Shown here: piece by piece, positions 1 through 64,000 of the stretch | How the letters are laid out: the number at the start of each line of letters is the position of its first letter | How positions within the stretch are numbered: position 1 is the first letter of the stretch | Assembly: GCA_002792115.1 (NCBI GenBank) | Contig: PFNQ01000013.1 | Coordinates: 7,236-71,235, forward strand | Source of the DNA: Candidatus Woesearchaeota archaeon CG_4_10_14_0_2_um_filter_33_13 | GTDB taxonomy: Archaea; Nanobdellota; Nanobdellia; Woesearchaeales; GW2011-AR9 | Direction of reading: 5' to 3' | DNA length: 64,000 nt | Made by a program: the position numbers and the translations under genes | The notes under the pieces: model-generated | Database searches by the model: none | What the model was told of the DNA's origin: nothing | The model's input: only the letters and a program-made list of their open reading frames with translations

Positions 1-106
1 AAACAACTGTGGATCAAACAAATAGCGTAATTCAGAAACTAGTTAAAGAGGATGGGTTGTTTAAACTTACACACTCAACAAATGAGTTTGTTCTCTTCAA
101 AGTAAT

Positions 107-1195
107 ATGAAAATAGTTTTATTTGGCTTAAATGGACGAGGGGGAATGCTTCATTATACCTCTCAATATGCTAACGCTTTGTCAAAGAAAGTAGATGTTT
201 ATGTAATATTACCATCTTATTCAGATACAAGTTTATTTGATTCTTCAGTAAAGTTAATCAAGATAAATGCTCCTTTATCTGTTGTCAGAACACTGTTTTC
301 TTCTATCAATATAATTCAACATTTACAGTTAATTAGAACAATAAATGAACTCAATCCTTCAATAGTTCAATTTATGGATAATCATCCTTGGTACCTGCCT
401 TATGTTTATATGTTAAAAAGATATAAGATTTTTGTTACTCAACATGATCCTCAACTTCACTCTGGTGAAGCAAGGGGAATAAGATCATTTTTGATTAGCA
501 TAACTAACAAAGTTCTTAGAAATAAAGCAGATCGAGTAATTGTGCATGGTGAAGGATTAAAGAAAGTCTTATTAAAATATGGGGTTTCAGATAGAAAAAT
601 TTTGGTTGTTCCACACGGAGATTATTCTTTTTTCACTAAATATAGTCTCCCTAATATTAGAACAGAACCCTATACTATTTTACAATTTGGTAGGATTGTT
701 AAGTATAAAGGCGTAGATACTTTACTTAAAGCAATACCCTTGGTTAAGAAAAAGATTCCCCTGATTAAAGTTATTATCGCCGGAGAAGGAGATTTTTCCC
801 CTTATCGACAGTATTTAACAAAAGACATTAAAGAAAATGTTAAAATAATCAATCGTTATGTTCCTGATGAAGAAGTTGCTGAACTATTTCAAAAATGTTC
901 TTTTGTTGTTCTTCCTTATGATGATGCGACTCAGTCTGGGCCACTTCATGTTGCTTATTCGTTTAAGAAACCGGTAATTGTAACTGATGTTGGATGTTTG
1001 CCTGAGGTTGTTGATGATGGTAAGACTGGATTAATCATTAAGCCAAAAGACCCAGAAATTCTAGCAGAAGCTATAATCTCGATGTTTCATAAAGATTTAA
1101 AAGCCATGGGTGAGAATGGGTATATAAAAATGAAAGAATTAATGAATTGGGATAAAATCGCAGATATAATCCTTGTCAGCTTAAAACGCCTTTAA
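107..1195 (+). CDS. Glycosyltransferase, GT4 family (GT-B fold)
   Basis: C-terminal Glycos_transf_1-like region (KGVDTLLKAIPLV...IIAGEG... PVIVTDVGCLPEVVDDGKTG); start of sugar-modification island. Confidence 0.65.
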   Translation: MKIVLFGLNGRGGMLHYTSQYANALSKKVDVYVILPSYSDTSLFDSSVKLIKINAPLSVVRTLFSSINIIQHLQLIRTINELNPSIVQFMDNHPWYLPYVYMLKRYKIFVTQHDPQLHSGEARGIRSFLISITNKVLRNKADRVIVHGEGLKKVLLKYGVSDRKILVVPHGDYSFFTKYSLPNIRTEPYTILQFGRIVKYKGVDTLLKAIPLVKKKIPLIKVIIAGEGDFSPYRQYLTKDIKENVKIINRYVPDEEVAELFQKCSFVVLPYDDATQSGPLHVAYSFKKPVIVTDVGCLPEVVDDGKTGLIIKPKDPEILAEAIISMFHKDLKAMGENGYIKMKELMNWDKIADIILVSLKRL

Positions 1196-1228
1196 GCAGA
1201 TATTGTTCAGAGGAGTTGAATTACAAAA

Positions 1229-2377
1229 ATGGTGAGAAAAGTGTTTATTCAAAATGTTTCAAGTCCTTATTTTGGAACCTTAGGGATGCGTAAAAAGGAG
1301 GATTGTGTAGCTTTGTCTGCGAATATTATGGCAGAGAATGGATATCAATCTATTATTGTCGCAATTGACGTTCTTAAACTTGGTAATCTTAAACACCCAA
1401 AAGAAAAAAACACTATTCCTGAAGTAAAAATTTATAATTTTAAGAGAGTCTTAAATTATTTTATGTTTGCAAGGAAATATAACTCCGCAACTTTTTTTGG
1501 AAATGCAAGGACTATAGTGGGTTTAACAACTTGTTTTTTTGGGGAGTACAGGATTTTTATGAGTCATACTTGTAATCTCCCTACTCATTGGTTGGAAAGA
1601 AAGATATTATCTTTTTTTTTAAAGCGATTTGATGCTATCAAAGTTGAAAGTTATGCTGAAAAGAGGTTGCTTGAGAAACTCGGAATTAACTCCCACCGAA
1701 TTTTTGTAATTCCCATTCCTATCGATTTTGATTATTTTTCTCAAAAACCGAATTCAAATTTGCTTAAGGAGTTAAAGAGTAAATATTTTATAGCTAAAGA
1801 TGAAGTGATACTGATTTTCCTTGCAGCATTGAGGGAGCAAAAACGTGCTGATACCGTGTTAAAGGCAATCAAAGTCTTGAAAGACAGGGGGATCAAAGTA
1901 AAATTATTACAAGTTGGACAAGATTTACTTAAAGAAAGATTAGGCAAAAGTTTTGTTGAATTAGCAACAGAGATTGGCGTAAAAGAAAACATAATCTGCG
2001 CCGGAAGAGTTAAAGATGAAGAATTAAGGGCTTTAATACATTTATCTCAAATTGGTATTCAAAGTTCAGAGGTTGAAGGACAATGTATTGTTGCATTTGA
2101 ATTTGCTGCAGCAGGGATTCCAGAGTGTCTTTCAAATATTCCTTCCTTCGAGGTGTTTGGAGGAAATGTTTTAAGACATAATCCCAGCGATTATCAGAAA
2201 CTTGCTTTTAATATTGAGTTTTACTTAAACAACCCAAATATTGCAAAAAAACATGTTAATGAAAACAAAAGATTAGTCCAAGAAAAGTATGATTATGAAA
2301 CAGTAAAGTTAGAAATGAAAAAATTGTTGATTAATAAGAAAGAATGTCTTAAACGGAAAAAAAGGTGGTTTAAATGA
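1229..2377 (+). CDS. Glycosyltransferase, GT4-like (GT-B fold)
   Basis: Two-domain GT-B layout; C-terminal EGQCIVAFEFAAAGIP motif resembling GT4 EX7E region; TGA stop overlaps next ATG (ATGA). Confidence 0.5.
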   Translation: MVRKVFIQNVSSPYFGTLGMRKKEDCVALSANIMAENGYQSIIVAIDVLKLGNLKHPKEKNTIPEVKIYNFKRVLNYFMFARKYNSATFFGNARTIVGLTTCFFGEYRIFMSHTCNLPTHWLERKILSFFLKRFDAIKVESYAEKRLLEKLGINSHRIFVIPIPIDFDYFSQKPNSNLLKELKSKYFIAKDEVILIFLAALREQKRADTVLKAIKVLKDRGIKVKLLQVGQDLLKERLGKSFVELATEIGVKENIICAGRVKDEELRALIHLSQIGIQSSEVEGQCIVAFEFAAAGIPECLSNIPSFEVFGGNVLRHNPSDYQKLAFNIEFYLNNPNIAKKHVNENKRLVQEKYDYETVKLEMKKLLINKKECLKRKKRWFK

Positions 2378-3141
2378 AATTTTCTGCTATGGTGCATCAA
2401 TTAAGAGTGTTGACTTATATTATCATAAAAATAAAAAATTGGCCTGAGTTTTTGTATGCCCATCTTAGAAAAAGTAAAAGATTAATGGTTGTAACCTTAA
2501 GGGGGGGATTAAAAGTTTTAGTTCGGCCTTATATGTCTGATGTTACTATGCTAATGGAAACGTGGGGTATGGAAGATTATACACCACCTGGCTTTAAGAT
2601 AAGATCGACTGACATTGTTTTTGATATTGGGGGACATATTGGTTCTTTTTCAATGTATGCTGCGATCAAGGCAACAAAAGGAAAGGTATATTCTTTTGAG
2701 CCATTACCTGAAAATTATCAGATTTTCAAAAGTAACATAGAACAAAACAAATTAAGTAATATTCATCTGGAACAAAAGGCTGTTTCTGATAAGGGGGGGG
2801 TTGGACAATTGTTTCTTTGCAAGGGAACTCATTCTGGAAGCAGCAGTTTGTTTTATCGTAATACAAAGGATACTGTTTCTATTAAAAGAATAACACTGAC
2901 AGATTTTTTTGAGAAATATAAAATTAGCAAGGTTGATTTTATGAAAATAGATTGTGAGGGGGCAGAGTATGATATTTTATTTAGCTTGCCTAAGAAACAA
3001 CTATCTAAAATCAAAAGAATATCTATGGAATATCATGATACTATAAATCATCACACTCATAGAGAATTAATCCATTTTTTTAAAAATAATGGGTTTAAGA
3101 CGAGGTTGAGTGGTGAAATGATTTATGCTATTCAAAAGTAA
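2374..3141 (+). CDS. FkbM-family SAM-dependent methyltransferase
   Basis: FDIGGHIGSFSMYAA...YSFEPLPENYQIF motif typical of Methyltransf_21/FkbM; translationally coupled to upstream GT. Confidence 0.6.
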   Translation: MKFSAMVHQLRVLTYIIIKIKNWPEFLYAHLRKSKRLMVVTLRGGLKVLVRPYMSDVTMLMETWGMEDYTPPGFKIRSTDIVFDIGGHIGSFSMYAAIKATKGKVYSFEPLPENYQIFKSNIEQNKLSNIHLEQKAVSDKGGVGQLFLCKGTHSGSSSLFYRNTKDTVSIKRITLTDFFEKYKISKVDFMKIDCEGAEYDILFSLPKKQLSKIKRISMEYHDTINHHTHRELIHFFKNNGFKTRLSGEMIYAIQK

Positions 3142-3246
3142 TAACCATCTAAATTAAAAGATTACACCCTTTCATTATTCCATAAACTGGTTAAATGTTT
3201 TTTTTAGAAAGATTATTCCACATTCTATGAATAAACAATCCTTTAA

Positions 3247-3855
3247 TTACAGTTGTTCTTTTTGTGGTTTATCCTCTTCAGTCATAACAGCAATAATTGC
3301 GTTTTTCACACAATGTGTGATAGCTAAGTGCAAATCCTCACAAATTTCCATGTTATTTATGTTTACATGAACCGATTTTGAAGCAATCTCTTTTATTTTC
3401 CCTCCTGAAAAACCACACAATGCGATAGTCAAAGCACCAACTTTATTGGCGTATATTAACGGTTTTACAATATTTGGAGAATTTCCACTACCAGAAATAC
3501 CAATGACCAAGTCATTTGGTTTTAAAAATACTTTCAAACTTTCAAGAAATATATCCTCGTAAGACAAGTCGTTTGCGATTGCCATCATCGCTGGAGAATT
3601 ATCATTAAGACAAATAGACTTGAATTTTCTATGCAATTGGCAAGACAATCCTTTTAAGATATCTCCACAAAAATGGGACGCATTCGCACCACTTCCTCCA
3701 TTACCAAAAATGTATATTGTGCCATCATTCTTATAAGTATTAATAATATCTTGCGCAAAAGAAACAATCTCTCCCTGATTTATTTTTCCTATCGCTTCTT
3801 GTAATTGAGTTAAATAGTTCTGTGTTTCTTCTTTAATTTTGTTCATGTTCATCAC
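3247..3855 (-). CDS. gmhA: D-sedoheptulose-7-phosphate isomerase (SIS domain, GmhA)
   Basis: FGNGGSGANASHFCGDI, NDxxYEDIF, IGISGSGNSPNIV and E..H....H motifs match GmhA. Confidence 0.75.
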   Translation of the reverse strand: MMNMNKIKEETQNYLTQLQEAIGKINQGEIVSFAQDIINTYKNDGTIYIFGNGGSGANASHFCGDILKGLSCQLHRKFKSICLNDNSPAMMAIANDLSYEDIFLESLKVFLKPNDLVIGISGSGNSPNIVKPLIYANKVGALTIALCGFSGGKIKEIASKSVHVNINNMEICEDLHLAITHCVKNAIIAVMTEEDKPQKEQL

Positions 3856-4828
3856 CCATGTAAATTATTCTAGATCCTTCATAATCAAATTTAAATTTCA
3901 TCTCCTTTAATTGGTGTAATGCCAATCTCAATTTTTCTCTATTTTCTTTTTCACAATAAAATAAAAGAAAACCCCCTCCCCCTGCACCTAAAAGTTTTCC
4001 TCCTACTGCTCCATTTTGTATCCCTTTTTCATACATTTCATTAATGAAAGGGGTTGTAATTTTTGATGCAAGCTTTTGTTTAAGTTGCCAATTTCGATGT
4101 AATATTTTTCCAAATTCTGTTAAATTGTTGTTACACAAAGCATCTTTTGCATCCCAAACCAACTCTACCATCTTTTTAAGAATCTCAACTTTTTCATCTT
4201 CTTTCATATTTTCATTCTGCTCTGACAAGATAGATGACGCTTCTCTTTGGTTTCCTAAATAAAACAAAATGAGATTATTTTGTAATCTCGTGTTGGTTTC
4301 TTCTGCAAGATTAATAGGTTCTACCTCTACTTTACCATTTGGATAGAATTTAATTATATTAAGTCCTCCAAATGAAGCAGCATATTGGTCTTGTTTGCCT
4401 ATTGGTTCTTTAAGAGTATCTATTTCTATCTCACATGCTTCTGATGCAAGTTGCTCTTTTGTAACATTTCTTCCAGAAAAAGTATGAAGATTATGTAACA
4501 TCCCAACAGTAAAAGACGATGATGAGCCCATTCCTGTACCAGAAGGGATATCAGCACCAGAACTGATTTCAATTGCTCCGTTCATATTAAATTTCTTTAA
4601 CACTTCTCTTGCTATTGGGTGCTGGATTTGATTTACAGAATCAACTGTTTCAGTTTTGGAGTATTTAATCCTAATTTTATTCTCATCAAAAAAACGATGA
4701 GAAGTGATATACATATATTTGTCAATACTTGTGCTGAGCACTGCACCTGGAGAATTCTGATAAAAACGTTTTAAATCTGAGCCCCCACCAACAAAACTAA
4801 TTCTGAACGGTGTTTTTGTGATTATCAT
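3833..4828 (-). CDS. GHMP-family sugar kinase, probable D-glycero-D-manno-heptose-7-phosphate kinase (HddA-like)
   Basis: GHMP ATP-binding motif ADIPSGTGMGSSSSF; located between gmhA and the hddC-gmhB fusion. Confidence 0.65.
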   Translation of the reverse strand: MIITKTPFRISFVGGGSDLKRFYQNSPGAVLSTSIDKYMYITSHRFFDENKIRIKYSKTETVDSVNQIQHPIAREVLKKFNMNGAIEISSGADIPSGTGMGSSSSFTVGMLHNLHTFSGRNVTKEQLASEACEIEIDTLKEPIGKQDQYAASFGGLNIIKFYPNGKVEVEPINLAEETNTRLQNNLILFYLGNQREASSILSEQNENMKEDEKVEILKKMVELVWDAKDALCNNNLTEFGKILHRNWQLKQKLASKITTPFINEMYEKGIQNGAVGGKLLGAGGGGFLLFYCEKENREKLRLALHQLKEMKFKFDYEGSRIIYMGDEHEQN

Positions 4829-4921
4829 GTTTATTTATTACCAAGATACTTCGTTAAATCACGCCAACATCCTTTATAAATTTTGTTAAGTGAAGTTCTC
4901 CTAAAGTAATCCAAAAGATAA

Positions 4922-6211
4922 TTAACTATTAGATATTTGGATTATAAAATTAACTGCCGCGTTTAAGTCTGGGAACAAATAATCTGGTTTTCCATTAATG
5001 CATCCCTCTCCAGTCTTAACACCAACTGTTTTAATCCCTGCGTTTTTCCCACAACTTATATCTCTAAGAGAGTCTCCTACAAAAAATGATTTTTTGAAAT
5101 CAATGTTAAAATATTCTTTTGCTTTAAGCAAAAGTCCAATATCTGGTTTTCGGCAGTTACATCTTACTTTATAAGTTATATTCTCTCCTTGATAACCTTT
5201 GTCTGGGTGGTGAGGGCAGTAATATATTGCATCGAACTTTGCTCCATTTTGTCCAAGCATGCTTTCCATCTTTTTGTGGATTTCTTCTAGTTCCTTAATT
5301 GAGCAAAGTCCTCTTGCAACAACCGGTTGGTTTGTAATTAAGATTGCAAGTAATTCAGTGTGGTTAATTTTTCTAATGGCTTCAGATACTCCAGGAATCA
5401 ACTCAAATTCATTTATATCATAAATGTGATCTTTTTTAACATTAATAGTTCCATCTCTATCTATAAATATCGCCCCTCTTTTATTTTGAGCATTTAACCT
5501 TTTTATCTTTCCATTTTCCAAATCTTTTTTAACTTCATCAAATCTTTCTTTTGTACCCATATCTTTTAAATATTCAGCAGTATTATACCCATACACCAGT
5601 AAACTTTGTGGTAGGCGGGGGAAAATATCTTTACCAAAATCTTCTTTTTTTCCTTTTTTAATATGTTTAAATATCTCTGTAGAAAATATATATATTCCGG
5701 CGTTAACTAGATTGTTATAATATGTTTTATTTTGATGTGGTTTAGGATGAAATGCAATAATTCTTCCTTCTTCATTAACTTCTAAAAGGTCACTATCATG
5801 GGGGTGGTCGTTTGGGTGAATAACTAGTGTGCATTTACTTGATTTCTGGTTATGAAACTGTATCAACTTATTTATGTTTATATCAAACATAATATCTCCA
5901 TATAATACTAAGAAGTCTTCAACTAATTTATTTTCAATTTCTTTCAATCCACCAGTTGTTCCAAGGGGAATTGTTTCTGTATAATATTCAATATTAACTC
6001 CAAATTCTTTTCCATCTTTGAAGTATTCTTCAATTACATTAGATAAATGCCCAGTAATTAGGATAATCTCCGAGATTCCATACCTTTTAAGGATGTTTAT
6101 TTGGTGTTCTAATATTGGTTTACTCCCTATTTGTATCATTGGTTTTGGAATTTCTTTTGATATATCTCCCATTCGAGTACCTTTCCCACCTGCAATTATT
6201 ACTGCTTTCAT
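4922..6211 (-). CDS. Bifunctional heptose-1-phosphate nucleotidyltransferase (HddC-like) / D,D-heptose-1,7-bisphosphate phosphatase (GmhB)
   Basis: N-term NTP_transferase (MKAVIIAGGKGTRMG...PKPMIQIG); C-term HAD GmhB signature FIDRDGTIN, YYCPHHP, CNCRKP, FVGDSLRD aligns closely with E. coli GmhB. Confidence 0.8.
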   Translation of the reverse strand: MKAVIIAGGKGTRMGDISKEIPKPMIQIGSKPILEHQINILKRYGISEIILITGHLSNVIEEYFKDGKEFGVNIEYYTETIPLGTTGGLKEIENKLVEDFLVLYGDIMFDININKLIQFHNQKSSKCTLVIHPNDHPHDSDLLEVNEEGRIIAFHPKPHQNKTYYNNLVNAGIYIFSTEIFKHIKKGKKEDFGKDIFPRLPQSLLVYGYNTAEYLKDMGTKERFDEVKKDLENGKIKRLNAQNKRGAIFIDRDGTINVKKDHIYDINEFELIPGVSEAIRKINHTELLAILITNQPVVARGLCSIKELEEIHKKMESMLGQNGAKFDAIYYCPHHPDKGYQGENITYKVRCNCRKPDIGLLLKAKEYFNIDFKKSFFVGDSLRDISCGKNAGIKTVGVKTGEGCINGKPDYLFPDLNAAVNFIIQISNS

Positions 6212-6244
6212 CTTCTCATAGTAAGAATTCTATTAAATACAATT

Positions 6245-7210
6245 TTATTTTTTCACAACCCATTGGTTTTCTTTGATCCATTTGATTGTTTTTTCTACAC
6301 ATTCCATTATGGAATATTTTGGAGCCCACCCCAAAGATTTTATTTTTAAAGTATCAAGATGAACAAAGGGGCTGTCTCCAATCCATCCTCTACTCCCACC
6401 AGTATATTGAAAAGAGACGTCTTTGAGAGATAGTACATCACAAATTTTTTTTGCAATTGTCTTTATTTCTACAAAATCATCATTCCCCAGGTTGTAAATG
6501 TTTATTTTTTCGTTTGATTTTTCAATGGATAAAAACATTGCATCTATTGCGTCAGTTACATACAAAAATGATTTCCTTTGTTTTCCATCTCCAAGAATTT
6601 CTAACTGGCGGGGGTTTTGTAATAGTTTTTTATAAAAATCAAATGCACACCCATGGCTGTACCTTTCTCCCATAAGCGAAACAAATCTGTATATATACAC
6701 ATTAAATCCATATCCATTAGCATAGGCTTCTAAGAGGCCCTCGCATGCAAATTTTGAAGCTCCATAAATAGATGTTTGAATTGGAGATGAAACATTTTCT
6801 GGTGTTGGAAACACGCTTGGTTCTCCATAGATGGCTCCTGATGAAGCAAAAGCAATGTTCTTCACTCCCCATCGTCTCATTGCTTCCAGAACATTGTTTG
6901 TTGCAATGGTATTTTGATTTAAACATTTTATTGGGTCTTTTAGATTATCTTTTATGTCCGCATTTGCCGCCATATGAAATACAAAATCAATGTTTTCCAT
7001 TGCTTTGTGTAATGCTTCTTTATCTAGAATATCTCCTTGAATGAGTTCTACTTTTTCTTTTAAATGATTCACAAATTCTTTTTTCCCAGTAGTAAGGTTA
7101 TCATAAATAATGACATTATTGTTTAGAGAAATTAAGCGTTCAACAATATGACTACCAATGAAACCAGCCCCACCTGTAACTAATACTCTTTTATTATTCA
7201 ACAAGATCAT
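6245..7210 (-). CDS. NAD-dependent sugar epimerase/dehydratase (extended SDR)
   Basis: Rossmann VLVTGGAGFIGSH and catalytic YGASK motif. Confidence 0.85.
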   Translation of the reverse strand: MILLNNKRVLVTGGAGFIGSHIVERLISLNNNVIIYDNLTTGKKEFVNHLKEKVELIQGDILDKEALHKAMENIDFVFHMAANADIKDNLKDPIKCLNQNTIATNNVLEAMRRWGVKNIAFASSGAIYGEPSVFPTPENVSSPIQTSIYGASKFACEGLLEAYANGYGFNVYIYRFVSLMGERYSHGCAFDFYKKLLQNPRQLEILGDGKQRKSFLYVTDAIDAMFLSIEKSNEKINIYNLGNDDFVEIKTIAKKICDVLSLKDVSFQYTGGSRGWIGDSPFVHLDTLKIKSLGWAPKYSIMECVEKTIKWIKENQWVVKK

Positions 7211-7398
7211 TTGCTACACTCCTCCCATTTTGCAAAAAACGTATTATGATTATGTTCTAATTATTAGTTATAAATTTTATGTAGTTAAAGATCAGACTAT
7301 CAACTCAGGGATATTAAATTGCCAGGGATTAAAGATAATTTCTGAGTAATGAACCAATAAGTGCCTAATAGTTCTCTGTATTTTTATTAATATTATTC

Positions 7399-8031
7399 TT
7401 AAATTTTCTCTAACTTCAAGATAGTTATTTCTCCCAATAGCCTACATCTTTTAATTGGCAAGTTAATATTAAGAATGGGTATGTGGGTTCTATTGTATAT
7501 TATGTTTATAATTTTAAACTTATCTTTAATCAACATCTTAATGGTGGCAGGGAATATTGGAGTGATATGGCCAGCACCAAGGTCTAAATAATCTTCTTTA
7601 TCAAAAAAATTTGCAAATTTCAGACTGAACAAGTACAATAATCGAGAGTACCAATTGGTAACATTTGGGGTTGTTAGTACAAGTTTTCCTCTTGGCTTTA
7701 AAACTCGATGAACTTCTCTAATGAACTGGTATGGGTTTTCTATGTGTTCAATTATTTCTATTGCAGTGACTAAATCAAAACTATTGTTCTCATATGGTAG
7801 AATGCCTTCATTTAGGTAAACTGAACAACAAGGTACATCTTTCAATTTAAATTTTTTACTAAATAATTCGCATGCTTTCCTTTCAAAATGCTCTTTATTT
7901 AAACTTGATAGAAATGCGCCAGATCCTGCAGCTATATCCAATATCTTCCCTCGCTCACCCTTTAATAATTCCCTAGCCGTTTCATGAACCCCTGGTGCTG
8001 CTCGAACCGGCAATTTAATTCTTTTTTCCAT
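7399..8031 (-). CDS. Class I SAM-dependent methyltransferase
   Basis: GKILDIAAGSGAF motif I; VLKPRGKLVLTTPN post-II region. Confidence 0.65.
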   Translation of the reverse strand: MEKRIKLPVRAAPGVHETARELLKGERGKILDIAAGSGAFLSSLNKEHFERKACELFSKKFKLKDVPCCSVYLNEGILPYENNSFDLVTAIEIIEHIENPYQFIREVHRVLKPRGKLVLTTPNVTNWYSRLLYLFSLKFANFFDKEDYLDLGAGHITPIFPATIKMLIKDKFKIINIIYNRTHIPILNINLPIKRCRLLGEITILKLEKI

Positions 8032-9061
8032 GTGTAATCCCCTTTTTTATTTGAGCATTCTTAATATTCAGTAGATGTTGTAAACAAACATTGTGTTCAC
8101 TATGTGTAGTGTGAACATATTGAGTACACTTTTTAATAAAACTTTCCCTAAATTTAACATTTTTAATTAACTTTAATGCCAGATTTGGAAGTTGAGAATT
8201 TTTTTTCTTAATTATTTCCCATTGGTCATTACAAACAACTGCAGTTCCACATGCCATCGCTTCTAATTCAACTAAACTTAAGACACCTTGCCAGAAGGAA
8301 CCTAGCACTAAGTCCGCAGAACGATACAACTTTGGAAGATCATTGCGTGGAAAGAAATTATGCCAGATGATATCGTCTTTATATGTTTCAAAGAAAGATT
8401 TATAACGGCCATATTGGCTAAACCTTTTTGGGTATTTAACCAAATGTAATTTAGCAGAAGGGCACTTTTCTTTTATTTTTGAAAATATCTTGAACCCGAA
8501 CTCTGGACTTTTGACTTTGTGCAAACGAGTTGGGAATAAGATAATTGGATTACCTTCTAATTGTATCTTTTCACCAGTTGGATTAAATATGTCCGTATTA
8601 ATTGGGTTTGGCAACCATTGCGCATCTTTTCTAATATATTTTAATGTTGGAAGAATACTAGGGATTGCAGCATAAACAATATCGTACTTTTTAACTGAAG
8701 AAATAATTTTATTCTCAACTATTCTATTTAATATTGTTCCAAAAAGATGACTAAAAAATTGACTATGTTTTAAAGAGTTCTTAGAATTAAGTCCAATTGA
8801 GAAACCATGCCAATGTGCAATCCCAACTTGCCTCTGGTTTGGTACCATATTAGTCATGTTTGACCACACATTACAATGTAAAATATCAAATCGAGACAAT
8901 TCGTCTTTTCTCATCTTTTTAAGATGAAGGTAATGGGTTATAAAGTCATAACGCCCACTCTTTGGTTGATAATAATAAAAATCCCATTCTTTCATATGTT
9001 TTTTAAAAGTGTCTAACAAAAAACCCGGACCAAATCCGTTCATAAAATATTTTCCCTTCAT
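8015..9061 (-). CDS. Glycosyltransferase, GT-B (GT4-like)
   Basis: C-terminal GSFWQGVLSLVELEAMACGTAVV resembling GT4 donor-binding EX7E/LEAMA.G.PV motif. Confidence 0.45.
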   Translation of the reverse strand: MKGKYFMNGFGPGFLLDTFKKHMKEWDFYYYQPKSGRYDFITHYLHLKKMRKDELSRFDILHCNVWSNMTNMVPNQRQVGIAHWHGFSIGLNSKNSLKHSQFFSHLFGTILNRIVENKIISSVKKYDIVYAAIPSILPTLKYIRKDAQWLPNPINTDIFNPTGEKIQLEGNPIILFPTRLHKVKSPEFGFKIFSKIKEKCPSAKLHLVKYPKRFSQYGRYKSFFETYKDDIIWHNFFPRNDLPKLYRSADLVLGSFWQGVLSLVELEAMACGTAVVCNDQWEIIKKKNSQLPNLALKLIKNVKFRESFIKKCTQYVHTTHSEHNVCLQHLLNIKNAQIKKGITHGKKN

Positions 9062-9197
9062 TTTTTAACTAATCTTGTAAACAGTTTATTTATTTTTCCA
9101 TATTCATTCTTCCTTTTAGGTATTCTTACTTATGAACTAGTAGTTTATACTCTAAACCACAGATAACCTTTTAAATCAGGAATAGTGGAGGAATTAA

Positions 9198-10358
9198 ATG
9201 ATTAGCATAGCTAAATATTTATCCGGGAAAGGTATAGACGTATCTAAGAAAAGCAGTCTTTCGGATGTTAAACATGTTTTCATCGTTCCCGATAATACCT
9301 ACAGAATAGTTGAAACAGAGTTAGATTTCATTTATAATGATGGTGTGATCAACCTTACTAAGTATTATCGCATATTATTAAAAGAATGGTTTTATGCGCT
9401 TAAAAAGGATGGAAAAATAATAATCAAGTTCATTGAATCAGATTGGTTTTCATCTGATTTTCTCAAAGAAGAAGTAGAACTCTTGTTTGGCGATAGCGTA
9501 TCGGTTATTTTTGAGAGAAAAGAGAATAAGAAAGATGGCGGGAGTTGTTTTTTGGTTCTTAATAAAAATATCTCTGGGCCGTATTATCCAGAAGGAATAA
9601 ATAATTGGTCTTTTGGAATAATTACCAATGGAAAGAAAATGGATGCCTTAGCTAAGATAATTGCATCTATTAGACACCAGAATATTCCTAATTATGAGAT
9701 TATTATTTGTGGAACTTATGGTGGTTTAATAGAAGAAGACACGAAATACATTCACTTTACAGAAAATGACCATCGGGGATGGATAACTAAAAAAAAAAAT
9801 TTGATTTGTGATAAAGCCAAATTTGAAAATTTGTTTGTTCTGCACGATAGGATTGTTCTTAATCCGGGATGGTTTGCAGGAATGAAAAAATACGGAAATA
9901 ACTTTGAAGTACTCTCTTGCAAAATAGATCATAAAACAATTAGGACTTATGATTGGATTACTTCTCGATACCCTTATAAAGATCCAAGAAGCCGACAATA
10001 TTTTGGTGGTTATTTAGAATATTCCGATTGGGACCAGTGGATTTACATTGATGGTGGGGCGATTATCCTAAAAAAAATAGTCTGGGAAAAAGTTAAATGG
10101 GATGAAAACCTATTTTGGAATGAAGCAGAAGATCTTAAGCTTAGTCATGATCAAACAGAGCACGGAATTTTAATTAGGTTCAATCCTTATTCAACGTGTG
10201 AATCATTAACCTGGAGACATCCATCAAGTAAACTTATTTTTAAAAAGAACAAAAAGAAACTTGGAAAACTAAGTGGTCCTTTTCATTATTTAATTGGAAA
10301 AAAGCTGCTTAATTATTCTGTCCTCGTGAAAAACAAGTTTAAAAATGAAAAATTATAA
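9198..10358 (+). CDS. Hypothetical two-domain protein (methyltransferase-like N-term, GT-A-like C-term?)
   Basis: ORF with weak similarity patterns only; embedded in glycosylation island. Confidence 0.3.
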   Translation: MISIAKYLSGKGIDVSKKSSLSDVKHVFIVPDNTYRIVETELDFIYNDGVINLTKYYRILLKEWFYALKKDGKIIIKFIESDWFSSDFLKEEVELLFGDSVSVIFERKENKKDGGSCFLVLNKNISGPYYPEGINNWSFGIITNGKKMDALAKIIASIRHQNIPNYEIIICGTYGGLIEEDTKYIHFTENDHRGWITKKKNLICDKAKFENLFVLHDRIVLNPGWFAGMKKYGNNFEVLSCKIDHKTIRTYDWITSRYPYKDPRSRQYFGGYLEYSDWDQWIYIDGGAIILKKIVWEKVKWDENLFWNEAEDLKLSHDQTEHGILIRFNPYSTCESLTWRHPSSKLIFKKNKKKLGKLSGPFHYLIGKKLLNYSVLVKNKFKNEKL

Positions 10359-11856
10359 TACTGATGTGGTGTTAATTAACCTCAATGGACCATTACATAT
10401 GACTTCTAATTATTTGCATGCTCTATTGAAACGTGAGGGAATTTTAGTTAAAACTATTCACTTTAGAGAATATGAGCCTCGGAGCGAACCTCCTACAAAT
10501 AATGAATTAGAAATACTCTCAAATTTGATTAAAGAGATTAATCCTAAAATAATTAACATTTCTGTAAATTCAATGAATTACTTTGATGCTAAGGATATTA
10601 CTGAAAAAATAAGAGGGGAACTTGGCATCCCTTTTATTTGGGGGGGCCCCCATACCCTTGTAATGCCTGAAGAAAGTATTAAAATCGCAGATTTCATTTG
10701 TCGTGGTGAGGGCGATGTTTATTTCCCAGAACTAATTAAGAAATTTATTGCAGGTGAGGATTGCAGTAAAGTTCCGAACATTTGGATTAAGAGGGGCCTA
10801 GAAGTAATAAAAAACGAATTTGGGCCTCTAGTTAAAGATTTGGACATGCTTCCATTTCCGGATTACTCTGATGTGGATAAATATTATCTGATTGATTCTC
10901 GGATAAGCACAAAGTATGAAATTCCTTCTAGAAAGTATGTTTATCAACTAATGACTTCTCGAGGGTGTCCTTTCAGGTGTAGTTATTGTATGAATTCTCT
11001 TATATTTAACTTATTCCATAACAAATTTCTTCGTAAACGGGGAGTTAATTCAGTAATAGAAGAGTTAGTCCAAGTAAAAAAGATGCATCCAAAATTAAAA
11101 ACAATTTATTTTTGGGATGACGTGTTTGTAATGGATCTTCCTTGGTTAAAAGAATTTGCCAAAGTATATAAAGAAAAGATTAATATCCCATTTTTTTGCT
11201 ATTGCCACCCAATGTTTGTAAAAGATGAAACAATTAAAATTCTTAAATGGATGGGTGTTAAGATGATCTTTATTGGGATTGAGAGTGGTTCTCCGCGGGT
11301 TAGAAGAGAAATTTACGATCGTCACGAAACTAACGACAAAATAATTGAAGCAGCAACAATTATTAACAAACATAAAATTAAGGTTCATTATGACATCATC
11401 ACTTCAAAATTTGACACTCTAAAGGACTTTGACGTTGCATTACATCTGTTACTAAACTTGCCTAAACCGTTTCATATAAATCATAATAATTTGGCATATT
11501 ATCCGGGATTTAAAATTACGAATTTGGCCCTCCAAGAAAAAATAATATCAAAGCAGGAAGTTGCGGGGTATTCAAGAAAGATTAGAACACAATATGCAAC
11601 AAAAAATGAATTTGAGAATAATCCTGAATTGGCATATTATTACCTCATTGGGAGAAAATTCATCCCCAACCAGTTTATTTTTTGGTTGTACTCACATGAA
11701 TCTCATCTCAAACATAAGAGTTTATTTGGCCATATCCCTTCTTTGTTTGAAAGCTTTGATAATAATTTACATGCTCTAAATTTGATGTTTAAGCTGTTGT
11801 CATATGGGGAATTTAAATTTGTATTTTTTGAACTTAAGAAACGATTCTTTAAGTGA
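10345..11856 (+). CDS. B12-binding-domain radical SAM protein (class B rSAM)
   Basis: CPFRCSYCMNS CxxxCxxC cluster after N-terminal B12-binding-like domain. Confidence 0.7.
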   Translation: MKNYNTDVVLINLNGPLHMTSNYLHALLKREGILVKTIHFREYEPRSEPPTNNELEILSNLIKEINPKIINISVNSMNYFDAKDITEKIRGELGIPFIWGGPHTLVMPEESIKIADFICRGEGDVYFPELIKKFIAGEDCSKVPNIWIKRGLEVIKNEFGPLVKDLDMLPFPDYSDVDKYYLIDSRISTKYEIPSRKYVYQLMTSRGCPFRCSYCMNSLIFNLFHNKFLRKRGVNSVIEELVQVKKMHPKLKTIYFWDDVFVMDLPWLKEFAKVYKEKINIPFFCYCHPMFVKDETIKILKWMGVKMIFIGIESGSPRVRREIYDRHETNDKIIEAATIINKHKIKVHYDIITSKFDTLKDFDVALHLLLNLPKPFHINHNNLAYYPGFKITNLALQEKIISKQEVAGYSRKIRTQYATKNEFENNPELAYYYLIGRKFIPNQFIFWLYSHESHLKHKSLFGHIPSLFESFDNNLHALNLMFKLLSYGEFKFVFFELKKRFFK

Positions 11857-11877
11857 GATACTTTAACATCTGTAAAA

Positions 11878-13500
11878 TTGTCAGAGATTCACAAACTTTA
11901 TATAAGCCCAGTTACACAGAATTTGTGGTGTACCCAAGTGATTCCTGATAACAAATATGTATTAGTTTTAAATTTAGGATTGAGGAGTATTAGAGCAATT
12001 GTTTTTGATCATACTGGTAAAAAGTTAACACATAGCTGGCTACCAGTAAGAACTTTTATTAAGGATGAGATGGTTGAACAAGATCCAAATGAGTGGTGGT
12101 CACTTGCCTTACGTGTAATTGACGAAGCTACTACTAGCCAAGAAATAAAAGATAATTTGGAATATATTACTGTTACAAGTTCATCTTGTAATCTGGTTCT
12201 TGTTGATGAAGATAAAAACTCGTTGGGTAATTCTTTAATGGTTTCTGACAAAAGGTCTTTAATACAGGCACAACAACTTTTTGAACATGAACCAATAAAA
12301 TATTTGTTTGATACACATAATATTCTTCCAGTTTCAAGTTTCTTAGCTCCAAAAATTCTTTGGATAAAAGATAAAGATCCAAATCGATTTTATCATACAA
12401 AACATTTTATTAGCTCTGATTCTTACCTTTTGATGAAACTAACTAATGGGATTATTGTTTCTGACCCTCTTAATGCTGAAAAAGCATTTTATTACATGCC
12501 TGAGAATAAATACCCTGCTCCATTATTAGAATATTTAGGTCTAACTGAAAAAAACTTTCCTCAAGTTAAGAATGTTGGAACAATTATTGGTAAAATTTCT
12601 CCTGAACTAAAAACTTTGTTTGCTTTTAACCAAAACGTTAGTGTGGTTCTTACAACTTATGATGCATTAGCTTCATTCTGGGGTTCGGGAGCACTAGAAG
12701 AAGGAGAAGCATGCATTGTTTGTGGAACGTGTTCTTCCATTAGAGTTTACTCTAAAGAAGGGCTAAAACAAAAAACTGCTGGATTATTATCTCAATATTT
12801 TGAAAATAAAAATGCTCATGTTGTTGGTGGATCAAATAATCTTGCAGGCGGTCTTTTAGAATGGGCTAAGGACGCATTTTATCAGGATGTTTATTCAGAT
12901 AATAATGACTATATCTTTGGTTTGATGGAGCAAGAAGCTAACACTAGTACTCTTGGAGCAAAAGGATTAATCTTTCTGCCATATCTTATTGGAGAAAGAA
13001 CCCCCTTCTTTGATTCTGAGGTTAGAGGTATGTTCTTTGGATTAGAAAGATCCCATAATAGAAAAGATATTATCAGATCAATCTACGAAGCCATTGGGTT
13101 TTTATCTTGGGATATTATCACATCTATGGAAAGAGGTGGGGTGTTAGTCAGAAATCTTCGCCTTTCTGGCGGCTTAGGAAAAAATGAGTTAATTTGTCAG
13201 ATTAAGGCTGATATTACTGGGAAAGAAGTTCATCTTTTGGATGAGGTTGAAACAACTGCTCTCGGATGTTTTATGCTTATTGCTTCTGCTTTAGGGGGTA
13301 ATGAAACACAGAAAGTTTTTCCCACAAATCTCTCTATCAGTAAAAGGTTCATTCCTAATTTAGATAACCATATCAAATATCAACAACTCTATCACCTTTT
13401 CAAAAAATTATACAAAGACAATAAAGAAAATTTTAAGTACAGAAATGAATTACTCAAAACAATTAATGAAAAGAGGAAATACGAAGTAAAAAACTTATAG
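11878..13500 (+). CDS. FGGY-family carbohydrate (pentulose/polyol) kinase
   Basis: FGGY N-terminal LVLNLGLRSIRAIVFD and C-terminal GGLGKNELICQIKADITG motifs. Confidence 0.6.
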   Translation: MSEIHKLYISPVTQNLWCTQVIPDNKYVLVLNLGLRSIRAIVFDHTGKKLTHSWLPVRTFIKDEMVEQDPNEWWSLALRVIDEATTSQEIKDNLEYITVTSSSCNLVLVDEDKNSLGNSLMVSDKRSLIQAQQLFEHEPIKYLFDTHNILPVSSFLAPKILWIKDKDPNRFYHTKHFISSDSYLLMKLTNGIIVSDPLNAEKAFYYMPENKYPAPLLEYLGLTEKNFPQVKNVGTIIGKISPELKTLFAFNQNVSVVLTTYDALASFWGSGALEEGEACIVCGTCSSIRVYSKEGLKQKTAGLLSQYFENKNAHVVGGSNNLAGGLLEWAKDAFYQDVYSDNNDYIFGLMEQEANTSTLGAKGLIFLPYLIGERTPFFDSEVRGMFFGLERSHNRKDIIRSIYEAIGFLSWDIITSMERGGVLVRNLRLSGGLGKNELICQIKADITGKEVHLLDEVETTALGCFMLIASALGGNETQKVFPTNLSISKRFIPNLDNHIKYQQLYHLFKKLYKDNKENFKYRNELLKTINEKRKYEVKNL

Positions 13501-13504
13501 AAAA

Positions 13505-14221
13505 ATGAAAGTATTAATCCCCCTCGCAGGACGTGGCTCACGCTTTATTGAAGCAGGTTATACCCTGCCAAAACCATTGGTTCTTATTATTAAAGAACCA
13601 ATGATTCGATGGGCAACTAAAAACCTTAACATTGAGGATAAAGATTTGATTTTTTTCATTCTCAAGATCCATATCGATAATTATCAATTAGATCAGAAAT
13701 TAAGAGAAATATTCTCCGCTAATATCAAAATTGTTGTTGTGGATAAAATTACCGAAGGGGCTCCAATAACTCTTCTTCAGGCAAAAGACATTATCGATAC
13801 CGAAGAAGAACTTTTAATATTTAATGGAGACCAGAACTTCAAAGAAAACATTATAGAAATGATTCGTAATCTTCCATTAAAGTATTCTGGGTTAATACCT
13901 GTGTTTCATTCAACACAAACAAAATTTAGTTACGCTCAAGTTGATAAGGGTATGGATGTTATAGAAGTGGCAGAAAAGATTCCAATTTCTAGTTATGCAA
14001 CTGCAGGAGTTTACTATTTCCGCCATGGAAAAGATTTTGTGTGGGCCACAGAACAAATGATATCTAAAGATATTAGAAGAGGGAATGAATTCTTTGTTTG
14101 TCCAGTATACAATGAATTGCTTGGACGCGGGGACAAAATAAAAGCCACCTTAATTGAAACTTTCTGGCCTTTAGGAACACCAGAAGATGTAGAACACTTT
14201 AAAAGGTATTATCATCCTTGA
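13505..14221 (+). CDS. Sugar-/alditol-phosphate nucleotidyltransferase (LicC/NTP_transferase-like), paralog 1
   Basis: MKVLIPLAGRGSRF...PKPLV N-term; paralog of 15478..16197 (shared ...CPVYNELL..G.KI...WPLGTPEDV...). Confidence 0.6.
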   Translation: MKVLIPLAGRGSRFIEAGYTLPKPLVLIIKEPMIRWATKNLNIEDKDLIFFILKIHIDNYQLDQKLREIFSANIKIVVVDKITEGAPITLLQAKDIIDTEEELLIFNGDQNFKENIIEMIRNLPLKYSGLIPVFHSTQTKFSYAQVDKGMDVIEVAEKIPISSYATAGVYYFRHGKDFVWATEQMISKDIRRGNEFFVCPVYNELLGRGDKIKATLIETFWPLGTPEDVEHFKRYYHP

Positions 14222-15047
14222 TGTGTTTATATAATTGTTTTAATTTATTGGGATAGTCAGTACAGATTCCATCAACATTCAATCTAATGAGGCGTTCCCA
14301 TACTTCTTCAAATCCTTCTTTTGATAGTGGGTGCTTAGGAATAGTATCTTTATGCAGTTCTGGTGAGATTGCGTAGACTAATTTGCCGTCATTATGGCAT
14401 TTATCAATAAACTCTTTGTTATATAATCCATGAACCCATTCATCTGCCCAGACAATTTCCCAACAATTCTCTTTAATGGCCTCTTGGTAGTTGTAGATTG
14501 TTGGATATCTTTTGTCCGGAAAGAGTATATTCTCTCCAATCGATAAAGATAGTTTAAGCTTAGGTTGGAGTTTTTGAAACTTTTTAGCAGAACTAATCAA
14601 AATGTCAAACACAAAAACACGTTTATAAATGTTAAAATCTGGAAAATCTTTTTCAAACTGGTCTAGTTCCTTAACTATCAATATTTCAATATCCTTTTCG
14701 GAACAATCTTTAACTTGAATTGCCAATTCAACCACAGGTAAGGATTTTGCTCTAAACAATTCTAATGTTTCTCTCAAGGAAGGAATTTTTCCAGTGTTAT
14801 TTACTCCAGTTGCTTTTATATAATTAATGCCAATTTTCTGAAGAGAATCAAAATTTATGTTAGTTATTTCTTTATCAATACTTGCTAGGCGTTTAAGATT
14901 AGAATCATGGATGACCACTAGTTTGCCATCTTTGGTACGGTGGATGTCAATCTCTAGACCAAACCCTTGTTCTAGGGCGTGTGTAAAAGATAAAATCGTA
15001 TTCTCTGGATAATTAAGCATTAATCCGCGATGAGCAAAAATTTTCAT
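14199..15047 (-). CDS. Glycerophosphodiester phosphodiesterase (GDPD family)
   Basis: FAHRG...ENT...E.D.H.TKDGKLVVIHD catalytic motif. Confidence 0.8.
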   Translation of the reverse strand: MKIFAHRGLMLNYPENTILSFTHALEQGFGLEIDIHRTKDGKLVVIHDSNLKRLASIDKEITNINFDSLQKIGINYIKATGVNNTGKIPSLRETLELFRAKSLPVVELAIQVKDCSEKDIEILIVKELDQFEKDFPDFNIYKRVFVFDILISSAKKFQKLQPKLKLSLSIGENILFPDKRYPTIYNYQEAIKENCWEIVWADEWVHGLYNKEFIDKCHNDGKLVYAISPELHKDTIPKHPLSKEGFEEVWERLIRLNVDGICTDYPNKLKQLYKHIKDDNTF

Positions 15048-15151
15048 ACTACTCTCCTTATAACTGTTTTTTATATTTTTTTCGCAAGAGATATAACTTT
15101 AGGTCGCTTTTTTTCATAATTATTATAAATAAAAAGCGTAACCTTTGTTCC

Positions 15152-15481
15152 ATGGAAAGGCAAGATTTTAAGGAAATGACTAAAGGGTGGTTTGTTGGAG
15201 ATTTTGAGCCAAGTGCATTAAAGACAGATAAAGCGGAAGTAGCGGTTAAAAGATATAAAAAGGATGATTTTGAAGAAAAACATCATCATAAAGTTGCTAC
15301 GGAAATAACTTTAATTATCTCTGGAAAAGTTGAGATGAATAATCAGTGTTATCAAACCAATGATATTATTATAATTCTTCCTGGAGAAAGTACTAACTTT
15401 AAAGTTCTTGAAGACACTATTACCGTGGTCGTAAAAGTTCCATGTGTGAAAGGAGATAAATATTTAGGTGATGCAAAATGA
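15152..15481 (+). CDS. Small cupin-fold protein
   Basis: 109 aa, beta-barrel-like pattern with HHH cluster; overlaps next start (ATGA). Confidence 0.35.
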   Translation: MERQDFKEMTKGWFVGDFEPSALKTDKAEVAVKRYKKDDFEEKHHHKVATEITLIISGKVEMNNQCYQTNDIIIILPGESTNFKVLEDTITVVVKVPCVKGDKYLGDAK

Positions 15482-16197
15482 AAATTGTTATGCCCATTGC
15501 GGGATTAGGTTCAAGATTTACTAAGGTGGGGATTGATACTCCAAAACCATTAATCAGTATTCTTAACAACCATATGGCAAAATGGTCTGCTAAATCCATT
15601 CCTTTTGCTAAACCGGAAGACTTTATTTTTATTCTCAGAAAAGAACATGTTAAATCTCATAATCTTGACAAGGAAATGCGGAAATTATTCCCCGAATGTA
15701 AAATCATTGAAATTGATTATGTTACTCAGGGAGCTGCATGTACTGTACTTTTAGCTAAAGAATTTATTAACAACGATGAACAACTAATAGTTACGGATTG
15801 TGACCATTTCTTTAGGAACACCCATTACAACTTTTTAGTAACTAGCAAGATTGATGACCTTAAAGGAATAATCCCTGTTTTTAAGGCTGATGGTGAGAAA
15901 TGGAGCTTTACAAAGTTTGATGAGAATAATGTAGTTTTACAAGTAGCAGAAAAGAAAAGGATTTCAGACTATGCTAATATTGGGGCGTACTATTTTCGAT
16001 ACGGGAAAGATTTCGTATGGGCTGCTGAAAAGATGATCAAAGAGAATAAACGGGTGAATAATGAATTTTATGTTGCTCCAGTTTATAATGAGTTGTTAGA
16101 AAGTGGCGCTAAGATTATGGCTGCCGTTTGTGACGAAGTATGGGGTTTGGGCACCCCAGAGGATGTTAAAATATTTGAAGAAAAGTTTATAAATTAA
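15478..16197 (+). CDS. Sugar-/alditol-phosphate nucleotidyltransferase, paralog 2
   Basis: MKIVMPIAGLGSRF...PKPLI; clear paralog of 13505..14221. Confidence 0.6.
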   Translation: MKIVMPIAGLGSRFTKVGIDTPKPLISILNNHMAKWSAKSIPFAKPEDFIFILRKEHVKSHNLDKEMRKLFPECKIIEIDYVTQGAACTVLLAKEFINNDEQLIVTDCDHFFRNTHYNFLVTSKIDDLKGIIPVFKADGEKWSFTKFDENNVVLQVAEKKRISDYANIGAYYFRYGKDFVWAAEKMIKENKRVNNEFYVAPVYNELLESGAKIMAAVCDEVWGLGTPEDVKIFEEKFIN

Positions 16198-16793
16198 ATA
16201 GTAACAATTTTGGAAGTATGGTCTTTCGGATTGATTAAAACAGCATAAACCTCTTCATTAGAAGGATTATAAGCTATTATTTCTGGTTCAGAACAGTTTT
16301 CAAAATACCTTTTTGTATTACGCATTACTCCCAAATGTGAAATCACTAAAATTACATCTTTTTTGTTTCCTTTGATTAACTTCTTCAAGAAATTAGCAAC
16401 GCGGGGATAAATAATGGCATAACTTTCTCCAGCTAATCCTTCATACTCTCCGGGATGAACAAAATTATATTTGTCCTTGTTTCTTGTTTGCCAAAGATTA
16501 TCTGCCTTTAACAAAGATTTTTTATGACCTTCCCATGAACCATAACACATCTCTTTCAAATTATTAATAATTGTAACTGGAATGTTGGATTCTTTTGCAA
16601 TGACTTTCGTCGTCTCTATACACCGAGTAGCAGGACTAGAGAAGATTTGGATTACATTTATGGTCTTAGCTAGTTTTGCTAGTTTTTTTGCTTGTTCTAT
16701 TCCTTTTTTTGTTAATGGAGAATCTGATATCCCTTGTAATCTACCTTCACAATTATATTCAGTTTCTCCATGCCGTGCAAAAACAATTAACAT
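16194..16793 (-). CDS. Histidine phosphatase family protein (PGM-like)
   Basis: N-terminal FARHGETEYN RHG motif. Confidence 0.8.
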   Translation of the reverse strand: MLIVFARHGETEYNCEGRLQGISDSPLTKKGIEQAKKLAKLAKTINVIQIFSSPATRCIETTKVIAKESNIPVTIINNLKEMCYGSWEGHKKSLLKADNLWQTRNKDKYNFVHPGEYEGLAGESYAIIYPRVANFLKKLIKGNKKDVILVISHLGVMRNTKRYFENCSEPEIIAYNPSNEEVYAVLINPKDHTSKIVTI

Positions 16794-16865
16794 GTTTATC
16801 TTTTGGAAGGGGTTATTTATAAATTAATTGATATATCTAAGTATTATTTTATACTACTAAATAAA

Positions 16866-18146
16866 TTAATTCTTTTTTTTAAGTGCGTAATAAAAGTAAA
16901 CTATCCCCAAACTAGTACTTAACAAAGTAGCCAATACTGCTCCGGTGATATAATATTTTGGTATCAGGATAACATTGAAGAGTATGTTACTTGCTGTTTG
17001 TAATATCATCCCATAAAAATAGTTCTTTGTTTTTCTTAAGCTTGTTGCAGTGAGTAATGACATATAAACCATGTTTATTGAAAGTAATGTTGATGCTAGG
17101 CAGAAGATGATCCATGAATTAATTAAAAAGGGGTAATCATATATTTTAACAACAATAATGTATGTGATTGGCAGGAGCACCATAAAAGCAAGAGGGGTAG
17201 AAAATAGCAATAGCTTGTTTATTTTCTTAAAAGCAGATCCTTTTTCTTTAAACTGGGTTATTGTTGGGAATAAAACATTAATGAACACACCCGTGATGGT
17301 TGCAATAATTATAGTTGAAGCTAAGAAATAAGCTTGATACATCCCCACACTTTCAGTTCCGTAAAAATAATTTAACATTATCTTGTCAACGTTGGCCAAA
17401 ACTATTCCAGAAACTGAAGCAAAAATAATAAATTGATTATATTGACTAATTTTATTAAATACTTTCTGATTAAAGGTGATCTTTATTTTAGGGATAATGT
17501 ATTTAGTAGTCAAAAAGAAACTAATGATATGTATACTAAATAATGGAAGCAAGATCAAATAAATGCCTCTCCCTGTGAAATATAAATACACAAATGTAAT
17601 AAACAATACACTATGTGATATTATTTGTATTGTAGACAACTCTTTGAACTTTAACAATGTTTTGAGAAAGTTATCAGAATAACTAGATAATGCGACTAGT
17701 AATGCGTAAAAAATACTCAAAATAATTGTACTTATTTCTACTTTAAAAACAATGCTTAACAAACCTTTTATCAAAAATAAAATTATTCCAGAGAAAATAA
17801 AAATTACAAAGTAGGAAATGGTTATTGTTGAGAGTAATTCTGTCTTTTTAACTTGGCTTTCTTCTTCTTGATAAAATTTAGTTAAGGCATTTCCCCCAGA
17901 AAAGATAATTATTGGTAGGCATAATATTGTTCCAATAGATATAATCAAGTTAACTTTACCATATATTGCTGGACCCAAAACTCTGCCACCAATTGTTTGG
18001 ACCATAAATAGTAATCCTTTGGCAAAAAGTGTTGCCAGTAAAACAAGGCCAACATTCTTAAGAAAAGCTTTCTCGCCAGAGCTAATCTCATTATTAAATA
18101 TTTTCTGGTGCAATTTATATATTAAGTTAAGTAATAATCTTTTCAT
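16866..18146 (-). CDS. Polysaccharide/oligosaccharide flippase (Wzx/MOP-like, multi-TM)
   Basis: 426 aa, roughly 12 hydrophobic helices, adjacent to GTs. Confidence 0.55.
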   Translation of the reverse strand: MKRLLLNLIYKLHQKIFNNEISSGEKAFLKNVGLVLLATLFAKGLLFMVQTIGGRVLGPAIYGKVNLIISIGTILCLPIIIFSGGNALTKFYQEEESQVKKTELLSTITISYFVIFIFSGIILFLIKGLLSIVFKVEISTIILSIFYALLVALSSYSDNFLKTLLKFKELSTIQIISHSVLFITFVYLYFTGRGIYLILLPLFSIHIISFFLTTKYIIPKIKITFNQKVFNKISQYNQFIIFASVSGIVLANVDKIMLNYFYGTESVGMYQAYFLASTIIIATITGVFINVLFPTITQFKEKGSAFKKINKLLLFSTPLAFMVLLPITYIIVVKIYDYPFLINSWIIFCLASTLLSINMVYMSLLTATSLRKTKNYFYGMILQTASNILFNVILIPKYYITGAVLATLLSTSLGIVYFYYALKKKN

Positions 18147-18147
18147 T

Positions 18148-19290
18148 TTAACTCAATCTTTTATAAAATTCTAACGTTCTTTTCCAGCTAAATCTATTTT
18201 TGATACGTTCTTTAATTATTTTTGATGATTTTCTGAACAAATAATTATCTTTAATAAATTGTTTAATTCTAATCTTTATCACTTCTGGTTGATTTGGAGT
18301 AATTAAGTTAATGGTGTTTCCTTCCCCAACAATTTCTTTAGTTCCCCCCACATTCGTAGCAATAATCGGCAGACCCATAGCAGCAGCTTCTAACACAGAA
18401 GTGGGCATCCCTTCAGAGTAAGAAGGGTTGACAAAAATGTCAGTTATTGAAAGCGATTCTATTACTCCTTTTTGATCTTTGTTACCAACAAAAAGCGCAT
18501 TGACTCTTTGTTCTTTAGCTAAGTTCTCTAATTCTTTGCGATAAGGACCATCTCCAACAATCAAAAGAGTTACACCAGAAATACCTTTACAAGCTAAAAT
18601 TAGATCCTGTACTCCTTTAGCATAAATTAATCGTCCAACAAAAGTAATTATTTTGTTTTCTTTTGGAATTCCTAATTTCTGTCTTAAATCTGTTTTAACT
18701 TTTTTGTATTTTGTAACATCAATAGAATTAGGGATGTAAACCACTTTTTTTGGATTTGCTCCCATTTTAATGGCAAAATCACAGCAAGGTTTACTTATGC
18801 CAATAACTTTCCACGCCGATTTAAAGATTAACCTTCCTAAACTTTGATCATAAATCCACGCAATTAATTGTATTAATTTGTTATCATGTTTTACAAAAAC
18901 ATTACCATGTTCCGTATGTATTAGTTTAATTTTATTTTTCTTAGCAAACCACCATCCTAACAGTGTGCTTAAAAAGAACCTTGTTTGTGTGTTAATATAA
19001 TCATATTTCTGATCACCTAATTCTTTTAACATTCTTTTTGTTTGCTTGTTCCATCTAGGAATAGAATAAGTCTTCCCTAAAACACTTTTTGATGGAATGC
19101 GGTATATGTTAATGCCTTGATAGTTCTCATAAGAAGGAAGCCTACCATAATTAAAAGTTAGGACATCGGCTTGTATGCCCCTTTTAATAAGACCCGTGCT
19201 TAGATTTAGGACATAATTTTCTAATCCTCCAGCATAAGGATAAAAATTAGTGGTAAAGAACAGTATCTTCATTTTTCTCTCTTTTCTCAC
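18148..19290 (-). CDS. Glycosyltransferase, GT4 family
   Basis: Canonical EGMPTSVLEAAAMGLPIIATNVGGTKEIV motif. Confidence 0.85.
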   Translation of the reverse strand: MRKERKMKILFFTTNFYPYAGGLENYVLNLSTGLIKRGIQADVLTFNYGRLPSYENYQGINIYRIPSKSVLGKTYSIPRWNKQTKRMLKELGDQKYDYINTQTRFFLSTLLGWWFAKKNKIKLIHTEHGNVFVKHDNKLIQLIAWIYDQSLGRLIFKSAWKVIGISKPCCDFAIKMGANPKKVVYIPNSIDVTKYKKVKTDLRQKLGIPKENKIITFVGRLIYAKGVQDLILACKGISGVTLLIVGDGPYRKELENLAKEQRVNALFVGNKDQKGVIESLSITDIFVNPSYSEGMPTSVLEAAAMGLPIIATNVGGTKEIVGEGNTINLITPNQPEVIKIRIKQFIKDNYLFRKSSKIIKERIKNRFSWKRTLEFYKRLS

Positions 19291-19613
19291 TTTTTCTCTA
19301 AAGCAATTTTTCTAACCATATCTTCCATCTTTAGTTGTAATCTTTTAATATTTGTATAATTATAAAAAGATAGGGCAATCAAGAAAAGTATTCCTAACAC
19401 CGTCAATAAATCAATCGGACGAGACAAAGACATTTTCCTGATGAAATAGTCCAATGTGTATGAGAATAGAGTTAAAAGCATAAAACTTATCCAAACCAAA
19501 AACCACCCGATCATTTCCTTAACAGTAAATTCGTTTTTTCTAAATTTTAAGTACGTAACGTAAAGCATAAAGACACCAAATAAAATTCCTACAATTTGAA
19601 TTGTCGATACCAT
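19287..19613 (-). CDS. Small 3-TM membrane protein (DUF2304-like, GT2-associated)
   Basis: 108 aa hydrophobic; overlaps GT4 stop and precedes GT2, typical DUF2304 arrangement. Confidence 0.4.
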   Translation of the reverse strand: MVSTIQIVGILFGVFMLYVTYLKFRKNEFTVKEMIGWFLVWISFMLLTLFSYTLDYFIRKMSLSRPIDLLTVLGILFLIALSFYNYTNIKRLQLKMEDMVRKIALEKK

Positions 19614-19614
19614 C

Positions 19615-20271
19615 TTATCTTCTTAACCTCCACACCAGCATATTAAAAGCAATTGTTATTCCATCTAAGAAGGTTGTACCTTTATAATTGTCATGGTATA
19701 TCGTTTGAATGGGGATTTGGGTATATTTCAACTTTGATCTACCAAGATTGGCAATCATTTCTGTTTCTACAGAATAATCACTGGATTGCCATCTGATTAA
19801 CTTATAAGTGTGATCAGTAAATGCCCTGTACCCAGATTGTGTGTCATCTAATTTAATTTTAAACAACAATCTTGTCCAGATATTAAGAAACCAGTTGCCA
19901 AATTTTAATATTAATGGCATGTTTTTTGATCTTTTTCTAACACCAAAAACAAGGTCATAAGTTTCTAAGAGTTTGACGAATGTAGGGATCTCTGCGGGGT
20001 CATGTTGCCCATCAGAGTCCATGACAATAATCTTTTTAGCCCCACACTTTATTGCATAATCACAGCCAGTTTTTAAAGCAGAACCTTTGCCTAAGTTAAT
20101 GATATGTTGTAAAGAATGGACATTTGGAATGGTTTTGATTAATCTGGAAGTATTATCTGTGCTTCCATCATCAATTACAATAATATTTTGGGCATATTTC
20201 TTTGTTTCTTCTAAAGTAAAAACTATCCTTCTTTCTTCATTATAAGCAGGAATAACAATCCATTCATTCAT
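19615..20271 (-). CDS. Dolichyl-phosphate hexose synthase-like glycosyltransferase, GT2
   Basis: IVIPAYNEERRI ... IIVIDDGSTDNT ... DSDGQH GT2 motifs; 218 aa soluble DPM/DPG-synthase type. Confidence 0.8.
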   Translation of the reverse strand: MNEWIVIPAYNEERRIVFTLEETKKYAQNIIVIDDGSTDNTSRLIKTIPNVHSLQHIINLGKGSALKTGCDYAIKCGAKKIIVMDSDGQHDPAEIPTFVKLLETYDLVFGVRKRSKNMPLILKFGNWFLNIWTRLLFKIKLDDTQSGYRAFTDHTYKLIRWQSSDYSVETEMIANLGRSKLKYTQIPIQTIYHDNYKGTTFLDGITIAFNMLVWRLRR

Positions 20272-20356
20272 AGATCATAACTCAAAATATTGCTTTATAA
20301 AGATTATGAACTATAAAACCTCTCTGAAGTAAGAAGATAATAAAAAATAACGTTTC

Positions 20357-23260
20357 CTAGCAGTTGTAATCAACGATCCACGTTGAAATTTTCCCGCCAG
20401 TAAACTGTTGTACTTCATCAAACTTTTCAAAGCACTTCGTTCCAAGACCATCAAAAAAGAATAACTTGGTAAAGGTGCTGTACGCCAGCGACGTGTCAGA
20501 TAACAACGCAGCATACCCATTACCATTTGGAATCAGAATTAAAGATGAACCGATAGTCTGACCATCAAATTTTTGTTCTTTTAACTCTTTTCCTTGTACA
20601 TAAACTAAAGATGCTGGGGAAACATTTTGTCCGTTATTAGTTCTAACTTTAGCAATGGCTTCATTTAAATTGATATCTAATGTAATGGATCCTTGCTGAG
20701 TATTGATCTGGCAGGTTACATTTGCTGAACTACTATTCTGACATTGATTTAACCCAGAATGATAGCTTGGCCATGAAGCAATCCATTGATCGGCATCTGT
20801 GGTTTGTATTTCATAACGAATCCTGTCTGCTTCATCTTCAGTTAAGGAGAAATTTTTAGTTAAATAATTAATTGCATCATCTTTTTTCATATTTTTTGTA
20901 TTTTGATACATAACTGCTTTATCAAAATCCCAGCTTCCAAAATGTCCCCAAACTCCTGCTTTACCCACCATATCTTCTGAGGTGATGTAATAATCGGTTG
21001 GTGCTTCGCAGTGTGTGTATTGAATAACGGAAGCCACTTGATTAGCATTTAATCCATAATCATTTAAGGTTTCAATCGCAGCTTCTTTCTTTTCTACGAT
21101 TATTTTGTTGATTATCTTAATCTCTTTTGGCGTGTCATTGAAAATATTATCTAACTCTATGAATGCACTGTTTTGCCCGCAATTTAACATTCTGATTATG
21201 CCTACTGTTGTTTTTTCATCGCTTGTCAAAAGTGATTTCCCGACCCAATGGGCATCCCATCCAACTTGCATACCTCCATCAAAGGTTGTTGGTCGCTCAG
21301 CTATCGCCATAAACCAGTATCCAAAATCCCACCACGAAGTTATCACTGCTTCAGCGGGAGCTTCGCTATTGATCTTAGTTAAAGTGTTATGCCAAGCATC
21401 ATTCATCGCTGGTACAGAATTGTATGCAGTTGAATATCCTGCCATGCTTGGTTGAATTAATAGCACTCCTAACAATAAAAATACAACCACCTTTGAAATA
21501 GTTAAATTAAGATTTAGTTCTTTATTAGTCCAATTACTAATATAACTCCAAGCTAATCCCAAGAATGCACCGAATAATATTGCCACTATCGGTGCAACCA
21601 TTAAAATAAACCTAACTCCCCTTGTTGTAGTATATAATGCTATAGCTAACCAAAAAGATAAAATTAATGCAATCATCAAATTATTGTTTGATTTATCTTT
21701 AACATTTCTTAACATCAATAAAATAATTCCTACTATCGCTAGAGTAAAAATTAGTTTTCCTCCTACTTGGCTGATTACTTGTGAGAATGGAGCAACATTA
21801 AGCTCTGCTACTGTAGTTAAGATATTTGGCCATAAGGAATCTATTGCTACTGCCTTTAAGTGGATTAATGAATTTATTGGTTCAAACAATCCGCTGTAAA
21901 AAGAGTTAAACGAACTAAATATAGAAACAAAAAGTCCTGAACTTATGAGGTAGGTTCCAAATAGGGACACATTTGAGAAAAAATCATCTTTCTTAATTAG
22001 AGTTTTAAGAGCCTTAGAATTTCTAATTAATTCATAAGCAAAGTATGAAAGCATAGATACTGCAAATATGGAAAAGAAATACCACCAAGCTCCCCACACA
22101 AAACTAAGTAATCCTGTTGCTAAACCAGCTAAGACAGTCCAACCTAATTTCTTCTTTAAATCCTTGCAAGTAATCGCTTCAATTAATAACCACAAAATCA
22201 GTATTGGAAAGAAGACAACGTAAACATCTGTGTCTGAACTTTCTCCGGTGGTTCTGGAAACAAAAAAAGCTGAGACTGCAATTAAAATAGCAACAAAAAA
22301 TCCACCAACATTATTTTTAGTGATTTTTTTACCGATAAAGAATGCAGGAATAACTGTTAATGCTGAGAAGATAGTTCCTATTAAAAAGAAACTAAACATC
22401 AATGGTACGTCTGAAAAAGAACTTAAAAATCGATGTAAAAATGCTCCAAACCAGGTGTGAAAATTTCCCCCTTCTGGTGAACCAGTTGGGTAGGCTCGAT
22501 AAGAATCATAATACTTTCCATCTTTTATTGAATTACCCGGATGACCATTTTCTAATCTATATTCTGTTTGTCTGTAAAAATAATAAGGGTCAATTCCTAA
22601 CAGATATAAAGTTCCCTGATCATCTCTAAACTGATCTTTATATTGTTGTGATACTTGCTTAATATCATTATTAACCTGGTCCTTGTTTTTCTCTTTTAAT
22701 TTTTGCAATTCATTCTGGACTAATGCATCTCTGTTTTGTTGTGGCAAGTTAGGATACTGTTGATTGATCTGGGCGGTAACTTGATTTTGATAAAAATTAT
22801 TAACTGTATTGTCGGCCCATTCATCGGTTATTGACATTCTTAATGGCATGGTTCGTAGATAAACAGAAGCAAACATAGCAATTAAAATAAATAATGCGGG
22901 GATGATCCATTTAGCATTAGTTTTAGCAAAAGTGGTAATTTTTGAAAAATCTACAGAAAGTTCGTCATCATTAACTTCTTTTTTGTGATGTTTATGTTCC
23001 GGATGGGAATGTTTATCTTTATCAGAAGAAGTTAAGCTTTTAAAAAATCGTTTAGCTTTATTTTTTATCTCAGAAAAATCTATTGATAAATCCTCATTAT
23101 CCTTATGAAACTCTTTTTTAACAACTTCTACTTTCCCAAGAGTGATCGTTTTTTTGTCACTATGATGTTGCAAAGTGTCTTCTGTTTTTGTTTCTTCCTG
23201 CTCCTCAGTATTAGAATCAATCTTAATATCTTTAGCCAATTTTCCACCCCAATAATCCAT
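20357..23260 (-). CDS. aglB: Archaeal oligosaccharyltransferase AglB (STT3 family)
   Basis: Polytopic N-terminal domain with EL1 motif GIDPYYFYRQTE and catalytic SWWDFGYW (WWDYG) motif plus large C-terminal globular domain. Confidence 0.85.
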   Translation of the reverse strand: MDYWGGKLAKDIKIDSNTEEQEETKTEDTLQHHSDKKTITLGKVEVVKKEFHKDNEDLSIDFSEIKNKAKRFFKSLTSSDKDKHSHPEHKHHKKEVNDDELSVDFSKITTFAKTNAKWIIPALFILIAMFASVYLRTMPLRMSITDEWADNTVNNFYQNQVTAQINQQYPNLPQQNRDALVQNELQKLKEKNKDQVNNDIKQVSQQYKDQFRDDQGTLYLLGIDPYYFYRQTEYRLENGHPGNSIKDGKYYDSYRAYPTGSPEGGNFHTWFGAFLHRFLSSFSDVPLMFSFFLIGTIFSALTVIPAFFIGKKITKNNVGGFFVAILIAVSAFFVSRTTGESSDTDVYVVFFPILILWLLIEAITCKDLKKKLGWTVLAGLATGLLSFVWGAWWYFFSIFAVSMLSYFAYELIRNSKALKTLIKKDDFFSNVSLFGTYLISSGLFVSIFSSFNSFYSGLFEPINSLIHLKAVAIDSLWPNILTTVAELNVAPFSQVISQVGGKLIFTLAIVGIILLMLRNVKDKSNNNLMIALILSFWLAIALYTTTRGVRFILMVAPIVAILFGAFLGLAWSYISNWTNKELNLNLTISKVVVFLLLGVLLIQPSMAGYSTAYNSVPAMNDAWHNTLTKINSEAPAEAVITSWWDFGYWFMAIAERPTTFDGGMQVGWDAHWVGKSLLTSDEKTTVGIIRMLNCGQNSAFIELDNIFNDTPKEIKIINKIIVEKKEAAIETLNDYGLNANQVASVIQYTHCEAPTDYYITSEDMVGKAGVWGHFGSWDFDKAVMYQNTKNMKKDDAINYLTKNFSLTEDEADRIRYEIQTTDADQWIASWPSYHSGLNQCQNSSSANVTCQINTQQGSITLDINLNEAIAKVRTNNGQNVSPASLVYVQGKELKEQKFDGQTIGSSLILIPNGNGYAALLSDTSLAYSTFTKLFFFDGLGTKCFEKFDEVQQFTGGKISTWIVDYNC

Positions 23261-23319
23261 AAGGGTAGCAAAACTGAGCTTTGTTTATAAAATTTATTAT
23301 CCTCAATAAGGTGCTACAT

Positions 23320-23339
23320 CCAATTTTTCTAGAAATTGG
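23320..23339. promoter_or_regulatory. Near-perfect 20-bp palindrome upstream of aglB TATA
   Basis: CCAATTTTTCTAGAAATTGG centred on TCTAGA, ~60-80 bp upstream of aglB ATG (23260); aglB TATA-like TTTTATAAA at ~23284-23292 (minus). Confidence 0.4.
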
Positions 23340-23363
23340 CACTGCACCATTATTGAGATCTTA

Positions 23364-23438
23364 AAAATGCGGTGTGTTGAAAATCGTTCTGTGATACTCT
23401 GTTCTTTGAGGCAGAATGGAACGATTTTACCGCATTTT
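23364..23438. repeat. Long interrupted inverted repeat in aglB-mbf1 divergent intergenic region
   Basis: AAAATGCGG..GAAAATCGTTC (23364-23389) and GAACGATTTTACCGCATTTT (23419-23438) can pair as ~19-bp two-part stem. Confidence 0.45.
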
Positions 23439-23477
23439 ATGATACTTGAAGCAGGTGTTCGCCGATAAGTTTTAATA

Positions 23478-23987
23478 TTGGTTAAATTTAAATCACTTAT
23501 GGCTGTTTGTGAAATGTGTGGAAAGGATGCGTATTTATCTAGTGTAAACGTTGAAGGGGTAGAACTAAAAGTTTGCCCTAATTGTAGTAAGTATGGTACC
23601 AAAAACCCTTCCCTTGAGCGTAGATTTAACTCGCGAGACCGATTTAAACAAGATAAGTCTTCAAATCGGCAAGAAGTTGAATGGAAGATCATTGAAAACT
23701 TCTCTATTTTACTTAAGAAAGCGAGAGATGAGAAACATTTTACTCAAGAACAATTTGCAAAGTTTATCAATGAACGGGAAAGCGTATTGCAAAAATGGGA
23801 GAATGGCGATCTTAAACCTAGAATTGATGTAGCAAGGAAACTAGAACAAATTTTAAATCTGAACTTAGTTGTTAAGGACAACAAAGACACTAGTGAAGGT
23901 GATGAAGACTTAACCTCAAATCAAAAGAATAAAAAGGCTGCAGAAGAGTTCACGTTAGGAGACTTTATCAAAATTCGTAAAAAGTAA
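23478..23987 (+). CDS. mbf1: Archaeal multiprotein bridging factor 1 (zinc ribbon + HTH_XRE)
   Basis: CEMCG...C.NCSKYG zinc ribbon then HTH (FTQEQFAKFINERESVLQKWENG); true start may be second ATG at 23499. Confidence 0.75.
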   Translation: MVKFKSLMAVCEMCGKDAYLSSVNVEGVELKVCPNCSKYGTKNPSLERRFNSRDRFKQDKSSNRQEVEWKIIENFSILLKKARDEKHFTQEQFAKFINERESVLQKWENGDLKPRIDVARKLEQILNLNLVVKDNKDTSEGDEDLTSNQKNKKAAEEFTLGDFIKIRKK

Positions 23988-24022
23988 TTTTCTGAATAAT
24001 TAGTTGAGAATTATTCGTTTCT

Positions 24023-24880
24023 TCATAAATATATGATTGATAAGGTTAATCCCACCCATATTGCCATCCCTATAACTAAAGGCTTATTTTTAAATACCCT
24101 TTCCGGATGTCTAGCAACATCAGAACCATTATTTATTAAGTTCAAGAATCCAAAGATTAAATAGATCCCTAAAGGGACAGTATAGATGAGAGTTGGGTGT
24201 TCACTAAGAAAGGAGTATAAACAATACGAAACAATTAATAATATCGTAGAGAAGTTCACTAATTGGTTCGTCAGCTGTTTGTTGTAATGTTCTAATATTG
24301 CTCTTGTTCTCTTACCATCGGTTTTCATTAAGCTTAAATCTGCCTGCCTTTTTCCTACAACCAAAAACAATGCTAAGAAAAAAGGGCACAAAATCAACCA
24401 CGGAGAAACCCAAACATCAACTGCTAAAGCTCCAGATAACGCTCGTAAGGCAAACAAACTAGCAATAGTCAGGATGTCTGCGAACAAAACATTCTTTAAG
24501 TAAAGAGTATAAATCTGCGTTAGTACAAATAACAAGATTACAATTAATAAAAATGTTAAGTTAATTGATTTTGCTATCAACAAACCGATTATTAGTAAAA
24601 GCAATAATGCCAAAATTGCTTTATTTAAGCCAATCTTTCCAGAAGCAAGAGGACGGTTTTTCTTCTCTGGGTGCAGGGCATCTTTTTTTCTGTCAACTAA
24701 ATCATTAATAATATATCCTGCCGAAGAAACAAAAGATAGTGAGAAGAAGGCTAAAATGGAAATTAAGAATAGTTCTCCATCAAAAAGTTTCTCAGAAAAG
24801 ATAATCGCCAGGAATACAACTAGGTTTTTGTACCATTGTCTGATTCGCATCAGGTTCAAATAATCTTTGATTTTAGTCAT
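24023..24880 (-). CDS. UbiA-family prenyltransferase (DPPR-synthase-like / DGGGP-synthase-like)
   Basis: YIINDLVDRKKDALHPEKKNRPLASG matches ND..D...D..HP.K..RP.A.G of polyprenyl-phosphate phosphoribosyltransferases; 8 TM. Confidence 0.6.
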   Translation of the reverse strand: MTKIKDYLNLMRIRQWYKNLVVFLAIIFSEKLFDGELFLISILAFFSLSFVSSAGYIINDLVDRKKDALHPEKKNRPLASGKIGLNKAILALLLLLIIGLLIAKSINLTFLLIVILLFVLTQIYTLYLKNVLFADILTIASLFALRALSGALAVDVWVSPWLILCPFFLALFLVVGKRQADLSLMKTDGKRTRAILEHYNKQLTNQLVNFSTILLIVSYCLYSFLSEHPTLIYTVPLGIYLIFGFLNLINNGSDVARHPERVFKNKPLVIGMAIWVGLTLSIIYL

Positions 24881-26309
24881 TTTCTAGAGGAAGATAAATC
24901 TTATAATTGCACGTTTTAATGGTTTTATTAAAGATTTCTTTGTTCTCAATCTCAATTTGGGCCAATAATTCTGCCTTTTCAGATACACATTCGTTATCCT
25001 TAGGCTTACAAATTAGATCACAATCATTGATAAAAATAAGTTGGTATGGTTCTTCTAATTTCCCGTAGATTTTTGCTGCAAATTCCATGCCGTCTAAAGT
25101 GATAATCTTATTATCTAAAAAAGAAACAAAAGATGGGTCTGACGAGACAATTGTTCCAGTAATATTTTTTTCGGTAATAATCTGTTGAATCTCTGTCCTG
25201 AAGGCCGGAGCACTTTCAAAACTAAGGTTAGCTGGCATTGGTACTAGTAATAGCAATAATACAACAAGCAAAAATGCTTTTGGTTTAATAAATGGCTTTT
25301 GCTGTTGTTTTAAATTCTCATAAATCATTAGAATTACTTTTACAGCAAAGAATGCTAAGAAGGGTATAATTATCACCAAGTATCGTGGCTCCTTTCTTGG
25401 AACAATAAAAATAAAATAAACTAGAGTGAGGATCGTTATTGTTAGCGTGATTATACTATGACCTGTTACATCTATTTTCCTCCTAAAGAAAAGATATCCA
25501 TAATAAATTGAGAATAGGAATATTGGGTTACTTAAAAAGAAATGTAAGAAGTAGTAACTCCAACCTTGGCCATATAACCAGGTTGCTGTTCCTACAATCA
25601 TTGATCCAGACAAGAATGGTTCCAAAATGTTTCCGTACTTATACTGATTTAAGATTAAGTATGGGATTAATGGTAATAAAAAACCAACGCCCAAAAAGAA
25701 GATATTTTTAGTCTTCCCCCATAACGTTTCTTTGTTGAATAAAAGAACAATTGCTACTCCTGCAATGTACGTCCAAAGCGTAAATTTAGTTAAGAAAGCC
25801 AAACTTAATAATACTCCAGCGAGAAATATCTTTGTTTTATGTTGATGACCTAATAACAAATAAAGGCCAAGTAACCCAAAAGTCATCGCCAATGGTTCAG
25901 TAAGAATCATTCCGGTATGCATCAGGAATATAGGAGTTACACTAAAGATTAATGATGAGAAGAATGCGGTTTTCTTGTCAGAGACCTGTTTAACAATCTT
26001 GTAAAAAGCAGCAATTGCGATTAGAGAAAATAATAGGTCCAAAATTTTTCCAAAAGCAATTGGGTTTAACCCTAGTTTCCAAATTAAACCGATTAAGAAT
26101 GGATGGATCAACGGACGAAATGATTCCCAAATTCCAATTTCTCCTCCAGTGAAGATATATTTGCCCATACCAATATACACGTGGGCGTCCCACCACAATG
26201 GCCAATTAATTGATAAGTAAAAGATTCTGATCAGAAAACTAAATACTAGAACAAAAAAAAAAGGCTTTTGTTTAATTAGGTTAAACATTCTTTGCAAGTA
26301 TTGTTTCAT
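24873..26309 (-). CDS. GT-C fold membrane glycosyltransferase (PMT_2/ArnT-like)
   Basis: Polytopic, N-terminal loop WPLWWDAHVYIGMGKYI; overlaps UbiA gene by 8 bp. Confidence 0.5.
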   Translation of the reverse strand: MKQYLQRMFNLIKQKPFFFVLVFSFLIRIFYLSINWPLWWDAHVYIGMGKYIFTGGEIGIWESFRPLIHPFLIGLIWKLGLNPIAFGKILDLLFSLIAIAAFYKIVKQVSDKKTAFFSSLIFSVTPIFLMHTGMILTEPLAMTFGLLGLYLLLGHQHKTKIFLAGVLLSLAFLTKFTLWTYIAGVAIVLLFNKETLWGKTKNIFFLGVGFLLPLIPYLILNQYKYGNILEPFLSGSMIVGTATWLYGQGWSYYFLHFFLSNPIFLFSIYYGYLFFRRKIDVTGHSIITLTITILTLVYFIFIVPRKEPRYLVIIIPFLAFFAVKVILMIYENLKQQQKPFIKPKAFLLVVLLLLLVPMPANLSFESAPAFRTEIQQIITEKNITGTIVSSDPSFVSFLDNKIITLDGMEFAAKIYGKLEEPYQLIFINDCDLICKPKDNECVSEKAELLAQIEIENKEIFNKTIKTCNYKIYLPLEND

Positions 26310-26312
26310 TAT

Positions 26313-27050
26313 TTAATTTTCTTCTGTTAGACAGATCTCAGAGTTTTCTAGTGAGTTACAGATCTGTTCTTGTAACTGTTCTTTACTTACAACACCTTCA
26401 AACTTTCTGTTATCAATGATTAGGGTGGGATATTTCTTAACAGTAAATTGTTCCATTACAATATCTACCATTGGTTCACTGTTCTTTAAATCAACATTAA
26501 TTGGAAAGACTAATACTTGTTCCCCAAATTTTTTCTTGAAGTATGTAAGTATGGTTCCTTGGTTTGGACAAGAAGGACAGTCAGCGGAGTAGAAGTAAAT
26601 AATTGGTACAATATCTAAATTACATTTTTTCTTACTTTCTAAGGCTAATAACCAGTAACGGAGGTTGTCGATGGCATAACGCCGCATGATAATGGTTTTT
26701 CTGGCATCAGAAACTTTTTGTTCTTCTTCATAAGCAACAACCTCACTAAGTGATTCAGAAAGGTCGACAACGGCCTCCTTAAGAGTTGTAGATAAGATTG
26801 GACAATTATCGGCATTATTAAATGCGTTGAGATAAAGATATTGCATCTGTAAACTTAAGTATTTAGTTTCTTGTGCTAAATTAACGTCTTCTATTAAGTT
26901 ATATCTATAATCATCTAAAACAAACCCTAATGTTATTCCTAATGAGAATATTAACAAAGTTATCACTCCTGCGATAATATACTTATCCTTACTTATTCTT
27001 CTAAAATTATTTTGATCATTAGTTTTGTCTTGTTTTTTTTCACTTACCAT
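26313..27050 (-). CDS. Membrane-anchored thioredoxin-fold protein
   Basis: N-terminal TM then CPSCP (CxxC) thioredoxin-like motif. Confidence 0.45.
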   Translation of the reverse strand: MVSEKKQDKTNDQNNFRRISKDKYIIAGVITLLIFSLGITLGFVLDDYRYNLIEDVNLAQETKYLSLQMQYLYLNAFNNADNCPILSTTLKEAVVDLSESLSEVVAYEEEQKVSDARKTIIMRRYAIDNLRYWLLALESKKKCNLDIVPIIYFYSADCPSCPNQGTILTYFKKKFGEQVLVFPINVDLKNSEPMVDIVMEQFTVKKYPTLIIDNRKFEGVVSKEQLQEQICNSLENSEICLTEEN

Positions 27051-28333
27051 TTTAGTTTTTTACCTCTAGCAAATTCAAATAGTGATAATAGTAATATCAC
27101 TCCTTTAAGCAAATAATAAAAAAAGAAATAGGGGATTAAAGGAATAAATCCAAACTTAGTCATTCTTTCATTAGCATTTTTATGGGCTAAATAAAAAAAA
27201 GATGCACCAACGACAAAAATAAAGATAATTAAAAAACTGCGCCTAAAATCCATCTGCAAGAAATTAATCAAGTTAAATTTGAAACTTAATGTTTTAAGAT
27301 AAGGTATTATGTTAAATTTTATTGCAATCAAATTCTTTACTCGATTAATCATTGGCAAGAAGATTAAATAAACCGCAATAGTTATCCCTGTTATTGCCAA
27401 TATGTATCCCGCAACATTCTTAATCATCTGCATCATGCCGAAATCACCGTACTTTTTATTGGCGATTAATTCCTTGTATTGGTTAACACAAATTATACTC
27501 CCCAAATACCATCTCCTTCTTTGTCGGTAAAAGGGTTTAACTTCTTTTGGTGCAGTAGTATGAACATAACCATCAAAACATTGCTTTATTTTGTAATGAT
27601 GTTTTTGTAGTCTATAAGCAATCTCCTGATCTTCAGTTATGCTTTTAACATCAAATCCTCCTAATTCTCGGATGATCTTTGTTCTGTATAATGAGAATGG
27701 GCCTGGTGCCACATATAAAGAATCTAATCTGCTAGAAAGTCTTGCAATCAAGATAATTACTAAGTACTCTAACCACTGCACACGTTGTAGTAAATTCTTT
27801 GGTTTGTCAACTTTCATTGCGGGGGTAACAATAGCTAATTTGGGATCATTTTCTTGATCATAGATATTTAACATTTTTCTTAATGTCTGTGGATCTACAA
27901 AAGAATCGGCGTCCAGACAAGCAAAAAAATCTCCCTTCGTTAATTCTAAGGCCTTGTTCATAGATGCAGCCTTTCCTATGTTTTTGTGAGAGATTAACTG
28001 AAAATGTTTTTTATTTTGAATGTATTCCGCGATTATTTTTTTTGTATCGTCCTTAGAACCATCATCAATAACAATAACCTCTAATTTATCTTTTGGGTAT
28101 TCTATTTCATTGATTGATTGTAGTGTTCTCAGTATTGTTTTCTCTTCATTGTACGCAGGGACAAGAATAGAGACAAATGGAAATTTGTTTATTTGAGTGG
28201 AAGATTTTTCTTTTTTGAAAAATTCTCGATTATCCAGATAAACCAATAATAAGAATATTGAAAAGTACAATGATATAGCATACACAATCCATAATAGCAT
28301 ATTTACAAATATATTCATCAGTTTGTACTCCAA
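27044..28333 (-). CDS. Processive GT2 glycosyltransferase (CESA/chitin-synthase-like), membrane integrated
   Basis: ILVPAYNEE, VIDDGSKDDT, DADS and QRRRW (QxxRW) motifs plus flanking TM helices. Confidence 0.75.
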   Translation of the reverse strand: MEYKLMNIFVNMLLWIVYAISLYFSIFLLLVYLDNREFFKKEKSSTQINKFPFVSILVPAYNEEKTILRTLQSINEIEYPKDKLEVIVIDDGSKDDTKKIIAEYIQNKKHFQLISHKNIGKAASMNKALELTKGDFFACLDADSFVDPQTLRKMLNIYDQENDPKLAIVTPAMKVDKPKNLLQRVQWLEYLVIILIARLSSRLDSLYVAPGPFSLYRTKIIRELGGFDVKSITEDQEIAYRLQKHHYKIKQCFDGYVHTTAPKEVKPFYRQRRRWYLGSIICVNQYKELIANKKYGDFGMMQMIKNVAGYILAITGITIAVYLIFLPMINRVKNLIAIKFNIIPYLKTLSFKFNLINFLQMDFRRSFLIIFIFVVGASFFYLAHKNANERMTKFGFIPLIPYFFFYYLLKGVILLLSLFEFARGKKLKW

Positions 28334-28344
28334 AAGTTTTAAGC

Positions 28345-29751
28345 TTAGTCAGCTTTCCCAAACACCCACACCTCAGAATCTTCGTTGGAATGGACTAATT
28401 TAAATCTTTCGTTTTTAAGTAAGAAAAGCAGACCTTGTTCTTTGGGCAAGATTTCTTTCATATATTTGTTAACATATATAATAGAAATGTTGTGTTCTTC
28501 AAGTATTGGAAAAAGTTCGGTAATATACAATGATGCTAATGCTTTATACGTTAGATCTAAGGAAGAAGAATCTTTTTGTTTAAACAACGTTTCCCTTCCA
28601 GAAAAATAATTGATAATAAATGTATTCTCCGGCAAAGATAAGACCTTGCCTTCTTGAGGTATGTTTTGCTGAACCCAATACAAAGATTCTATGTCTCCAG
28701 CAGTTGGTCCATTTTCTTTGACTCTATCTAAATATGTTATTGTGGAGAAAAGCAGACCTAACACTAATAACAAAAACGTGAACTTTTTAAGAGAAATTAA
28801 GTTCCAATCTCGTTGAAATAGTTTTATAATTCCTGTGGCTGCAAAGAAAGAAGTTAACAGGCTTAAATGAAAAATTGCTTGGCTGTTTAACAAATATGCT
28901 CCCAAGGCGAGAGGTAAGAAAAGGTAGAAAATGTAAAAATTTTTCTTCTTCCAAGTTGTGGTTAAACCAATTAACGCTAAGGCTAAGGTAAATATTTTTA
29001 TGCCACTAACACTACCAAAGTCAGATATTAAACTGGCAATCTTCATCTGAAAGTTGAAAGGACCTAGAATGAATGGAATCTTTAAAACCAAATAATTAAA
29101 TAAAGCAATTATTGTAATTGAAGAGATAATCACATAGCCCTGCAAACTAAAATCTTTTTTTATCAAATATAAGTAGCAAGCTAAAATCAGAATCATAAAT
29201 ATGCTACTATATAGGTCAAAAAAAGTTGCCAAAAGAAAAGGAATTATTGATAAATGGTGTTGCCAATTTTCCTTTTGGTAAAAGTAAAATCCTAATAATA
29301 CAAGAGTAATGTAAAAGGAATATGCTGATAATGTACTAAATGTGTAAATAAATGTTGGAGATAGTGATACCATTAACAAAAAGAAGAAAATAACTTTATC
29401 TGAGATAGTTGTTTTTTCAGTTATTTTGAAGAAAAGCCATAATGAAACGATGGCTAGTCCTAATGGCAGTAATATTAACAAGCTCGTGGAAAATAATTCT
29501 GTCGCCAACTGTAACGGCAGATAATAAAATGTGTTAATGTCCCAAGATTGTGCCTTTAAGAGATGGTAATAACTTTCTTCTCCCATCAATATTGGTTTGC
29601 CCAATGAATGATTATACAGTGAAGGAAGTAACAAGACTACTAAAAATAAACATATGAAAAATGTTCTTTGGTTTTTTAGAAAAAAATTGAATATTTTATT
29701 GTTACTGCTAATAATGGTTTGTTCAATTTTAGTATCTTCGGTTTGACTCAT
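28345..29751 (-). CDS. STT3/AglB-like GT-C membrane protein with degenerate catalytic motif (paralog A)
   Basis: EL1-like EESYYHLL; C-terminal region VLSLPENTFIINYFSGRET aligns to the WWDYG region but lacks WWD. Confidence 0.45.
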   Translation of the reverse strand: MSQTEDTKIEQTIISSNNKIFNFFLKNQRTFFICLFLVVLLLPSLYNHSLGKPILMGEESYYHLLKAQSWDINTFYYLPLQLATELFSTSLLILLPLGLAIVSLWLFFKITEKTTISDKVIFFFLLMVSLSPTFIYTFSTLSAYSFYITLVLLGFYFYQKENWQHHLSIIPFLLATFFDLYSSIFMILILACYLYLIKKDFSLQGYVIISSITIIALFNYLVLKIPFILGPFNFQMKIASLISDFGSVSGIKIFTLALALIGLTTTWKKKNFYIFYLFLPLALGAYLLNSQAIFHLSLLTSFFAATGIIKLFQRDWNLISLKKFTFLLLVLGLLFSTITYLDRVKENGPTAGDIESLYWVQQNIPQEGKVLSLPENTFIINYFSGRETLFKQKDSSSLDLTYKALASLYITELFPILEEHNISIIYVNKYMKEILPKEQGLLFLLKNERFKLVHSNEDSEVWVFGKAD

Positions 29752-29752
29752 T

Positions 29753-31243
29753 TTATTTTCCGATCAATTTACATTTTATTAAATAAATTTTTGTTTCTTG
29801 ATTATAAATCAATTCAAAACAATTCTTATCTAAGTAAGGTAATTCTTCAATTCCATACCTCTGTTTTGATTTTGAGGTTATTACAATATAATTAATTCCA
29901 TACGCATCGTAAATGCTTAGGGCCTGTGTTTGGAATTTAGCAGTAAACAGAGCGTTCAAATTATCAAATCTTTGATTTACTTTTTTTATTAAATTAAACT
30001 GGTCATCCATCAAATTTTTTCTGTTTCCATAATAGCTTACCAAGCTGCCCTCTCTAAGATTAGATGCCACCACGCTTTTTTCAGGAGTATTTTGCTTTAA
30101 CCAGACAAAACTATTTACTTGTTCTGTTGTTGGAGTATCTTGATCAAGAGAAAAACTTAATGCTGGGGGAACAATTGTCAAAAGTAATATGATTGTTAAA
30201 ATTAAAGTTATCTTTTTAGTGTAATTGTAGAATTTTGTTTTTTTAATATAATCTGTAAGGTCAACATAAAATACTGAAAACAATATTGCTAAGATTATGG
30301 CAAAAAAACTTAATGATAATTTGAATTCTATTAGCTTTAACCATGATAATATCGTTGTTGAAATGACAAAACTAATCAATAAAAATGCCTTTTGATTTTT
30401 AAGATTAAACAAAGAATTATAGACCACATATATTCCTGTAACAAAGGGAATTATACCAACTAAAACTATTGCCTGTGCTAATGATAATTGTGGATAGTAT
30501 TGAGCTAGAATCTGTTGTGGGATGTTTTGCCAAATAAAGTTTATCCCTTCTGTCAATAATGTCTGTTTGTAAAATAGAAATTGCGTCCAAAGGTAAAGGA
30601 AAAAAGAGAAGATAATGACTTCTGTTTCAGCCCGGTTTATTCTTTTCTTTTCAATTGCTAACAAAACCAAATAGATTAGGTATCCTCCTAAAATTAAGAT
30701 TGTCCCAGAGCTGGTTAAGGAAAGGCAAAACATGGAAAAGATGTACAAATACAAGTAAAATTCTTCTTTAATATTTAAGAAGGCATAGATTGAAAGAAAC
30801 AGAAGCGGCAAAAATAGTGTTTGTGGCGTAAATGAATCTGTTGAGTATAATATTGGTAGGAATCCAGCTATTACGGCCGATAATATTGATGCTTGCTGGT
30901 TATCTGTTAATTTCTTGCTTATCAAATATACTAATGGAACAATTAAAGCGATTAACAAATTTGGTAAAATTTTGGCAACTAGTTCTAAAGGAAGGATTAG
31001 AGCAAAAAATGCTGCAAGATAGTGAAATAATGGTAGAAATACATTAGTTCTTCCTCCATAAGATAGAGGGTCATTGTATAAAGGCAATCCTGTTGAAGAA
31101 ATATGTTCCACCTGTCTAAGATGAAAGTAAGAATCGTATGTTAAGTTTGGCATAAAAAAAGCAAGGACTAATCTTATCGTTAAAGTTAGCATAAATATTG
31201 CCAATAACCAGTATTTGGTATTTTTACCCATAAACATTAACAA
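29753..31243 (-). CDS. STT3/AglB-like GT-C membrane protein with degenerate catalytic motif (paralog B)
   Basis: EL1-like TYDSYFHLRQVEH; VVASNLREGSLVSYYGNRKNLMDD aligns to V.SWWDFGYW....R.T..D of the canonical AglB. Confidence 0.45.
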   Translation of the reverse strand: MLMFMGKNTKYWLLAIFMLTLTIRLVLAFFMPNLTYDSYFHLRQVEHISSTGLPLYNDPLSYGGRTNVFLPLFHYLAAFFALILPLELVAKILPNLLIALIVPLVYLISKKLTDNQQASILSAVIAGFLPILYSTDSFTPQTLFLPLLFLSIYAFLNIKEEFYLYLYIFSMFCLSLTSSGTILILGGYLIYLVLLAIEKKRINRAETEVIIFSFFLYLWTQFLFYKQTLLTEGINFIWQNIPQQILAQYYPQLSLAQAIVLVGIIPFVTGIYVVYNSLFNLKNQKAFLLISFVISTTILSWLKLIEFKLSLSFFAIILAILFSVFYVDLTDYIKKTKFYNYTKKITLILTIILLLTIVPPALSFSLDQDTPTTEQVNSFVWLKQNTPEKSVVASNLREGSLVSYYGNRKNLMDDQFNLIKKVNQRFDNLNALFTAKFQTQALSIYDAYGINYIVITSKSKQRYGIEELPYLDKNCFELIYNQETKIYLIKCKLIGK

Positions 31244-31317
31244 AAAGACACTTTTTTTTATAAATGTGTATGTTCAAGCTCAGATATATTTATATCTTTT
31301 AAAATACTATTAATTTT

Positions 31318-31992
31318 ATGGAAAAACTATCCACCGGGGCATTATTCTTAGATCAACTCCTTAATGGGGGGTATGACCAAGATATTGTTACTACCATATA
31401 TGGTCCTTCCGGTTCTGGTAAAACTAATTTTTGTTTAATGGCTGCTGTTAAAGTAGCTGAAAATGGCAAAAAAGTTATTTTTGTTGATACTGAAGGGGGA
31501 ATTGCTGTTGAAAGAATAAAACAAATTTCTACCTCTTATAAAGATGCTTTAATTAATATGTTATTTTTTAACCCATTTAATTTTATTGAGCAAAATGAGA
31601 TAATGGACAAATTGAAAGAATTGATTAATGAAGATATTGGTTTGATTGTAGTTGATTCTATTTCTATGCTCTATCGTTTAGAATTGGGAAAAAGAGAGGA
31701 TGTTTATGATGTGAACATATCTTTAGGTAGACAAATCGCCACATTGGTGGAGATTACCAGAAAAAGAAAAATTCCTGTCTTGATTACAAATCAAGTTTAT
31801 TCTGATTTTGATGATCGTAATGAGGTTAAGATGGTGGGCGGAGATTTATTGAGGTATGGTTCAAAATGTTTAATTGAACTAAAGAGAAATAATAACTCTA
31901 GAGAGTTCATTTTACGAAAACATCGCTCCTTACCAGAAGGATTAGGCACTACCTTCAAAATTGTGCAATCGGGCTTAGAATCAATAAATTAA
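31318..31992 (+). CDS. radB: DNA repair/recombination protein RadB
   Basis: Short RecA-fold (224 aa) with Walker A GPSGSGKTNF and no N-terminal HhH domain. Confidence 0.8.
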   Translation: MEKLSTGALFLDQLLNGGYDQDIVTTIYGPSGSGKTNFCLMAAVKVAENGKKVIFVDTEGGIAVERIKQISTSYKDALINMLFFNPFNFIEQNEIMDKLKELINEDIGLIVVDSISMLYRLELGKREDVYDVNISLGRQIATLVEITRKRKIPVLITNQVYSDFDDRNEVKMVGGDLLRYGSKCLIELKRNNNSREFILRKHRSLPEGLGTTFKIVQSGLESIN

Positions 31993-32036
31993 AGCAAATC
32001 TTTATAAATAAGTCCACAAAACTTGTTTCTATAGCC

Positions 32037-32170
32037 GACGCTTATCTGTTATAGGATAAAGCATAACTGCGTGAGGCAAAAAAAATCGCAGTCAGTTAAT
32101 TCTGACTTCCATTTTTAGGCTTTACTACGCAAAGCAAAAAAAATCGCAGATAAGACTTATTCTTATCTGA
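32037..32170 (+). repeat. Tandem ~25-nt repeat units each followed by a perfect hairpin, upstream of rps2
   Basis: CTGCGTGAGGCAAAAAAAATCGCAG (32067-32091) + hairpin GTCAGttaattCTGAC; CTACGCAAAGCAAAAAAAATCGCAG (32125-32149) + hairpin CAGATAAGacttattCTTATCTG (32147-32169); extra CTTATCTG at 32041. Confidence 0.6.
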
Positions 32171-32188
32171 TTAATATGAGGCAATAAA

Positions 32189-32794
32189 ATGAGCGAAGAA
32201 CAAGAGAACTTGTTGATTGATTCCAAGGAATACCTTAAGTCTGGAATTCATATCGGAACTAAGTTTAAAACGAAGTATATGGCCAATTTTATCTATAAAA
32301 CCAGGCCAGACGGATTATCCGTATTGAACCTTAAAAAGATTGATGAAAGAGTAAAGTTAGCCGCAAATTTTTTATCAAACTATTCCCCTGAAGAAATATT
32401 AATTGTTTGTAGAAGAGAGAATGGTTGGAAGGCATTAAAGGTTTTAAGTAAAATAACTGGGATGAAAGTAATTGCTGGTAGATATCCTCCAGGAATATTA
32501 ACAAACCCAAATTTAGCAACATTTATCGAACCAAGAGTAATTATGGTTTGTGATCCTTGGCCAGACAAAAATGCAGTTGATGATGCCCGTCGTGTTGGTG
32601 TTCCAATAATTGCATTGTGTGATACTAATAATCAATCCAACAATGTTGATTTAGTTGTACCTTGTAACAATAAAGGTAAGAAATCTGTTGGTTTAGTATT
32701 TTATTTAATTGCAAGGGAATATCTTCATACAAAAGGAGATTTAAAGAGCAACGAAGAATTATCTGTTCCTATTGACGATTTTGTTGAGGAATAA
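32189..32794 (+). CDS. rps2: 30S ribosomal protein S2 (uS2)
   Basis: Full-length similarity pattern to archaeal uS2 (LLIDSKEYLKSGIHIGT...VIMVCDP...PIIALCDTN). Confidence 0.9.
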   Translation: MSEEQENLLIDSKEYLKSGIHIGTKFKTKYMANFIYKTRPDGLSVLNLKKIDERVKLAANFLSNYSPEEILIVCRRENGWKALKVLSKITGMKVIAGRYPPGILTNPNLATFIEPRVIMVCDPWPDKNAVDDARRVGVPIIALCDTNNQSNNVDLVVPCNNKGKKSVGLVFYLIAREYLHTKGDLKSNEELSVPIDDFVEE

Positions 32795-32913
32795 ACATAA
32801 GGTTCTCTGATTAAATTTTTATTTTTCTTAATTCTTTATTTTTTTAATTCTAACTTTCTTCACTAATCTATCTGCTTATTCCATAACCTTTAAAAACGAA
32901 ATTTTTCTTTACT

Positions 32914-33897
32914 TTGATTATGCGTAAAGTAGTTACTTTAGGTGGCGGAACTGGCAATTTTACTGTTCTAAGAGGACTTAAGAAATATGATCTTGATCTC
33001 TCTGCGATTGTTTCTATGGCTGACGATGGTGGTAGTACAGGGATATTGCGAGATGAATTAGGAGTCTTGCCTCCAGGAGATGTTCGTCAATGTTTAGTGG
33101 CGTTATCTGATTCTAGTAGGTTAATGCGTAGCTTGATGAACTATCGTTTTGAAAATGGTTGTTTGCAGGGCCATAGCTTTGGTAATTTATTATTATCTGC
33201 TTTAGAGAAGGTTACTGGTAGTTTTGAAAAGGCGGTGGAAGAAGCAGGAAAAATTCTTTCCATTAAAGGAAAAGTTATTCCCGTAACTACTAATCCCGTA
33301 AGGTTACAAATGCTTTTACCCAATGGTAAGATCTTAAGGGGAGAAAGTGAAATATTGATGTCGAAAAAATCCCTTGTTGGTTTTCAAAGTTTATATTTAG
33401 AACCATTTCCTAAAGCCAATCCTCATGCTATTGATGAAATACTTAACGCCGATTTAGTTGTTTTTGGTCCGGGTGGTTTGTATACTAGTTTAATTCCTTT
33501 ACTTTTAGTTGAAGGTGTGGGGAAGGCCCTGAGGGAAACTAAAGCCAAGAAAGTCTTTGTACTTAACCTGATGAATAAAAAAGCCCAGACTCCAAATTTT
33601 AAAGCAAACAGTTATTTGCAAGAAATTAAAAAATTTATGGGCAAAGATGTTTTTGATTACATTCTGATAAATAATGCTAGGCCAGATCAAGAGTTAATTT
33701 TCAAGTATTCAGAAGAGAGCGAATTTATTGATAATGATCTAGTTAAAGATTCTCGAGTCCTTGAAACAGATTTGATTGATAAAGAATCTGCGGAATATAG
33801 TTCTAGTGATGCCTTGGCAAAAACTAGAGCATTAATTCGTCATGATCCTAAAAAGCTTGCAATAGTGTTAATGAATATAATGGATGAGAAATGTTAA
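32914..33897 (+). CDS. YvcK/CofD-family (UPF0052) protein
   Basis: TLGGGTGNF ... SMADDGGSTGILRDELGVLPPGDVRQCLVAL matches YvcK/CofD signature. Confidence 0.75.
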   Translation: MIMRKVVTLGGGTGNFTVLRGLKKYDLDLSAIVSMADDGGSTGILRDELGVLPPGDVRQCLVALSDSSRLMRSLMNYRFENGCLQGHSFGNLLLSALEKVTGSFEKAVEEAGKILSIKGKVIPVTTNPVRLQMLLPNGKILRGESEILMSKKSLVGFQSLYLEPFPKANPHAIDEILNADLVVFGPGGLYTSLIPLLLVEGVGKALRETKAKKVFVLNLMNKKAQTPNFKANSYLQEIKKFMGKDVFDYILINNARPDQELIFKYSEESEFIDNDLVKDSRVLETDLIDKESAEYSSSDALAKTRALIRHDPKKLAIVLMNIMDEKC

Positions 33898-34585
33898 AAT
33901 GCTGATTATCTTAGACTTAGATGATACTTTGATTGATACTTCTGGGTATTATCTGCCTTTAAAACTGCGTCAGGCTTTAGATGCAATGATTAATTCTGGG
34001 TTGGAGACGGGGGATAAAAAAGAAGAGCAATTGTTTCAAGCATTGTTACAAATTGACACTAGTTCTCCTAATGGTAGAGAGACTATAAAGTCTTTCTTAA
34101 CTCAATATTCTGCAGGAAATAATTCTCGTCTTTTTGAGGTTGGAGAAGAAGCATATTATGGTCCATGTGCTGATGAGTTTAAAATTCCTTTGTTAGATCA
34201 TACCAACGAAGTCATTTCTTATTTAAAACAAAATGGTCACATTCTTGTTCTAGTAACTTATGGGATGAAATCTGAGCAGCATAAAAAGATCCTAACATCA
34301 GGCATTAGGAAAGAATTATTTGATCAGATCATAATTGTTGATTTTACCGAAGGATATGATAAAGGGCACGTTTATAAAAAACTATTAATGGAATATGGTC
34401 TCTCTGAGAAAGAGATCGTTGTTTGTGGGGATAAATACAGTAGTGATATCTTACCGGCAAAAAAATTAGGACTTAAGACTGTGCATTTTAGACATGGCCG
34501 TGGAAAAAATCACCGTTATAATCCCAACGAAGTTGATTATTCAATTGAGAATATTATTAAACTTAAAGAAATTGTTGAAAATTAA
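33884..34585 (+). CDS. HAD-superfamily hydrolase
   Basis: ILDLDDTLIDT motif I and later VCGDKYSSDI motif; overlaps upstream gene by 14 bp. Confidence 0.65.
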   Translation: MRNVKMLIILDLDDTLIDTSGYYLPLKLRQALDAMINSGLETGDKKEEQLFQALLQIDTSSPNGRETIKSFLTQYSAGNNSRLFEVGEEAYYGPCADEFKIPLLDHTNEVISYLKQNGHILVLVTYGMKSEQHKKILTSGIRKELFDQIIIVDFTEGYDKGHVYKKLLMEYGLSEKEIVVCGDKYSSDILPAKKLGLKTVHFRHGRGKNHRYNPNEVDYSIENIIKLKEIVEN

Positions 34586-34612
34586 TTAAAACTTAGCGAA
34601 AAAATTATTAAA

Positions 34613-35311
34613 ATGAAAGTTGTTATTTTAGCAGCAGGGAAAGGGACTAGAATGTTACCCTTAACAGAAACATTTCCCAAGGTATTGGTGCCGATAAATG
34701 GCAAACCATTTTTGTATTATCTGATGAGAAATCTGCAGAAAGCAGGTTATTCTGAGTTTTCTTTGGTGGTTGGTTACAAAAAAGATAAAATTCAGAGTTT
34801 TCTGAAGGAGTATGGTTTTGAAGCAGAATTGATAGAACAAAAAGAACAACTTGGAACAGGCCATGCCGTTTTACAAGCCAAAAATTTTGTTAATAATGAA
34901 GAGTTTATTGTTTTGGGTGGAGACAATCTGTGGGGTGTTGATGATTTAAAAGGTATTAATCAAAAGGACGAATTTAATTATATCAGTGGTTTGGAAGTAG
35001 AAAATCCAGAAAAGTATGGCGTTTTAGTTGAAGAAAAAGGTTTATTAAAAGACATTAAAGAAAAACCAAAACAGTTTGTTGGTTATCTGATTAATACTGG
35101 GCTATATAAGTTTAAGTCTGAAGTGTTTACATATTTAGAGAATGTTATTCCTTCTGTAAGGGGAGAGATAGAACTAACTAGTGCGATTGCTAAGATGGCA
35201 GAAAAGAATAAAGTTAAGGTTTTAAGGGTTTTAACTTATTGGAAGGATCTTGGTTGTATCAAAGATGTAGAACCATTAGAACATTTCTTGAAAGAAGTAT
35301 GGTCAGAATAA
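34613..35311 (+). CDS. Sugar-1-phosphate nucleotidyltransferase
   Basis: MKVVILAAGKGTRMLPLT...PKVLVPI, GTGHAV, GGDNL motifs. Confidence 0.75.
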   Translation: MKVVILAAGKGTRMLPLTETFPKVLVPINGKPFLYYLMRNLQKAGYSEFSLVVGYKKDKIQSFLKEYGFEAELIEQKEQLGTGHAVLQAKNFVNNEEFIVLGGDNLWGVDDLKGINQKDEFNYISGLEVENPEKYGVLVEEKGLLKDIKEKPKQFVGYLINTGLYKFKSEVFTYLENVIPSVRGEIELTSAIAKMAEKNKVKVLRVLTYWKDLGCIKDVEPLEHFLKEVWSE

Positions 35312-35377
35312 AAATAATAATAAAGTAACTTTTATAAATTCTGGGTTCTTAATTATGATTTAAAAGAGGTTGATAGA

Positions 35378-36856
35378 ATGAAATTTAAAGTAAAAGATAT
35401 GGATATCGCTACTGGCGGGATTCTTATAGTTATTCTTAATCACAATGATGCCACAAAACTAGATCTTCATTCTGGAGACCGGATTTTAGTAAAAGCAAAA
35501 AAAAGTTCTATTACCTGTATTTTAGATATTTCTGAAAGTGACGTGGCTGTTCCTGAGGGAAAGATTGGTCTTTTTGAAGAAGTTTTAGATCGTTTAGGGA
35601 TACATGAAGGCAATTTAGTTGAAGTTAGTTTTACTGGTAAGCCAGAGTCCGTAAAACATATTAGAGAAAAATTACACGGTAAAAGATTATCTTACAAACA
35701 ATTGTATCATATAATTGATGACATCACCCATGATCGATTAACAGATATTGAAAAAACTTACTTTGTTGCTGCAGGGTTTAGTAATGGTTGGAACATTGAA
35801 GAAATTGTCGATATGACTCAGGCAATGGTAGAAACCGGCACAAAGATGAAGTTTAAAGGGATAGTTTTAGATAAACATTGTATTGGTGGCGTGCCTGGAA
35901 ATAGGACTACGATGGTGGTTATTCCAATAATTGCGGCTGCAGGATTTGTTATTCCTAAAACCAGTTCTCGAGCTATAACTTCTCCAGCTGGAACGGCCGA
36001 TACTATGGAATGTTTAGCAAAGGTAGAATTGCCACAAGAAAAAATTAAAGAAATTGTTAAGAAAACCGGGGCGTGTATAGTTCATGGCGGATCAATGAAT
36101 CTTGCTCCAGCAGATGATAAGATTATTGATGTAGAAAATCCATTGTCAATAGATGCGGAAGGACAACTTTTAGCTTCTGTAATGGCCAAAAAGTATTCTG
36201 TTGGTGCCAACCATGTTTTAATAGATATTCCCATGGGTAAGAGCACTAAAGCTAACACCTGGGACAAGGCAAAAAGATTGCGAAAGTTGTTTGAAAAGAT
36301 TGGTAAACGTTTGGATATGAATGTTAAAGTCATAATTACCGACGGTACGCATCCAATTGGAAACGGTGTTGGACCGGTATTGGAGGCCGAGGATGTGATG
36401 GCCGTCCTGAGAAACGAAATTCTTGCTCCTTCCGATTTAAGGAAAAAAGCTCTTTATATGGCAGGAATACTTTTTGAGATGACTGGCAAGTGTAAGAAAG
36501 GGAAGGGTTACCAAATGGCCACAGAAATCCTTGACAACGGCAGAGCGTATAAAAAGATGTTAGATATCATTAAAGAGCAAGGTAAACAACCCATGCCAAA
36601 GTTGGGTGAGGAAAAGTACTATGTCAAAGCCAAGAAGTTTGGCCACGTAACCGAAATAAATAATGAGATTATTGCTAAAGTTGCTAGGATTGCTGGTGCT
36701 CCCACAGACAAGGGTGCGGGTTTGTACCTTAACAAGAAACCACATGATGTAGTAAAAAAAGGTGAGTTGTTGTATACTATTTATGCCGAGAGTAAATTTA
36801 AATTAGATTTAGCAGTTAATTTCATTAAAAAGAATAGTGGGTTTGTGATTAAGTAA
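35378..36856 (+). CDS. AMP phosphorylase (archaeal thymidine-phosphorylase-family enzyme with N-terminal extension)
   Basis: ~490 aa, N-terminal extension domain plus pyrimidine-nucleoside-phosphorylase core (GGVPGNRTTM..., TSSRAITSPAGTADT). Confidence 0.75.
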   Translation: MKFKVKDMDIATGGILIVILNHNDATKLDLHSGDRILVKAKKSSITCILDISESDVAVPEGKIGLFEEVLDRLGIHEGNLVEVSFTGKPESVKHIREKLHGKRLSYKQLYHIIDDITHDRLTDIEKTYFVAAGFSNGWNIEEIVDMTQAMVETGTKMKFKGIVLDKHCIGGVPGNRTTMVVIPIIAAAGFVIPKTSSRAITSPAGTADTMECLAKVELPQEKIKEIVKKTGACIVHGGSMNLAPADDKIIDVENPLSIDAEGQLLASVMAKKYSVGANHVLIDIPMGKSTKANTWDKAKRLRKLFEKIGKRLDMNVKVIITDGTHPIGNGVGPVLEAEDVMAVLRNEILAPSDLRKKALYMAGILFEMTGKCKKGKGYQMATEILDNGRAYKKMLDIIKEQGKQPMPKLGEEKYYVKAKKFGHVTEINNEIIAKVARIAGAPTDKGAGLYLNKKPHDVVKKGELLYTIYAESKFKLDLAVNFIKKNSGFVIK

Positions 36857-36876
36857 TCAATCCAATAATCAATCCA

Positions 36877-37392
36877 ATGAAACAAAAAGTAAAGAAGGTT
36901 TCAGTTGTATCTATGATTAACACAGATAGGCCTAAAGGAACTTCTTCAGAGATTTTGAATATTTTTACAAAAGAAATTAAGAAGGTTGAACAATCCTTAA
37001 AGAGAATTGAGGAGATTTACACTAAAGATTTGAGATGGTTTGAAAGATTATCAGATAAGATTGCAGAAGTTGGTGGAAGTTGGAAATTTATTGTTAGTTT
37101 CTTATTGTTTATCCTTGTATGGATGATTATAAACATTTTTGTTCTTGCCACTAAACCTTTTGATCCTTATCCGTTTATACTTCTCAATTTGTGTTTATCT
37201 TGTTTAGCAGCGATACAGGCCCCAGTAATATTAATGAGTCAAAGTAGGGCAGCAAAAAGAGATCAAGCAAGAGCAGAAATGGATCTTGAAAAAGATTTGA
37301 GAGACCTTAAAATTGACCAGAGTTCCCATAGAATATTATTGGACTTGCAGAAGGACATCGCAGAAATTAAACTTGAATTAAAGTTAAAGTAG
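36877..37392 (+). CDS. DUF1003-family membrane protein
   Basis: Two TM helices and conserved QSRAAKRDQARAE region. Confidence 0.5.
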   Translation: MKQKVKKVSVVSMINTDRPKGTSSEILNIFTKEIKKVEQSLKRIEEIYTKDLRWFERLSDKIAEVGGSWKFIVSFLLFILVWMIINIFVLATKPFDPYPFILLNLCLSCLAAIQAPVILMSQSRAAKRDQARAEMDLEKDLRDLKIDQSSHRILLDLQKDIAEIKLELKLK

Positions 37393-37413
37393 TTTTTAAT
37401 TGTTATTAAAAAA

Positions 37414-37851
37414 TCATCTTAACCCCGTGCTGCCAAAACCGCCCCTATCAGAATTTTCTATTTCTTCAATCTCATTCCACATATCTCGTTCATACTTTAC
37501 TAAAAATGCGTTAGCAATCCTATCTCCGCGATTGATAGTTATGTTTTTATCAGTCATATTATACAGAGAGATTTTGATCTCATCTTTTGGTCCTCGATAA
37601 TCAGAATCAATCAATCCTATCCCATTAGCTAATATTAAACCGGGATAATTTTTTGCTAAACTGCTTCTCGCACTTATAATTAATCCTTGTCCGTGCGGAA
37701 TTTCCATAATTATATTACTTGGAGCTAAAGCCCAACCTTTTGCAGGTATGACTATTTCTTCTCTGCTATAAAGATCAAATGCCGCAGATCCGGAGGTTTT
37801 GTATTCTGGTAAGGGTAAAGTTTGATCAATCCTTTTAATCTTGATTGGCAT
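37414..37851 (-). CDS. dut: dUTP diphosphatase (trimeric dUTPase)
   Basis: Motifs AAFDLYS, GLIDSDYRG, RGGFGSTG. Confidence 0.9.
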   Translation of the reverse strand: MPIKIKRIDQTLPLPEYKTSGSAAFDLYSREEIVIPAKGWALAPSNIIMEIPHGQGLIISARSSLAKNYPGLILANGIGLIDSDYRGPKDEIKISLYNMTDKNITINRGDRIANAFLVKYERDMWNEIEEIENSDRGGFGSTGLR

Positions 37852-37866
37852 TTTATTGTTTCCGAT

Positions 37867-38661
37867 TCAAAATCTGCGACAGAATATTAAAAATCCCGTG
37901 TGGCCCAACATTTGGAATTCCGGACGCATAATCTTATCTTCAATTTTCCATTCTCTCTCTAAGATTTCTATAATTTGTAGAACTTTGATCCTGGTTTTAT
38001 TTGTTGAGTCAATAAAGGTTTTAACTTGTGTTAGGTTTGGAAGATATACTACTAAATGACCGCCTGTTTTTAATGATTTTTCCGCATGTTCTATAACTTG
38101 CCATGGTTCTGGTAGGTCTAAAGTCAATAAGTCAATATTTTTCTCTTTAATCCCTTTGTAAATATCCTCTTGTTTAAGTTTTAAATTTTTAACTCCAAAC
38201 ATCTCTATGTTTTTTCTAATAACATCAAGGTGTTCAGGATTAATTTCATAGACTATTATTTCTTTACATATATTTGCTAAAGAGAGACATAATGAACCAG
38301 AACCTCCACCGGCATCTACTACAAAAGTGGTTTTATTTATCCCAGTTTTAGCTATAATCAAACCAATGTCTTTTTGAATCATAACTTGCGGGCCCCGCTG
38401 TAATGATTCCCATAAGTCTGCAAAATTTGGTTCTAGTAACAAAAATCTCTTTCCTTTATTAGATATGATCACTTCTTTATCCGAGCGTAAATCCTCACTG
38501 GATATTACTCCAGAAGAGGTATGAAAATTATCTTCTAGCTCTTTAACAAAATATTTTTTGTAAGTTCTTTCTTCAATTAATATCTTTTTTATGTTACGCA
38601 TTTTATTCTCCGAAAAGTCTAAACTATTTAAACCAATTAAACTAATATCAATTAAAAACAA
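37867..38661 (-). CDS. trmI: tRNA (adenine-N1)-methyltransferase TrmI
   Basis: VVDAGGGSGSL, DLPEPW, VVYLPNLTQV motifs of GCD14/TrmI. Confidence 0.8.
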   Translation of the reverse strand: MFLIDISLIGLNSLDFSENKMRNIKKILIEERTYKKYFVKELEDNFHTSSGVISSEDLRSDKEVIISNKGKRFLLLEPNFADLWESLQRGPQVMIQKDIGLIIAKTGINKTTFVVDAGGGSGSLCLSLANICKEIIVYEINPEHLDVIRKNIEMFGVKNLKLKQEDIYKGIKEKNIDLLTLDLPEPWQVIEHAEKSLKTGGHLVVYLPNLTQVKTFIDSTNKTRIKVLQIIEILEREWKIEDKIMRPEFQMLGHTGFLIFCRRF

Positions 38662-38774
38662 AATAGTACTTTATATTATTTTTGCTCTTTTTCTAATCAT
38701 CGTCCATTAGTTTAAAAAGAAATAACAAATAAGAAAAGATAAGAAAAAACAAGAAAAGAAATGAGAATCTCCCG

Positions 38775-41700
38775 TTAACGTCTTTTTCTTTTTAAGGAAA
38801 CAATCAGGCCCATCAACACAGCAATAAATACTAATGCTACCATTATTGTTAATAATGATGTGTATGCAGTAGTATCCCTAAAAGAAGCTATTGTTTTCTG
38901 GCTTTGCACCTTCCTTACATCTAACTCATTTTGCAACTGCAAAGCTAACTGATCTTTGTTAACATATTGGTTAACCGCTTGTGTGGTTGAACTTTGTGCG
39001 TAACAATCTGTTAACTCTAATGTTACATCAGTACTATCTTCCAATATGTCATTATCCCTGTAAACCTTTACTGTAAGTGGATATGATCCCGCTTTAGCAT
39101 CTTCCAAATTAAGATTGAACGTGGCTTTGTAATCGTTGTCGCCACTGGAGTACTTTTCCAAGTCTATAGCAGTTTTACTCAAACTTAAGTCTAAAGCAGA
39201 GTTTTCTACAACAATCTTAACATCATCTTCATTACTCTTTCCAATATTCTCAACCATTACTTGCATAGTGGTTTGTCTTAAACATTGTAAAGTGCTAGAG
39301 GACAAGGAAGCAGAGTTGATGATAACTTGGTGTGTCTCTAAATCTACATCTACAGTTTTAATTTCTGTTGTAGTATGTGTAGACCCATCATCTGCTTCTC
39401 CTTCTATAGTTAGTTCTAATGTGTAAGTATCTTCATCAATGGTTTCTCCTTTAAGGTCAAAATCAACTGTAAAGGTTTCACTGTCTCCATCTCTAATATC
39501 ATTTTCATCAGATTCTTCTTCAAGGTCTTCTCCGTCAACATCTAGAATCTTAACCATCACAAACACATTATTAATGTCTTCACTATACTCATTGTTAACT
39601 TTAATTTCTATCTCATTTAGGTCTTGCAATGAAAGTTTTCCAGAGGATTTGCCATTAATCTTGATGTTATCAACTGTTAAGTAACTTTTTGGACTTAAGT
39701 AAATATCTTGCTCACTTGAATCCTCGTTGCTAGTAACATTTATTCTTCCAATCTGATGTTGTCCAGAATCTTCTCCTTCAGGAACGTAAAAGTTAAAGGT
39801 TAAGGAAAATTGTTGTCCTGCACTCAAACTTACTGGAACGCTTCCAGAAAAATTTGCTTTGTACTTGCTATTAATATCAAGTAGTTCTACTGATAATCCT
39901 GTTAATGATTGGTAAGTTCCAGTATTCTTAATAGTAACTTGAACACTTCCACTTTTTCCTTTATCAACGTTGCTTATAACGATCGGCGATATATCTATTG
40001 TAGCAGGTTGGTCTTCTACAACAAGATATGTAGAAAAACCTGTTACTGTAAAGATTATTTGTCCATTACTGTTATTGGTTATAACACAAATGGATTCTGG
40101 ACAAGTACTAAATTCGCTAGCATCATTATCAAACCCTTCTGCACGAAGAATCCTCGGGTTAGTAAATGATTTTTTTATAGTAATTGTTGCTGGAACATTT
40201 AATTCTGGTGCAGCATTATCACTAGTGTCGACTGAAACTTTATTAACATTAACCACAATAACTTCATCTATATTCAAGATTCCCGTCAAATCTAGATTGC
40301 CGTCAAAAACAATCTTTGCAAAGTTATTCTCAATTGTGAACTCATCTACACTTGCAGGATCTCTTATCTTACCATCAAAACTACCATTCCAATAACCTTC
40401 TGGAATTAATCCAGATTCTGAAACCGGTTCATCAGTGACGATATAAGTCCAAACTTGGGTATACTCTCCATTTATTTCCGCGTAAACCTCAAATTCACCA
40501 ACTTGATCAAATGGCAAGGGGTAATTTACTCCTTGGTAAACAGCTTCATCATTTACATACCACATTACTCTTTGATCAAAACCATCCTCTGCTAAAGTGA
40601 CACTTAATTCATCATCTGGTTGTCCTAACCCTATAATCCAGGTGTCTTCTTCTGGAGCATATGATAATAAACAATTATTTCTTTTTACTGTTGTTGACAA
40701 CACATTACTATATGTGGAATCGTCTCTGTACAACCCTTTAACATAAATAGTGTTATCTCCTTCACTTAAATCTTCAGTTTTTATCCATATTTTTATTAGT
40801 GCAGCAGTTGCTGAATCTATGGCTGGAACTTCTTTAACAATCTCTAAATCTCCTGATTGAATCAGCAATTTAAGATCGTCCTCTGTGTTTTTGCCAAGAT
40901 TGGTATACTCAATATTTAACCAAGCCCCTCCCCGACAAGTTAATTCTGATTGTCCTAAAGTTACGGCATTAATGATAATATCTGCGGCATCTTTGCTAAC
41001 TTCTAAATTAAAATTAAATAAATCCTTTCTCAGAATGGATGGATTTTGATAATCCTTACCAGTTATGATCAAATCAACGTTAAACACCTGCTCTACTGCT
41101 ACTAATGGTACATCAAAATCGATTGAAATAGTTTTTGTTTCTCCTGGATTTAAATTTGTGTTAAATTCATTTTCAACAACTGCACCATTTACATCCAATT
41201 TGTAAGCCAGTCCAGTTAACTTATAATTTAGGTGATTATTAACTTCAACACTAAGAGTTACATGGTCCAGTGGTTTTAACTCTTGGGCTAAATCTCCTGA
41301 ATTGACAGTTTCTCCATTTACTTTAAGAGATTTGATCTCCAGTGCGGGGGTAACAGATATATTAACTGTTTTTTGTACAACACCACCATAACTATCATCA
41401 ACAGAGATGGTGCAGCTTGCGTCCTTTTTCCAGTTTACACCTAACTTTAATTGTAATTGTTCATTTGTAATAACCTTACACAAAACTCCGCCCTTTTGGG
41501 AAATTTTTGTATAAATCAAATCGTCTCCGTCAGCATCAGAGAATAAGTCAGTAAGTTCTAGGATTATTAATTCATTATTTACTTCTGCTAAGTTCTGGGA
41601 TAGAATTGATCCAACAGGTTTTCTATTATTTGCAGAATTTTTTGTCGCTTCATTAGATATAATCCATTCTATATTGCCGTCATGGATACGAGAAATAAGT

Positions 41701-42119
41701 TCGTCTGTTAATAGAGTATCTGTGTGTGTTGCAATGGCTGCATGAGTGTAATCTCCGTAAGTAAGGGCGTCAATGAAACCAGACGGAGAATTCTTAAGAA
41801 CAATTTTGTCCCCAGAATCAGTTAGTTTATTATTTAATTCTAAAATTAGGTGACTATGTCCATTAATTTTTCCAGTAATGACGGTATCTCCTAAGTTGGT
41901 TCTAATAAATCCAGTACCTAAGGCATCATAATCAACAGAATCTACTCCGGTATTGTATAACTCGATCCATTCATTTCCTGTGCTTGGGTCAACCATTATT
42001 TCGTTAATGACCACGTCAGTATCCATACCTAATGCTGCTTTGGTTGTTAATATCAAAGCAACAATTACAAAAAGAATTGTTAGAATTTTAGTTTGTTTCA
42101 TTTTGTTTTTATACCTCAA
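38775..42119 (-). CDS. Large secreted surface (S-layer-like) protein with N-terminal lamin-tail domain and C-terminal TM anchor
   Basis: Signal peptide; LTD signature VVINEIMVDPSTGNEWIELYNTG; many N-x-S/T sequons; C-term hydrophobic helix + KRKRR. Confidence 0.6.
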   Translation of the reverse strand: MRYKNKMKQTKILTILFVIVALILTTKAALGMDTDVVINEIMVDPSTGNEWIELYNTGVDSVDYDALGTGFIRTNLGDTVITGKINGHSHLILELNNKLTDSGDKIVLKNSPSGFIDALTYGDYTHAAIATHTDTLLTDELISRIHDGNIEWIISNEATKNSANNRKPVGSILSQNLAEVNNELIILELTDLFSDADGDDLIYTKISQKGGVLCKVITNEQLQLKLGVNWKKDASCTISVDDSYGGVVQKTVNISVTPALEIKSLKVNGETVNSGDLAQELKPLDHVTLSVEVNNHLNYKLTGLAYKLDVNGAVVENEFNTNLNPGETKTISIDFDVPLVAVEQVFNVDLIITGKDYQNPSILRKDLFNFNLEVSKDAADIIINAVTLGQSELTCRGGAWLNIEYTNLGKNTEDDLKLLIQSGDLEIVKEVPAIDSATAALIKIWIKTEDLSEGDNTIYVKGLYRDDSTYSNVLSTTVKRNNCLLSYAPEEDTWIIGLGQPDDELSVTLAEDGFDQRVMWYVNDEAVYQGVNYPLPFDQVGEFEVYAEINGEYTQVWTYIVTDEPVSESGLIPEGYWNGSFDGKIRDPASVDEFTIENNFAKIVFDGNLDLTGILNIDEVIVVNVNKVSVDTSDNAAPELNVPATITIKKSFTNPRILRAEGFDNDASEFSTCPESICVITNNSNGQIIFTVTGFSTYLVVEDQPATIDISPIVISNVDKGKSGSVQVTIKNTGTYQSLTGLSVELLDINSKYKANFSGSVPVSLSAGQQFSLTFNFYVPEGEDSGQHQIGRINVTSNEDSSEQDIYLSPKSYLTVDNIKINGKSSGKLSLQDLNEIEIKVNNEYSEDINNVFVMVKILDVDGEDLEEESDENDIRDGDSETFTVDFDLKGETIDEDTYTLELTIEGEADDGSTHTTTEIKTVDVDLETHQVIINSASLSSSTLQCLRQTTMQVMVENIGKSNEDDVKIVVENSALDLSLSKTAIDLEKYSSGDNDYKATFNLNLEDAKAGSYPLTVKVYRDNDILEDSTDVTLELTDCYAQSSTTQAVNQYVNKDQLALQLQNELDVRKVQSQKTIASFRDTTAYTSLLTIMVALVFIAVLMGLIVSLKRKRR

Positions 42120-42202
42120 GTTTGATGATTACACAAATCTCATGTTTAAACATCAATCACACAGAACAATCAAATAAAAAATAAAAAAGATTAACTTAAT
42201 AC

Positions 42203-43585
42203 TTATTTGAGTAACACCACCAAAAAGACAATAATCAATGCTACTACTAAAATAATTGCAATGATTATTGCTCCCACAAGGAAATCATTTGCGGAGTAAG
42301 AGTGTTCTGTGGTGGAAACAACAGTAGTTGAAGACGTTGGTTGATTACTCGTTGGGGTGTTTGTGTTACTTGCAGTAGTTTGATTCAACACTGTAACGAT
42401 AACTTCAGAGTCATCTGCAGTAGTTGGTGTGGTGGGGTTTATTGTTACTTGACATTTTCCAACATTTAAAGAAACTCTTTCATAATCAGCATTTTCATCT
42501 AAGTCAATGTAAGCGTTTATATCAAAATCGTATTTCCCCTCTTTAACTCCCACTAACGGAATGGTAACTGTTTTCTTCCAAGTGTTAACTTTATCACTAA
42601 ACTCGTTAATGACCAAGTTCTTAATGTTTTCATTAATTTTTAAAGCTTGGTTGTAAATAGCAACAGCAGCAGCTTTTTGATCATCAGTGCCATAGTTTGT
42701 TACTTCTACAGTTAAGAAAACTTCTTCATCACAAGTTGTAACTGTTTCAGGTTGAAATTCAGCTTTGACTATTCTTAAATCGTCTCTAACTCGATCGACT
42801 TCAATAGTTAAAGTCTTTTCAATCTTGTATTCTACATTTTTTTCATCTATTGCAACCAAAGTAATGTCTAATTCATACTTCCCTTCATCAACATCTTCAT
42901 CAGGTGTGAAAGAGATTTCAAATGAATCATCTGTATCTGCGTCTAAAGCATCTAAATCCCAAGAATCATCAATGTCCTGGCTCAGGTCATCATTATCATC
43001 AATAGTTAAAGTAATATCATCAAACGTTCCATATTTATATTTGTCATTAAATGAATTTGCGTATTTAAATGTGAATGTAATTTCTTCCCCAGCAAGAACT
43101 GTTTGATCTAAGTCCCAAGAACTTTCTTCATCATTACCATCAAACTTATCTGTTTCACTTCCATCTTCACTTTTGTAATCTACTTCTAATCTATCAAAGT
43201 CTAGCATCATGGCAGTGTTTTGTTCTAAACTAGCACTATCTGTATTGGCAGCATTACCTTTTTCTTCAACTTTTAAAGTCCCGATATTTTCAGTTCCTGC
43301 GTCTTTATCATGAGGAACCTTTATGGTATAAGAAACAGCCTGGGTGGAGTTGGCCGCAATAACAACTTCTTTTGTGTCTGCAACATATTTTGTGCTAGGT
43401 AAACCACTTGCTGAAACTACAATCGTTAAATTGCTTGCATCCGGATTGTTGACAGTAAAACTTGCTTGTCCTAAAACATAATCTTTATAATCACCATCAT
43501 CAAAATCCTGATAATCCACACTTAGATTAACTTTGTCTTCAACAATGTTCAAAGCAGAAACAACATTAACAACTAGTAAAAGCAT
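42203..43585 (-). CDS. Secreted acidic surface protein with Thr/Ser-rich stalk and C-terminal TM anchor
   Basis: N-terminal hydrophobic signal, Asp-rich repeats, TTPTTADDS...TSNQPTSSTTVVSTT linker then AIIIAIILVVALIIVFLVVLLK. Confidence 0.5.
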   Translation of the reverse strand: MLLLVVNVVSALNIVEDKVNLSVDYQDFDDGDYKDYVLGQASFTVNNPDASNLTIVVSASGLPSTKYVADTKEVVIAANSTQAVSYTIKVPHDKDAGTENIGTLKVEEKGNAANTDSASLEQNTAMMLDFDRLEVDYKSEDGSETDKFDGNDEESSWDLDQTVLAGEEITFTFKYANSFNDKYKYGTFDDITLTIDDNDDLSQDIDDSWDLDALDADTDDSFEISFTPDEDVDEGKYELDITLVAIDEKNVEYKIEKTLTIEVDRVRDDLRIVKAEFQPETVTTCDEEVFLTVEVTNYGTDDQKAAAVAIYNQALKINENIKNLVINEFSDKVNTWKKTVTIPLVGVKEGKYDFDINAYIDLDENADYERVSLNVGKCQVTINPTTPTTADDSEVIVTVLNQTTASNTNTPTSNQPTSSTTVVSTTEHSYSANDFLVGAIIIAIILVVALIIVFLVVLLK

Positions 43586-43762
43586 TAATATTCCTAATAA
43601 TATTTTAGTTTTAATTTTAACCCACCCCAGATAGTTTTTATTATTGAGTAGTCAATTTGTTTTTTAAAGATTTATATACTACAGAATATAGTTTAAAGTT
43701 TATCTGGGTTTTCGTCAATAAATAGTGACTAAAACTATAAAAAAGAAAAAAGGGGGAGTGAT

Positions 43763-44278
43763 TTATTTATGTCCCATGTAAAAGAACTTTTCTATTGACA
43801 CATCAGAATCTACATAATTCCCTGATCTTGGGTGGGAACCATCTTGTTTTTGGGCTGCTCCTTGAGTTACCTGAGATTGTGCAGGCTGGGATTGTGTTTT
43901 AAGTTCTCCAGTGTTAATATCTCTGGCTGGGCCGGTAGCATATGGTCTATTCTTAAGATTAGTAATGTCTTTTTCTAAAGATTCAATTTTATCTTGAAAT
44001 TCCTTAAATTTTTTAATCACAAAAGCAGTATTTTTCTCTAGAATATCTTTGATTTGGTCTTGTGATAAATTATTCATGCCGGCCGGGTGGGGATTATCTA
44101 TAGTAGGAACTTCTTCCATTCTTTGTCTAATTTGTGCATAATCGTCTACATCTCTATTTCGAAAAATTGTTTCTGCTTTAGCAACGGCTTCTTCTCTGTC
44201 AGCGGCTAAACCTTGTCGCATTAAGTCTAGAGCAAGATTATTTACTTTTTGAATTCTTTCTACATCCATATTAATCAA
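43763..44278 (-). CDS. Hypothetical protein (helical N-term, Gln-rich linker)
   Basis: ORF with slightly higher GC; no recognisable motif. Confidence 0.3.
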   Translation of the reverse strand: MINMDVERIQKVNNLALDLMRQGLAADREEAVAKAETIFRNRDVDDYAQIRQRMEEVPTIDNPHPAGMNNLSQDQIKDILEKNTAFVIKKFKEFQDKIESLEKDITNLKNRPYATGPARDINTGELKTQSQPAQSQVTQGAAQKQDGSHPRSGNYVDSDVSIEKFFYMGHK

Positions 44279-44390
44279 CCTCTCTTTTGATGGTCAAACT
44301 TAACAAGAAGTTAGTTATAACGTTTTCTATTCTAGTAGATATAGTTAGTACTACTTAGACAAAATAAAAGTTAAAAGAATTAGTTTAATT

Positions 44391-44534
44391 TTATCCACAT
44401 ACAGCAGGTATCTTAAATGGAATAATGCCTTTTGTTCCCAAAAACACTAAAACAAAAGCAATAATTATACCAATAAGCAGACCAACTATAAAATATTTGA
44501 GTTCAATAATCCCTAATTGTCCTCTTTTTTGCAT
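44391..44534 (-). CDS. Small (47 aa) single-TM protein with class-III (prepilin-like) signal features
   Basis: MQKRG|QLGIIELKYFIVGLLIGIIIAFVLVF; TATA-like ATTTATATA about 25-30 nt upstream (44558-44566); not in ORF track (below size cutoff). Confidence 0.35.
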   Translation of the reverse strand: MQKRGQLGIIELKYFIVGLLIGIIIAFVLVFLGTKGIIPFKIPAVCG

Positions 44535-44619
44535 AGTCTAAAAGCATTCCTTTTGAGTATATAAATGTTTCCTTTGCTTGTCTTAAAGCAAAACATTTAT
44601 AAACTATGAGCTTGGTTAG

Positions 44620-44627
44620 TATTTAAA
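44620..44627 (+). promoter_or_regulatory. TATA box for tfb; GGAGG Shine-Dalgarno at 44659-44663
   Basis: TATTTAAA 45 nt upstream of ATG, GGAGG 8 nt upstream of ATG. Confidence 0.45.
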
Positions 44628-44671
44628 CTTAACTATTAGGTAGTGGTTCTTATGGTTAGGAGGTTTTCAAG

Positions 44672-45592
44672 ATGATAAGAAAAACCTTAAAGGAATGTCC
44701 GGAATGTGCAAGCAAGAATATTTATCGTGATCAAGATAAAGGGGAAACCATTTGTCGGGATTGTGGATTAGTTATTGAAGATAGGATGGTTGACTTTTCT
44801 CAAGAATGGAGAGAATTTGACGATGATGGTGCCAGTAAAAGAAGGACTGGTGCACCGACCTCCGAAACGTCTTTTGATCGTGGTTTAGGCACCGAGGTGG
44901 GAAGTACTTCTGATTTTTATAAGTTAGGTTCTGAAAGAGAAAGAGATAGATTCTTTAGATTAAGAAAATGGAACATTAGAATTAGTACCGCTATTGAAAG
45001 AAACTTGAAAGTTGCCTTGGCTGAGCTCAAAAGAGTGAGTTCGTTTTTAAAATTACCTAAATCAGTTGAAGAAGAAGCAGCAAGAATTTATCGCTTGGCT
45101 GTACAGAAAGGATTAGTTCGTGGAAGAAGTATGGAATCTGTTGTGGCTGGAGCGTTGTATGCTGCTTGCAGAAGACACGAAGTTCCTAGAACTTTAGATG
45201 AGATGGGTGAAGCTTCAGGTATTGAAAAGAAGGAAATTGGTAGAACCTATCGTTTTGTTACTAGAGAACTTGAGATTAGTATCAAACCAAGTAATCCTGC
45301 TGATTATATTCCAAGATTTGCTTCTGCTTTGAAATTAAGTCCAGAAACTCAATCAAAGTCTGTCGAGATTCTTGAACAAGCAAGAGATATTGAGCTGACT
45401 TCAGGAAGAGGACCAACTGGAATTGCTGCTGCTGCTCTTTACGTAGCTTCTTTAATCCATGGTGAGAAAAGAACTCAAAGAGAAGTTGCTGACGTAGCTG
45501 GAGTAACGGAAGTTACTATCAGAAATCGTTACAAGGAACTGATTAAGAAACTTAAACTTGGCAAGGACGTTGAGAAAAGCAAGAAGAAATAA
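44672..45592 (+). CDS. tfb: Transcription initiation factor IIB (TFB)
   Basis: N-terminal Zn ribbon CPECAS...CRDCG, two cyclin-fold repeats, C-terminal HTH. Confidence 0.9.
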   Translation: MIRKTLKECPECASKNIYRDQDKGETICRDCGLVIEDRMVDFSQEWREFDDDGASKRRTGAPTSETSFDRGLGTEVGSTSDFYKLGSERERDRFFRLRKWNIRISTAIERNLKVALAELKRVSSFLKLPKSVEEEAARIYRLAVQKGLVRGRSMESVVAGALYAACRRHEVPRTLDEMGEASGIEKKEIGRTYRFVTRELEISIKPSNPADYIPRFASALKLSPETQSKSVEILEQARDIELTSGRGPTGIAAAALYVASLIHGEKRTQREVADVAGVTEVTIRNRYKELIKKLKLGKDVEKSKKK

Positions 45593-45619
45593 ATTTTATT
45601 TTTTAAGTTCTGGTTTTGA

Positions 45620-46192
45620 TTGGTGTTTATAGGAAAGACCGTTTGTAATATGAGACTAGAAGATTTATTGTCAGAAAAAGAATTAATGCTAAATGAATTT
45701 ATGGATAGATTTGGCAATGCCGTTGCGGGTTTGGTTTCCCACACAGAATTCTTACTGGTCGCGACAGGTAATGGAGAAGTCATTGTCCCCTCTTATAGAC
45801 TGCCTGATTACGCAAATTATGCCCCCTGGTTTAAAGTAGAAAAAATAACGGATTTATTAACAGAATATGCTGTACTTAAAGGTATTGTTGACTACCAATA
45901 TAAAGAAAAAAACCAACATAGCAAACATTTTCAATGGGTTAAGAGTTTGGTTGATCAAATCTCAGAACCATTAGTATCCTTAAGACAATGCTCTGAGATT
46001 ACTCCAGAAACAGCAGCAGTCTTAAGACTAAATGAATTGGGGGCAGAAGTAAAGCAATTGTATGGCTTACTATTAGAAGTGAACCGAGCCATAGAATTAT
46101 ATTACACAGTAGTTTCTCAGGATGTTGGAAGAGCTCATTTTTTAGATAAACATCCAGATGTTGCTGTAAGATATGGAAAACGAAAAGTATAA
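45620..46192 (+). CDS. Hypothetical protein
   Basis: ORF only; likely start at 45650 (MRLEDLL). Confidence 0.3.
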   Translation: MVFIGKTVCNMRLEDLLSEKELMLNEFMDRFGNAVAGLVSHTEFLLVATGNGEVIVPSYRLPDYANYAPWFKVEKITDLLTEYAVLKGIVDYQYKEKNQHSKHFQWVKSLVDQISEPLVSLRQCSEITPETAAVLRLNELGAEVKQLYGLLLEVNRAIELYYTVVSQDVGRAHFLDKHPDVAVRYGKRKV

Positions 46193-46218
46193 ATTTTACT
46201 ACAAAACTTAAAGTAAAA

Positions 46219-47322
46219 ATGCAATTAACCCCAGAAATAAAGCAACAGTTAGCTGAACAAAAGAAGCAATGTGTTTTTTGTAAATTAATTTCTGGTGAGA
46301 TGCAGGCCAAAACAGTTTTTGAAGATAATAAAACGATGGCTTTATTGGATATTTATCCTGCTATTAAAGGGCATACTTTGTTTATGACTAAAGAGCATTA
46401 TCCGATTATGCCTTATCTTCCACCGGATGAGTTTCAACAACTATTTGGTTTAGTACCACAATTATGTAATGCAGTAAAGAAAGCTAGGGTTGCAACAGGA
46501 GTTAATCTATTCATTGCTAATGGCGGTGTTGCCGGACAACAAGCCCCACATTTTTTGATACATTTATTTCCTAGAGAAACTGGAGATGGATTCTTTAATT
46601 TTTTATTTAAAGAGAAACAAACTTTAGAAGAAGAGAAAGTCCAGATCCTTTTGCATAACTTCCCTTTAATGATGCAAAACCATTTTGCCAGAACTCCAGG
46701 TTCTTGGCATAGTGGAAATGGAGAAAGATCAATTTTTTTGCAGAGTAAAGTTGCTGCTGGCCAAGTCATTTATGAAGACGAAAAAGTGCTTTGTCTTTTA
46801 TCAAATAAAGGAGTGGTTAAAGGCCACATTAAGATTTACAGTAAAGTTGAAGCAAAAGATATTGAAAAATTATCTAGTGAAGATTCTGCACATTTATTTT
46901 ATGTTGCTTCTTATGCTGCAACATTATTATTTGAAGGATTAAAAGTTCAAGGAACAAATATTATTCTGAAATCTGGAGTTTCTGACGATAATCTTGACGG
47001 AGAGTTATGTTTACATGTTCTACCAAGAATGCCCGAAGACGGATTAAATAAAACATTGTTGTGGGAACCTAAACAGCCCAGTTATAATCTTGACGATATT
47101 TTGGGGAAGTTAAAAGATAAAACATGGAGTATTAAATATAAAGAAATTAAAAAGGATATAGACACAAAAACAAAGAAAGAACCATTTTTTGTAAAATCAG
47201 AAGTTGTTAGGTTGTCTAATTCTCAGCAAGGAGATGAAGATGTTGATAAACAGTATGGTGATTCTCAAGAAGAATCTTCTGAAGAAGAAATAAAGAAAGC
47301 TATAGAAAAAGTAAAAAATTAG
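46219..47322 (+). CDS. Tandem HIT-like domain protein with acidic C-terminal tail
   Basis: Hint-like N-term (QCVFCKLISGE...PHFLIHLFP, degenerate HxHxH) and second HIT-like half (ELCLHVLPR). Confidence 0.5.
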   Translation: MQLTPEIKQQLAEQKKQCVFCKLISGEMQAKTVFEDNKTMALLDIYPAIKGHTLFMTKEHYPIMPYLPPDEFQQLFGLVPQLCNAVKKARVATGVNLFIANGGVAGQQAPHFLIHLFPRETGDGFFNFLFKEKQTLEEEKVQILLHNFPLMMQNHFARTPGSWHSGNGERSIFLQSKVAAGQVIYEDEKVLCLLSNKGVVKGHIKIYSKVEAKDIEKLSSEDSAHLFYVASYAATLLFEGLKVQGTNIILKSGVSDDNLDGELCLHVLPRMPEDGLNKTLLWEPKQPSYNLDDILGKLKDKTWSIKYKEIKKDIDTKTKKEPFFVKSEVVRLSNSQQGDEDVDKQYGDSQEESSEEEIKKAIEKVKN

Positions 47323-47324
47323 AA

Positions 47325-47846
47325 TTATTCTCCTTTAAACTCAACTAAAGTGAAGATATCATAACCTTGCAACTTTTCTTTTCCTTTTAATTCATGGAGG
47401 CCTATTACAAATGCTACACTAACAACTTTTCCACCTAACTTTTCCACTAATTTACAGGCAGCACAAATAGTTCCGCCGGTGGCAATCAAATCATCAATAA
47501 CCAGAACATTATCTCCTTCATTAATGGCATTCTTATGGATTTCTATTTGATCTGTTCCGTATTCTAACTCATATTTTTGAGAAATTGTTTCTCCAGGTAA
47601 TTTTCCTTTCTTACGAATTAACACTAATGGTAACTTTAATTCACGAGCCAAAGCAGCACCAAAAATAAATCCTCTAGATTCAATAGCCGCAATTTTTGTA
47701 ATTTCCTTATTTTGGTATTGTTCTTTAAATATTTCAATACACTGATTGAATGCTTCTGGATTCTCTATTAATGAAGTAATGTCTCTAAACATTATTCCTG
47801 GCTTAGGCCAATTTGGAATTGTTCTAATTGATTCTTTAAGATTCAT
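47325..47846 (-). CDS. apt: Adenine phosphoribosyltransferase
   Basis: PRTase motif VLVIDDLIATGGT; start trimmed to MNLKESIRTIPNWPKPGIMFRDIT. Confidence 0.85.
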   Translation of the reverse strand: MNLKESIRTIPNWPKPGIMFRDITSLIENPEAFNQCIEIFKEQYQNKEITKIAAIESRGFIFGAALARELKLPLVLIRKKGKLPGETISQKYELEYGTDQIEIHKNAINEGDNVLVIDDLIATGGTICAACKLVEKLGGKVVSVAFVIGLHELKGKEKLQGYDIFTLVEFKGE

Positions 47847-47847
47847 T

Positions 47848-48609
47848 TTAATTCTCTTTAATTCTTGGTATCGTATTAACCAAAAGGTTAACCACCTTAC
47901 CAACATTTTCTTTAAAAACTTTCAAAACTTCTTCCCAAGTAACTGGGACAACATCATTAAATAAACAATCATAATCTGTACTCATTGCTATCGTGGCGTA
48001 AGGAATATCAATTTCATTGGCGAGGATACATTCTGGTGCAATGGACATGTTAATAACATTTGCCCCCCATAATGAGAACATTCTTGATTCCGCTTTTGTG
48101 CTGAAACGTGGACCTTCAATAGTTATTACCGTCCCTTTTGGATGATGTTTTAAATTTAATTCTTGACAAGTGTTGATCAAAAGGTTCCTTAACTCATTGT
48201 TAAATGGTGTAGCCATTGAGGTATGTATCATCTTTCCTGGTTCAAACGAATCATAAAAACTCAATTTTCTTAATCTAGTGAAGTCAATAAACTGATCCAA
48301 GATTACTAAATCACCACGTTCAATTTCTTTTTTTAAAGAACCACAAGCAGTTGTAGATAAAATGTGTGTGCAACCAATATCTTTAAGTGCTTGGATATTA
48401 GCTTGATTATTAACCTGTGTTGGCGGGAGATTATGGTCTCTTCCGTGTCTTGCTAGTAAAACAACATCTACCCCTTTTATCTTTCCACATTTTAATTGAG
48501 AAGAAGGTTTGCCAAATTTTGTTTCAACATCAACATCTTTTGCTTCTTGTAATATCTCTGGGTTATCTAATCCTGAGCCGCCAATAATTCCAATTTTAAT
48601 CATGTGCAA
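47848..48609 (-). CDS. mtnP: 5'-methylthioadenosine/purine nucleoside phosphorylase
   Basis: IGIIGGSGL, LLARHGRDHNLPPTQVNNQANIQALK motifs. Confidence 0.85.
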   Translation of the reverse strand: MHMIKIGIIGGSGLDNPEILQEAKDVDVETKFGKPSSQLKCGKIKGVDVVLLARHGRDHNLPPTQVNNQANIQALKDIGCTHILSTTACGSLKKEIERGDLVILDQFIDFTRLRKLSFYDSFEPGKMIHTSMATPFNNELRNLLINTCQELNLKHHPKGTVITIEGPRFSTKAESRMFSLWGANVINMSIAPECILANEIDIPYATIAMSTDYDCLFNDVVPVTWEEVLKVFKENVGKVVNLLVNTIPRIKEN

Positions 48610-49606
48610 TCTCCCTTTTTAATTCTTGACCATTAATATTTTTTAAATCAACCCCTTTTTGTGCAACAACCTTTGAAGCAAGCAAAGAACCCAATCTTCC
48701 TGCTTTTTCTAAATGCCAATTGTTGCAGTAACCATAAAGAAATCCAGCTGCGTAACTATCTCCTGCTCCCGTGGTGTCAATACATTGTGCTGGGAAGCAC
48801 GGGATTTTTGTAATAACTTCATTATAATAAATTAGTGATCCTTCTTTACCTATTTTCACGATTGCAATTTTACAATGTTTGCCTAATTCTTTAGCTGCTT
48901 CTGCTTCTTCCAAACCAGTAAACTCTTTTGCTTCTTTTTCATTAACAAAAACTATGTCTGCATGTTTCATTACTAATTCTTTGAGGAATTCTTTGTTTCT
49001 TCTAATTAATCCGGGATCTGCTAAATCAATAGAAACTAAAGTGTTATGCTTTTTTGCTAAAGCAATTGCGTGAAGAAGAGTTTCTCTAGTTGGTCCTTCT
49101 ATTTGATATCCTTCTAAGTGTAATACTTTACTTTTTTGAATATCTTCCTCTAAAACATCTTCTTTTTTTAATTGGATTGCTGCTCCCAAATGTACTGAAA
49201 AAGTTCTTTCAGAATCTGGAGTGATAAAAGTTAGTGCATGGCCTGTTATTGAAGAGTGTTTATTGATTCTTGCAATAACTCCATGTTTTTCAATCTCTTG
49301 CACATAGATCTCTCCATGTTTATCGTTTCCAACTTTTCCACAAAGTAAAGCGTTTCCACCTAATAAAGCAATTCCTTTCAATGTATTTGCAGAACTGCCT
49401 CCAGGTATGGCCTCTATCTTTAGTTGTTGTTGATTGATTTTTTCTAGAATAAGTTTAGCCTTTTCTTCTTCTACTAAATGCATCTCTCCCTTCTTTAAAT
49501 CAAATTCTAACAATTTATTATCTTCTACTTCAATCAAGAGATCCATCAAAGCATTTCCTAAACCAATTACATCGTTTGTTTTTATGGCTGTATTTTCTTC
49601 CATCAT
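48596..49606 (-). CDS. PfkB-family kinase (adenosine/ribo-kinase-like)
   Basis: DTTGAGDSYAAGFLYG motif; context between MTAP and SAHH. Confidence 0.7.
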   Translation of the reverse strand: MMEENTAIKTNDVIGLGNALMDLLIEVEDNKLLEFDLKKGEMHLVEEEKAKLILEKINQQQLKIEAIPGGSSANTLKGIALLGGNALLCGKVGNDKHGEIYVQEIEKHGVIARINKHSSITGHALTFITPDSERTFSVHLGAAIQLKKEDVLEEDIQKSKVLHLEGYQIEGPTRETLLHAIALAKKHNTLVSIDLADPGLIRRNKEFLKELVMKHADIVFVNEKEAKEFTGLEEAEAAKELGKHCKIAIVKIGKEGSLIYYNEVITKIPCFPAQCIDTTGAGDSYAAGFLYGYCNNWHLEKAGRLGSLLASKVVAQKGVDLKNINGQELKREIAHD

Positions 49607-49607
49607 T

Positions 49608-51068
49608 TTAATATCTGTAATGGTCCGCTTTGTACGGGCCTTCTTTTTTAATTCCCAAATAAGCAGCTTGTTTATCAGTTAACTCATCCATCTGTACTCC
49701 CAATTTCTTTAGATGTAACCTGGCAACTTCTTCATCTAACGCTTTTGGTAACATATGAACTCCAAGTGCGTATTTCTTATTCCACAATTCTAACTGTGCT
49801 AAAACTTGATTAGTAAAGCTTGCCGACATCACAAAACTAGGATGTCCAGTAGCACAACCTAAATTAACTAATCTTCCTTCTGCAAGAACATAAAGCTCTT
49901 TTCCGTTCGGGAAAACATATTTATCATATTGTGGCTTAATCTGTTCTTTCTTTGCACCAGACTTTTTGTTCAACCAGCCCATATCAATCTCATTGTCAAA
50001 ATGACCAATATTACAAACAATAGCCTGATCTTTCATAGCCAAGAAATGCTTTTCTACGATTATATCGGTGTTTCCGGTGGTAGTCACAAAAATGTCTCCC
50101 TCTTTAATTGCATCATCCATTCTCTTTACTTCGTAACCTTCCATCGTAGCCTGAAGAGCATTGATTGGGTCTATTTCTGTAATTAAAACTCTGCATCCAT
50201 ATCCTTTTAAAGATTGGGCACAACCTTTTCCAACATCACCGTAGCCAGCAACGACTGCAATTTTTCCTGCCAACATTACATCGGTTGCTCTTTTGATGCC
50301 ATCTACTAAAGATTCTCTACAACCATAGAGATTATCAAATTTTGATTTCGTAACGGAATCATTAACATTAATTGCTGGAAACAACAATTTTTTCTCTGTA
50401 GCCATTTGATACAAACGATGTACTCCCGTAGTTGTTTCTTCAGAAACTCCTTTGACCTCTTTAGCCACTCTGGTCCAAATATTTTGATTTTTTGCATAAA
50501 GTTCTTTGAGGATGTTCATTAACTCCTGAAAATCTTCTCCTTCTTGGGAATAATCTTTTTCTAGAACCGAAGAATTTTCTTCAATTTCAACACCTTTATG
50601 AATCATTAACGTAGCGTCTCCACCATCATCAACAATTATTTGTGGCCCTTGCCAGTCTCCAAAATCTAGTGCTTTCATTGTGCACCACCAATATTCCTTA
50701 AGCGATTCACCCTTCCAAGCAAAGACCGGAATGCCAGCAGCAGCTATTGCGGCAGCTGCATGATCTTGAGTGGAGAATATATTACAACTGCACCACCTTA
50801 CATCTGCACCCAGTTCTTTTAATGTTTCAATTAACACTGCCGTTTGAATGGTCATATGTAAAGAACCGGTAATTCTTGCTCCTTGTAACGGTTTTTGATC
50901 TTTAAACTTTTCTCTTAAAGCCATTAATCCTGGCATTTCTTTCTCTGCAATCTGAATTTCTTTTCTGCCCCATTCAGCTAAAAAAATATCTTTAACTTTG
51001 TAATCATTATTTTTTGTTTGTTCCATTAAAAACACCCCATCGTTTAAGTTAATATTTTCACGAAACAT
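49608..51068 (-). CDS. ahcY: S-adenosyl-L-homocysteine hydrolase (long form)
   Basis: NAD-binding [10 protein letters not shown], overall SAHH pattern; 486 aa. Confidence 0.9.
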
Positions 51069-51079
51069 AATATATATAA

Positions 51080-52399
51080 ATGTTTAGAAATTATAGTCCT
51101 ACTATGGTTAAAGTTGGAGACAAGATTAAAGTATTAACAGAAAGTGGAGAAGAGCAAGGTATAATGATGCCTAGTCCTGATCTTGATGTAGTTATCATCA
51201 AATTATCTAATGGTTACAACATTGGTTTTGATAAAAAAAATATTAAAAAAACAACGTTAATTGAAGAGTTAAAACCTATTTCTAAGGAAAAAAAAGAAAT
51301 AGTCTCTCCAAAAGACGGGTTAAAAACAATTTCAATTTTACATTGCGGTGGAACAATTGCTAGCAAGGTTGATTATCAAACCGGGGCAGTTAAAGCACAG
51401 TTTTCTCCTGAAGAATTATTGGAAATGTTTCCAGAATTAAGTACAATTGTTAATTTACGTAGCAAACTGATTTCTAATATGCTATCGGAAAATATGGTTT
51501 TTGCTCATTACAATCTTATCGCTAAAGAAATTGAAAAAGAAATCAAGGCCGGGTCGCAAGGAATTATTTTGACTCATGGCACAGATACACTTCACTATAC
51601 TGCTGCAGCACTATCCTTTATTTTAGAAGGATTAAATGTTCCTGTATTGTTGGTTGGAGCACAAAGAAGTTCTGATCGTGGTAGTAGTGATGCATTTATG
51701 AACCTTAGATGTGCAGCCCATTTTATTGCACAAACTAATTTTGCTGAAGTGGCTATTTGTATGCATGCATCGGCAGGAGATGAGCAATGTGCGATTATTT
51801 CCGGTACACGGGCTAGAAAATTACATTCTTCTCGTCGAGACGCGTTTAAATCAATCAATTCTGATCCTTTTGCATTTATTGATAACAACGGCAAAGTGGA
51901 GTGGCAAAGAAAAGATTTTGCAGTAACAGCAAAAAGAGATCTTAAATTAAAGTTGATGCATGAAAAAATTAGGGTTGGCATCTTACGTTCACATCCACAA
52001 ATGTATCATGAAGAGATAGAGTTTTATGAAAAGTTTGATGGATTAATCTTGGAAGGAACAGGCCTAGGTCATTTTCCGGTAGAGAAATACGATCCATTTA
52101 CTGGTGAAAATGAAGTTATTTATCACGCACTTGGTAAATTAGCAAAAAAAATGCCTGTTGTAATGACTTTACAGACTATTTTTGGTGGGGTTAATATGAA
52201 TGTGTATACTCCTGGAAGAATGTTACAATCTGTTGGTATTTTAGGTAATGGTTTTGATATTACTGTTGAAACGGCTTTCATTAAGTTGGCTTGGTTACTA
52301 AGTAACTATGAAAGGAAAGACATAAAAGACCTATGGTCAAAAAATTTCCGAGGAGAGTTTTCAAAAACTGTTGGTTACCAACCAAACTTTTTAAAATAA
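51080..52399 (+). CDS. gatD: Glu-tRNA(Gln) amidotransferase subunit D (asparaginase-like)
   Basis: GatD N-terminal domain then asparaginase motifs [20 protein letters not shown]. Confidence 0.85.
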
Positions 52400-52452
52400 T
52401 ATTACTCATTTAAATTTAAATACTTAATTGACAAAGAAAAGAGGGAAATAAA

Positions 52453-52716
52453 ATGAAAAAAGTAATTGGTGTGATGTTTGTCTTATTAACTTTTTTAATA
52501 GTTGGTTGTTCTAGTGTTGATGAAGAATTAGTTTGTACTAAAGATGTTGATTGTGTCCCTAATCAATGTTGTCATGCTGACGGGGCATTAAATAAAGAGT
52601 TTGGACCAAATTGTTTAGGGCAACTTTGTACAATGGAATGCGTTCCCGGAACGATTGACTGTGGCCAAGGTGAGATTAAATGTTTAAATGAGCAGTGCCA
52701 AGTTGTGTTTAAATAA
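52453..52716 (+). CDS. Small secreted Cys-rich (lipo)protein
   Basis: Signal peptide ending LIVGC (lipobox-like) and 13 Cys in ~65 aa mature region. Confidence 0.45.
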   Translation: MKKVIGVMFVLLTFLIVGCSSVDEELVCTKDVDCVPNQCCHADGALNKEFGPNCLGQLCTMECVPGTIDCGQGEIKCLNEQCQVVFK

Positions 52717-52795
52717 ACCAATTTTTTGTCAAGTGTTTCATTTTTCTTATTTTTGTGTCAAAGGATATATATCTCCCTTTTAGTTACTAATTATT

Positions 52796-53050
52796 ATGGC
52801 ATTATTAGACTTGGATTTACCTGATCTGGAAGTTCCTTTAGAGATTATCATTGATCAAGAAAGGAGAAGGAGGGAACGTCCTTCTGAAGGTGTACCTTTA
52901 TATCTTCCAGTTCCAGATTATTTTCCTATCCCTAAAGATCAAAGAGATGATCATCCATCATCGCGGGGAGTGTTGATTATTGATCCAGAAGATTCAGATC
53001 GAGGATCTGGTGTGGTAATAGAAATGTCTGGTCAAAAATATTTCTCTTAA
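52796..53050 (+). CDS. Hypothetical acidic protein
   Basis: ORF only. Confidence 0.2.
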   Translation: MALLDLDLPDLEVPLEIIIDQERRRRERPSEGVPLYLPVPDYFPIPKDQRDDHPSSRGVLIIDPEDSDRGSGVVIEMSGQKYFS

Positions 53051-53060
53051 TTTTCTTAAC

Positions 53061-53714
53061 TTATTTTAATTCTTGTTCTATTCTTAATTCTTCCCTTCTA
53101 AGCTCTACAAAACCAAGACCTATTCTTTTTAACTCTTTTAGATCTGTTGTTTCCTGTTCAAAGATTTGATGATATATCGCAGATACAATACAATAATGAA
53201 CCATCGCGTCCATCCAAAATGTAAAAGCATTGCGTTGTAATGGTTCAGAGCTAGTTTCATGCCAATTTTTAAATGTTTTATATTCTAACAAGAAATCATT
53301 TGGATCAGAATACATTTGTGGTAAATAATCAGAGATTATCTGTGTCACTGCTGGTTCCGCTAGGGTAATTACTGCACCCAAATTTTCTCCTACCCTAAAT
53401 TTGTGATATCTTGCTAATTCAAATGCAATCGCTGCATAGGTCATCGGAAATTCATTTTTAGTAAACTCCTTTGAATCAGAAACATAAAAATCTGAGATAA
53501 TTTCTTCTTCATCAAGAGGATCGAATAATGTTTGTTTAGTTTGTAGGATAGTTTTTTCAAGTTTACTTCCTTTGATTGCAGAACCATCTCTAATTGCGTT
53601 GTATAAAACATCAACTGTGGCGCGTATTCCTTCTAAATGTTCATGCAATTGTAATGTGTATTCTTCTAGTGCAGTAACCATAATTACCTGTTTTTTGTAT
53701 TTTATTATAAACAT
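53061..53714 (-). CDS. Hypothetical protein
   Basis: ORF only. Confidence 0.3.
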   Translation of the reverse strand: MFIIKYKKQVIMVTALEEYTLQLHEHLEGIRATVDVLYNAIRDGSAIKGSKLEKTILQTKQTLFDPLDEEEIISDFYVSDSKEFTKNEFPMTYAAIAFELARYHKFRVGENLGAVITLAEPAVTQIISDYLPQMYSDPNDFLLEYKTFKNWHETSSEPLQRNAFTFWMDAMVHYCIVSAIYHQIFEQETTDLKELKRIGLGFVELRREELRIEQELK

Positions 53715-53866
53715 TTGTTGACTGAGAAAACTATCTTTGACTAGTCATTTAATTATTAAGACTTAATGATCTCAACAAATTGAATGTTTAGTTGTAATTT
53801 TAAACTAAAGGTTTATTTATCAGTTTTTGTTATGGCCATTCTATTAATAAAAAAGGTGTATTAAAG

Positions 53867-54499
53867 ATGGAATACTTAGAATTAATCTTACGTTTTATAC
53901 TTACATTTGTTGCTGCTCTTTTATTTGGTTTAGAAAGACAACGGTCACACAAACCAATTGGTTTTGGTACATTTATTTTTGTATCTATTGGTGCATGTGC
54001 ATTATCAATTGTTGCTGTTATTATTGTTCCGGAAAATCCTCTGCCATTACTTGGTGCGATTGTAACCGGAATTGGTTTCTTAGGAGCTGGCGCGTTAATT
54101 AAAACAACAGATAAAATTTTTGGGTTTACCACTGCAGCAGCTATTTGGTCTTTCGCCATTTTAGGTTTGATTATTGGAGTTGGCCAATATTTTATTGCTG
54201 GATTAGTCTATTTTTTTATCTGGATAATAATTATAGTAGACAATATTCTAAAAAAAAAGGGCATTGGTTCTTATCAACGTAGAATGATTCTCACTACTAA
54301 CAAGATTATCAACAATAACCATATTAAGGAAGTTTTTGATAAAAATTTTGTTACTTACAAAGTAATTGAATACTTCATTGATCGCACAGCTAAGACTCTT
54401 TCTTTTACTTTATTGGTAGAAGGGAGGAAAGAAAATATTAATCATCTGCCACAAGACTTATTGAAAGAAGAATGGCTTAATACTTGTAGGATTGAATAA
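53867..54499 (+). CDS. MgtC/SapB-family membrane protein
   Basis: AALLFGLERQRSHKPIGFGTFIFVSIGACAL matches MgtC domain. Confidence 0.7.
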   Translation: MEYLELILRFILTFVAALLFGLERQRSHKPIGFGTFIFVSIGACALSIVAVIIVPENPLPLLGAIVTGIGFLGAGALIKTTDKIFGFTTAAAIWSFAILGLIIGVGQYFIAGLVYFFIWIIIIVDNILKKKGIGSYQRRMILTTNKIINNNHIKEVFDKNFVTYKVIEYFIDRTAKTLSFTLLVEGRKENINHLPQDLLKEEWLNTCRIE

Positions 54500-54504
54500 T
54501 TCAT

Positions 54505-55224
54505 CTATTTGTCTTCATTAACTTCATAATAAAGACGATCTAATTCTACTTTAACATTACTCATTGCTCGACCAAGCCCTTTCAACCTTAATGTACATTC
54601 CTCTTTGAATGCAGCCCCATATTTTGATAAGACAAATAGTCCTAGCCCTCCAACTAAAGATATCCCTATATTCGTTAATGCTGGAGCCAATTCCCATTCG
54701 GTACAACAGCTATAAGTTGTATATCCTCCAGCATAAGCGACAGATAATTTTGCAGAAAGGCCGAAAAATGTTTCCGTTGCTTTTGCTCCCCACTTCATGT
54801 TGTCAAGTTCAGTCTCTTGTTGTTTCATTGCCCTTAATCTTTCTTCCAACTGATCTATTCTGTCCATCCTTTTTTGATTTGGTTTATAATCTCTTGTAGA
54901 AGGGCCTTTTGCAGTAGTTTTGGAGCGATTAGCGCGTTGTTCCCAGAATGCGTTGTCTCTAGCCTCAAACTCTTCAACTGACATCCGTATAATCTCTAAT
55001 AAAGATAATGGTTGATATTCACGGGAAAGATCATATACTGTTTTTTTCCTGTCGTCTCCTAATACCTCATATGCTTCATTGAGTTCTATTAGTATTGCTT
55101 CAGATTGAGGATTATTTGGATCTCTATCCGGATGATATTGTAAGGCTAATCTTCGATAAGCTGATTTAATCTCTGCATGTGTTGCTGATGGATCAACTTC
55201 AAGAGTAGTGTAATAATCTTTCAT
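54505..55224 (-). CDS. J-domain (DnaJ-like) protein with C-terminal membrane segment
   Basis: N-terminal J domain with HPD (YYTTLEV...YRRLALQYHPDR); hydrophobic segment LTNIGISLVGGLGLFVLS. Confidence 0.75.
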   Translation of the reverse strand: MKDYYTTLEVDPSATHAEIKSAYRRLALQYHPDRDPNNPQSEAILIELNEAYEVLGDDRKKTVYDLSREYQPLSLLEIIRMSVEEFEARDNAFWEQRANRSKTTAKGPSTRDYKPNQKRMDRIDQLEERLRAMKQQETELDNMKWGAKATETFFGLSAKLSVAYAGGYTTYSCCTEWELAPALTNIGISLVGGLGLFVLSKYGAAFKEECTLRLKGLGRAMSNVKVELDRLYYEVNEDK

Positions 55225-55312
55225 TTTGGGATTCTCGGGGGGGAGTTTATAAATTTTTTGACAAGGAACTATTGCAGGGGAGTAACATAATGGTTAAATC
55301 AGGTAGTTAATT

Positions 55313-55320
55313 TTTTAAAT
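55313..55320 (+). promoter_or_regulatory. TATA box of tRNA-Leu promoter
   Basis: TTTTAAAT centred ~28 nt upstream of tRNA 5' end. Confidence 0.5.
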
Positions 55321-55343
55321 CACCCTCTTATCCCAACTTTCAT

Positions 55344-55441
55344 GCGAGGGTTGGAGAGCGGTCAAATCCGCTACCTTGAGGTTATTAAAGCAAAAGGGTA
55401 GTCCCTTAGTGGGTACGCGTGTTCAAATCACGTCCCTCGCA
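55344..55441 (+). tRNA. tRNA-Leu (anticodon probably GAG) with ~14-nt intron 3' of position 37
   Basis: Acceptor GCGAGGG/CCCTCGC, T-arm GCGTG-TTCAAAT-CACGT, 3-bp D-stem with long D-loop, variable arm CCC/GGG, anticodon stem CTACC/GGTAG interrupted by TTATTAAAGCAAAA; no encoded CCA; followed by T6. Confidence 0.7.
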
Positions 55442-55448
55442 TTTTTTC
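55442..55448 (+). terminator. Oligo-T archaeal terminator after tRNA
   Basis: TTTTTT directly after discriminator base. Confidence 0.4.
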
Positions 55449-55681
55449 ATGTACTTTTCAAGAAAGATTTTTATATTCCAACAAATTAATTAATTTTAAT
55501 GAAACAAATTCAATTCAACGCTTTTGGTTTTAGCTTTTTCTAGACTTAAATTTCAATCAAGATAAATTCTCTTTTTGCTTGGATCCGAAAAATCTTTTGC
55601 GTCGGGGATGAAACTTGATTGCATGGCAAACAACAACCCAACATCTTTATTCTTATTTTAATCAAGGTAATGGAGGATAAA

Positions 55682-55942
55682 ATGAAAATTATAGTTCAAA
55701 TCTTAAATTTATTATTCTTGCCTAACTGTCCAAAGGAAGAAGCGGAAAGACCTGACTACTTCAAACAATGGGTTCGAACAAAATACGGAGTTTATCGAAA
55801 AGTAGAAGAACAACTTTTGTTAAATCCCGGTGACCTTGTTCTTTGCAGAAGCTATGCAAAACTTGAAGCTCAGATCAGAAATCGTTTCCCTAATGAATTA
55901 AGGGACAAGAATCTTGAAGAAGTTGTTATAAACTACCTTTAA
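55682..55942 (+). CDS. Hypothetical small protein
   Basis: ORF with GGAGG SD 7 nt upstream of ATG at 55682 (track start 55619 probably too long). Confidence 0.35.
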   Translation: MKIIVQILNLLFLPNCPKEEAERPDYFKQWVRTKYGVYRKVEEQLLLNPGDLVLCRSYAKLEAQIRNRFPNELRDKNLEEVVINYL

Positions 55943-56008
55943 TTCTTATTTTTTTATTTCTTTTCCCTCACCCAAACATATTTAAACAACTAAATTCTTT
56001 GCTTCTCC

Positions 56009-56815
56009 ATGGAATCCACTTGGCAAATAACTCAAGAAACAAAAGTTTTACCGAAATTAAACAAACCCATTTTTATTGAAGGTTTACCTGGAATTGGAAA
56101 TGTTGGTAAGATTGCAGTTGATTATCTTGTTGAAGGGTTAAAAGCAAAGAGAATATATTCTTTTTTTTCTTACAAATTTCCCCATTCTGTTTTTGTTTCA
56201 GAAAAAAATTTAATAGAAATGCCCCGGATTGAAATTTTTTACAAAAAATCTACCGGCAAGGGAAGAGACTTTTTATTTTTAGTCGGGGACATTCAACCAA
56301 TTGATGAAGACAGTTGTTACTCTTTTTGTAATGAAATTTTAACTATCATAAAACAGTACAATTGTTCGGAGGTAATAACTACCGGCGGGATTGGTTTACA
56401 AACTATTCCAGATACCCCCAAAATATATTGTACTAGTAACGATGCTGAACTCTTAAAACAATATCACCAAAAAAGCAAGATTCTAGAAAAAGAAATATTT
56501 GGTGTAGTTGGTCCAATTGTTGGTGTTTCCGGAGTATTGTTGGGATTTGGTCAAAGGCAAGGAGTTAAAGGTGTTGCTTTACTAGCAGAGACTTATGGTC
56601 ATCCATTATATTTGGGAATAAAAGGGGCTAAAGAAATATTAAAAATCATTGATAAAAGATTTTCTTTAAAGATTAATCTGCAAAAAGTTGATAAAGATAT
56701 TCTTAGTTTGGAAAAAGAATTGTTAAAGAAGACTGCTGAGCTTTCCTCTGAGATATTGCATTCAACATCAGCTGGTGCAAAAGCAAGAGATAAAGATGTT
56801 AATTATATTGGTTAA
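56009..56815 (+). CDS. PAC2-family proteasome assembly chaperone homologue (PbaA/PbaB-like)
   Basis: IFIEGLPGIGNVGKIAVDYL N-terminal signature of archaeal PAC2 proteins. Confidence 0.7.
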   Translation: MESTWQITQETKVLPKLNKPIFIEGLPGIGNVGKIAVDYLVEGLKAKRIYSFFSYKFPHSVFVSEKNLIEMPRIEIFYKKSTGKGRDFLFLVGDIQPIDEDSCYSFCNEILTIIKQYNCSEVITTGGIGLQTIPDTPKIYCTSNDAELLKQYHQKSKILEKEIFGVVGPIVGVSGVLLGFGQRQGVKGVALLAETYGHPLYLGIKGAKEILKIIDKRFSLKINLQKVDKDILSLEKELLKKTAELSSEILHSTSAGAKARDKDVNYIG

Positions 56816-56954
56816 ATGCAATCCTACATTTTTTTAATTAAAACTCACACTTCTCAATTTAGCAAACTTAATGTATTTATTTGTTTTTTTAAGACGACAT
56901 TCTTCAAGTTAAGGTAACACAAGCTTTATAAATAAATATAATATACTTTAATCA

Positions 56955-58955
56955 ATGCCAAAAAAGAGGTTGGGATGTGGTTTATTTAGTTTTCTTCCTA
57001 TTAGCTCAGGCTCTGGGCGAAGCTCTAAAAGAGGGCAAATCACTGTTTTTATTATTCTGGGCATTTTAATGTTGTTGGCATTGGTTTTAGTTATCGCTTT
57101 AAAATCAGAAATTTTTGCTTTTAAAACGGATGAAATCGCTCCTACAGAAAAAGGCAAAGTTGAAAATTATATTGTTGCGTGTATGGATAGACTTGGAGAA
57201 GAAGCTTTATTTAAAATTGGTCTTCAAAGCGGATACATTGAAGTACCTACCCAAATTGCTAAAGATAATCAACAAAGTTTGAGACTTTCTCCTATGAATG
57301 TAGTTCCCTATTGGGCGGTTGGGCCAAATATCTTTGTTCCCTCATTACAAGAGATAAAAGAACGGATTGATCTTTACATGGAAGAAAATATGCGCGATTG
57401 TCTTTTCTCTACTCAAGCTTTTACAGAACAATACGACCTAATCGAGAAAAGTGAAATTACTGCAGATACAAATATTGCTGAGAATCAAGTTATCTTTAAT
57501 ATTCATTGGGACATTGAAGTTAATAATAAAGCAGGAGAAGTTGTTAGTGAAGTTATCAACCATATTACTGAGTCTCCTGTGAAATTAAAGAAAGTTTATA
57601 CTATGGCAGTAAAGATTCTTGAGAATGAGATGCAATCATTAAAGGTGGAAGATATTACTCAAGACCTTATTGCTTTAGAACATCCTAAAGTGCCGGTAGC
57701 TGGAATTGAATTAAGATGTAGTAAAAAAACATGGGATGTTAAAGAAGCGGAGAGTACTTTGCTAAAGATGTTACGTATCAACATCCGAGAATTAAAAATT
57801 AAAGGGACCGATTTTTTAGAGTTTCCTGAAGAATTACCTTACTATGATAATCATTATGTTTGGGACATTGGAGAAGATATTTCTGAAAGAAAAGTTAGTG
57901 TAATGTTTAACTTTGATGAGACTTATCCACATGTTTTTGCAGTTACTCCTTTATCCGGCACAAAAATGGCTAGTTCTCAATTAGGTGGTACTGATCAAAT
58001 TTCTTTCTTATGTATTCAAACGTGGAAATTTACTTACGATTTGGTTTACCCGGTACTGGTAAGAGTGAGGGATGAAACAACCAATTATGAATTTAATATG
58101 GCCTTTACAGTTCATTTAATTCAGAACACTCCTAACAAAGGCGATCCTGTCGCTAGAGCTTCGTTGCAATTTCCTACAATAAATGCTGATGGGTATTGTA
58201 CTTCTGCTAATGTTCCAATGAGTATAAAAACTTATGAACTAGTAGAAAATGGTGAGGGAGTAAGTTATAACGAAGATTTGGGAGATGTTAACCTCAGCTT
58301 TACTTGTTTAAGATACAAATGTGACTTGGGCCAAAGTAAATACGACTACGCAGGTTTGGGTTTCTCTGGAATAAGTTTGAATGTGCCGTATTGTGTTGGA
58401 GGAATTTTAAGGGGAACTAAACCAGGATATAAAGAATCTTGGCAGAGAGTAGTTACAACGGCCGGCAAGGAAGCCGAGTTAAGCTTGACTCCAGTTATTA
58501 ATATTCCTCTCAATAAAATTAAGGTGGTTAAACATGATTTTACTGAAGTTAATGGAGTTAAAAATATTGGTCCTGCTCAAGAAGGTGCAGTTGAGGAGAC
58601 TACATTAATCAAACTTAAGTTTATTAAATCAAATCTTACCGAAACAAATTTAGAACATGAGGCTACTGTTGCAGTATCAAAACAGATGGACAAAAAAATA
58701 TTTGAAGAAGAGAAATTAGAATTGTTGGCTAAAGCCGATTTTACCTATTATTTGGAAGTGATGGTTTTCAGAGAAGAAGAGTTTATTGGAGGATATAAAG
58801 GTGAAGTAACCTTACCTTGGAGCCAATTAAAAGATGCTAGTCAATTAATCTTCCACATTTTATCCAGTAAAACAACTAATGAGGAAGAAATGTTTGCATT
58901 TATGACAAACATTGAAGAGCTGAGCAAAGAAATACCTGCTTTAGAAATAAAATAA
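56955..58955 (+). CDS. Membrane-anchored (signal-anchor) 666-aa protein of unknown function
   Basis: Basic N-term then TM (ITVFIILGILMLLALVLVIAL), large extracytoplasmic domain; TATA-like 25 nt upstream; 31 bp before giant ORF. Confidence 0.5.
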   Translation: MPKKRLGCGLFSFLPISSGSGRSSKRGQITVFIILGILMLLALVLVIALKSEIFAFKTDEIAPTEKGKVENYIVACMDRLGEEALFKIGLQSGYIEVPTQIAKDNQQSLRLSPMNVVPYWAVGPNIFVPSLQEIKERIDLYMEENMRDCLFSTQAFTEQYDLIEKSEITADTNIAENQVIFNIHWDIEVNNKAGEVVSEVINHITESPVKLKKVYTMAVKILENEMQSLKVEDITQDLIALEHPKVPVAGIELRCSKKTWDVKEAESTLLKMLRINIRELKIKGTDFLEFPEELPYYDNHYVWDIGEDISERKVSVMFNFDETYPHVFAVTPLSGTKMASSQLGGTDQISFLCIQTWKFTYDLVYPVLVRVRDETTNYEFNMAFTVHLIQNTPNKGDPVARASLQFPTINADGYCTSANVPMSIKTYELVENGEGVSYNEDLGDVNLSFTCLRYKCDLGQSKYDYAGLGFSGISLNVPYCVGGILRGTKPGYKESWQRVVTTAGKEAELSLTPVINIPLNKIKVVKHDFTEVNGVKNIGPAQEGAVEETTLIKLKFIKSNLTETNLEHEATVAVSKQMDKKIFEEEKLELLAKADFTYYLEVMVFREEEFIGGYKGEVTLPWSQLKDASQLIFHILSSKTTNEEEMFAFMTNIEELSKEIPALEIK

Positions 58956-58986
58956 TTTCAGTTTAAGAAATGATGTATCATTAAAC

Positions 58987-64000: not shown

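What the first reader, a model, noticed from the sequence alone, without database searches (positions are those of the whole stretch)
3247..7210. Complete nucleotide-activated D-glycero-D-manno-heptose pathway in an archaeon, with an unusual HddC-GmhB fusion
GmhA (isomerase), a GHMP kinase (HddA-like) and one polypeptide fusing a heptose-1-P nucleotidyltransferase with GmhB phosphatase sit in a row with an SDR epimerase. The GmhB half carries FIDRDGTIN, YYCPHHP and CNCRKP.

This is the bacterial GDP/ADP-heptose route known from LPS cores and S-layer glycans. It is rare in archaea, and this fusion topology differs from bacterial HldE (a kinase-adenylyltransferase fusion). The implication is that heptose is a component of this organism's N-glycan or S-layer glycan, probably acquired horizontally.
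Basis: partly seen in the sequence, partly recalled or inferred. Interest (0 to 1): 0.6.

Follow-up and report, generated by a model that had tools for sequence, protein, structure and literature searches.

The report
Activated-heptose gene cassette in a DPANN archaeon
A tiny uncultured archaeon carries a four-gene cassette, shared with hundreds of bacteria, that most likely makes a nucleotide-activated seven-carbon sugar for its surface glycans; the fused enzyme in it is real, but it is common in sequence databases and has not been studied biochemically.

Summary
Four minus-strand ORFs at 3247-7210 encode a GmhA-like isomerase, an HddA-like GHMP kinase, a nucleotidyltransferase-GmhB fusion with all quoted motifs, and an SDR.

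- The window is archaeal: it encodes TFB, GatD and AglB, and NCBI labels the fusion protein Woesearchaeota.
- The cassette lies in a roughly 23-kb glycan cluster with a flippase and the oligosaccharyltransferase AglB.
- The fusion is not unusual. At least 596 bacterial species representatives carry it, as do CPR bacteria and several DPANN archaea. HddA lies beside it in 67 of 80 loci and GmhA in 62 of 80, and the SDR directly upstream in about 30.
- Archaeal copies nest among bacterial ones, at 57-66% identity to bacterial homologues, which fits horizontal transfer.

Details that differ from the textbook route:
- The transferase half resembles mannose-1-P guanylyltransferases more than HddC, but it keeps HddC's guanine-binding Glu motif.
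- The GmhA is a conserved variant in which the catalytic Glu is replaced by Asp.
- The SDR belongs to the GDP-sugar 4-epimerase subgroup, so the end product may be a C4 epimer.

I found no paper on the fusion. This is an uncharacterised variant of a known pathway. Interest is moderate.

The parts
3247..3855 (-). GmhA-like SIS-domain isomerase, proposed step 1 (sedoheptulose-7-P to heptose-7-P). It is a variant type: the catalytic Glu is replaced by Asp (HFCGD), the canonical IQExH motif reads CEDLH, and the phosphate loop GISGSGNS is kept.
   Evidence: Pfam SIS_2 scores 1.4e-17. TIGR00441 gmhA scores 97 bits, below its 209-bit cutoff. The best solved relatives are all phosphoheptose isomerases, led by 1tk9 at 3e-21. 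The Asp/ED-x-H variant is conserved in about 40 bacterial cassettes, whereas Firmicutes cassettes carry the canonical type.
3833..4828 (-). HddA-like GHMP kinase, proposed step 2 (heptose-7-P to alpha-heptose-1,7-bisphosphate).
   Evidence: GHMP_kinases_N and _C are both found. The best NCBIfam hit is HddA at 163 bits, below its 600-bit cutoff. The top three solved relatives are heptose kinases: 3k85 at 2.7e-43, WcbL 4usk at 4.7e-37 and C. jejuni 4n3o at 7e-37. The next hits, fucokinase and galactokinase, reach only about 1e-15. A homologue lies next to the fusion in 67 of 80 bacterial loci, at up to 66% identity.
5492..6211 (-). N-terminal sugar-1-phosphate nucleotidyltransferase domain of the fusion (aa 1 to about 240), proposed step 4 (heptose-1-P + NTP, probably GTP, to NDP-heptose).
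   Evidence: PF00483 scores 4e-40. The nearest solved relatives are 8x7s/tlr0611 (1e-37) and GMPPB/VTC1 (1e-26), while Yersinia HddC scores 4e-17 by sequence and TM 0.85 by fold. The GxGxR motif and E79-x-x-P-L-G-T-x-G-G match HddC's guanine-binding EXXPLGTGGA motif (PMC6981941). E79 is kept in 98% of 199 fusion proteins, and the clade-specific HPxxHxxDS motif in 100%.
4922..5482 (-). C-terminal GmhB-type HAD-IIIA phosphatase domain of the fusion (aa about 244-429), proposed step 3 (removal of the 7-phosphate).
   Evidence: PRK08942 GmhB scores 160 bits (cutoff 178), TIGR00213 scores 131 (cutoff 149.6), and HAD-SF-IIIA scores 107 (cutoff 44.6). E. coli GmhB 2gmw scores 1.8e-32 against 2.5e-10 for HisB-N 2fpr. 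The fold match to E. coli GmhB has TM 0.91, rmsd 1.8 A and 35% identity. D251, D253, K355, D384 and the Zn site C332/H334/C351/C353 are kept in 100% of 199 fusions, D380 in 99% and T293 in 95%.
6245..7210 (-). GalE-type SDR of the GDP-sugar 4-epimerase subgroup, proposed step 5 (modification of the NDP-heptose, most simply C4 epimerisation).
   Evidence: The best solved relatives are 3ehe (2e-82), 8rdg PhGal4E_1 (1.5e-74) and 3icp/3aw9. PMC12171764 names 3EHE, 3AW9 and PhGal4E_1 (8RDG) as members of the archaeal, promiscuous GDP-sugar 4-epimerase subgroup. The S..YxxxK triad and H182 are kept, and there is no dehydratase Asp-Glu pair. Homologues with a shared signature lie directly upstream of the fusion in about 30 of 80 bacterial loci.
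7399..9061 (-). Co-directional upstream genes: a class I methyltransferase (7399-8031) and a GT4 glycosyltransferase (8015-9061). They are probably in the same transcription unit.
   Evidence: Pfam hits. The two ORFs overlap each other by 17 nt and lie on the same strand as the cassette.
107..3141 (+). Convergent neighbours: two GT4 glycosyltransferases and an FkbM-type methyltransferase.
16866..18146 (-). Wzx-like polysaccharide flippase in the same glycan cluster.
   Evidence: PF01943 Polysacc_synt scores 4.8e-16.
20357..23260 (-). AglB/STT3 oligosaccharyltransferase (967 aa), about 13 kb from the cassette. It links the cluster to N-glycosylation.
   Evidence: PF02516 STT3 scores 6.8e-45 and the STT3/PglB/AglB core domain is also found.

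Best explanation
The four genes form a mobile cassette for an alpha-configured nucleotide-activated heptose.

Proposed steps:
1. The GmhA-like isomerase converts sedoheptulose-7-phosphate into a heptose-7-phosphate. By default this is the D-glycero-D-manno form.
2. The HddA-like GHMP kinase adds the anomeric phosphate, giving the alpha-1,7-bisphosphate.
3. The C-terminal GmhB domain of the fused protein removes the 7-phosphate.
4. The N-terminal nucleotidyltransferase domain of the same polypeptide couples the heptose-1-phosphate to an NTP. [quoted passage not shown] The neighbouring GalE-type SDR then modifies the sugar nucleotide, most simply by C4 epimerisation.

The product would feed the surrounding GT4 and GT2 glycosyltransferases and methyltransferases. 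After flipping, the glycan would be transferred by AglB to surface proteins.

What is shown: the gene content, the domain families, conservation of every catalytic residue in both halves of the fusion, and conserved gene order in many bacteria. What is inferred: the substrates, the nucleotide, the stereochemistry, the SDR reaction and the glycan destination. The cassette most likely entered this DPANN lineage from bacteria.
For: Family assignment: for the kinase and the phosphatase half the closest characterised or solved relatives are heptose-pathway proteins; for GmhA the phosphoheptose isomerases lead only modestly, with the non-enzyme paralogue DiaA at 7e-15 against 3e-21.

Genomic linkage: HddA lies beside the fusion in 67 of 80 bacterial loci, GmhA in 62 of 80, and the SDR directly upstream in about 30 of 80, in the same order as in the window. 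The same order is seen in L085, whose protein cluster includes Peregrinibacteria members.

Both halves look active. The HAD motifs and the Zn site are 95-100% conserved, and GxGxR and K23 are about 99-100% conserved, in 199 fusion proteins. AlphaFold2 gives a confident two-domain model (pLDDT 92.8, pTM 0.90).

Two independent hints point to GDP. E79 sits in an HddC-like EXXPLGTxGG guanine motif. The SDR's closest solved relatives are GDP-sugar 4-epimerases.

Alpha configuration: GHMP sugar kinases and PF00483 transferases use alpha-1-phosphates (established knowledge; C. jejuni pathway in PMC10680097).

Glycan context: GT4 genes, methyltransferases, a flippase and AglB lie in the same cluster.

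Horizontal transfer: the fusion is 57% and HddA 66% identical to bacterial homologues, and archaeal sequences are scattered among bacterial ones in the NJ tree.
Against: - None of the four proteins reaches the curated NCBIfam equivalog cutoffs: GmhA 97/209, HddA 163/600, GmhB 160/178, HddC 113/300.
- The transferase half scores higher against a mannose-1-P guanylyltransferase model (174 bits) and a UTP-glucose-1-P uridylyltransferase structure (8x7s) than against HddC, so homology alone fixes neither the sugar nor the nucleotide.
- The GmhA has Asp in place of the catalytic Glu. At least one GmhA homologue, HygP, gives a different heptose stereoisomer.
- The SDR differs from PhGal4E_1 at three of the four residues shown to matter for sugar positioning (P80A, R83K, N174S).
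- No source of sedoheptulose-7-P was seen in the 64-kb window.
- No experimental data exist for any member of this cassette type.
Confidence: 0.7

Rival explanations
1. This is the same kind of pathway with a different product. The variant GmhA, or the SDR, yields a heptose other than D-glycero-D-manno (for example altro, gluco, talo or L-glycero). Alternatively, the transferase uses UTP, CTP or ATP instead of GTP.
For: - The GmhA variant with Glu to Asp and Gln to Glu is conserved as a distinct clade.
- HygP, an S7P isomerase homologue, gives D-glycero-D-altro-heptose-7-P (PMC10948575).
- The top solved relative of the transferase half is annotated as a UTP-dependent enzyme (8x7s).
- One third of close homologues (39 of 120) carry an extra uridine-kinase-like domain.
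Against: - The guanine-binding Glu of HddC is kept in 98% of fusion proteins, whereas uridylyltransferases have Gln there.
- The partner SDR falls with GDP-preferring 4-epimerases.
- The Asp and His that replace or keep the catalytic pair are chemically compatible with the normal GmhA reaction.
Confidence: 0.17
2. This is a hexose version of the route: a phosphomannomutase-independent way to GDP-mannose. The steps would be fructose-6-P to mannose-6-P by the SIS protein, then to mannose-1,6-bisphosphate by the GHMP kinase, then to mannose-1-P by the HAD domain, then to GDP-mannose by the transferase domain.
For: - The transferase half is most similar to mannose-1-P guanylyltransferases.
- HddC enzymes accept alpha-mannose-1-P in assays (PMC6981941).
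- The SIS protein is atypical for GmhA.
- Archaeal PGI/PMI enzymes are also SIS proteins (weak TIGR02128 hit).
Against: - The kinase's three best solved relatives are heptose kinases, with a gap of about 20 orders of magnitude in E-value to hexose kinases.
- The HAD half is GmhB-like.
- The SIS protein's best hits are all phosphoheptose isomerases.
- Some bacterial cassettes pair the same fusion with a canonical GmhA.
Confidence: 0.07
3. The genes are linked but functionally unrelated. Either the HAD half is a housekeeping phosphatase, for example a histidinol-phosphate phosphatase, or the fusion is a gene-calling or assembly artefact.
For: TIGR01656 'Histidinol-ppas' domain model is exceeded, and GmhB and HisB-N are close paralogues (PMC9798254).
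Against: - E. coli GmhB scores 1.8e-32 against 2.5e-10 for HisB-N.
- The single ORF is found in three independent assemblies, in more than 100 full-length homologues and in complete isolate genomes such as Geosporobacter ferrireducens and Holdemanella biformis.
- No his genes are nearby.
Confidence: 0.02

Closest known systems
[quoted passage not shown]
   Same: It uses the same four chemical steps and the same four protein superfamilies: SIS isomerase, GHMP kinase, HAD-IIIA Zn-loop phosphatase and PF00483 nucleotidyltransferase. The guanine-binding Glu motif is shared. The product is used for surface glycans.
   Different: - The phosphatase and the transferase are one polypeptide.
- The transferase belongs to a GMPP/CugP-like clade with its own HPxxHxxDS motif, not to the HddC equivalog.
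- The GmhA is a Glu-to-Asp variant.
- A GalE-type SDR is a conserved fifth member.
- All four proteins fall below the curated family cutoffs.
[quoted passage not shown] 2024, via PMC11461863)
   Same: It is also a fused bifunctional enzyme in NDP-heptose synthesis. It shows that heptose nucleotides are not restricted to bacteria.
   Different: HldE fuses steps 2 and 4 using PfkB and cytidylyltransferase folds, and it makes beta-anomers. Here steps 3 and 4 are fused using HAD and RmlA-like folds, and the pathway is the alpha type.
PhGal4E_1 and the archaeal GDP-sugar 4-epimerase subgroup (PDB 8RDG, 3EHE, 3AW9; PMC12171764)
   Same: The window's SDR is 40-43% identical to these enzymes. It has the same length and the same catalytic triad, and H182 is conserved.
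   Different: Three of the four sugar-positioning residues differ (P80A, R83K, N174S). The cassette SDRs form their own signature group (AAN[SA]DI, RFPNVxG). A heptose substrate has never been tested.
GDP-mannose pyrophosphorylases (GMPPB, VTC1, Rv3264c-type) and cyanobacterial CugP-like tlr0611 (8x7s)
   Same: These are the closest sequence relatives of the transferase half, at 22-30% identity with the same fold.
   Different: Those enzymes carry a C-terminal left-handed beta-helix domain. Here a GmhB phosphatase occupies that position.
HisB (HisN-IGPD fusion) and FKP (fucokinase/GDP-fucose pyrophosphorylase)
   Same: These are precedents for fusing a GmhB-like HAD phosphatase, or a sugar-1-P nucleotidyltransferase, to another enzyme of the same pathway.
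   Different: They have different partner domains and belong to different pathways.

Membership tests
GmhB (D-glycero-D-manno-heptose-1,7-bisphosphate 7-phosphatase, HAD-IIIA) | The four HAD motifs: DxDGT nucleophile, Thr/Ser, Lys, and the acidic motif IV. | tested here: met
   D251-R-D253-G, T293, K355 and D380/D384 are present. They are 95-100% conserved in 199 fusion proteins.
GmhB (D-glycero-D-manno-heptose-1,7-bisphosphate 7-phosphatase, HAD-IIIA) | Zn-binding loop Cys-x-His ... Cys-x-Cys. | tested here: met
   C332-P-H334 and C351-N-C353 are present and 100% conserved. HisB-N shares this loop, so it does not discriminate between the two families.
GmhB (D-glycero-D-manno-heptose-1,7-bisphosphate 7-phosphatase, HAD-IIIA) | Scores above the curated equivalog or subfamily cutoff. 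| tested here: not met
   PRK08942 scores 160.3 against a cutoff of 178. TIGR00213 scores 131.2 against 149.6. NF050049 (alpha type) scores 111.5 against 250. The broader HAD-SF-IIIA and TIGR01656 cutoffs are exceeded.
GmhB (D-glycero-D-manno-heptose-1,7-bisphosphate 7-phosphatase, HAD-IIIA) | Closer to characterised GmhB than to histidinol-phosphate phosphatase. | tested here: met
   E. coli GmhB scores 1.8e-32 and HisB-N 2.5e-10. The fold match to GmhB has TM 0.91 and 35% identity.
GmhB (D-glycero-D-manno-heptose-1,7-bisphosphate 7-phosphatase, HAD-IIIA) | Catalytic preference for heptose-1,7-bisphosphate, and anomer preference. | not testable with these tools
   This needs an enzyme assay.
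[quoted passage not shown] | GxGxR signature and the EXXPLGTGGA motif with guanine-binding Glu80 (PMC6981941). | tested here: met
   G9-K-G-T-R13 is present. E79-T-I-P-L-G-T-T-G-G matches 8 of 10 motif positions, with the Glu kept in 98% of fusions.
[quoted passage not shown] | Scores above the equivalog cutoff, and is closest to characterised HddC. | tested here: not met
   NF049965 scores 112.9 against a cutoff of 300. The mannose-1-P GTase model scores 174.3. In the PDB, 8x7s scores 1e-37 and GMPPB 1e-26, against 4e-17 for Yersinia HddC.
[quoted passage not shown] | Genomic association with gmhA, hddA and gmhB. | tested here: met
   It is fused to GmhB. HddA is adjacent in 67 of 80 loci and GmhA in 62 of 80.
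HddA (D-glycero-D-manno-heptose-7-P 1-kinase, GHMP) | GHMP N and C domains with the P-x-G-[ST]-G-[LM]-G-S-S motif, and closest to known heptose kinases. | tested here: met
   IPSGTGMGSSSS is present. 3k85, WcbL and Cj HddA score 1e-37 to 1e-43, and the next families score about 1e-15.
HddA (D-glycero-D-manno-heptose-7-P 1-kinase, GHMP) | Scores above the equivalog cutoff. | tested here: not met
   NF049969 scores 163.5 against a cutoff of 600.
GmhA (sedoheptulose-7-P isomerase, SIS) | Catalytic Glu (E65 in E. coli) and His (H180), plus the Ser/Thr phosphate loop. | tested here: inconclusive
   The His and the GISGSGNS loop are kept. The Glu is replaced by Asp, and the Gln of IQExH by Glu. This is a conserved variant in about 40 cassettes.
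GmhA (sedoheptulose-7-P isomerase, SIS) | Scores above the equivalog cutoff. | tested here: not met
   TIGR00441 scores 97.4 against a cutoff of 209. All the best solved relatives are nevertheless GmhA.
GDP-sugar 4-epimerase subgroup of Gal4E (PhGal4E_1 type) | The [S/T]..YxxxK triad with a Rossmann GxxGxxG, and no dehydratase Asp-Glu pair. | tested here: met
   GGAGFIGS, SSG..., and Y-G-A-S-K are present.
GDP-sugar 4-epimerase subgroup of Gal4E (PhGal4E_1 type) | The key residues P80, R83, N174 and H182 identified in PhGal4E_1. | tested here: inconclusive
   H182 is kept. The other three differ: P80 to A, R83 to K, N174 to S. The bacterial cassette SDRs keep N174 and H182 but not P80 or R83.
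GDP-sugar 4-epimerase subgroup of Gal4E (PhGal4E_1 type) | Activity on GDP-sugars, here on a GDP-heptose. | not testable with these tools
   This needs an enzyme assay with GDP-heptose.
HldE-type beta route | A PfkB kinase and a cytidylyltransferase-fold adenylyltransferase. | tested here: not met
   Neither fold is present in the cassette. The only PfkB gene in the window (48596-49606) sits with nucleoside-salvage genes.

The most novel reading that the evidence does not exclude
The conserved five-activity cassette (variant GmhA, HddA, fused GmhB-transferase, GalE-type SDR) makes a heptose nucleotide not yet described. The simplest candidate is the C4 epimer, GDP-D-glycero-alpha-D-talo-heptose, made by the first direct NDP-heptose 4-epimerase. 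In this Woesearchaeote the product would be built into an AglB-dependent N-glycan, which would be the first heptose-containing archaeal N-glycan.
Probability: 0.2. Interest if true: 0.6.

Novelty: new variant of a known kind. Interest (0 to 1): 0.35.

Why it matters
- It predicts heptose, or a modified heptose, in the surface glycans of DPANN archaea. These organisms depend on cell-cell contact with hosts, and their glycans are uncharted.
- It defines a widespread but uncharacterised form of the alpha-heptose pathway. The cassette occurs in hundreds of bacterial species, including gut Bacteroidales and Firmicutes, CPR bacteria and DPANN archaea. Current annotation names only one of the fused protein's two activities.
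- The fused enzyme would be a convenient one-protein catalyst for making GDP-heptoses.
- The conserved SDR partner suggests a sugar-nucleotide reaction that has not been tested.
- The cassette's distribution is a clear example of gene sharing between bacteria and ultra-small archaea.

Tried and rejected
- The tRNA and Rfam scans of the window found nothing, so they give no RNA marker of origin and no integration-site clue.
- Four literature searches for an HddC-GmhB or nucleotidyltransferase-GmhB fusion found no description of it. The two key GmhB papers (PMC2844805, PMC2844806) are not held, so a brief mention there cannot be excluded. The hisB/gmhB evolution papers do not mention the fusion.
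The window's own genome is not in that set, so the number of archaeal carriers could not be counted.
- The cluster-member look-up gave organism names for only one of ten proteins.
- The NJ tree has no support values and a star-like crown. It shows interleaving of the domains, not a donor lineage.
- GC content across the cassette (0.32) equals that of its flanks, so there is no compositional sign of recent transfer.
- I considered whether another transferase in the window is the true HddC. The three other PF00483 genes are of the Arch_glmU/RmlA-long type and score lower on HddC, so I rejected this.
- I considered a 4,6-dehydratase (DmhA/GMD-like) or an HldD-like 6-epimerase role for the SDR. 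It lacks the dehydratase acid/base pair. It scores 93 bits on the heptose 6-epimerase model, against 167 bits on GalE and 255-281 bits on the solved GDP-sugar 4-epimerases 8rdg and 3ehe. I therefore ranked these roles lower but did not exclude them.
- The Foldseek search of the PDB found no solved chain that covers both halves of the fusion.

Full report
**Observation**

The region 3247-7210 holds four minus-strand ORFs exactly as described: 3247-3855, 3833-4828, 4922-6211 and 6245-7210. The first two overlap by 23 nt, and the other gaps are 93 and 33 nt. Two more co-directional genes follow upstream, a methyltransferase at 7399-8031 and a GT4 glycosyltransferase at 8015-9061. The quoted motifs FIDRDGTIN, YYCPHHP and CNCRKP are all in the C-terminal half of the 429-aa ORF.

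Pfam and NCBIfam give these assignments:
- 3247-3855: SIS/GmhA.
- 3833-4828: GHMP kinase, best hit HddA.
- 4922-6211: NTP_transferase (aa 2-232) followed by HAD-IIIA/GmhB (aa 246-404).
- 6245-7210: an extended SDR.

The identical fusion protein, in the same gene order, is present in three independent assemblies. NCBI names it 'D,D-heptose 1,7-bisphosphate phosphatase [Candidatus Woesearchaeota archaeon CG_4_10_14_0_2_um...]'.

**Host and context**

The window is archaeal. It encodes TFB (44672-45592), a RadB/Rad51-like protein, GatD, a PAC2 proteasome chaperone and an AglB/STT3 oligosaccharyltransferase.

The cassette sits in a glycan island that spans at least 107-23260. The island holds:
- four GT4 genes and a GT2;
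- FkbM-type and class I methyltransferases;
- a B12-binding radical SAM enzyme;
- an FGGY kinase, two more nucleotidyltransferases, a GDPD protein and a histidine phosphatase;
- a Wzx-like flippase (16866-18146);
- AglB (20357-23260).

GT-C (PMT_2) genes and another GT2 follow, up to about 31 kb.

**What each protein is**

- **Kinase.** Its three best solved relatives are heptose kinases: B. thetaiotaomicron 3k85 (2.7e-43), B. pseudomallei WcbL and C. jejuni HddA. There is a gap of about 20 orders of magnitude in E-value to fucokinase and galactokinase.
- **HAD half of the fusion.** It matches E. coli GmhB at 1.8e-32 and HisB-N at 2.5e-10. The AlphaFold2 model (pLDDT 92.8, pTM 0.90) superposes on E. 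coli GmhB with TM 0.91 and rmsd 1.8 A.
- **SIS protein.** Its best solved relatives are all phosphoheptose isomerases, led by 1tk9 at 3e-21.
- **Transferase half.** It is nearest to tlr0611/8x7s (annotated as a UTP-glucose-1-P uridylyltransferase) and to GDP-mannose pyrophosphorylases. Yersinia HddC follows at 4e-17 by sequence and TM 0.85 by fold. Those closer relatives carry a C-terminal beta-helix domain (established knowledge; the alignments end at residue ~223 of 360 in GMPPB and ~272 of 401 in 8x7s), and here a GmhB domain occupies that position.

None of the four proteins reaches the curated NCBIfam equivalog cutoffs. I therefore say it 'works like' the GmhA/HddA/GmhB/HddC route. I do not file the proteins as equivalogs.

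**Is the fusion unusual?**

No.
- A capped scan of GTDB species representatives found at least 596 carriers. The best 80 were all bacteria: Bacteroidales, Flavobacteriales, Saccharibacteria, Gastranaerophilales, many Clostridia, Holdemanella biformis DSM 3989, Geosporobacter ferrireducens IRF9, Corallococcus, Roseateles, Phycisphaerales and others.
- In those 80 loci, an HddA homologue lies next to the fusion in 67, a GmhA homologue in 62, and an SDR homologue directly upstream in about 30. The order is the same as in the window.
- The window's nearest neighbour, P0011 at 62% identity, belongs to a protein cluster with Candidatus Peregrinibacteria members and has the identical four-gene order.
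- Among named close homologues, four are DPANN (two Woesearchaeota, one Nanoarchaeota, one Diapherotrites).

The cassette is thus a widely shared module. In a neighbour-joining tree of 199 fusion proteins (no support values), the deep branches are bacterial. The archaeal sequences are scattered in a star-like crown together with Planctomycetota, Saccharibacteria and Firmicutes sequences. Together with 57% (fusion) and up to 66% (HddA) identity to bacterial proteins, this fits horizontal transfer from bacteria into archaea, possibly more than once. GC content gives no sign of recent arrival.

**Are both halves functional?**

Across the 199 fusion proteins:
- The HAD nucleophile pair, the Lys and the Zn-site Cys/His/Cys/Cys residues are 100% conserved, the motif IV Asp residues 99-100%, and the motif II Thr 95%.
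- GxGxR and K23 are about 99-100% conserved.
- A clade-specific motif, H132-P-x-x-H136-x-x-D139-S140, in the sugar-binding region of the transferase is 100% conserved.

Both domains are therefore under purifying selection. The fusion links consecutive steps, removal of the 7-phosphate and then nucleotidyl transfer. Hand-over of heptose-1-phosphate between the two sites is a reasonable inference, but it is untested.

**Which nucleotide?**

Homology of the transferase half alone cannot decide, because its top hit is annotated as UTP-dependent and the next hits are GTP-dependent. Two independent hints favour GTP.
- Yersinia HddC binds the guanine N1 and N2 atoms through Glu80 of the family motif EXXPLGTGGA, whereas uridylyltransferases have Gln at that position (PMC6981941). 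The window has E79-T-I-P-L-G-T-T-G-G, and the Glu is kept in 98% of fusion proteins.

**The SDR**

It is 40-43% identical to 3EHE and 8RDG. It keeps the S..YxxxK triad and H182, and it differs at P80, R83 and N174. The SDRs directly upstream of the fusion in bacteria share a signature (HxAAN[SA]DI, AS[ST]SAIYG, RFPNVxGxRxTHG) and are 40-47% identical to the same two structures. The SDR is therefore a conserved fifth cassette member.

The simplest role is C4 epimerisation of the heptose nucleotide. No such enzyme is described in the C. jejuni heptose work, where C4 chemistry uses a separate dehydrogenase and reductases (PMC10680097). A C6 epimerase or an oxidoreductase role cannot be excluded.

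**The GmhA variant**

Alignment with solved GmhAs shows the catalytic Glu replaced by Asp (HFCGD) and IQExH replaced by xEDxH. The His and the phosphate loop are kept. This variant is conserved in about 40 bacterial cassettes, while the Firmicutes cassettes carry a canonical GmhA next to the same fusion.

The S7P isomerase homologue HygP yields D-glycero-D-altro-heptose-7-P (PMC10948575). The stereochemistry of the product here should therefore be treated as unproven.

**Rivals**

- A hexose version of the route, a phosphomannomutase-independent path to GDP-mannose, is compatible with the transferase similarity and the odd SIS protein. The kinase, phosphatase and isomerase affinities argue against it, as do the cassettes with a canonical GmhA.
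- A histidinol-phosphatase role and an assembly artefact are effectively excluded.

**Comparison with what is known**

[quoted passage not shown] The differences are the domain fusion, the clade of the transferase, the GmhA variant and the conserved SDR.

The cassette is unrelated in fold and in step pairing to HldE. HldE homologues have already been shown to be functional in archaea (PMC11461863), so heptose nucleotides in archaea are not new in themselves.

I found no paper that describes this fusion. Database names such as 'HAD-IIIA family hydrolase' and 'D,D-heptose 1,7-bisphosphate phosphatase' capture only one of its two activities.

**Verdict**

The finding is real and mostly well read, but the fusion is not rare. 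It is best described as an uncharacterised, widely distributed variant of the alpha-heptose pathway, here carried by a Woesearchaeote inside an AglB-linked glycan cluster. Interest is moderate at 0.35. The main open points, all testable in vitro, are the nucleotide, the sugar stereochemistry and the SDR reaction.

Noticed in passing
Homologues P0007, P0020, P0028, P0118 and others; loci L004, L005, L009-L013, L086: About one third of the closest homologues (39 of 120) are triple fusions of about 625 aa. They carry an extra C-terminal P-loop domain that most resembles uridine kinase/phosphoribulokinase (67 bits, below the family cutoff). They occur in Bacteroidales and also in Nanoarchaeota and Woesearchaeota. 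They usually still sit next to HddA and GmhA, so the extra domain does not simply replace the kinase. Its role is unknown.
   Followed up: partly
L086 (Nanoarchaeota GCA_016782615.1), 1-21887: This DPANN contig has the SDR plus a triple fusion but no GHMP kinase or SIS gene within 10 kb. It does carry two GT9 (heptosyltransferase-family) genes and a split HldE-like pair, PfkB kinase plus a cytidylyltransferase-fold protein. Alpha-type and beta-type heptose enzymes may therefore coexist in one archaeon.
   Followed up: no
window 3247-3855 and loci L005-L085: Two distinct GmhA types accompany the same fusion. One is a variant with Asp in place of the catalytic Glu and ED-x-H in place of QE-x-H, found in the window, Bacteroidota, CPR bacteria and others. 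The other is a canonical type, found in Firmicutes and some Prevotella.
   Followed up: partly
window 5771-5815 (aa 132-141 of the fusion): The motif H-P-N-D-H-P-x-D-S-D is invariant or nearly so in 199 fusion proteins. In GDP-mannose pyrophosphorylases the aligned stretch reads '...EEPSKYGVV'. It may adapt the sugar pocket to a heptose, or bind a metal.
   Followed up: partly
window 11878-16793: The same glycan cluster holds a second apparent activation pathway: a xylulokinase-like FGGY kinase, two divergent PF00483 nucleotidyltransferases, a glycerophosphodiester phosphodiesterase and a histidine-phosphatase-family protein. It may make a nucleotide-activated pentulose or polyol phosphate.
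   Followed up: partly
window 10345-11856; also L086 14378-15829: A B12-binding radical SAM enzyme lies next to the heptose cassette, both in the window and in the Nanoarchaeota locus. It may be a sugar C-methyltransferase or another glycan-tailoring enzyme.
   Followed up: no
window 32914-35311: An unfused HAD hydrolase (33884-34585) and an Arch_glmU/AglF-like nucleotidyltransferase (34613-35311) follow a CofD-like 2-phospho-L-lactate transferase homologue. This is a separate phosphatase-plus-transferase pair, not of the heptose type.
   Followed up: partly
L086 11928-13202 and L087 9443-10741: A flavin amine-oxidase/NAD_binding_8 protein of about 425-430 aa lies directly after the cassette in two loci. 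It might be a pyranose-furanose mutase-like or oxidase tailoring enzyme for the heptose nucleotide.
   Followed up: no
window 38775-42119: A 1114-aa protein combines a lamin-tail domain, a Nup98-type S59 autopeptidase domain and a CARDB domain. It is likely a large self-processing surface protein and a candidate glycoprotein.
   Followed up: no
L088-L090 (IMG/VR contigs): Three predicted viral contigs carry the fusion at or near full length, matching query residues 1-394 to 1-424 at 42-47% identity. Whether these are true phage genes or host flanks of prophages was not examined.
   Followed up: no

What the first reader, a model, noticed from the sequence alone, without database searches (positions are those of the whole stretch)
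10345..16793. Putative sugar/alditol-phosphate decoration module: B12-radical-SAM, FGGY kinase, duplicated nucleotidyltransferases flanking GDPD and a cupin, plus a histidine phosphatase
Two clear paralogues (13505-14221 and 15478-16197) of a LicC-like NTP-transferase bracket a glycerophosphodiester phosphodiesterase and a small cupin. An FGGY kinase and a class-B radical SAM (a likely C-methyltransferase) lie upstream, and a histidine phosphatase downstream.

This suggests synthesis of an unusual NDP- or CDP-activated phospho-sugar or polyol (for example glycerol-, ribitol- or methylated-sugar phosphate). Its role would be to decorate the glycan, teichoic-acid-like, which is unusual for archaea.
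Basis: inference. Interest (0 to 1): 0.55.

Follow-up and report, generated by a model that had tools for sequence, protein, structure and literature searches.

The report
Conserved rare-sugar activation cassette, salvage-fed variant
The genes are real and form a unit conserved from tiny symbiotic archaea to ordinary bacteria that most likely activates an unusual sugar and attaches it to surface glycans, but they look less like a teichoic-acid polyol-phosphate pathway than like the poorly understood bacterial system that adds fructose side chains to capsules.

Summary
All seven genes lie at the stated coordinates. The two nucleotidyltransferases (NTs) are true paralogues (42% identity, E=9e-68).

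The unit should be re-cut. An upstream gene (9198-10358, no Pfam family) belongs to it and models as a GT-A glycosyltransferase.

In about 80 loci from DPANN archaea, CPR bacteria, cyanobacteria, planctomycetes, Paraburkholderia and others, this glycosyltransferase recurs with two NTs, the small cupin, the GDPD enzyme and usually a beta-phosphoglucomutase-type HAD. In the window's variant an FGGY kinase, usually with a histidine phosphatase, takes the place of the HAD. The kinase gene is always directly followed by the NT-a-type gene (9 of 9 loci). The B12-radical-SAM gene is an occasional accessory.

The NTs are not LicC-, IspD- or TarI-like. They belong to the 4EVW family, whose E. coli members sit beside a BcbF-type phosphatase. 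In Pasteurella, bcbE and bcbG are needed for the capsule's fructose branch.

The kinase lacks the glycerol-binding motif, and the island holds no TagF, LicD or Stealth transferase.

Best reading: a salvage-fed pathway makes a rare NDP-sugar, possibly a ketose, for the AglB N-glycan. The sugar's identity and the GDPD role are unresolved.

The parts
9198..10358 (+). X386: the dedicated GT-A (GT2-like, inverting-type) glycosyltransferase, with an N-terminal truncated methyltransferase-like domain.
10345..11856 (+). Class-B (B12-binding) radical SAM enzyme, a lineage-specific accessory and probably a C-methylase of the sugar or the nucleotide-linked intermediate.
   Evidence: PF02310 plus PF04055, with a CxxxCxxC motif. 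No NCBIfam equivalog is reached; the best is HpnJ at 96 bits against a 578-bit cut-off. Embedded in the operon here and in Levybacteria L008 (186 bits). An orthologue lies near X386 in L016 (415 bits). Absent from most loci.
11878..13500 (+). FGGY sugar kinase of a CPR/DPANN-rich subfamily. It is the salvage entry step that feeds NT-a.
   Evidence: FGGY_N and FGGY_C. Best NCBIfam matches are XylB at 215 bits (cut-off 380), GntK at 193 and GlpK at 171. The GlpK 'NQRET' site is 'TSSSCN', a site that stays serine-rich and never NQRET-like in orthologues. Directly followed by an NT-a-clade gene in 9 of 9 loci.
13505..14221 (+). NT-a: a 4EVW/BcbE-family nucleotidyltransferase of the FGGY-coupled clade.
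   Evidence: PF00483. 4EVW at E=6.8e-16. Intact GRGSRF...PKPL motif and an 'NGDQ' motif. Forms a clade defined by the upstream FGGY gene.
14199..15047 (-). Cytoplasmic GDPD-family phosphodiesterase. A core member of the cassette whose role is unresolved.
   Evidence: PF03009 at 91.7 bits. No N-terminal signal-like segment (sequence). H6, R7, E32, D34 and H47 are invariant, and D48 is 96% conserved, in 48 orthologues. Present in 42 of 61 NT-bearing loci and often adjacent to or overlapping X386.
15152..15481 (+). Small metal-binding cupin, probably a sugar(-phosphate) or NDP-sugar isomerase or epimerase. Translationally coupled to NT-b.
   Evidence: About 50% identical between Woesearchaeota and Paraburkholderia, with H44, H46 and E51 invariant. 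17 of 20 orthologues match Cupin_2 weakly and 10 of 20 match PF14667. Weak PDB profile hits to small cupins, a 113-aa mannose-6-P isomerase and the Cap5F cupin. HAD-cupin fusions in L044 and L048. A 4-nt overlap with NT-b.
15478..16197 (+). NT-b: a 4EVW/BcbE-family nucleotidyltransferase of the clade that sits next to the cupin, GDPD or IMPase gene.
   Evidence: PF00483. 4EVW at E=2.5e-20. 30% identical over its full length (E=5e-29) to the E. coli capsule-locus NT that sits beside a BcbF-type phosphatase. Intact GLGSRF...PKPL motif and a clade-specific 'TDCDHFF' motif.
16194..16793 (-). Histidine phosphatase (branch 1), a phosphatase or phosphomutase that accompanies the FGGY kinase.
   Evidence: PF00300 at 141 bits. 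Best PDB matches are the PhoE, PspA and CobC phosphatases. Below every NCBIfam equivalog cut-off. Found in 6 of 9 FGGY-type loci and in essentially none of the HAD-type loci.
16866..18146 (-). Context: Wzx-type flippase of the glycosylation island.
   Evidence: Polysacc_synt and Polysacc_synt_3.
20357..23260 (-). Context: AglB/STT3 oligosaccharyltransferase, the likely final user of the glycan.
   Evidence: PF02516 STT3 plus STT3-PglB_core. The same GT4, DUF2304, GT2 and STT3 neighbours occur in L001.

Best explanation
The region is the salvage-fed variant of a widespread, uncharacterised cassette that makes one or two rare nucleotide-activated sugars and adds them to a surface glycan. Here the target is the dolichol-linked N-glycan that AglB transfers to proteins.

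Proposed steps:
1. The FGGY kinase phosphorylates a scavenged free sugar, most likely a ketose or pentulose-type sugar (inferred).
2. The histidine phosphatase repositions or removes a phosphate. It does the job that a beta-phosphoglucomutase-type HAD does in most other loci (inferred from the substitution pattern).
3. NT-a converts the resulting sugar phosphate into an NDP-sugar. The family assignment and the strict gene coupling are shown; the substrate is inferred.
4. The cupin isomerises or epimerises a sugar phosphate or NDP-sugar in the branch served by NT-b (inferred from coupling and fusions).
5. The class-B rSAM may add a C-methyl group in this lineage (inferred).
6. X386, an inverting-type GT-A glycosyltransferase, transfers the sugar. 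The fold and conserved catalytic-type motifs are shown; donor and acceptor are inferred.

The GDPD phosphodiesterase is a catalytically intact core member whose step is not explained. It may supply or process a glycerophospho-linked acceptor, or clear a phosphodiester by-product.

The closest functional analogue is the kinase-like + phosphatase + BcbE-type NT trio needed for the fructofuranose branch of the Pasteurella type B capsule.
For: Gene set and paralogy.

Synteny across DPANN, CPR and many bacterial phyla. Of 61 non-redundant NT-bearing loci, 43 have an NT pair, 42 GDPD, 37 the cupin and 43 the HAD. FGGY occurs in 6, none of which has the HAD; one of two later-fetched FGGY loci (L094) has both.

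FGGY is directly followed by an NT-a-clade gene in 9 of 9 loci.

Rosetta-stone fusions HAD-NT and HAD-cupin.

X386 is a GT-A glycosyltransferase: with invariant or near-invariant HD and ED residues.

The NT family equals 4EVW and is closer to sugar-1-P NTs than to LicC or IspD.

E. coli homologues sit next to a TIGR01689 'EcbF-BcbF' phosphatase (200 bits) and a 525-aa protein with weak APH-kinase similarity.

bcbE and bcbG mutants lose the fructose branch: PMC13552107.

The FGGY is not a glycerol kinase and is XylB/GntK-like.

The island is an AglB N-glycosylation island with no polyol-phosphate transferase.
Against: - No enzyme of the cassette has been assayed, and no sugar identity can be read from sequence.
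- FGGY kinases are known to phosphorylate primary hydroxyls, not anomeric ones. An NDP-glycosyl donor therefore needs a mutase step, which is only assumed. The closest structures to both the HisPhos and the HAD are phosphatases.
- Two FGGY loci (L093, L094) lack the HisPhos, and L094 has both HAD and FGGY.
- The tight FGGY-to-NT coupling would fit a directly used omega-phosphate, which is CDP-alditol logic.
- The GDPD role and the need for two NTs remain unexplained.
- The equation of the E. coli NT with BcbE rests on synteny with a BcbF-family phosphatase. It also rests on my recollection of the CDD name GT2_BcE_like. The BcbE sequence itself was not compared.
- Co-occurrence statistics are conditioned on X386, which was the bait for the genome scan.
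Confidence: 0.45

Rival explanations
1. The kinase makes a polyol or ketose omega-phosphate (glycerol-, ribitol-, xylulose-phosphate or similar). The NTs make CDP- or NDP-alditol-type donors. The moiety is attached through a phosphodiester, teichoic-acid-like. GDPD trims or recycles glycerophospho-diester units.
For: FGGY kinases phosphorylate primary hydroxyls, and the kinase gene is always directly followed by NT-a. GDPD enzymes act on glycerophosphodiesters, and the catalytic residues are invariant. The best NCBIfam hit of the GDPD is lysophosphatidylglycerol phospholipase D. Some homologues carry weak IspD or NTP_transf_3 hits.
Against: The NT profile is far closer to RmlA, GMPP, GlmU and HddC than to LicC, IspD or IPCT. 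The characterised ketose-phosphate cytidylyltransferase HS5.18 is PF01128 (PMC10918830). The FGGY lacks the glycerol-binding NQRET motif. No TagF, LicD, Stealth or CDP-alcohol transferase and no alditol-forming reductase occur in the module. The conserved transferase is a GT-A glycosyltransferase. The HAD-NT and HAD-cupin fusions have no role in CDP-alditol pathways.
Confidence: 0.22
2. The cassette makes a soluble glycoside, in compatible-solute logic. An NDP-sugar from an NT is transferred by the GT-A enzyme to a phosphorylated acceptor such as glycerol-3-phosphate, supplied by GDPD or the kinase. A phosphatase (HisPhos, HAD or IMPase) then removes the phosphate, as in glucosylglycerol, glucosylglycerate or mannosylglycerate synthesis.
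Confidence: 0.08
3. There is no common pathway. The genes are independent neighbours in a glycosylation island, or a catabolic and salvage set for host-derived glycerophosphodiesters and sugars in a symbiont.
For: DPANN and CPR organisms depend on scavenging. GDPD, the kinase and the phosphatase are typical salvage enzymes. The genes lie on both strands.
Against: The same set recurs with conserved adjacency, gene overlaps and fusions in free-living bacteria of many phyla, always with a glycosyltransferase.
Confidence: 0.05

Closest known systems
BcbE/BcbF/BcbG module for the fructose side chain of the Pasteurella multocida type B capsule (related trios in E. coli capsule and O20-type loci)
   Same: The NT family is shared. 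NT-b is 30% identical over its full length to the E. coli NT that sits beside a TIGR01689 EcbF-BcbF phosphatase. The logic is the same: kinase(-like) + phosphatase + NT in a surface-glycan locus. bcbE and bcbG are genetically required for a glycosidic ketofuranose branch (PMC13552107).
   Different: The kinase here is FGGY, not the 525-aa APH-like protein. The phosphatase is a histidine phosphatase, not a small HAD. There are a second NT paralogue, a GDPD, a cupin, an rSAM and a different transferase; X386 is unrelated to the BcbG-like protein (hhalign probability 0.2). The context is an archaeal N-glycan. The biochemistry of the Bcb trio is itself unknown, and BcbE was not compared directly.
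PDB 4EVW, nucleoside-diphosphate-sugar pyrophosphorylase of Vibrio cholerae RC9 (a structural-genomics entry)
   Same: Same family: profile E=2.9e-64 over the full length.
   Different: No ligand or function is attached to 4EVW. The only paper citing it is about crystallisation prediction.
NDP-heptose pathway (GmhA isomerase, HddA kinase, GmhB phosphatase, HddC NT)
   Same: The logic of isomerase, kinase, phosphatase and NT. HddC structures score E about 1e-8 to 1e-9 with the NT profile. A heptose-type set lies 4-7 kb upstream in the same island.
   Different: Different enzyme families fill every step: cupin instead of SIS, FGGY instead of GHMP, HisPhos instead of HAD. There is also a second NT and a GDPD.
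CDP-alditol and CDP-ketose pathways (TarI/TarJ CDP-ribitol; C. jejuni HS5.18/HS5.17 CDP-6-D-glucitol; pneumococcal AbpA/AbpB and Gtp1-3)
   Same: A sugar or polyol phosphate is activated by a nucleotidyltransferase to decorate a surface glycan.
   Different: HS5.18 is PF01128, as are IspD and TarI (own knowledge); the other NTs named were not checked. These pathways are paired with a reductase and with TagF- or LicD-type phosphotransferases. None of these is present here.
Phosphomannose isomerase (cupin) + phosphomannomutase + GDP-mannose pyrophosphorylase
   Same: Cupin + mutase-type enzyme + PF00483-type NT, with fusions between them. GMPP structures score about 5e-11. A small cupin annotated as mannose-6-P isomerase appears among the weak hits.
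   Different: No family-level membership. The mutase-type enzyme is a beta-PGM-type HAD or a HisPhos, not an alpha-PGM/PMM.

Membership tests
4EVW / BcbE-type nucleotidyltransferases | Full-length homology to 4EVW, including the family-specific C-terminal half | tested here: met
   E=6.8e-16 for NT-a and 2.5e-20 for NT-b, residues about 3-234. Profile 2.9e-64.
4EVW / BcbE-type nucleotidyltransferases | Intact nucleotide-binding loop G-x-G-S-R-F ... P-K-P-L | tested here: met
   NT-a has AGRGSRF...PKPL and NT-b has AGLGSRF...PKPL. The HAD-coupled NT1 clade of other loci has lost the Arg.
4EVW / BcbE-type nucleotidyltransferases | Neighbouring TIGR01689 (EcbF-BcbF) small HAD phosphatase and BcbG-like 525-aa protein | tested here: not met
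   The window has an FGGY and a His_Phos_1 instead. phmmer with the E. coli proteins finds nothing in the window.
4EVW / BcbE-type nucleotidyltransferases | Direct sequence identity with P. multocida BcbE | not testable with these tools
   The BcbE sequence was not retrievable. The link rests on synteny with a BcbF-family phosphatase and on my memory of the CDD name GT2_BcE_like.
LicC / IspD / TarI alcohol-phosphate cytidylyltransferases | Family-level sequence similarity over the whole domain | tested here: not met
   LicC 9.8e-5 (residues 3-55 only), IspD 8.9e-5, IPCT 2.7e-5, against RmlA and GMPP at 1e-10 to 1e-12.
Ordinary Glc-1-P uridylyl- or thymidylyltransferase (GalU/RmlA) | Reaches the NCBIfam equivalog cut-off | tested here: not met
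   rmlA_long at 55 and 44 bits against 320; GalU at about 22 against 327.
FGGY glycerol kinase (GlpK) | Equivalog score and the glycerol-binding N-Q-R-E-T motif | tested here: not met
   171 bits against 498 and 164 against 590. The motif is replaced by T-S-S-S-C-N in the window, and the site stays serine-rich and never NQRET-like in six orthologues.
FGGY xylulokinase (XylB) | Equivalog score | tested here: not met
   TIGR01312 is the best hit, at 215 bits against a cut-off of 380. It is the nearest subfamily only.
GDPD glycerophosphodiester phosphodiesterase | Pfam gathering score and the catalytic H-R, E-x-D and H-D residues | tested here: met
   91.7 bits against 23.6. H6, R7, E32, D34 and H47 are invariant and D48 is 96% conserved in 48 sequences. 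The substrate was not tested.
Class-B (cobalamin) radical SAM methyltransferases | B12-binding domain plus radical SAM domain with CxxxCxxC | tested here: met
   PF02310 at 38.1 bits and PF04055 at 65.5, both above cut-off, with CPFRCSYC. No characterised equivalog is reached.
Histidine phosphatase superfamily, branch 1 | Pfam score and the N-terminal RHG motif | tested here: met
   141 bits, with 'FARHGETE'. CobC at 109.5 bits against 162.9 is not met. Mutase versus phosphatase cannot be decided.
Cupin superfamily | Cupin_2 match and the metal motif H-x-H-x(3-4)-E | tested here: inconclusive
   The window protein has no hit. 17 of 20 orthologues hit weakly, all below the gathering score. H44, H46 and E51 are invariant. 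No structure was predicted.
GT-A (GT2-like) glycosyltransferases | GT-A fold with a DxD-equivalent and a catalytic ED-type motif | tested here: met
Teichoic-acid-type polyol-phosphate systems | A TagD- or TarI-type activating enzyme plus a TagF-, TarL- or LicD-type phosphotransferase | tested here: not met
   No such Pfam family occurs among the ORFs of 1-31 kb.

The most novel reading that the evidence does not exclude
The cassette (GT-A X386, two BcbE-type NTs, cupin and GDPD, with either a beta-PGM-type HAD or FGGY + HisPhos) encodes the missing route to a nucleotide-activated ketofuranose such as fructo-, xylulo- or ribulo-furanose. A HAD or HisPhos phosphomutase would make the anomeric 2-phosphate. 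The GDPD would act in a new role on a sugar phosphodiester or cyclic phosphate. DPANN archaea and CPR bacteria would run a salvage-fed version for their surface glycans.
Probability: 0.15. Interest if true: 0.8.

Novelty: new variant of a known kind. Interest (0 to 1): 0.55.

Why it matters
How bacteria activate ketofuranoses and some pentofuranoses for glycan synthesis is an open problem. A 2019 review of E. coli O antigens states that no nucleotide-activated ribofuranose has been demonstrated, and that precursor genes for it and for xylulofuranose are not found in the O-antigen clusters (PMC7685785). The fructose-branch genes of Pasteurella and of E. coli K4 are known only genetically.

This analysis ties an archaeal N-glycosylation island to that NT family. 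It defines a much larger conserved cassette with a previously unclassified GT-A transferase. It also shows two interchangeable entry routes: a HAD, or an FGGY kinase with a histidine phosphatase.

That gives a small set of soluble enzymes to test, and several cultivable carriers (Paraburkholderia, Nostoc, Stieleria, Cellulomonas). It also shows that DPANN archaea and CPR bacteria share glycan-decoration hardware adapted to scavenging.

Tried and rejected
- Literature on 4EVW yielded only a crystallisation-prediction paper.
- Full-text searches that combined GDPD, cupin, NT and HAD terms found nothing.
- hhalign of the X386 family against the BcbG-like 525-aa protein showed no relation.
D8, D10, H20 and K145 are conserved but R49 and N118 are not. 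This is inconclusive, and the reference sequence is not verified.
- Cluster names for the E. coli homologues gave only 'capsular biosynthesis protein' and not BcbE or KfoD.
- The E. coli O20 lead could not reveal the sugar. The review says the O20 structure does not fit the galF-gnd locus.
- The C. jejuni IA3902 capsule insertion (CJSA_1356-1362) matches the cassette in gene sizes and order. Its sequences could not be fetched.
- A glycerol-kinase reading of the FGGY was rejected on motif and score.
- A 'LicC-like' reading of the NTs was rejected.
- No tRNA genes were found in the window, and base composition is uniform across it. So there is no sign of a recent foreign insertion.

Full report
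OBSERVATION. Their domain assignments hold:
- a B12-binding radical SAM enzyme (10345-11856, cluster motif CPFRCSYC);
- an FGGY kinase (11878-13500);
- two PF00483 nucleotidyltransferases, NT-a (13505-14221) and NT-b (15478-16197);
- a GDPD phosphodiesterase (14199-15047, minus strand);
- a branch-1 histidine phosphatase (16194-16793, minus strand).

NT-a and NT-b are 42% identical over their full length, E=9e-68. The 109-aa ORF (15152-15481) has no significant hit of its own. Its orthologues match Cupin_2 weakly (17 of 20) and share an invariant H-x-H...E motif. The window matches a Candidatus Woesearchaeota archaeon: the X386 protein is 100% identical to PIZ52021.1 (locus tag COY27_01550). 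Base composition is uniform at about 32% GC.

RE-CUTTING THE UNIT. Neighbourhoods of NT-b homologues showed that an upstream 386-aa protein belongs to the set. This protein, X386 (9198-10358), has no Pfam family and overlaps the rSAM start by 14 nt. In those loci the rSAM was absent and the small cupin was present only in the closest relative.

THE CASSETTE. A scan of one genome per species with the X386 alignment returned 80 loci. They come from Woesearchaeota, Pacearchaeota, Micrarchaeota, Methanosarcinales MAGs and many CPR lineages. They also come from Nostoc, Calothrix, Anabaena, Stieleria, Rhodopirellula, Paraburkholderia, Gemmatimonadaceae, Acidobacteriota, Subtercola and Cellulomonas.

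I searched six-frame ORFs of all loci with the window proteins. Of 61 non-redundant loci that carry an NT of this family:
- 43 carry two NTs;
- 42 carry the GDPD;
- 37 carry the cupin;
- 43 carry a HAD of the beta-phosphoglucomutase/YqaB subfamily;
- 6 carry the FGGY, 5 the histidine phosphatase and 8 an IMPase-family protein.

The six FGGY loci in that set have no HAD. Two further FGGY loci, fetched through kinase homologues, complete the picture. L093 has FGGY, NT-a, NT-b, GDPD and X386. L094 has GDPD, NT-b, HAD, FGGY and NT-a.

So the window carries a variant in which FGGY, usually with the histidine phosphatase, stands where the HAD normally stands. The cupin is about 50% identical between the archaeon and Paraburkholderia, which points to strong constraint and horizontal spread. 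GDPD catalytic residues are invariant or nearly so across 48 orthologues. An rSAM orthologue is embedded in the module only here and in a Levybacteria locus, and lies near X386 in L016.

INTERNAL LOGIC. A neighbour-joining tree of 89 NTs separates two clades. One, which includes NT-a, always lies directly downstream of FGGY (9 of 9 independent loci). The other, which includes NT-b, lies next to the cupin, GDPD or IMPase gene. The two differ in a conserved active-site stretch: 'NGDQ' in NT-a against 'TDCDHFF' in NT-b. Both keep the G-x-G-S-R-F...P-K-P-L loop in the window. In HAD-type loci the HAD-coupled NT has lost the Arg of that loop.

Fusion proteins HAD-NT (seven cyanobacterial loci and one Pacearchaeota locus) and HAD-cupin (two gammaproteobacterial MAGs) tie these three activities to one pathway. 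In a Methanosarcinales MAG the order is HAD, NT, cupin, GDPD, NT, with overlapping or abutting genes.

WHAT THE ENZYMES RESEMBLE. The NTs belong to the family of PDB 4EVW, an unannotated structural-genomics protein. A family profile scores as follows:
- 4EVW at 2.9e-64;
- RmlA, GMPP, GlmU and heptose-1-P NTs at 1e-9 to 1e-12;
- LicC, IspD and IPCT at only about 1e-4 to 3e-5, confined to the nucleotide loop.

Both NTs fall far below the GalU and RmlA equivalog cut-offs.

The FGGY is nearest XylB and GntK (215 and 193 bits, below cut-off). It carries T-S-S-S-C-N where glycerol kinases have the glycerol-binding N-Q-R-E-T. That site stays serine-rich and never NQRET-like in six orthologues. Its subfamily is abundant in CPR and DPANN, and 23 of its top 120 members share contigs with the top 120 NT hits.

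The histidine phosphatase is closest to the PhoE, PspA and CobC phosphatases. The cassette HAD is closest to a sugar-phosphate phosphatase and to beta-phosphoglucomutases.

LINK TO A STUDIED SYSTEM. tblastn with the 4EVW sequence found E. coli and Aeromonas plasmid capsule loci. A follow-up search found E. coli chromosomal loci. In these loci the NT lies with a 123-131-aa HAD and a protein of about 525 aa. The HAD scores 200 bits on TIGR01689, 'EcbF-BcbF capsule biosynthesis phosphatase'. The 525-aa protein has a weak APH-kinase match. NT-b is 30% identical to the E. coli NT over its full length, E=5e-29.

In Pasteurella multocida type B, bcbE and bcbG insertion mutants make a capsule that lacks the fructose branch, and BcbE/F/G are the predicted fructose-addition genes (PMC13552107). 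By position the E. coli trio corresponds to BcbE-BcbF-BcbG. I recall that CDD names this NT family GT2_BcE_like, which would explain NCBI's 'glycosyltransferase family 2' label. That recollection is not a test, and BcbE itself was not compared.

The window's FGGY + histidine phosphatase + NT-a repeats the kinase-like + phosphatase + NT logic with non-homologous kinase and phosphatase. This is also the logic of NDP-heptose synthesis, a copy of which lies 4-7 kb upstream (SIS isomerase, GHMP kinase, NT-HAD fusion, SDR).

CONTEXT. Positions 107-31243 form a glycosylation island. It holds GT4 and GT2 transferases, FkbM and other methyltransferases, the heptose-type genes, a Wzx-type flippase, DUF2304, AglB/STT3 (20357-23260), a UbiA prenyltransferase and two PMT_2 GT-C proteins. 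No TagF, LicD, Stealth or CDP-alcohol transferase is present. L001, from another Woesearchaeota genome, has the same module next to GT4, DUF2304, GT2 and STT3.

INTERPRETATION. Three things are shown:
- a conserved, mobile cassette with a GT-A transferase;
- two active-looking NTs of the 4EVW family;
- a substitution of HAD by FGGY (usually with HisPhos), and strict FGGY-to-NT-a coupling.

The rest is inferred. The cassette activates a rare sugar and X386 adds it to the glycan. FGGY is a salvage entry suited to organisms without full sugar-phosphate metabolism. The cupin is an isomerase or epimerase. The rSAM adds a methyl branch in this lineage.

A ketose-type sugar is favoured for three reasons: the Bcb/fructose link, the XylB-like kinase, and the beta-PGM-type and HisPhos-type enzymes. 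Relatives of the last two (beta-phosphoglucomutase and fructose-2,6-bisphosphatase) handle beta-anomeric phosphates, which is established knowledge rather than a test here. This favoured reading remains speculative.

Weak points:
- FGGY kinases are not known to make anomeric phosphates.
- The closest relatives of the HisPhos and the HAD are phosphatases.
- The GDPD and the second NT are unexplained.
- The kinase-to-NT coupling would equally suit a CDP-alditol route.

The characterised ketose-phosphate cytidylyltransferase of C. jejuni (HS5.18) is PF01128 (PMC10918830). IspD and TarI belong to the same family (own knowledge). CDP-alditol routes of that kind also need reductases and phosphotransferases that are absent here. 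I therefore rank the NDP-sugar/GT-A model (0.45) above the polyol-phosphate model (0.22), a soluble-glycoside model (0.08) and a no-common-pathway model (0.05).

NOVELTY. Nucleotide-sugar cassettes in glycan islands are a known kind. This particular cassette, its unclassified GT-A transferase, the interchangeable entry modules and its spread across DPANN, CPR and many bacterial phyla do not appear in the literature I could search. I rate it a new variant of a known kind, of moderate interest. It could make the open question of ketofuranose and pentofuranose donor synthesis (PMC7685785) directly testable.

Noticed in passing
window 3247-7210 (minus strand): A complete heptose-type nucleotide-sugar set lies in the same island. 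It comprises a SIS isomerase (3247-3855), a GHMP kinase (3833-4828), an NT-HAD fusion (4922-6211) and an SDR epimerase/dehydratase (6245-7210). This suggests an NDP-(deoxy)heptose in a DPANN N-glycan.
   Followed up: partly
L077:17541-18269, L038:7229-7975, L042:8262-9005 and relatives: In HAD-type cassettes the NT directly downstream of the HAD has lost the Arg of the G-x-G-S-R-F loop (for example GAGSSF, GGKSQFF, or the loop replaced altogether). Its partner NT keeps it. One paralogue may be non-catalytic or may have a changed reaction.
   Followed up: partly
C. jejuni IA3902 capsule locus, CJSA_1356-1362 (PMC7901785, Table 4): An insertion encodes a 639-aa sugar transferase, a 619-aa 'dTDP-glucose pyrophosphorylase', a 109-aa unknown, a 111-aa protein, a 241-aa 'glycosyl transferase', a 219-aa HAD and a 212-aa unknown. 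These sizes and this order match the HAD-type cassette. The authors saw no second capsule.
   Followed up: no
L091 (E. coli O20:H12, galF-gnd locus) 8854-11566: The O20/O137-type O-antigen locus starts with a BcbF-like HAD, a 529-aa APH-like protein and a 4EVW-family NT. A review says the published O20 structure does not fit this locus (PMC7685785).
   Followed up: partly
L094:5359-11281: In a 427-kb contig a RuBisCO large-subunit gene lies directly upstream of GDPD, NT-b, HAD, FGGY and NT-a. A UDP-arabinopyranose-mutase-like (RGP) gene and a sulfotransferase lie downstream.
   Followed up: no
L046, L050-L053, L057, L058 (Calothrix, Anabaena, Pseudanabaena, Nostoc, Komarekiella): Cyanobacteria carry a minimal version: GDPD, a 448-aa HAD-NT fusion and one or two X386-like genes, with no cupin or second NT detected.
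   Followed up: partly
L077:9329-11782 and other bacterial loci: In bacteria the X386-type domain is embedded in proteins of 600-800 aa, with DUF4214, a methyltransferase-like region and DUF7024. These often lie beside ABC-2 transporter genes, GT4s and WcbI. This suggests a role in ABC-transporter-dependent O-polysaccharide assembly.
   Followed up: partly
window 34613-35311 (+): A further weak NT-like ORF (232 aa; 29 bits to NT-a) lies outside the island.
   Followed up: no
window 11878: The FGGY ORF is called from a TTG start. This gives a 26-residue extension before the FGGY_N domain, and most orthologues are 510-526 aa against 540 here. The true start may be downstream.
   Followed up: no

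What the first reader, a model, noticed from the sequence alone, without database searches (positions are those of the whole stretch)
24023..28333. UbiA (DPPR-synthase-like) prenyltransferase + GT-C + membrane thioredoxin + processive QxxRW GT2 block
The UbiA protein motif NDLVDRKKDALHPEKKNRPLASG resembles polyprenyl-phosphate phosphoribosyltransferases (mycobacterial DPPR synthase) at least as much as DGGGP synthase. It overlaps a PMT_2/ArnT-like GT-C gene by 8 bp, which suggests a lipid-phospho-pentose donor used by a GT-C enzyme.

Next comes a TM-anchored CPSC thioredoxin-like protein. Its stop overlaps a membrane-integrated processive GT2 (QRRRW) that could make a beta-linked polymer. This combination is not a described archaeal pathway.
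Basis: inference. Interest (0 to 1): 0.6.

Follow-up and report, generated by a model that had tools for sequence, protein, structure and literature searches.

The report
Archaeal lipid-ribose glycan operon
A tiny symbiotic-type archaeon (Woesearchaeota) carries a conserved six-gene operon that probably builds a cell-surface sugar polymer and decorates it with ribose from a lipid carrier, a route so far described only in bacteria such as the tuberculosis bacillus.

Summary
In detail: all four genes, the quoted motifs and the 8-nt overlap are there. They form the 3' part of a six-gene, 7.2-kb operon (31243→24023, minus strand). Its order is two STT3-like GT-C paralogues, a PgaC/BcsA-type membrane GT2, a membrane thioredoxin-like protein (CPSC facing out), a third GT-C, then UbiA.

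The UbiA is a polyprenyl-phosphate phosphoribosyltransferase of the Mycobacterium tuberculosis (Mtb) Rv3806c type, not a DGGGP synthase. It scores 225 bits on that model against 46–74 on DGGGP synthase models. Eleven of 13 Rv3806c substrate-binding residues are conserved.

The whole gene order recurs in at least 24 species-level Woesearchaeota genomes. In 17 of those a PAP2 phosphatase follows UbiA, as Rv3807c follows Rv3806c; the window has none.

Sampling anchored on the thioredoxin-like gene shows GT2–Trx–GT-C is the invariant core (48/52 and 49/49 loci). UbiA is nearby in 36/45.

Bacteria have an equivalent described pathway (the Mtb DPA pathway; Kelly et al. 2024 three-component systems). 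I found no archaeal description. This is a new variant of a known kind. The sugar, acceptor, flippase and thioredoxin role remain inferred.

The parts
29753..31243 (-). GT-C-fold membrane glycosyltransferase, STT3/AglB-related paralogue A (496 aa). It is the first gene of the operon.
   Evidence: Weak Pfam PMT_2 match and NCBIfam archaeo_STT3 N-terminal match. hhalign gives 98.2% probability to the AglB membrane domain and 99.5% full-length probability to the next gene. The first-loop acid D/E37 is conserved and D58 is near-invariant. It is the first gene of the block in at least 24 genomes.
28345..29751 (-). GT-C-fold membrane protein, STT3/AglB-related paralogue B (468 aa). It has no Pfam hit.
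   Evidence: hhalign gives 99.5% probability to paralogue A, 95.9% to AglB and 92% to the 478-aa GT-C. E59 of the ESYYHL first-loop motif is kept in 22 of 24 orthologues. It starts 1 nt after the upstream stop.
27044..28333 (-). Membrane-integrated GT2 of the processive synthase type (PgaC/IcaA, BcsA, NodC-like). The probable true start is the ATG at 28318 (424 aa).
   Evidence: Pfam Glycos_transf_2 at 121 bits and Glyco_trans_2_3. NCBIfam PgaC_IcaA at 176.5 bits, aligned over the full length but below the 422 cutoff. PDB BcsA match at E=4.5e-15 across the GT domain through QxxRW. DDGS, LDADS, TED and QRxRW are at least 93% conserved in 31 orthologues.
26313..27050 (-). Single-pass membrane protein made of an N-terminal TM helix, a three-helix stalk and an outward-facing thioredoxin domain with CPSC.
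   Evidence: Weak Pfam TraF and Thioredoxin matches. In the AF2 model the Trx domain has pLDDT above 90. Foldseek best matches are thioredoxins (probability 1.0, TM-score 0.7-0.8 to the target). C158, C161, the cis-Pro P208 and four further Cys are invariant, and the TM-helix residues are invariant too. The charge bias places the N-terminus inside. It is the most conserved protein of the block. Its start overlaps the GT2 stop by 7 nt.
24873..26309 (-). GT-C-fold glycosyltransferase (478 aa, PMT_2/GT22-like) with a small Cys-bearing C-terminal outer domain. It is the candidate user of the lipid-phospho-pentose.
24023..24880 (-). UbiA-fold polyprenyl-phosphate 5-phosphoribosyltransferase (PPPRS, Rv3806c type). 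It is the last gene of the operon.
   Evidence: NF008977 at 225.5 bits (cutoff 234) against 46-74 bits for DGGGPS-type models. PDB 8j8j at E=1.7e-24. Rv3806c residues R22, K28, Y70, N73, D77, K87, R90, Y138, K143 and K191 are identical, and Y157 is F here. These positions are at least 93% conserved in 83 family members. NCBI names the identical protein decaprenyl-phosphate phosphoribosyltransferase.
31244..31317 (.). A 74-nt divergent intergenic region between the operon and radB, holding A/T-rich TATA-like elements (TTTATAAAAAAAA about 20 nt before the first start codon).
   Evidence: Read directly from the sequence. No archaeal promoter model was available, and the sigma-70 scan is uninformative. 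The assignment is tentative.

Best explanation
The finding is the 3' two-thirds of a six-gene operon (31243→24023, minus strand) conserved in Woesearchaeota (DPANN archaea). The operon most likely assembles one extracellular glycoconjugate.

Proposed mechanism:
1. [quoted passage not shown] This is the reaction of Mtb Rv3806c and Citrobacter ORF15.
2. The 5-phosphate is removed. Most relatives have an adjacent PAP2 phosphatase for this; this genome must use an enzyme encoded elsewhere.
3. The lipid-phospho-ribofuranose is flipped by an unidentified carrier. No epimerase is encoded nearby, so the sugar is ribose rather than arabinose or xylose.
4. Outside the membrane, the translationally coupled 478-aa GT-C, and possibly the two STT3-like GT-C paralogues, transfer the pentofuranose to an acceptor.
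5. The most likely acceptor is the beta-linked glycan that the co-transcribed PgaC/BcsA-type GT2 polymerises from a nucleotide sugar and exports. A surface protein is the alternative acceptor.
6. The thioredoxin-like protein is a fixed partner of the GT2–GT-C core. Its invariant TM helix suggests packing against one of them. Its outward CxxC probably forms or manages disulfides in the Cys-bearing outer domains of the GT-Cs or in the acceptor.

Shown here: gene content, folds, catalytic motifs, operon structure and conservation. Inferred: every substrate, the acceptor, the link between the donor and a particular GT-C, processivity of the GT2, and the redox role.
For: - **UbiA is PPPRS-type.** HMM and PDB ranking support this. 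Eleven of 13 functional residues of Rv3806c are conserved, including the 5'-phosphate binders K28 and Y70, which PMC10994848 says are not conserved in ordinary UbiA prenyltransferases.
- **PAP2 linkage.** A PAP2 with a complete catalytic motif directly follows UbiA in 17 of 24 full blocks. This mirrors Rv3806c-Rv3807c.
- **Lipid enzymes.** Woesearchaeota are reported to lack GGGPS and DGGGPS.
- **GT-C478.** It is a high-confidence GT-C whose structural neighbours all use polyprenyl-phosphate-linked sugars.
- **Packing.** The six genes have gaps or overlaps of 11 nt or less.
- **Conservation.** The order is kept in at least 24 species-level genomes and in Trx-anchored metagenome loci: GT2 upstream 48/52, GT-C downstream 49/49, UbiA within 5 kb 36/45. 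A rearranged variant keeps PAP2-UbiA next to a GT-C and keeps GT2-Trx together (L054, L077).
- **GT2.** The synthase motifs are conserved and the protein aligns over its full length with PgaC/IcaA.
- **Bacterial precedent.** PPPRS + GT-C post-polymerisation pentofuranosylation is described in PMC11127046.
Against: - No activity has been measured.
- The NF008977 score is 8.5 bits below NCBI's equivalog cutoff.
- Two Rv3806c residues (Q135, K208) do not align exactly.
- The window has no PAP2, no HAD fused to UbiA, no recognisable flippase in the operon and no DprE1/E2-type genes.
- Nine of 45 Trx-anchored loci have GT2-Trx-GT-C with no UbiA nearby, and one keeps PAP2 without UbiA. The GT-C therefore does not strictly require an adjacent UbiA.
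- About half of the close UbiA orthologues sit in other contexts, next to DUF362 or an FAD oxidase.
- The GT-C model is no closer to arabinofuranosyltransferases than to mannosyltransferases.
- A Dol-P-hexose synthase-like GT2 lies 4 kb away and could supply a different donor.
- A cellulose-synthase-like GT2 fold does not prove processivity. The archaeal GT2 in PDB 6yv7 also matches; from memory, that entry is a non-processive mannosyltransferase.
Confidence: 0.6

Rival explanations
1. The core machine is GT2–Trx–GT-C and does not depend on the UbiA. The GT-Cs use an ordinary dolichyl-phosphate-hexose, for example from the PpgS/DPM-like GT2 at 19615-20271. The UbiA product serves another GT-C or another pathway, and sits beside the block only as part of a glycosylation island.
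For: GT-C478 follows Trx in 49 of 49 loci, but UbiA is nearby in only 36 of 45, and nine loci truly lack it. UbiA orthologues occur in many other contexts. The best structural neighbours of the GT-C are Dol-P-Man-dependent enzymes. A Dol-P-sugar synthase-like GT2 with its DUF2304 partner is in the adjacent AglB cluster.
Against: The GT-C and UbiA are translationally coupled by an 8-nt overlap. Their adjacency is kept in 80% of loci at 45-60% identity. The rearranged variants (L054, L077) still keep PAP2-UbiA directly beside a GT-C of this family. Fold similarity among GT-C enzymes does not track the donor sugar.
Confidence: 0.2
2. The operon is a protein-glycosylation system rather than a polysaccharide system. 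The three STT3/PMT-like GT-Cs glycosylate secreted or surface proteins. The thioredoxin-like protein keeps acceptor cysteines or folding in check, as Ost3/Ost6 or TUSC3 do for eukaryotic OST. The GT2 builds a lipid-linked oligosaccharide, not a polymer.
Against: None of the three GT-Cs has the STT3 C-terminal domain with WWDYG; they end in domains of about 100 aa. The Trx protein has one N-terminal TM followed by the Trx domain, not the Ost3/6 layout, and Foldseek ranks plain thioredoxins first. The GT2 aligns end to end with the PgaC/IcaA synthase model and keeps TED and QRxRW.
Confidence: 0.15
3. The UbiA is a prenyltransferase of core lipid or quinone metabolism (DGGGP synthase or similar), and its position next to glycosyltransferases has no functional meaning.
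For: It belongs to Pfam UbiA. JGI pipelines label homologues '4-hydroxybenzoate polyprenyltransferase'. It scores just under the NF008977 cutoff.
Against: DGGGPS-type models score only 46-74 bits against 225.5. The PRPP 5'-phosphate and pyrophosphate binding residues of Rv3806c are conserved. PAP2 adjacency mirrors Rv3806c-Rv3807c. Woesearchaeota are reported to lack the preceding lipid enzyme GGGPS.
Confidence: 0.05

Closest known systems
Mycobacterial decaprenyl-phospho-arabinose (DPA) pathway: Rv3806c (UbiA/DPPR synthase), Rv3807c (PAP2), DprE1/DprE2, and the Emb/Aft GT-C arabinofuranosyltransferases
   Same: The UbiA-fold phosphoribosyltransferase has the same substrate-binding residues. 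In most relatives a PAP2 phosphatase gene directly follows it. GT-C enzymes are encoded alongside. From memory, the Mtb locus aftB–ubiA–Rv3807c–glfT2 also combines a GT-C, UbiA, PAP2 and a polymerising GT2.
   Different: No DprE1/DprE2-type epimerase was found, so the predicted sugar is ribose, not arabinose. The window has no PAP2. The GT-Cs belong to other sequence families (PMT_2/STT3-like, not Emb/Aft). The GT2 is a membrane-integrated synthase with QxxRW, unlike GlfT2. The host is an archaeon, so the lipid is presumably dolichol-type. A thioredoxin-like subunit is present.
Bacterial three-component pentofuranose glycosylation systems (Citrobacter youngae ORF15/ORF14/ORF12; Kelly et al. 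2024, PMC11127046)
   Same: The logic is the same: a PPPRS makes polyprenyl-P-ribofuranose from PRPP, and a GT-C adds the pentofuranose outside the membrane to a finished polymer. Ribose is the default sugar when no epimerase is present.
   Different: There the phosphatase is a HAD domain fused to the PPPRS; here it is a separate PAP2 in relatives and absent in the window. There the flippase is a MATE protein; none is recognisable here. There the GT-C is GT136 with a CBM; here there are three GT-Cs of other families. There the backbone comes from an ABC-transporter or Wzy pathway; here a synthase-type GT2 is in the same operon. No thioredoxin-like component is described there.
Pseudomonas aeruginosa pilin D-arabinofuranosylation (PsPA7_6245-6251 plus TfpW)
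   Same: It has homologues of Rv3806c and Rv3807c together with a GT-C that acts outside the membrane. It shows that the pathway can target a protein (bioRxiv 10.1101/2020.04.19.049825).
   Different: It has DprE1/E2 homologues. TfpW is a 646-aa GT-C with a TPR domain. There is no GT2 synthase and no thioredoxin-like gene.
Synthase-dependent exopolysaccharide systems (PgaC/IcaA poly-GlcNAc, BcsA cellulose, NodC, hyaluronan and chitin synthases)
   Same: The GT2 has an N-terminal TM, a GT-A domain with D, DxD, TED and QRxRW, and C-terminal TM helices. It aligns over its full length with the PgaC/IcaA model. It is immediately followed by a small single-pass partner gene, as with PgaD or BcsB.
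   Different: It scores well below every equivalog cutoff (176 against 422 for PgaC). The partner is a thioredoxin-fold protein. It is co-transcribed with three GT-C enzymes. The product is unknown.

Membership tests
Polyprenyl-phosphate phosphoribosyltransferase (PPPRS/DPPR synthase, Rv3806c type; NCBIfam NF008977) | Best-scoring family model, with a score at or above the curated cutoff | tested here: inconclusive
   NF008977 is by far the best model (225.5 bits, E=9.5e-67, aligned 4-284 of 285), but the curated cutoff is 234. NCBI nevertheless gives the identical protein this name.
Polyprenyl-phosphate phosphoribosyltransferase (PPPRS/DPPR synthase, Rv3806c type; NCBIfam NF008977) | Mg2+/pyrophosphate site: N73, D77 of NDxxDxxxD and the K/R cluster R22, K87, R90, K143, Y138 (PMC10994848) | tested here: met
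   The equivalents are N59, D63, R12, K73, R76, K129 and Y124, all identical in the alignment and at least 93% conserved in 83 family members.
Polyprenyl-phosphate phosphoribosyltransferase (PPPRS/DPPR synthase, Rv3806c type; NCBIfam NF008977) | Phosphoribose-specific residues not shared with ordinary UbiA enzymes: K28, Y70, Y157 (5'-phosphate) and Q135 (ribose O3); also K191 (lipid phosphate) and K208 | tested here: inconclusive
   K18, Y56 and K177 are identical. Y157 corresponds to F143, a variant the paper reports in some mycobacteria. Q135 aligns to T121, with Q122 adjacent. K208 aligns to A194, with R193 adjacent. Four of six are met and two are shifted by one position.
Polyprenyl-phosphate phosphoribosyltransferase (PPPRS/DPPR synthase, Rv3806c type; NCBIfam NF008977) | Transfer of ribose-5-P from PRPP to polyprenyl phosphate | not testable with these tools
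   This needs a membrane assay with PRPP and farnesyl-, undecaprenyl- or dolichyl-phosphate, as in PMC11127046.
Digeranylgeranylglyceryl phosphate (DGGGP) synthase | Match to DGGGPS family models or structure better than to other UbiA subfamilies | tested here: not met
   NF009522 scores 56.7 bits and NF009521 46.2 bits (cutoffs 353 and 296); the generically named prenyltransferase model NF009523 scores 74.2 (cutoff 269). PDB DGGGPS 6m31 scores E=4e-9 against 1.7e-24 for Rv3806c.
Mycobacterial DPA (arabinose) pathway | DprE1 (FAD_binding_4 oxidase) and DprE2 (SDR reductase) epimerase pair linked to the UbiA | tested here: not met
   No FAD_binding_4 protein was found among the window ORFs scanned. 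The only SDR epimerase (6245-7210) is 17 kb away in a nucleotide-sugar cluster. ORFs beyond 53.7 kb were not scanned. The rest of the genome is unseen.
Mycobacterial DPA (arabinose) pathway | PAP2 phosphatase (Rv3807c-like) next to the UbiA | tested here: not met
   tblastn with two orthologous PAP2 proteins finds nothing in the 64-kb window. PAP2 is present directly after UbiA in 17 of 24 full blocks in relatives. Rv3807c is the one dispensable gene of the Mtb pathway.
Three-component pentofuranose systems (Kelly et al. 2024) | PPPRS, a dedicated flippase (MATE or SMR/GtrA-like) and a GT-C encoded together | tested here: inconclusive
   PPPRS and GT-C are adjacent. No MATE, SMR or GtrA-like gene is in the operon. 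A Wzx-like gene and a DUF2304 gene lie in the neighbouring AglB cluster.
Three-component pentofuranose systems (Kelly et al. 2024) | GT-C belongs to CAZy GT136 | not tested
   No GT136 sequence was available to compare. Pfam places the protein with PMT_2/GT22.
GT-C glycosyltransferase superfamily | Multi-TM GT-C fold with a conserved acidic residue in the first outer loop | tested here: met
Oligosaccharyltransferase STT3/AglB | C-terminal outer domain with the WWDYG motif | tested here: not met
   The 496-, 468- and 478-aa proteins have only about 100 aa after the last TM and no WWDxG there. The genuine AglB is the 967-aa gene at 20357-23260.
Processive membrane GT2 synthases (BcsA/PgaC/NodC/HAS/chitin synthase type) | GT-A domain with D, DxD, (T/G)ED and Q(R/Q)xRW, flanked by TM helices | tested here: met
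   D91/D95, D141-x-D143, T233-E234-D235 and Q271-R272-x-R274-W275 are at least 93% conserved in 31 orthologues. The protein aligns over its full length with the PgaC_IcaA model (14-381 against 15-375 of 407) and matches BcsA.
Processive membrane GT2 synthases (BcsA/PgaC/NodC/HAS/chitin synthase type) | Membership of a specific product family (equivalog cutoff), and processivity | tested here: not met
   PgaC_IcaA scores 176.5 (cutoff 422.3), CelA 84.7 (cutoff 699) and NodC 75.1 (cutoff 550). Processivity and product cannot be tested with these tools.
Thioredoxin superfamily | Thioredoxin fold with a CxxC active site and a cis-proline loop | tested here: met
   Foldseek gives probability 1.0 and TM-score 0.7-0.8 (normalised to the target) to thioredoxins. 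C158-P-S-C161 and P208 are invariant. The whole-protein Pfam scores are below the Thioredoxin cutoff (20.2 against 23.5), but the TraF match is above its cutoff (30.8 against 23).
OST subunits Ost3/Ost6/TUSC3/MagT1 | N-terminal lumenal Trx domain followed by four TM helices | tested here: not met
   The model shows one N-terminal TM helix, a three-helix stalk and a C-terminal Trx domain. No Ost3/6-type structure appears among the top Foldseek matches. Any resemblance is functional analogy only.

The most novel reading that the evidence does not exclude
Woesearchaeota make a lineage-specific envelope polymer with a dedicated membrane machine. In this reading a synthase-type GT2 extrudes a beta-glycan. 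Three GT-C enzymes then modify or anchor it outside the cell using dolichyl-phospho-ribofuranose made by an Rv3806c-type enzyme. An obligatory outward-facing thioredoxin subunit is integrated into the complex. This would be the first lipid-linked pentofuranose donor pathway in Archaea, the first redox subunit of a synthase/GT-C machine in prokaryotes, and a first molecular handle on the cell surface of an uncultured DPANN lineage.
Probability: 0.35. Interest if true: 0.7.

Novelty: new variant of a known kind. Interest (0 to 1): 0.55.

Why it matters
DPANN archaea such as Woesearchaeota are uncultured, have reduced genomes and probably live attached to hosts. Their surface chemistry is unknown, yet it is central to how they attach. 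This operon is one of the best-conserved multi-gene units around their N-glycosylation locus, which argues that its product is important to the cell.

If the UbiA makes dolichyl-phospho-ribose, the PRPP-to-lipid-to-GT-C pentofuranose route would extend to Archaea. That route is known from mycobacterial arabinan (a drug target) and was recently generalised to Gram-negative O antigens.

There are two practical consequences. It would correct annotation: these UbiA genes are labelled 4-hydroxybenzoate polyprenyltransferase by some pipelines and could be miscounted as lipid-synthesis genes. The invariant GT2–thioredoxin–GT-C triad also suggests a kind of synthase complex not yet described, and this can be tested by heterologous expression.

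Tried and rejected
- **DGGGP synthase or other prenyltransferase for the UbiA.** Rejected on HMM scores, PDB ranking and residue mapping.
- **Arabinose (DPA) pathway.** No DprE1/E2-type genes were found in the window ORFs scanned.
- **PAP2 hidden elsewhere in the window.** tblastn was negative.
- **Second UbiA paralogue in the window.** None.
- **Ost3/6-like identity for the Trx protein.** The architecture and Foldseek ranking do not support it.
- **Sequence search of the GT-C against PDB.** No hits.
- **Bacterial promoter and terminator scan.** At background level and not applicable to an archaeon.
- **tRNA and Rfam scans of the window.** Nothing found.
- **Foldseek against afdb50 for the Trx model.** The library was unavailable.
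- **Literature searches for an archaeal or DPANN description.** Nothing relevant found.
- **UbiA pseudogene in the UbiA-less blocks.** None found.

Full report
**What is there**

The window is a low-GC (about 32%) archaeal fragment. It carries radB, an archaeal-type S2 gene, an MBF1-like HTH gene, TFIIB and a 967-aa STT3/AglB. The UbiA protein is 100% identical to a GenBank protein from 'Candidatus Woesearchaeota archaeon CG_4_10_14_0…'.

The four ORFs of the finding are at the stated coordinates on the minus strand, and the quoted motifs are present. They are not the whole unit. Two more large membrane-protein genes lie directly upstream (29753-31243 and 28345-29751). The six genes run 31243→24023 with junctions of +1, +11, −7, +3 and −8 nt.

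The operon is bounded by divergently transcribed radB, across a 74-nt A/T-rich spacer with TATA-like elements, and by a convergent MBF1-like gene 35 nt after the UbiA stop. Two details of the finding need correcting. The Trx gene's start overlaps the GT2's stop (ATGGTAA), not the reverse. The GT2 most likely begins at the ATG at 28318, giving 424 aa as in all homologues.

**The UbiA protein**

Pfam only says 'UbiA'. NCBIfam ranks the decaprenyl-phosphate phosphoribosyltransferase model NF008977 first, at 225.5 bits aligned end to end. The HAD-UbiA fusion model NF006088 follows at 178 bits. The DGGGPS-type and related prenyltransferase models reach only 46-74 bits. The 225.5 bits fall 8.5 short of the curated equivalog cutoff, although NCBI names the identical protein with this function.

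Against solved structures, the best match is Mycobacterium tuberculosis (Mtb) Rv3806c (8j8j, E=1.7e-24). DGGGPS 6m31 scores 4e-9 and AfUbiA 3e-4.

The cryo-EM study of Rv3806c (PMC10994848) lists the residues that bind Mg2+, the pyrophosphate, the ribose, the 5'-phosphate and decaprenyl phosphate. It states that the phosphoribose-binding sites are not conserved in ordinary UbiA prenyltransferases. I mapped these through the ungapped blocks of the alignment:
- R22, K28, Y70, N73, D77, K87, R90, Y138, K143 and K191 are identical here (R12, K18, Y56, N59, D63, K73, R76, Y124, K129, K177).
- Y157 is F143, a variant the paper notes in some mycobacteria.
- Q135 and K208 fall one position away from Q122 and R193.

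Nearly all of these positions are at least 93% conserved across 83 family members. Woesearchaeota are reported to lack GGGPS and DGGGPS (PMC8421398). I therefore treat the protein as a polyprenyl-phosphate phosphoribosyltransferase (PPPRS) with about 0.8 confidence. The activity itself is untested.

**The other five proteins**

- **The 496- and 468-aa proteins.** They are full-length paralogues of each other (hhalign 99.5%). Both match the membrane domain of the window's AglB (98.2% and 95.9%). They keep an acidic residue in an STT3-like first-loop motif, (D/E)SY(F/Y)H. They lack the STT3 C-terminal WWDYG domain.
- **The GT2.** It has the full signature of membrane-integrated synthases: DDGS, LDADS, TED and QRxRW, all at least 93% conserved in 31 orthologues. 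It aligns end to end with the PgaC/IcaA model (176.5 bits, cutoff 422) and matches BcsA across the GT domain.
- **The 245-aa protein.** It is modelled as an N-terminal TM helix, a three-helix stalk and a classic thioredoxin fold. CPSC, the cis-proline and four further cysteines are invariant. So are many residues of the TM helix itself. The charge distribution puts the N-terminus inside and the Trx domain outside. It is the most conserved protein of the operon, at 60-73% identity to homologues against 42-58% for the GT-C.

**Conservation**

Neighbourhoods of three UbiA homologues (53-68% identity) showed the same order: radB | GT-C, GT-C, GT2, Trx, GT-C, UbiA | MBF1. Two of them had a 152-156-aa PAP2 phosphatase directly after UbiA.

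A scan of one genome per species with a UbiA alignment returned 80 loci. Almost all are labelled Woesearchaeota, Nanoarchaeota or Nanoarchaeia. I searched their ORFs with the window's proteins. Twenty-four loci carry the complete six-gene block, four more are cut by contig ends, and 17 of the 24 have PAP2 next to UbiA. The PAP2 family keeps its full catalytic motif.

The block-linked UbiAs fall mostly in one subclade of a neighbour-joining tree. A rearranged variant (L054, L077) keeps GT2-Trx together and keeps PAP2-UbiA beside a GT-C.

The window and its nearest relatives (L001, L005, L008, L023) have no PAP2 at this position, and none exists anywhere in the 64 kb. In M. tuberculosis the PAP2 gene Rv3807c is the only dispensable gene of the pathway (PMC5964476), so this absence does not rule out the pathway.

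**An independent anchor**

All of that sampling started from UbiA. I therefore also scanned metagenome contigs with the Trx alignment. Among loci with enough flanking sequence:
- The GT2 is immediately upstream in 48 of 52.
- The 478-type GT-C is immediately downstream in 49 of 49.
- UbiA lies within 5 kb in 36 of 45.

The nine exceptions have no UbiA remnant, and one keeps PAP2 without UbiA. Conversely, roughly half of the UbiA orthologues sit elsewhere. They are often beside a highly conserved DUF362 protein (about 24 loci) and an FAD amine-oxidase-like protein (about 12), or beside aglB.

The invariant core is therefore GT2–Trx–GT-C. The PPPRS(±PAP2) module is attached to it in about four-fifths of lineages, including this one, where it is translationally coupled.

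**How it most likely works**

By analogy with two experimentally established bacterial systems, I propose the following:
1. The UbiA makes polyprenyl- (dolichyl-) phospho-ribose-5-phosphate from PRPP on the cytoplasmic face.
2. A phosphatase removes the 5-phosphate.
3. The lipid-sugar is flipped.
4. A GT-C adds ribofuranose to an acceptor outside the cell.

With no epimerase nearby, the sugar would stay ribose, as in Citrobacter youngae O1 (PMC11127046).

The co-transcribed synthase-type GT2 is the obvious source of the acceptor polymer. That would make this a post-polymerisation modification system of the kind Kelly et al. describe, but with a synthase-dependent backbone.

The Trx-like protein's invariant TM helix and its fixed position between GT2 and GT-C suggest it is a subunit of the machine. 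All three GT-Cs have conserved cysteines in their outer domains, so it may act as a dedicated disulfide catalyst.

All substrates, the acceptor, the flippase and the redox role are inference. I put the overall model at 0.6.

**Rivals**

- The GT-Cs may use a Dol-P-hexose, so that the UbiA is only loosely associated (0.2).
- The system may glycosylate proteins, with the Trx acting like Ost3/6 (0.15).
- The UbiA may be an ordinary prenyltransferase (0.05).

**Comparison with what is known, and novelty**

The closest systems are:
- The mycobacterial DPA pathway (Rv3806c, Rv3807c, DprE1/E2, Emb/Aft GT-Cs).
- The bacterial three-component pentofuranose systems (PPPRS-HAD fusion, MATE flippase, GT136 GT-C).
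- P. aeruginosa pilin arabinosylation.
- Synthase-dependent exopolysaccharide systems (PgaC, BcsA).

The present locus shares the PPPRS + GT-C logic and, in relatives, the PAP2. It differs in several ways:
- It is archaeal.
- It lacks an epimerase.
- It has no recognisable flippase.
- It uses GT-Cs of other sequence families.
- It embeds the module in an operon with a synthase GT2, two extra STT3-like GT-Cs and a thioredoxin-like subunit.

Full-text searches found no description of such a pathway in archaea or DPANN. The individual annotations already exist in GenBank ('decaprenyl-phosphate phosphoribosyltransferase', 'glycosyltransferase family 39').

I rate it a new variant of a known kind. 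It is of moderate interest to specialists in archaeal and microbial glycobiology, and the interest would rise if the GT2–Trx–GT-C machine and a ribofuranosylated envelope polymer were confirmed.

Noticed in passing
window 16866-23260 (minus strand): A second glycosylation cluster lies just past the MBF1 gene: AglB/STT3 (967 aa), a PpgS/DPM-like GT2 (218 aa), DUF2304 (108 aa), a GT4 and a Wzx-like flippase. The same AglB–GT2–DUF2304–GT4 series follows the block in many relatives (L004, L005, L008, L023, L048, L052, L065). The GT2 + small membrane protein pair recalls Mtb PpgS (Rv3631) and Rv3632, which is suggested to direct or stabilise PpgS (PMC6487176). That Rv3632 belongs to DUF2304 is from memory. 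This pair could supply a second lipid-P-sugar donor for the GT-Cs.
   Followed up: partly
L043:8718-11918; also L013:6809-7903, L019:8339-9412, L077:5685-6794, L054:1971-3080 and about 20 further loci: A highly conserved DUF362 protein (about 355-369 aa, 500-830 bits between loci) lies within 1 kb of the UbiA orthologue in about 24 of 82 loci. An FAD amine-oxidase-like protein (about 426 aa) often overlaps the UbiA start. This may be a non-homologous counterpart of the DprE1/DprE2 sugar-modifying step. Neither gene is in the window.
   Followed up: partly
L121:7669-10256: One Trx-anchored locus keeps GT-C then PAP2 then MBF1 with no UbiA between them and no UbiA remnant. The PAP2 may therefore have a role beyond dephosphorylating the UbiA product, such as recycling of the lipid carrier.
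   Followed up: partly
window 38775-42119 (minus strand): A 1114-aa protein combines a lamin-tail domain, a bacterial Ig-like domain, CARDB and a weak match to the Nup98-96 autopeptidase S59 domain (E=2.3e-7). It is probably a large surface protein. The S59-like segment is unusual for an archaeon.
   Followed up: no
window 9198-16793: This cluster holds a B12-binding radical SAM enzyme, an FGGY sugar kinase, two nucleotidyltransferases, a glycerophosphodiester phosphodiesterase and a histidine phosphatase, next to the Wzx-like gene. It may make an activated polyol or sugar-phosphate. A B12-radical SAM gene also recurs in relatives' glycosylation islands (locus; L012).
   Followed up: no
window 32914-34585 (plus strand): A CofD/YvcK-family gene overlaps a HAD phosphatase gene by 14 nt, two genes beyond radB. 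The same HAD–CofD–S2–RadB–block order is seen in L001. The HAD is a conceivable substitute for the missing PAP2, but nothing links it to the pathway.
   Followed up: no
L006, L007, L010, L011 and many others; L041: Many contigs carrying this typically Woesearchaeota block are titled 'uncultured Methanosarcinales archaeon', which looks like a generic pipeline label. One contig (L041) comes from a 'Candidatus Nomurabacteria' (CPR bacterium) bin yet carries the archaeal UbiA–PAP2–MBF1 arrangement. These are probably a mislabel and a mis-binned contig.
   Followed up: no
window 43763-51068: A TFIIB gene is followed by a nucleoside and ribose salvage set: a tandem HIT protein, a PRTase, a purine nucleoside phosphorylase, a PfkB kinase and SAH hydrolase. 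An AMP-phosphorylase-like gene lies at 35378-36856. The organism clearly handles ribose phosphates and PRPP-dependent reactions, but no PRPP synthetase was seen in the window.
   Followed up: no
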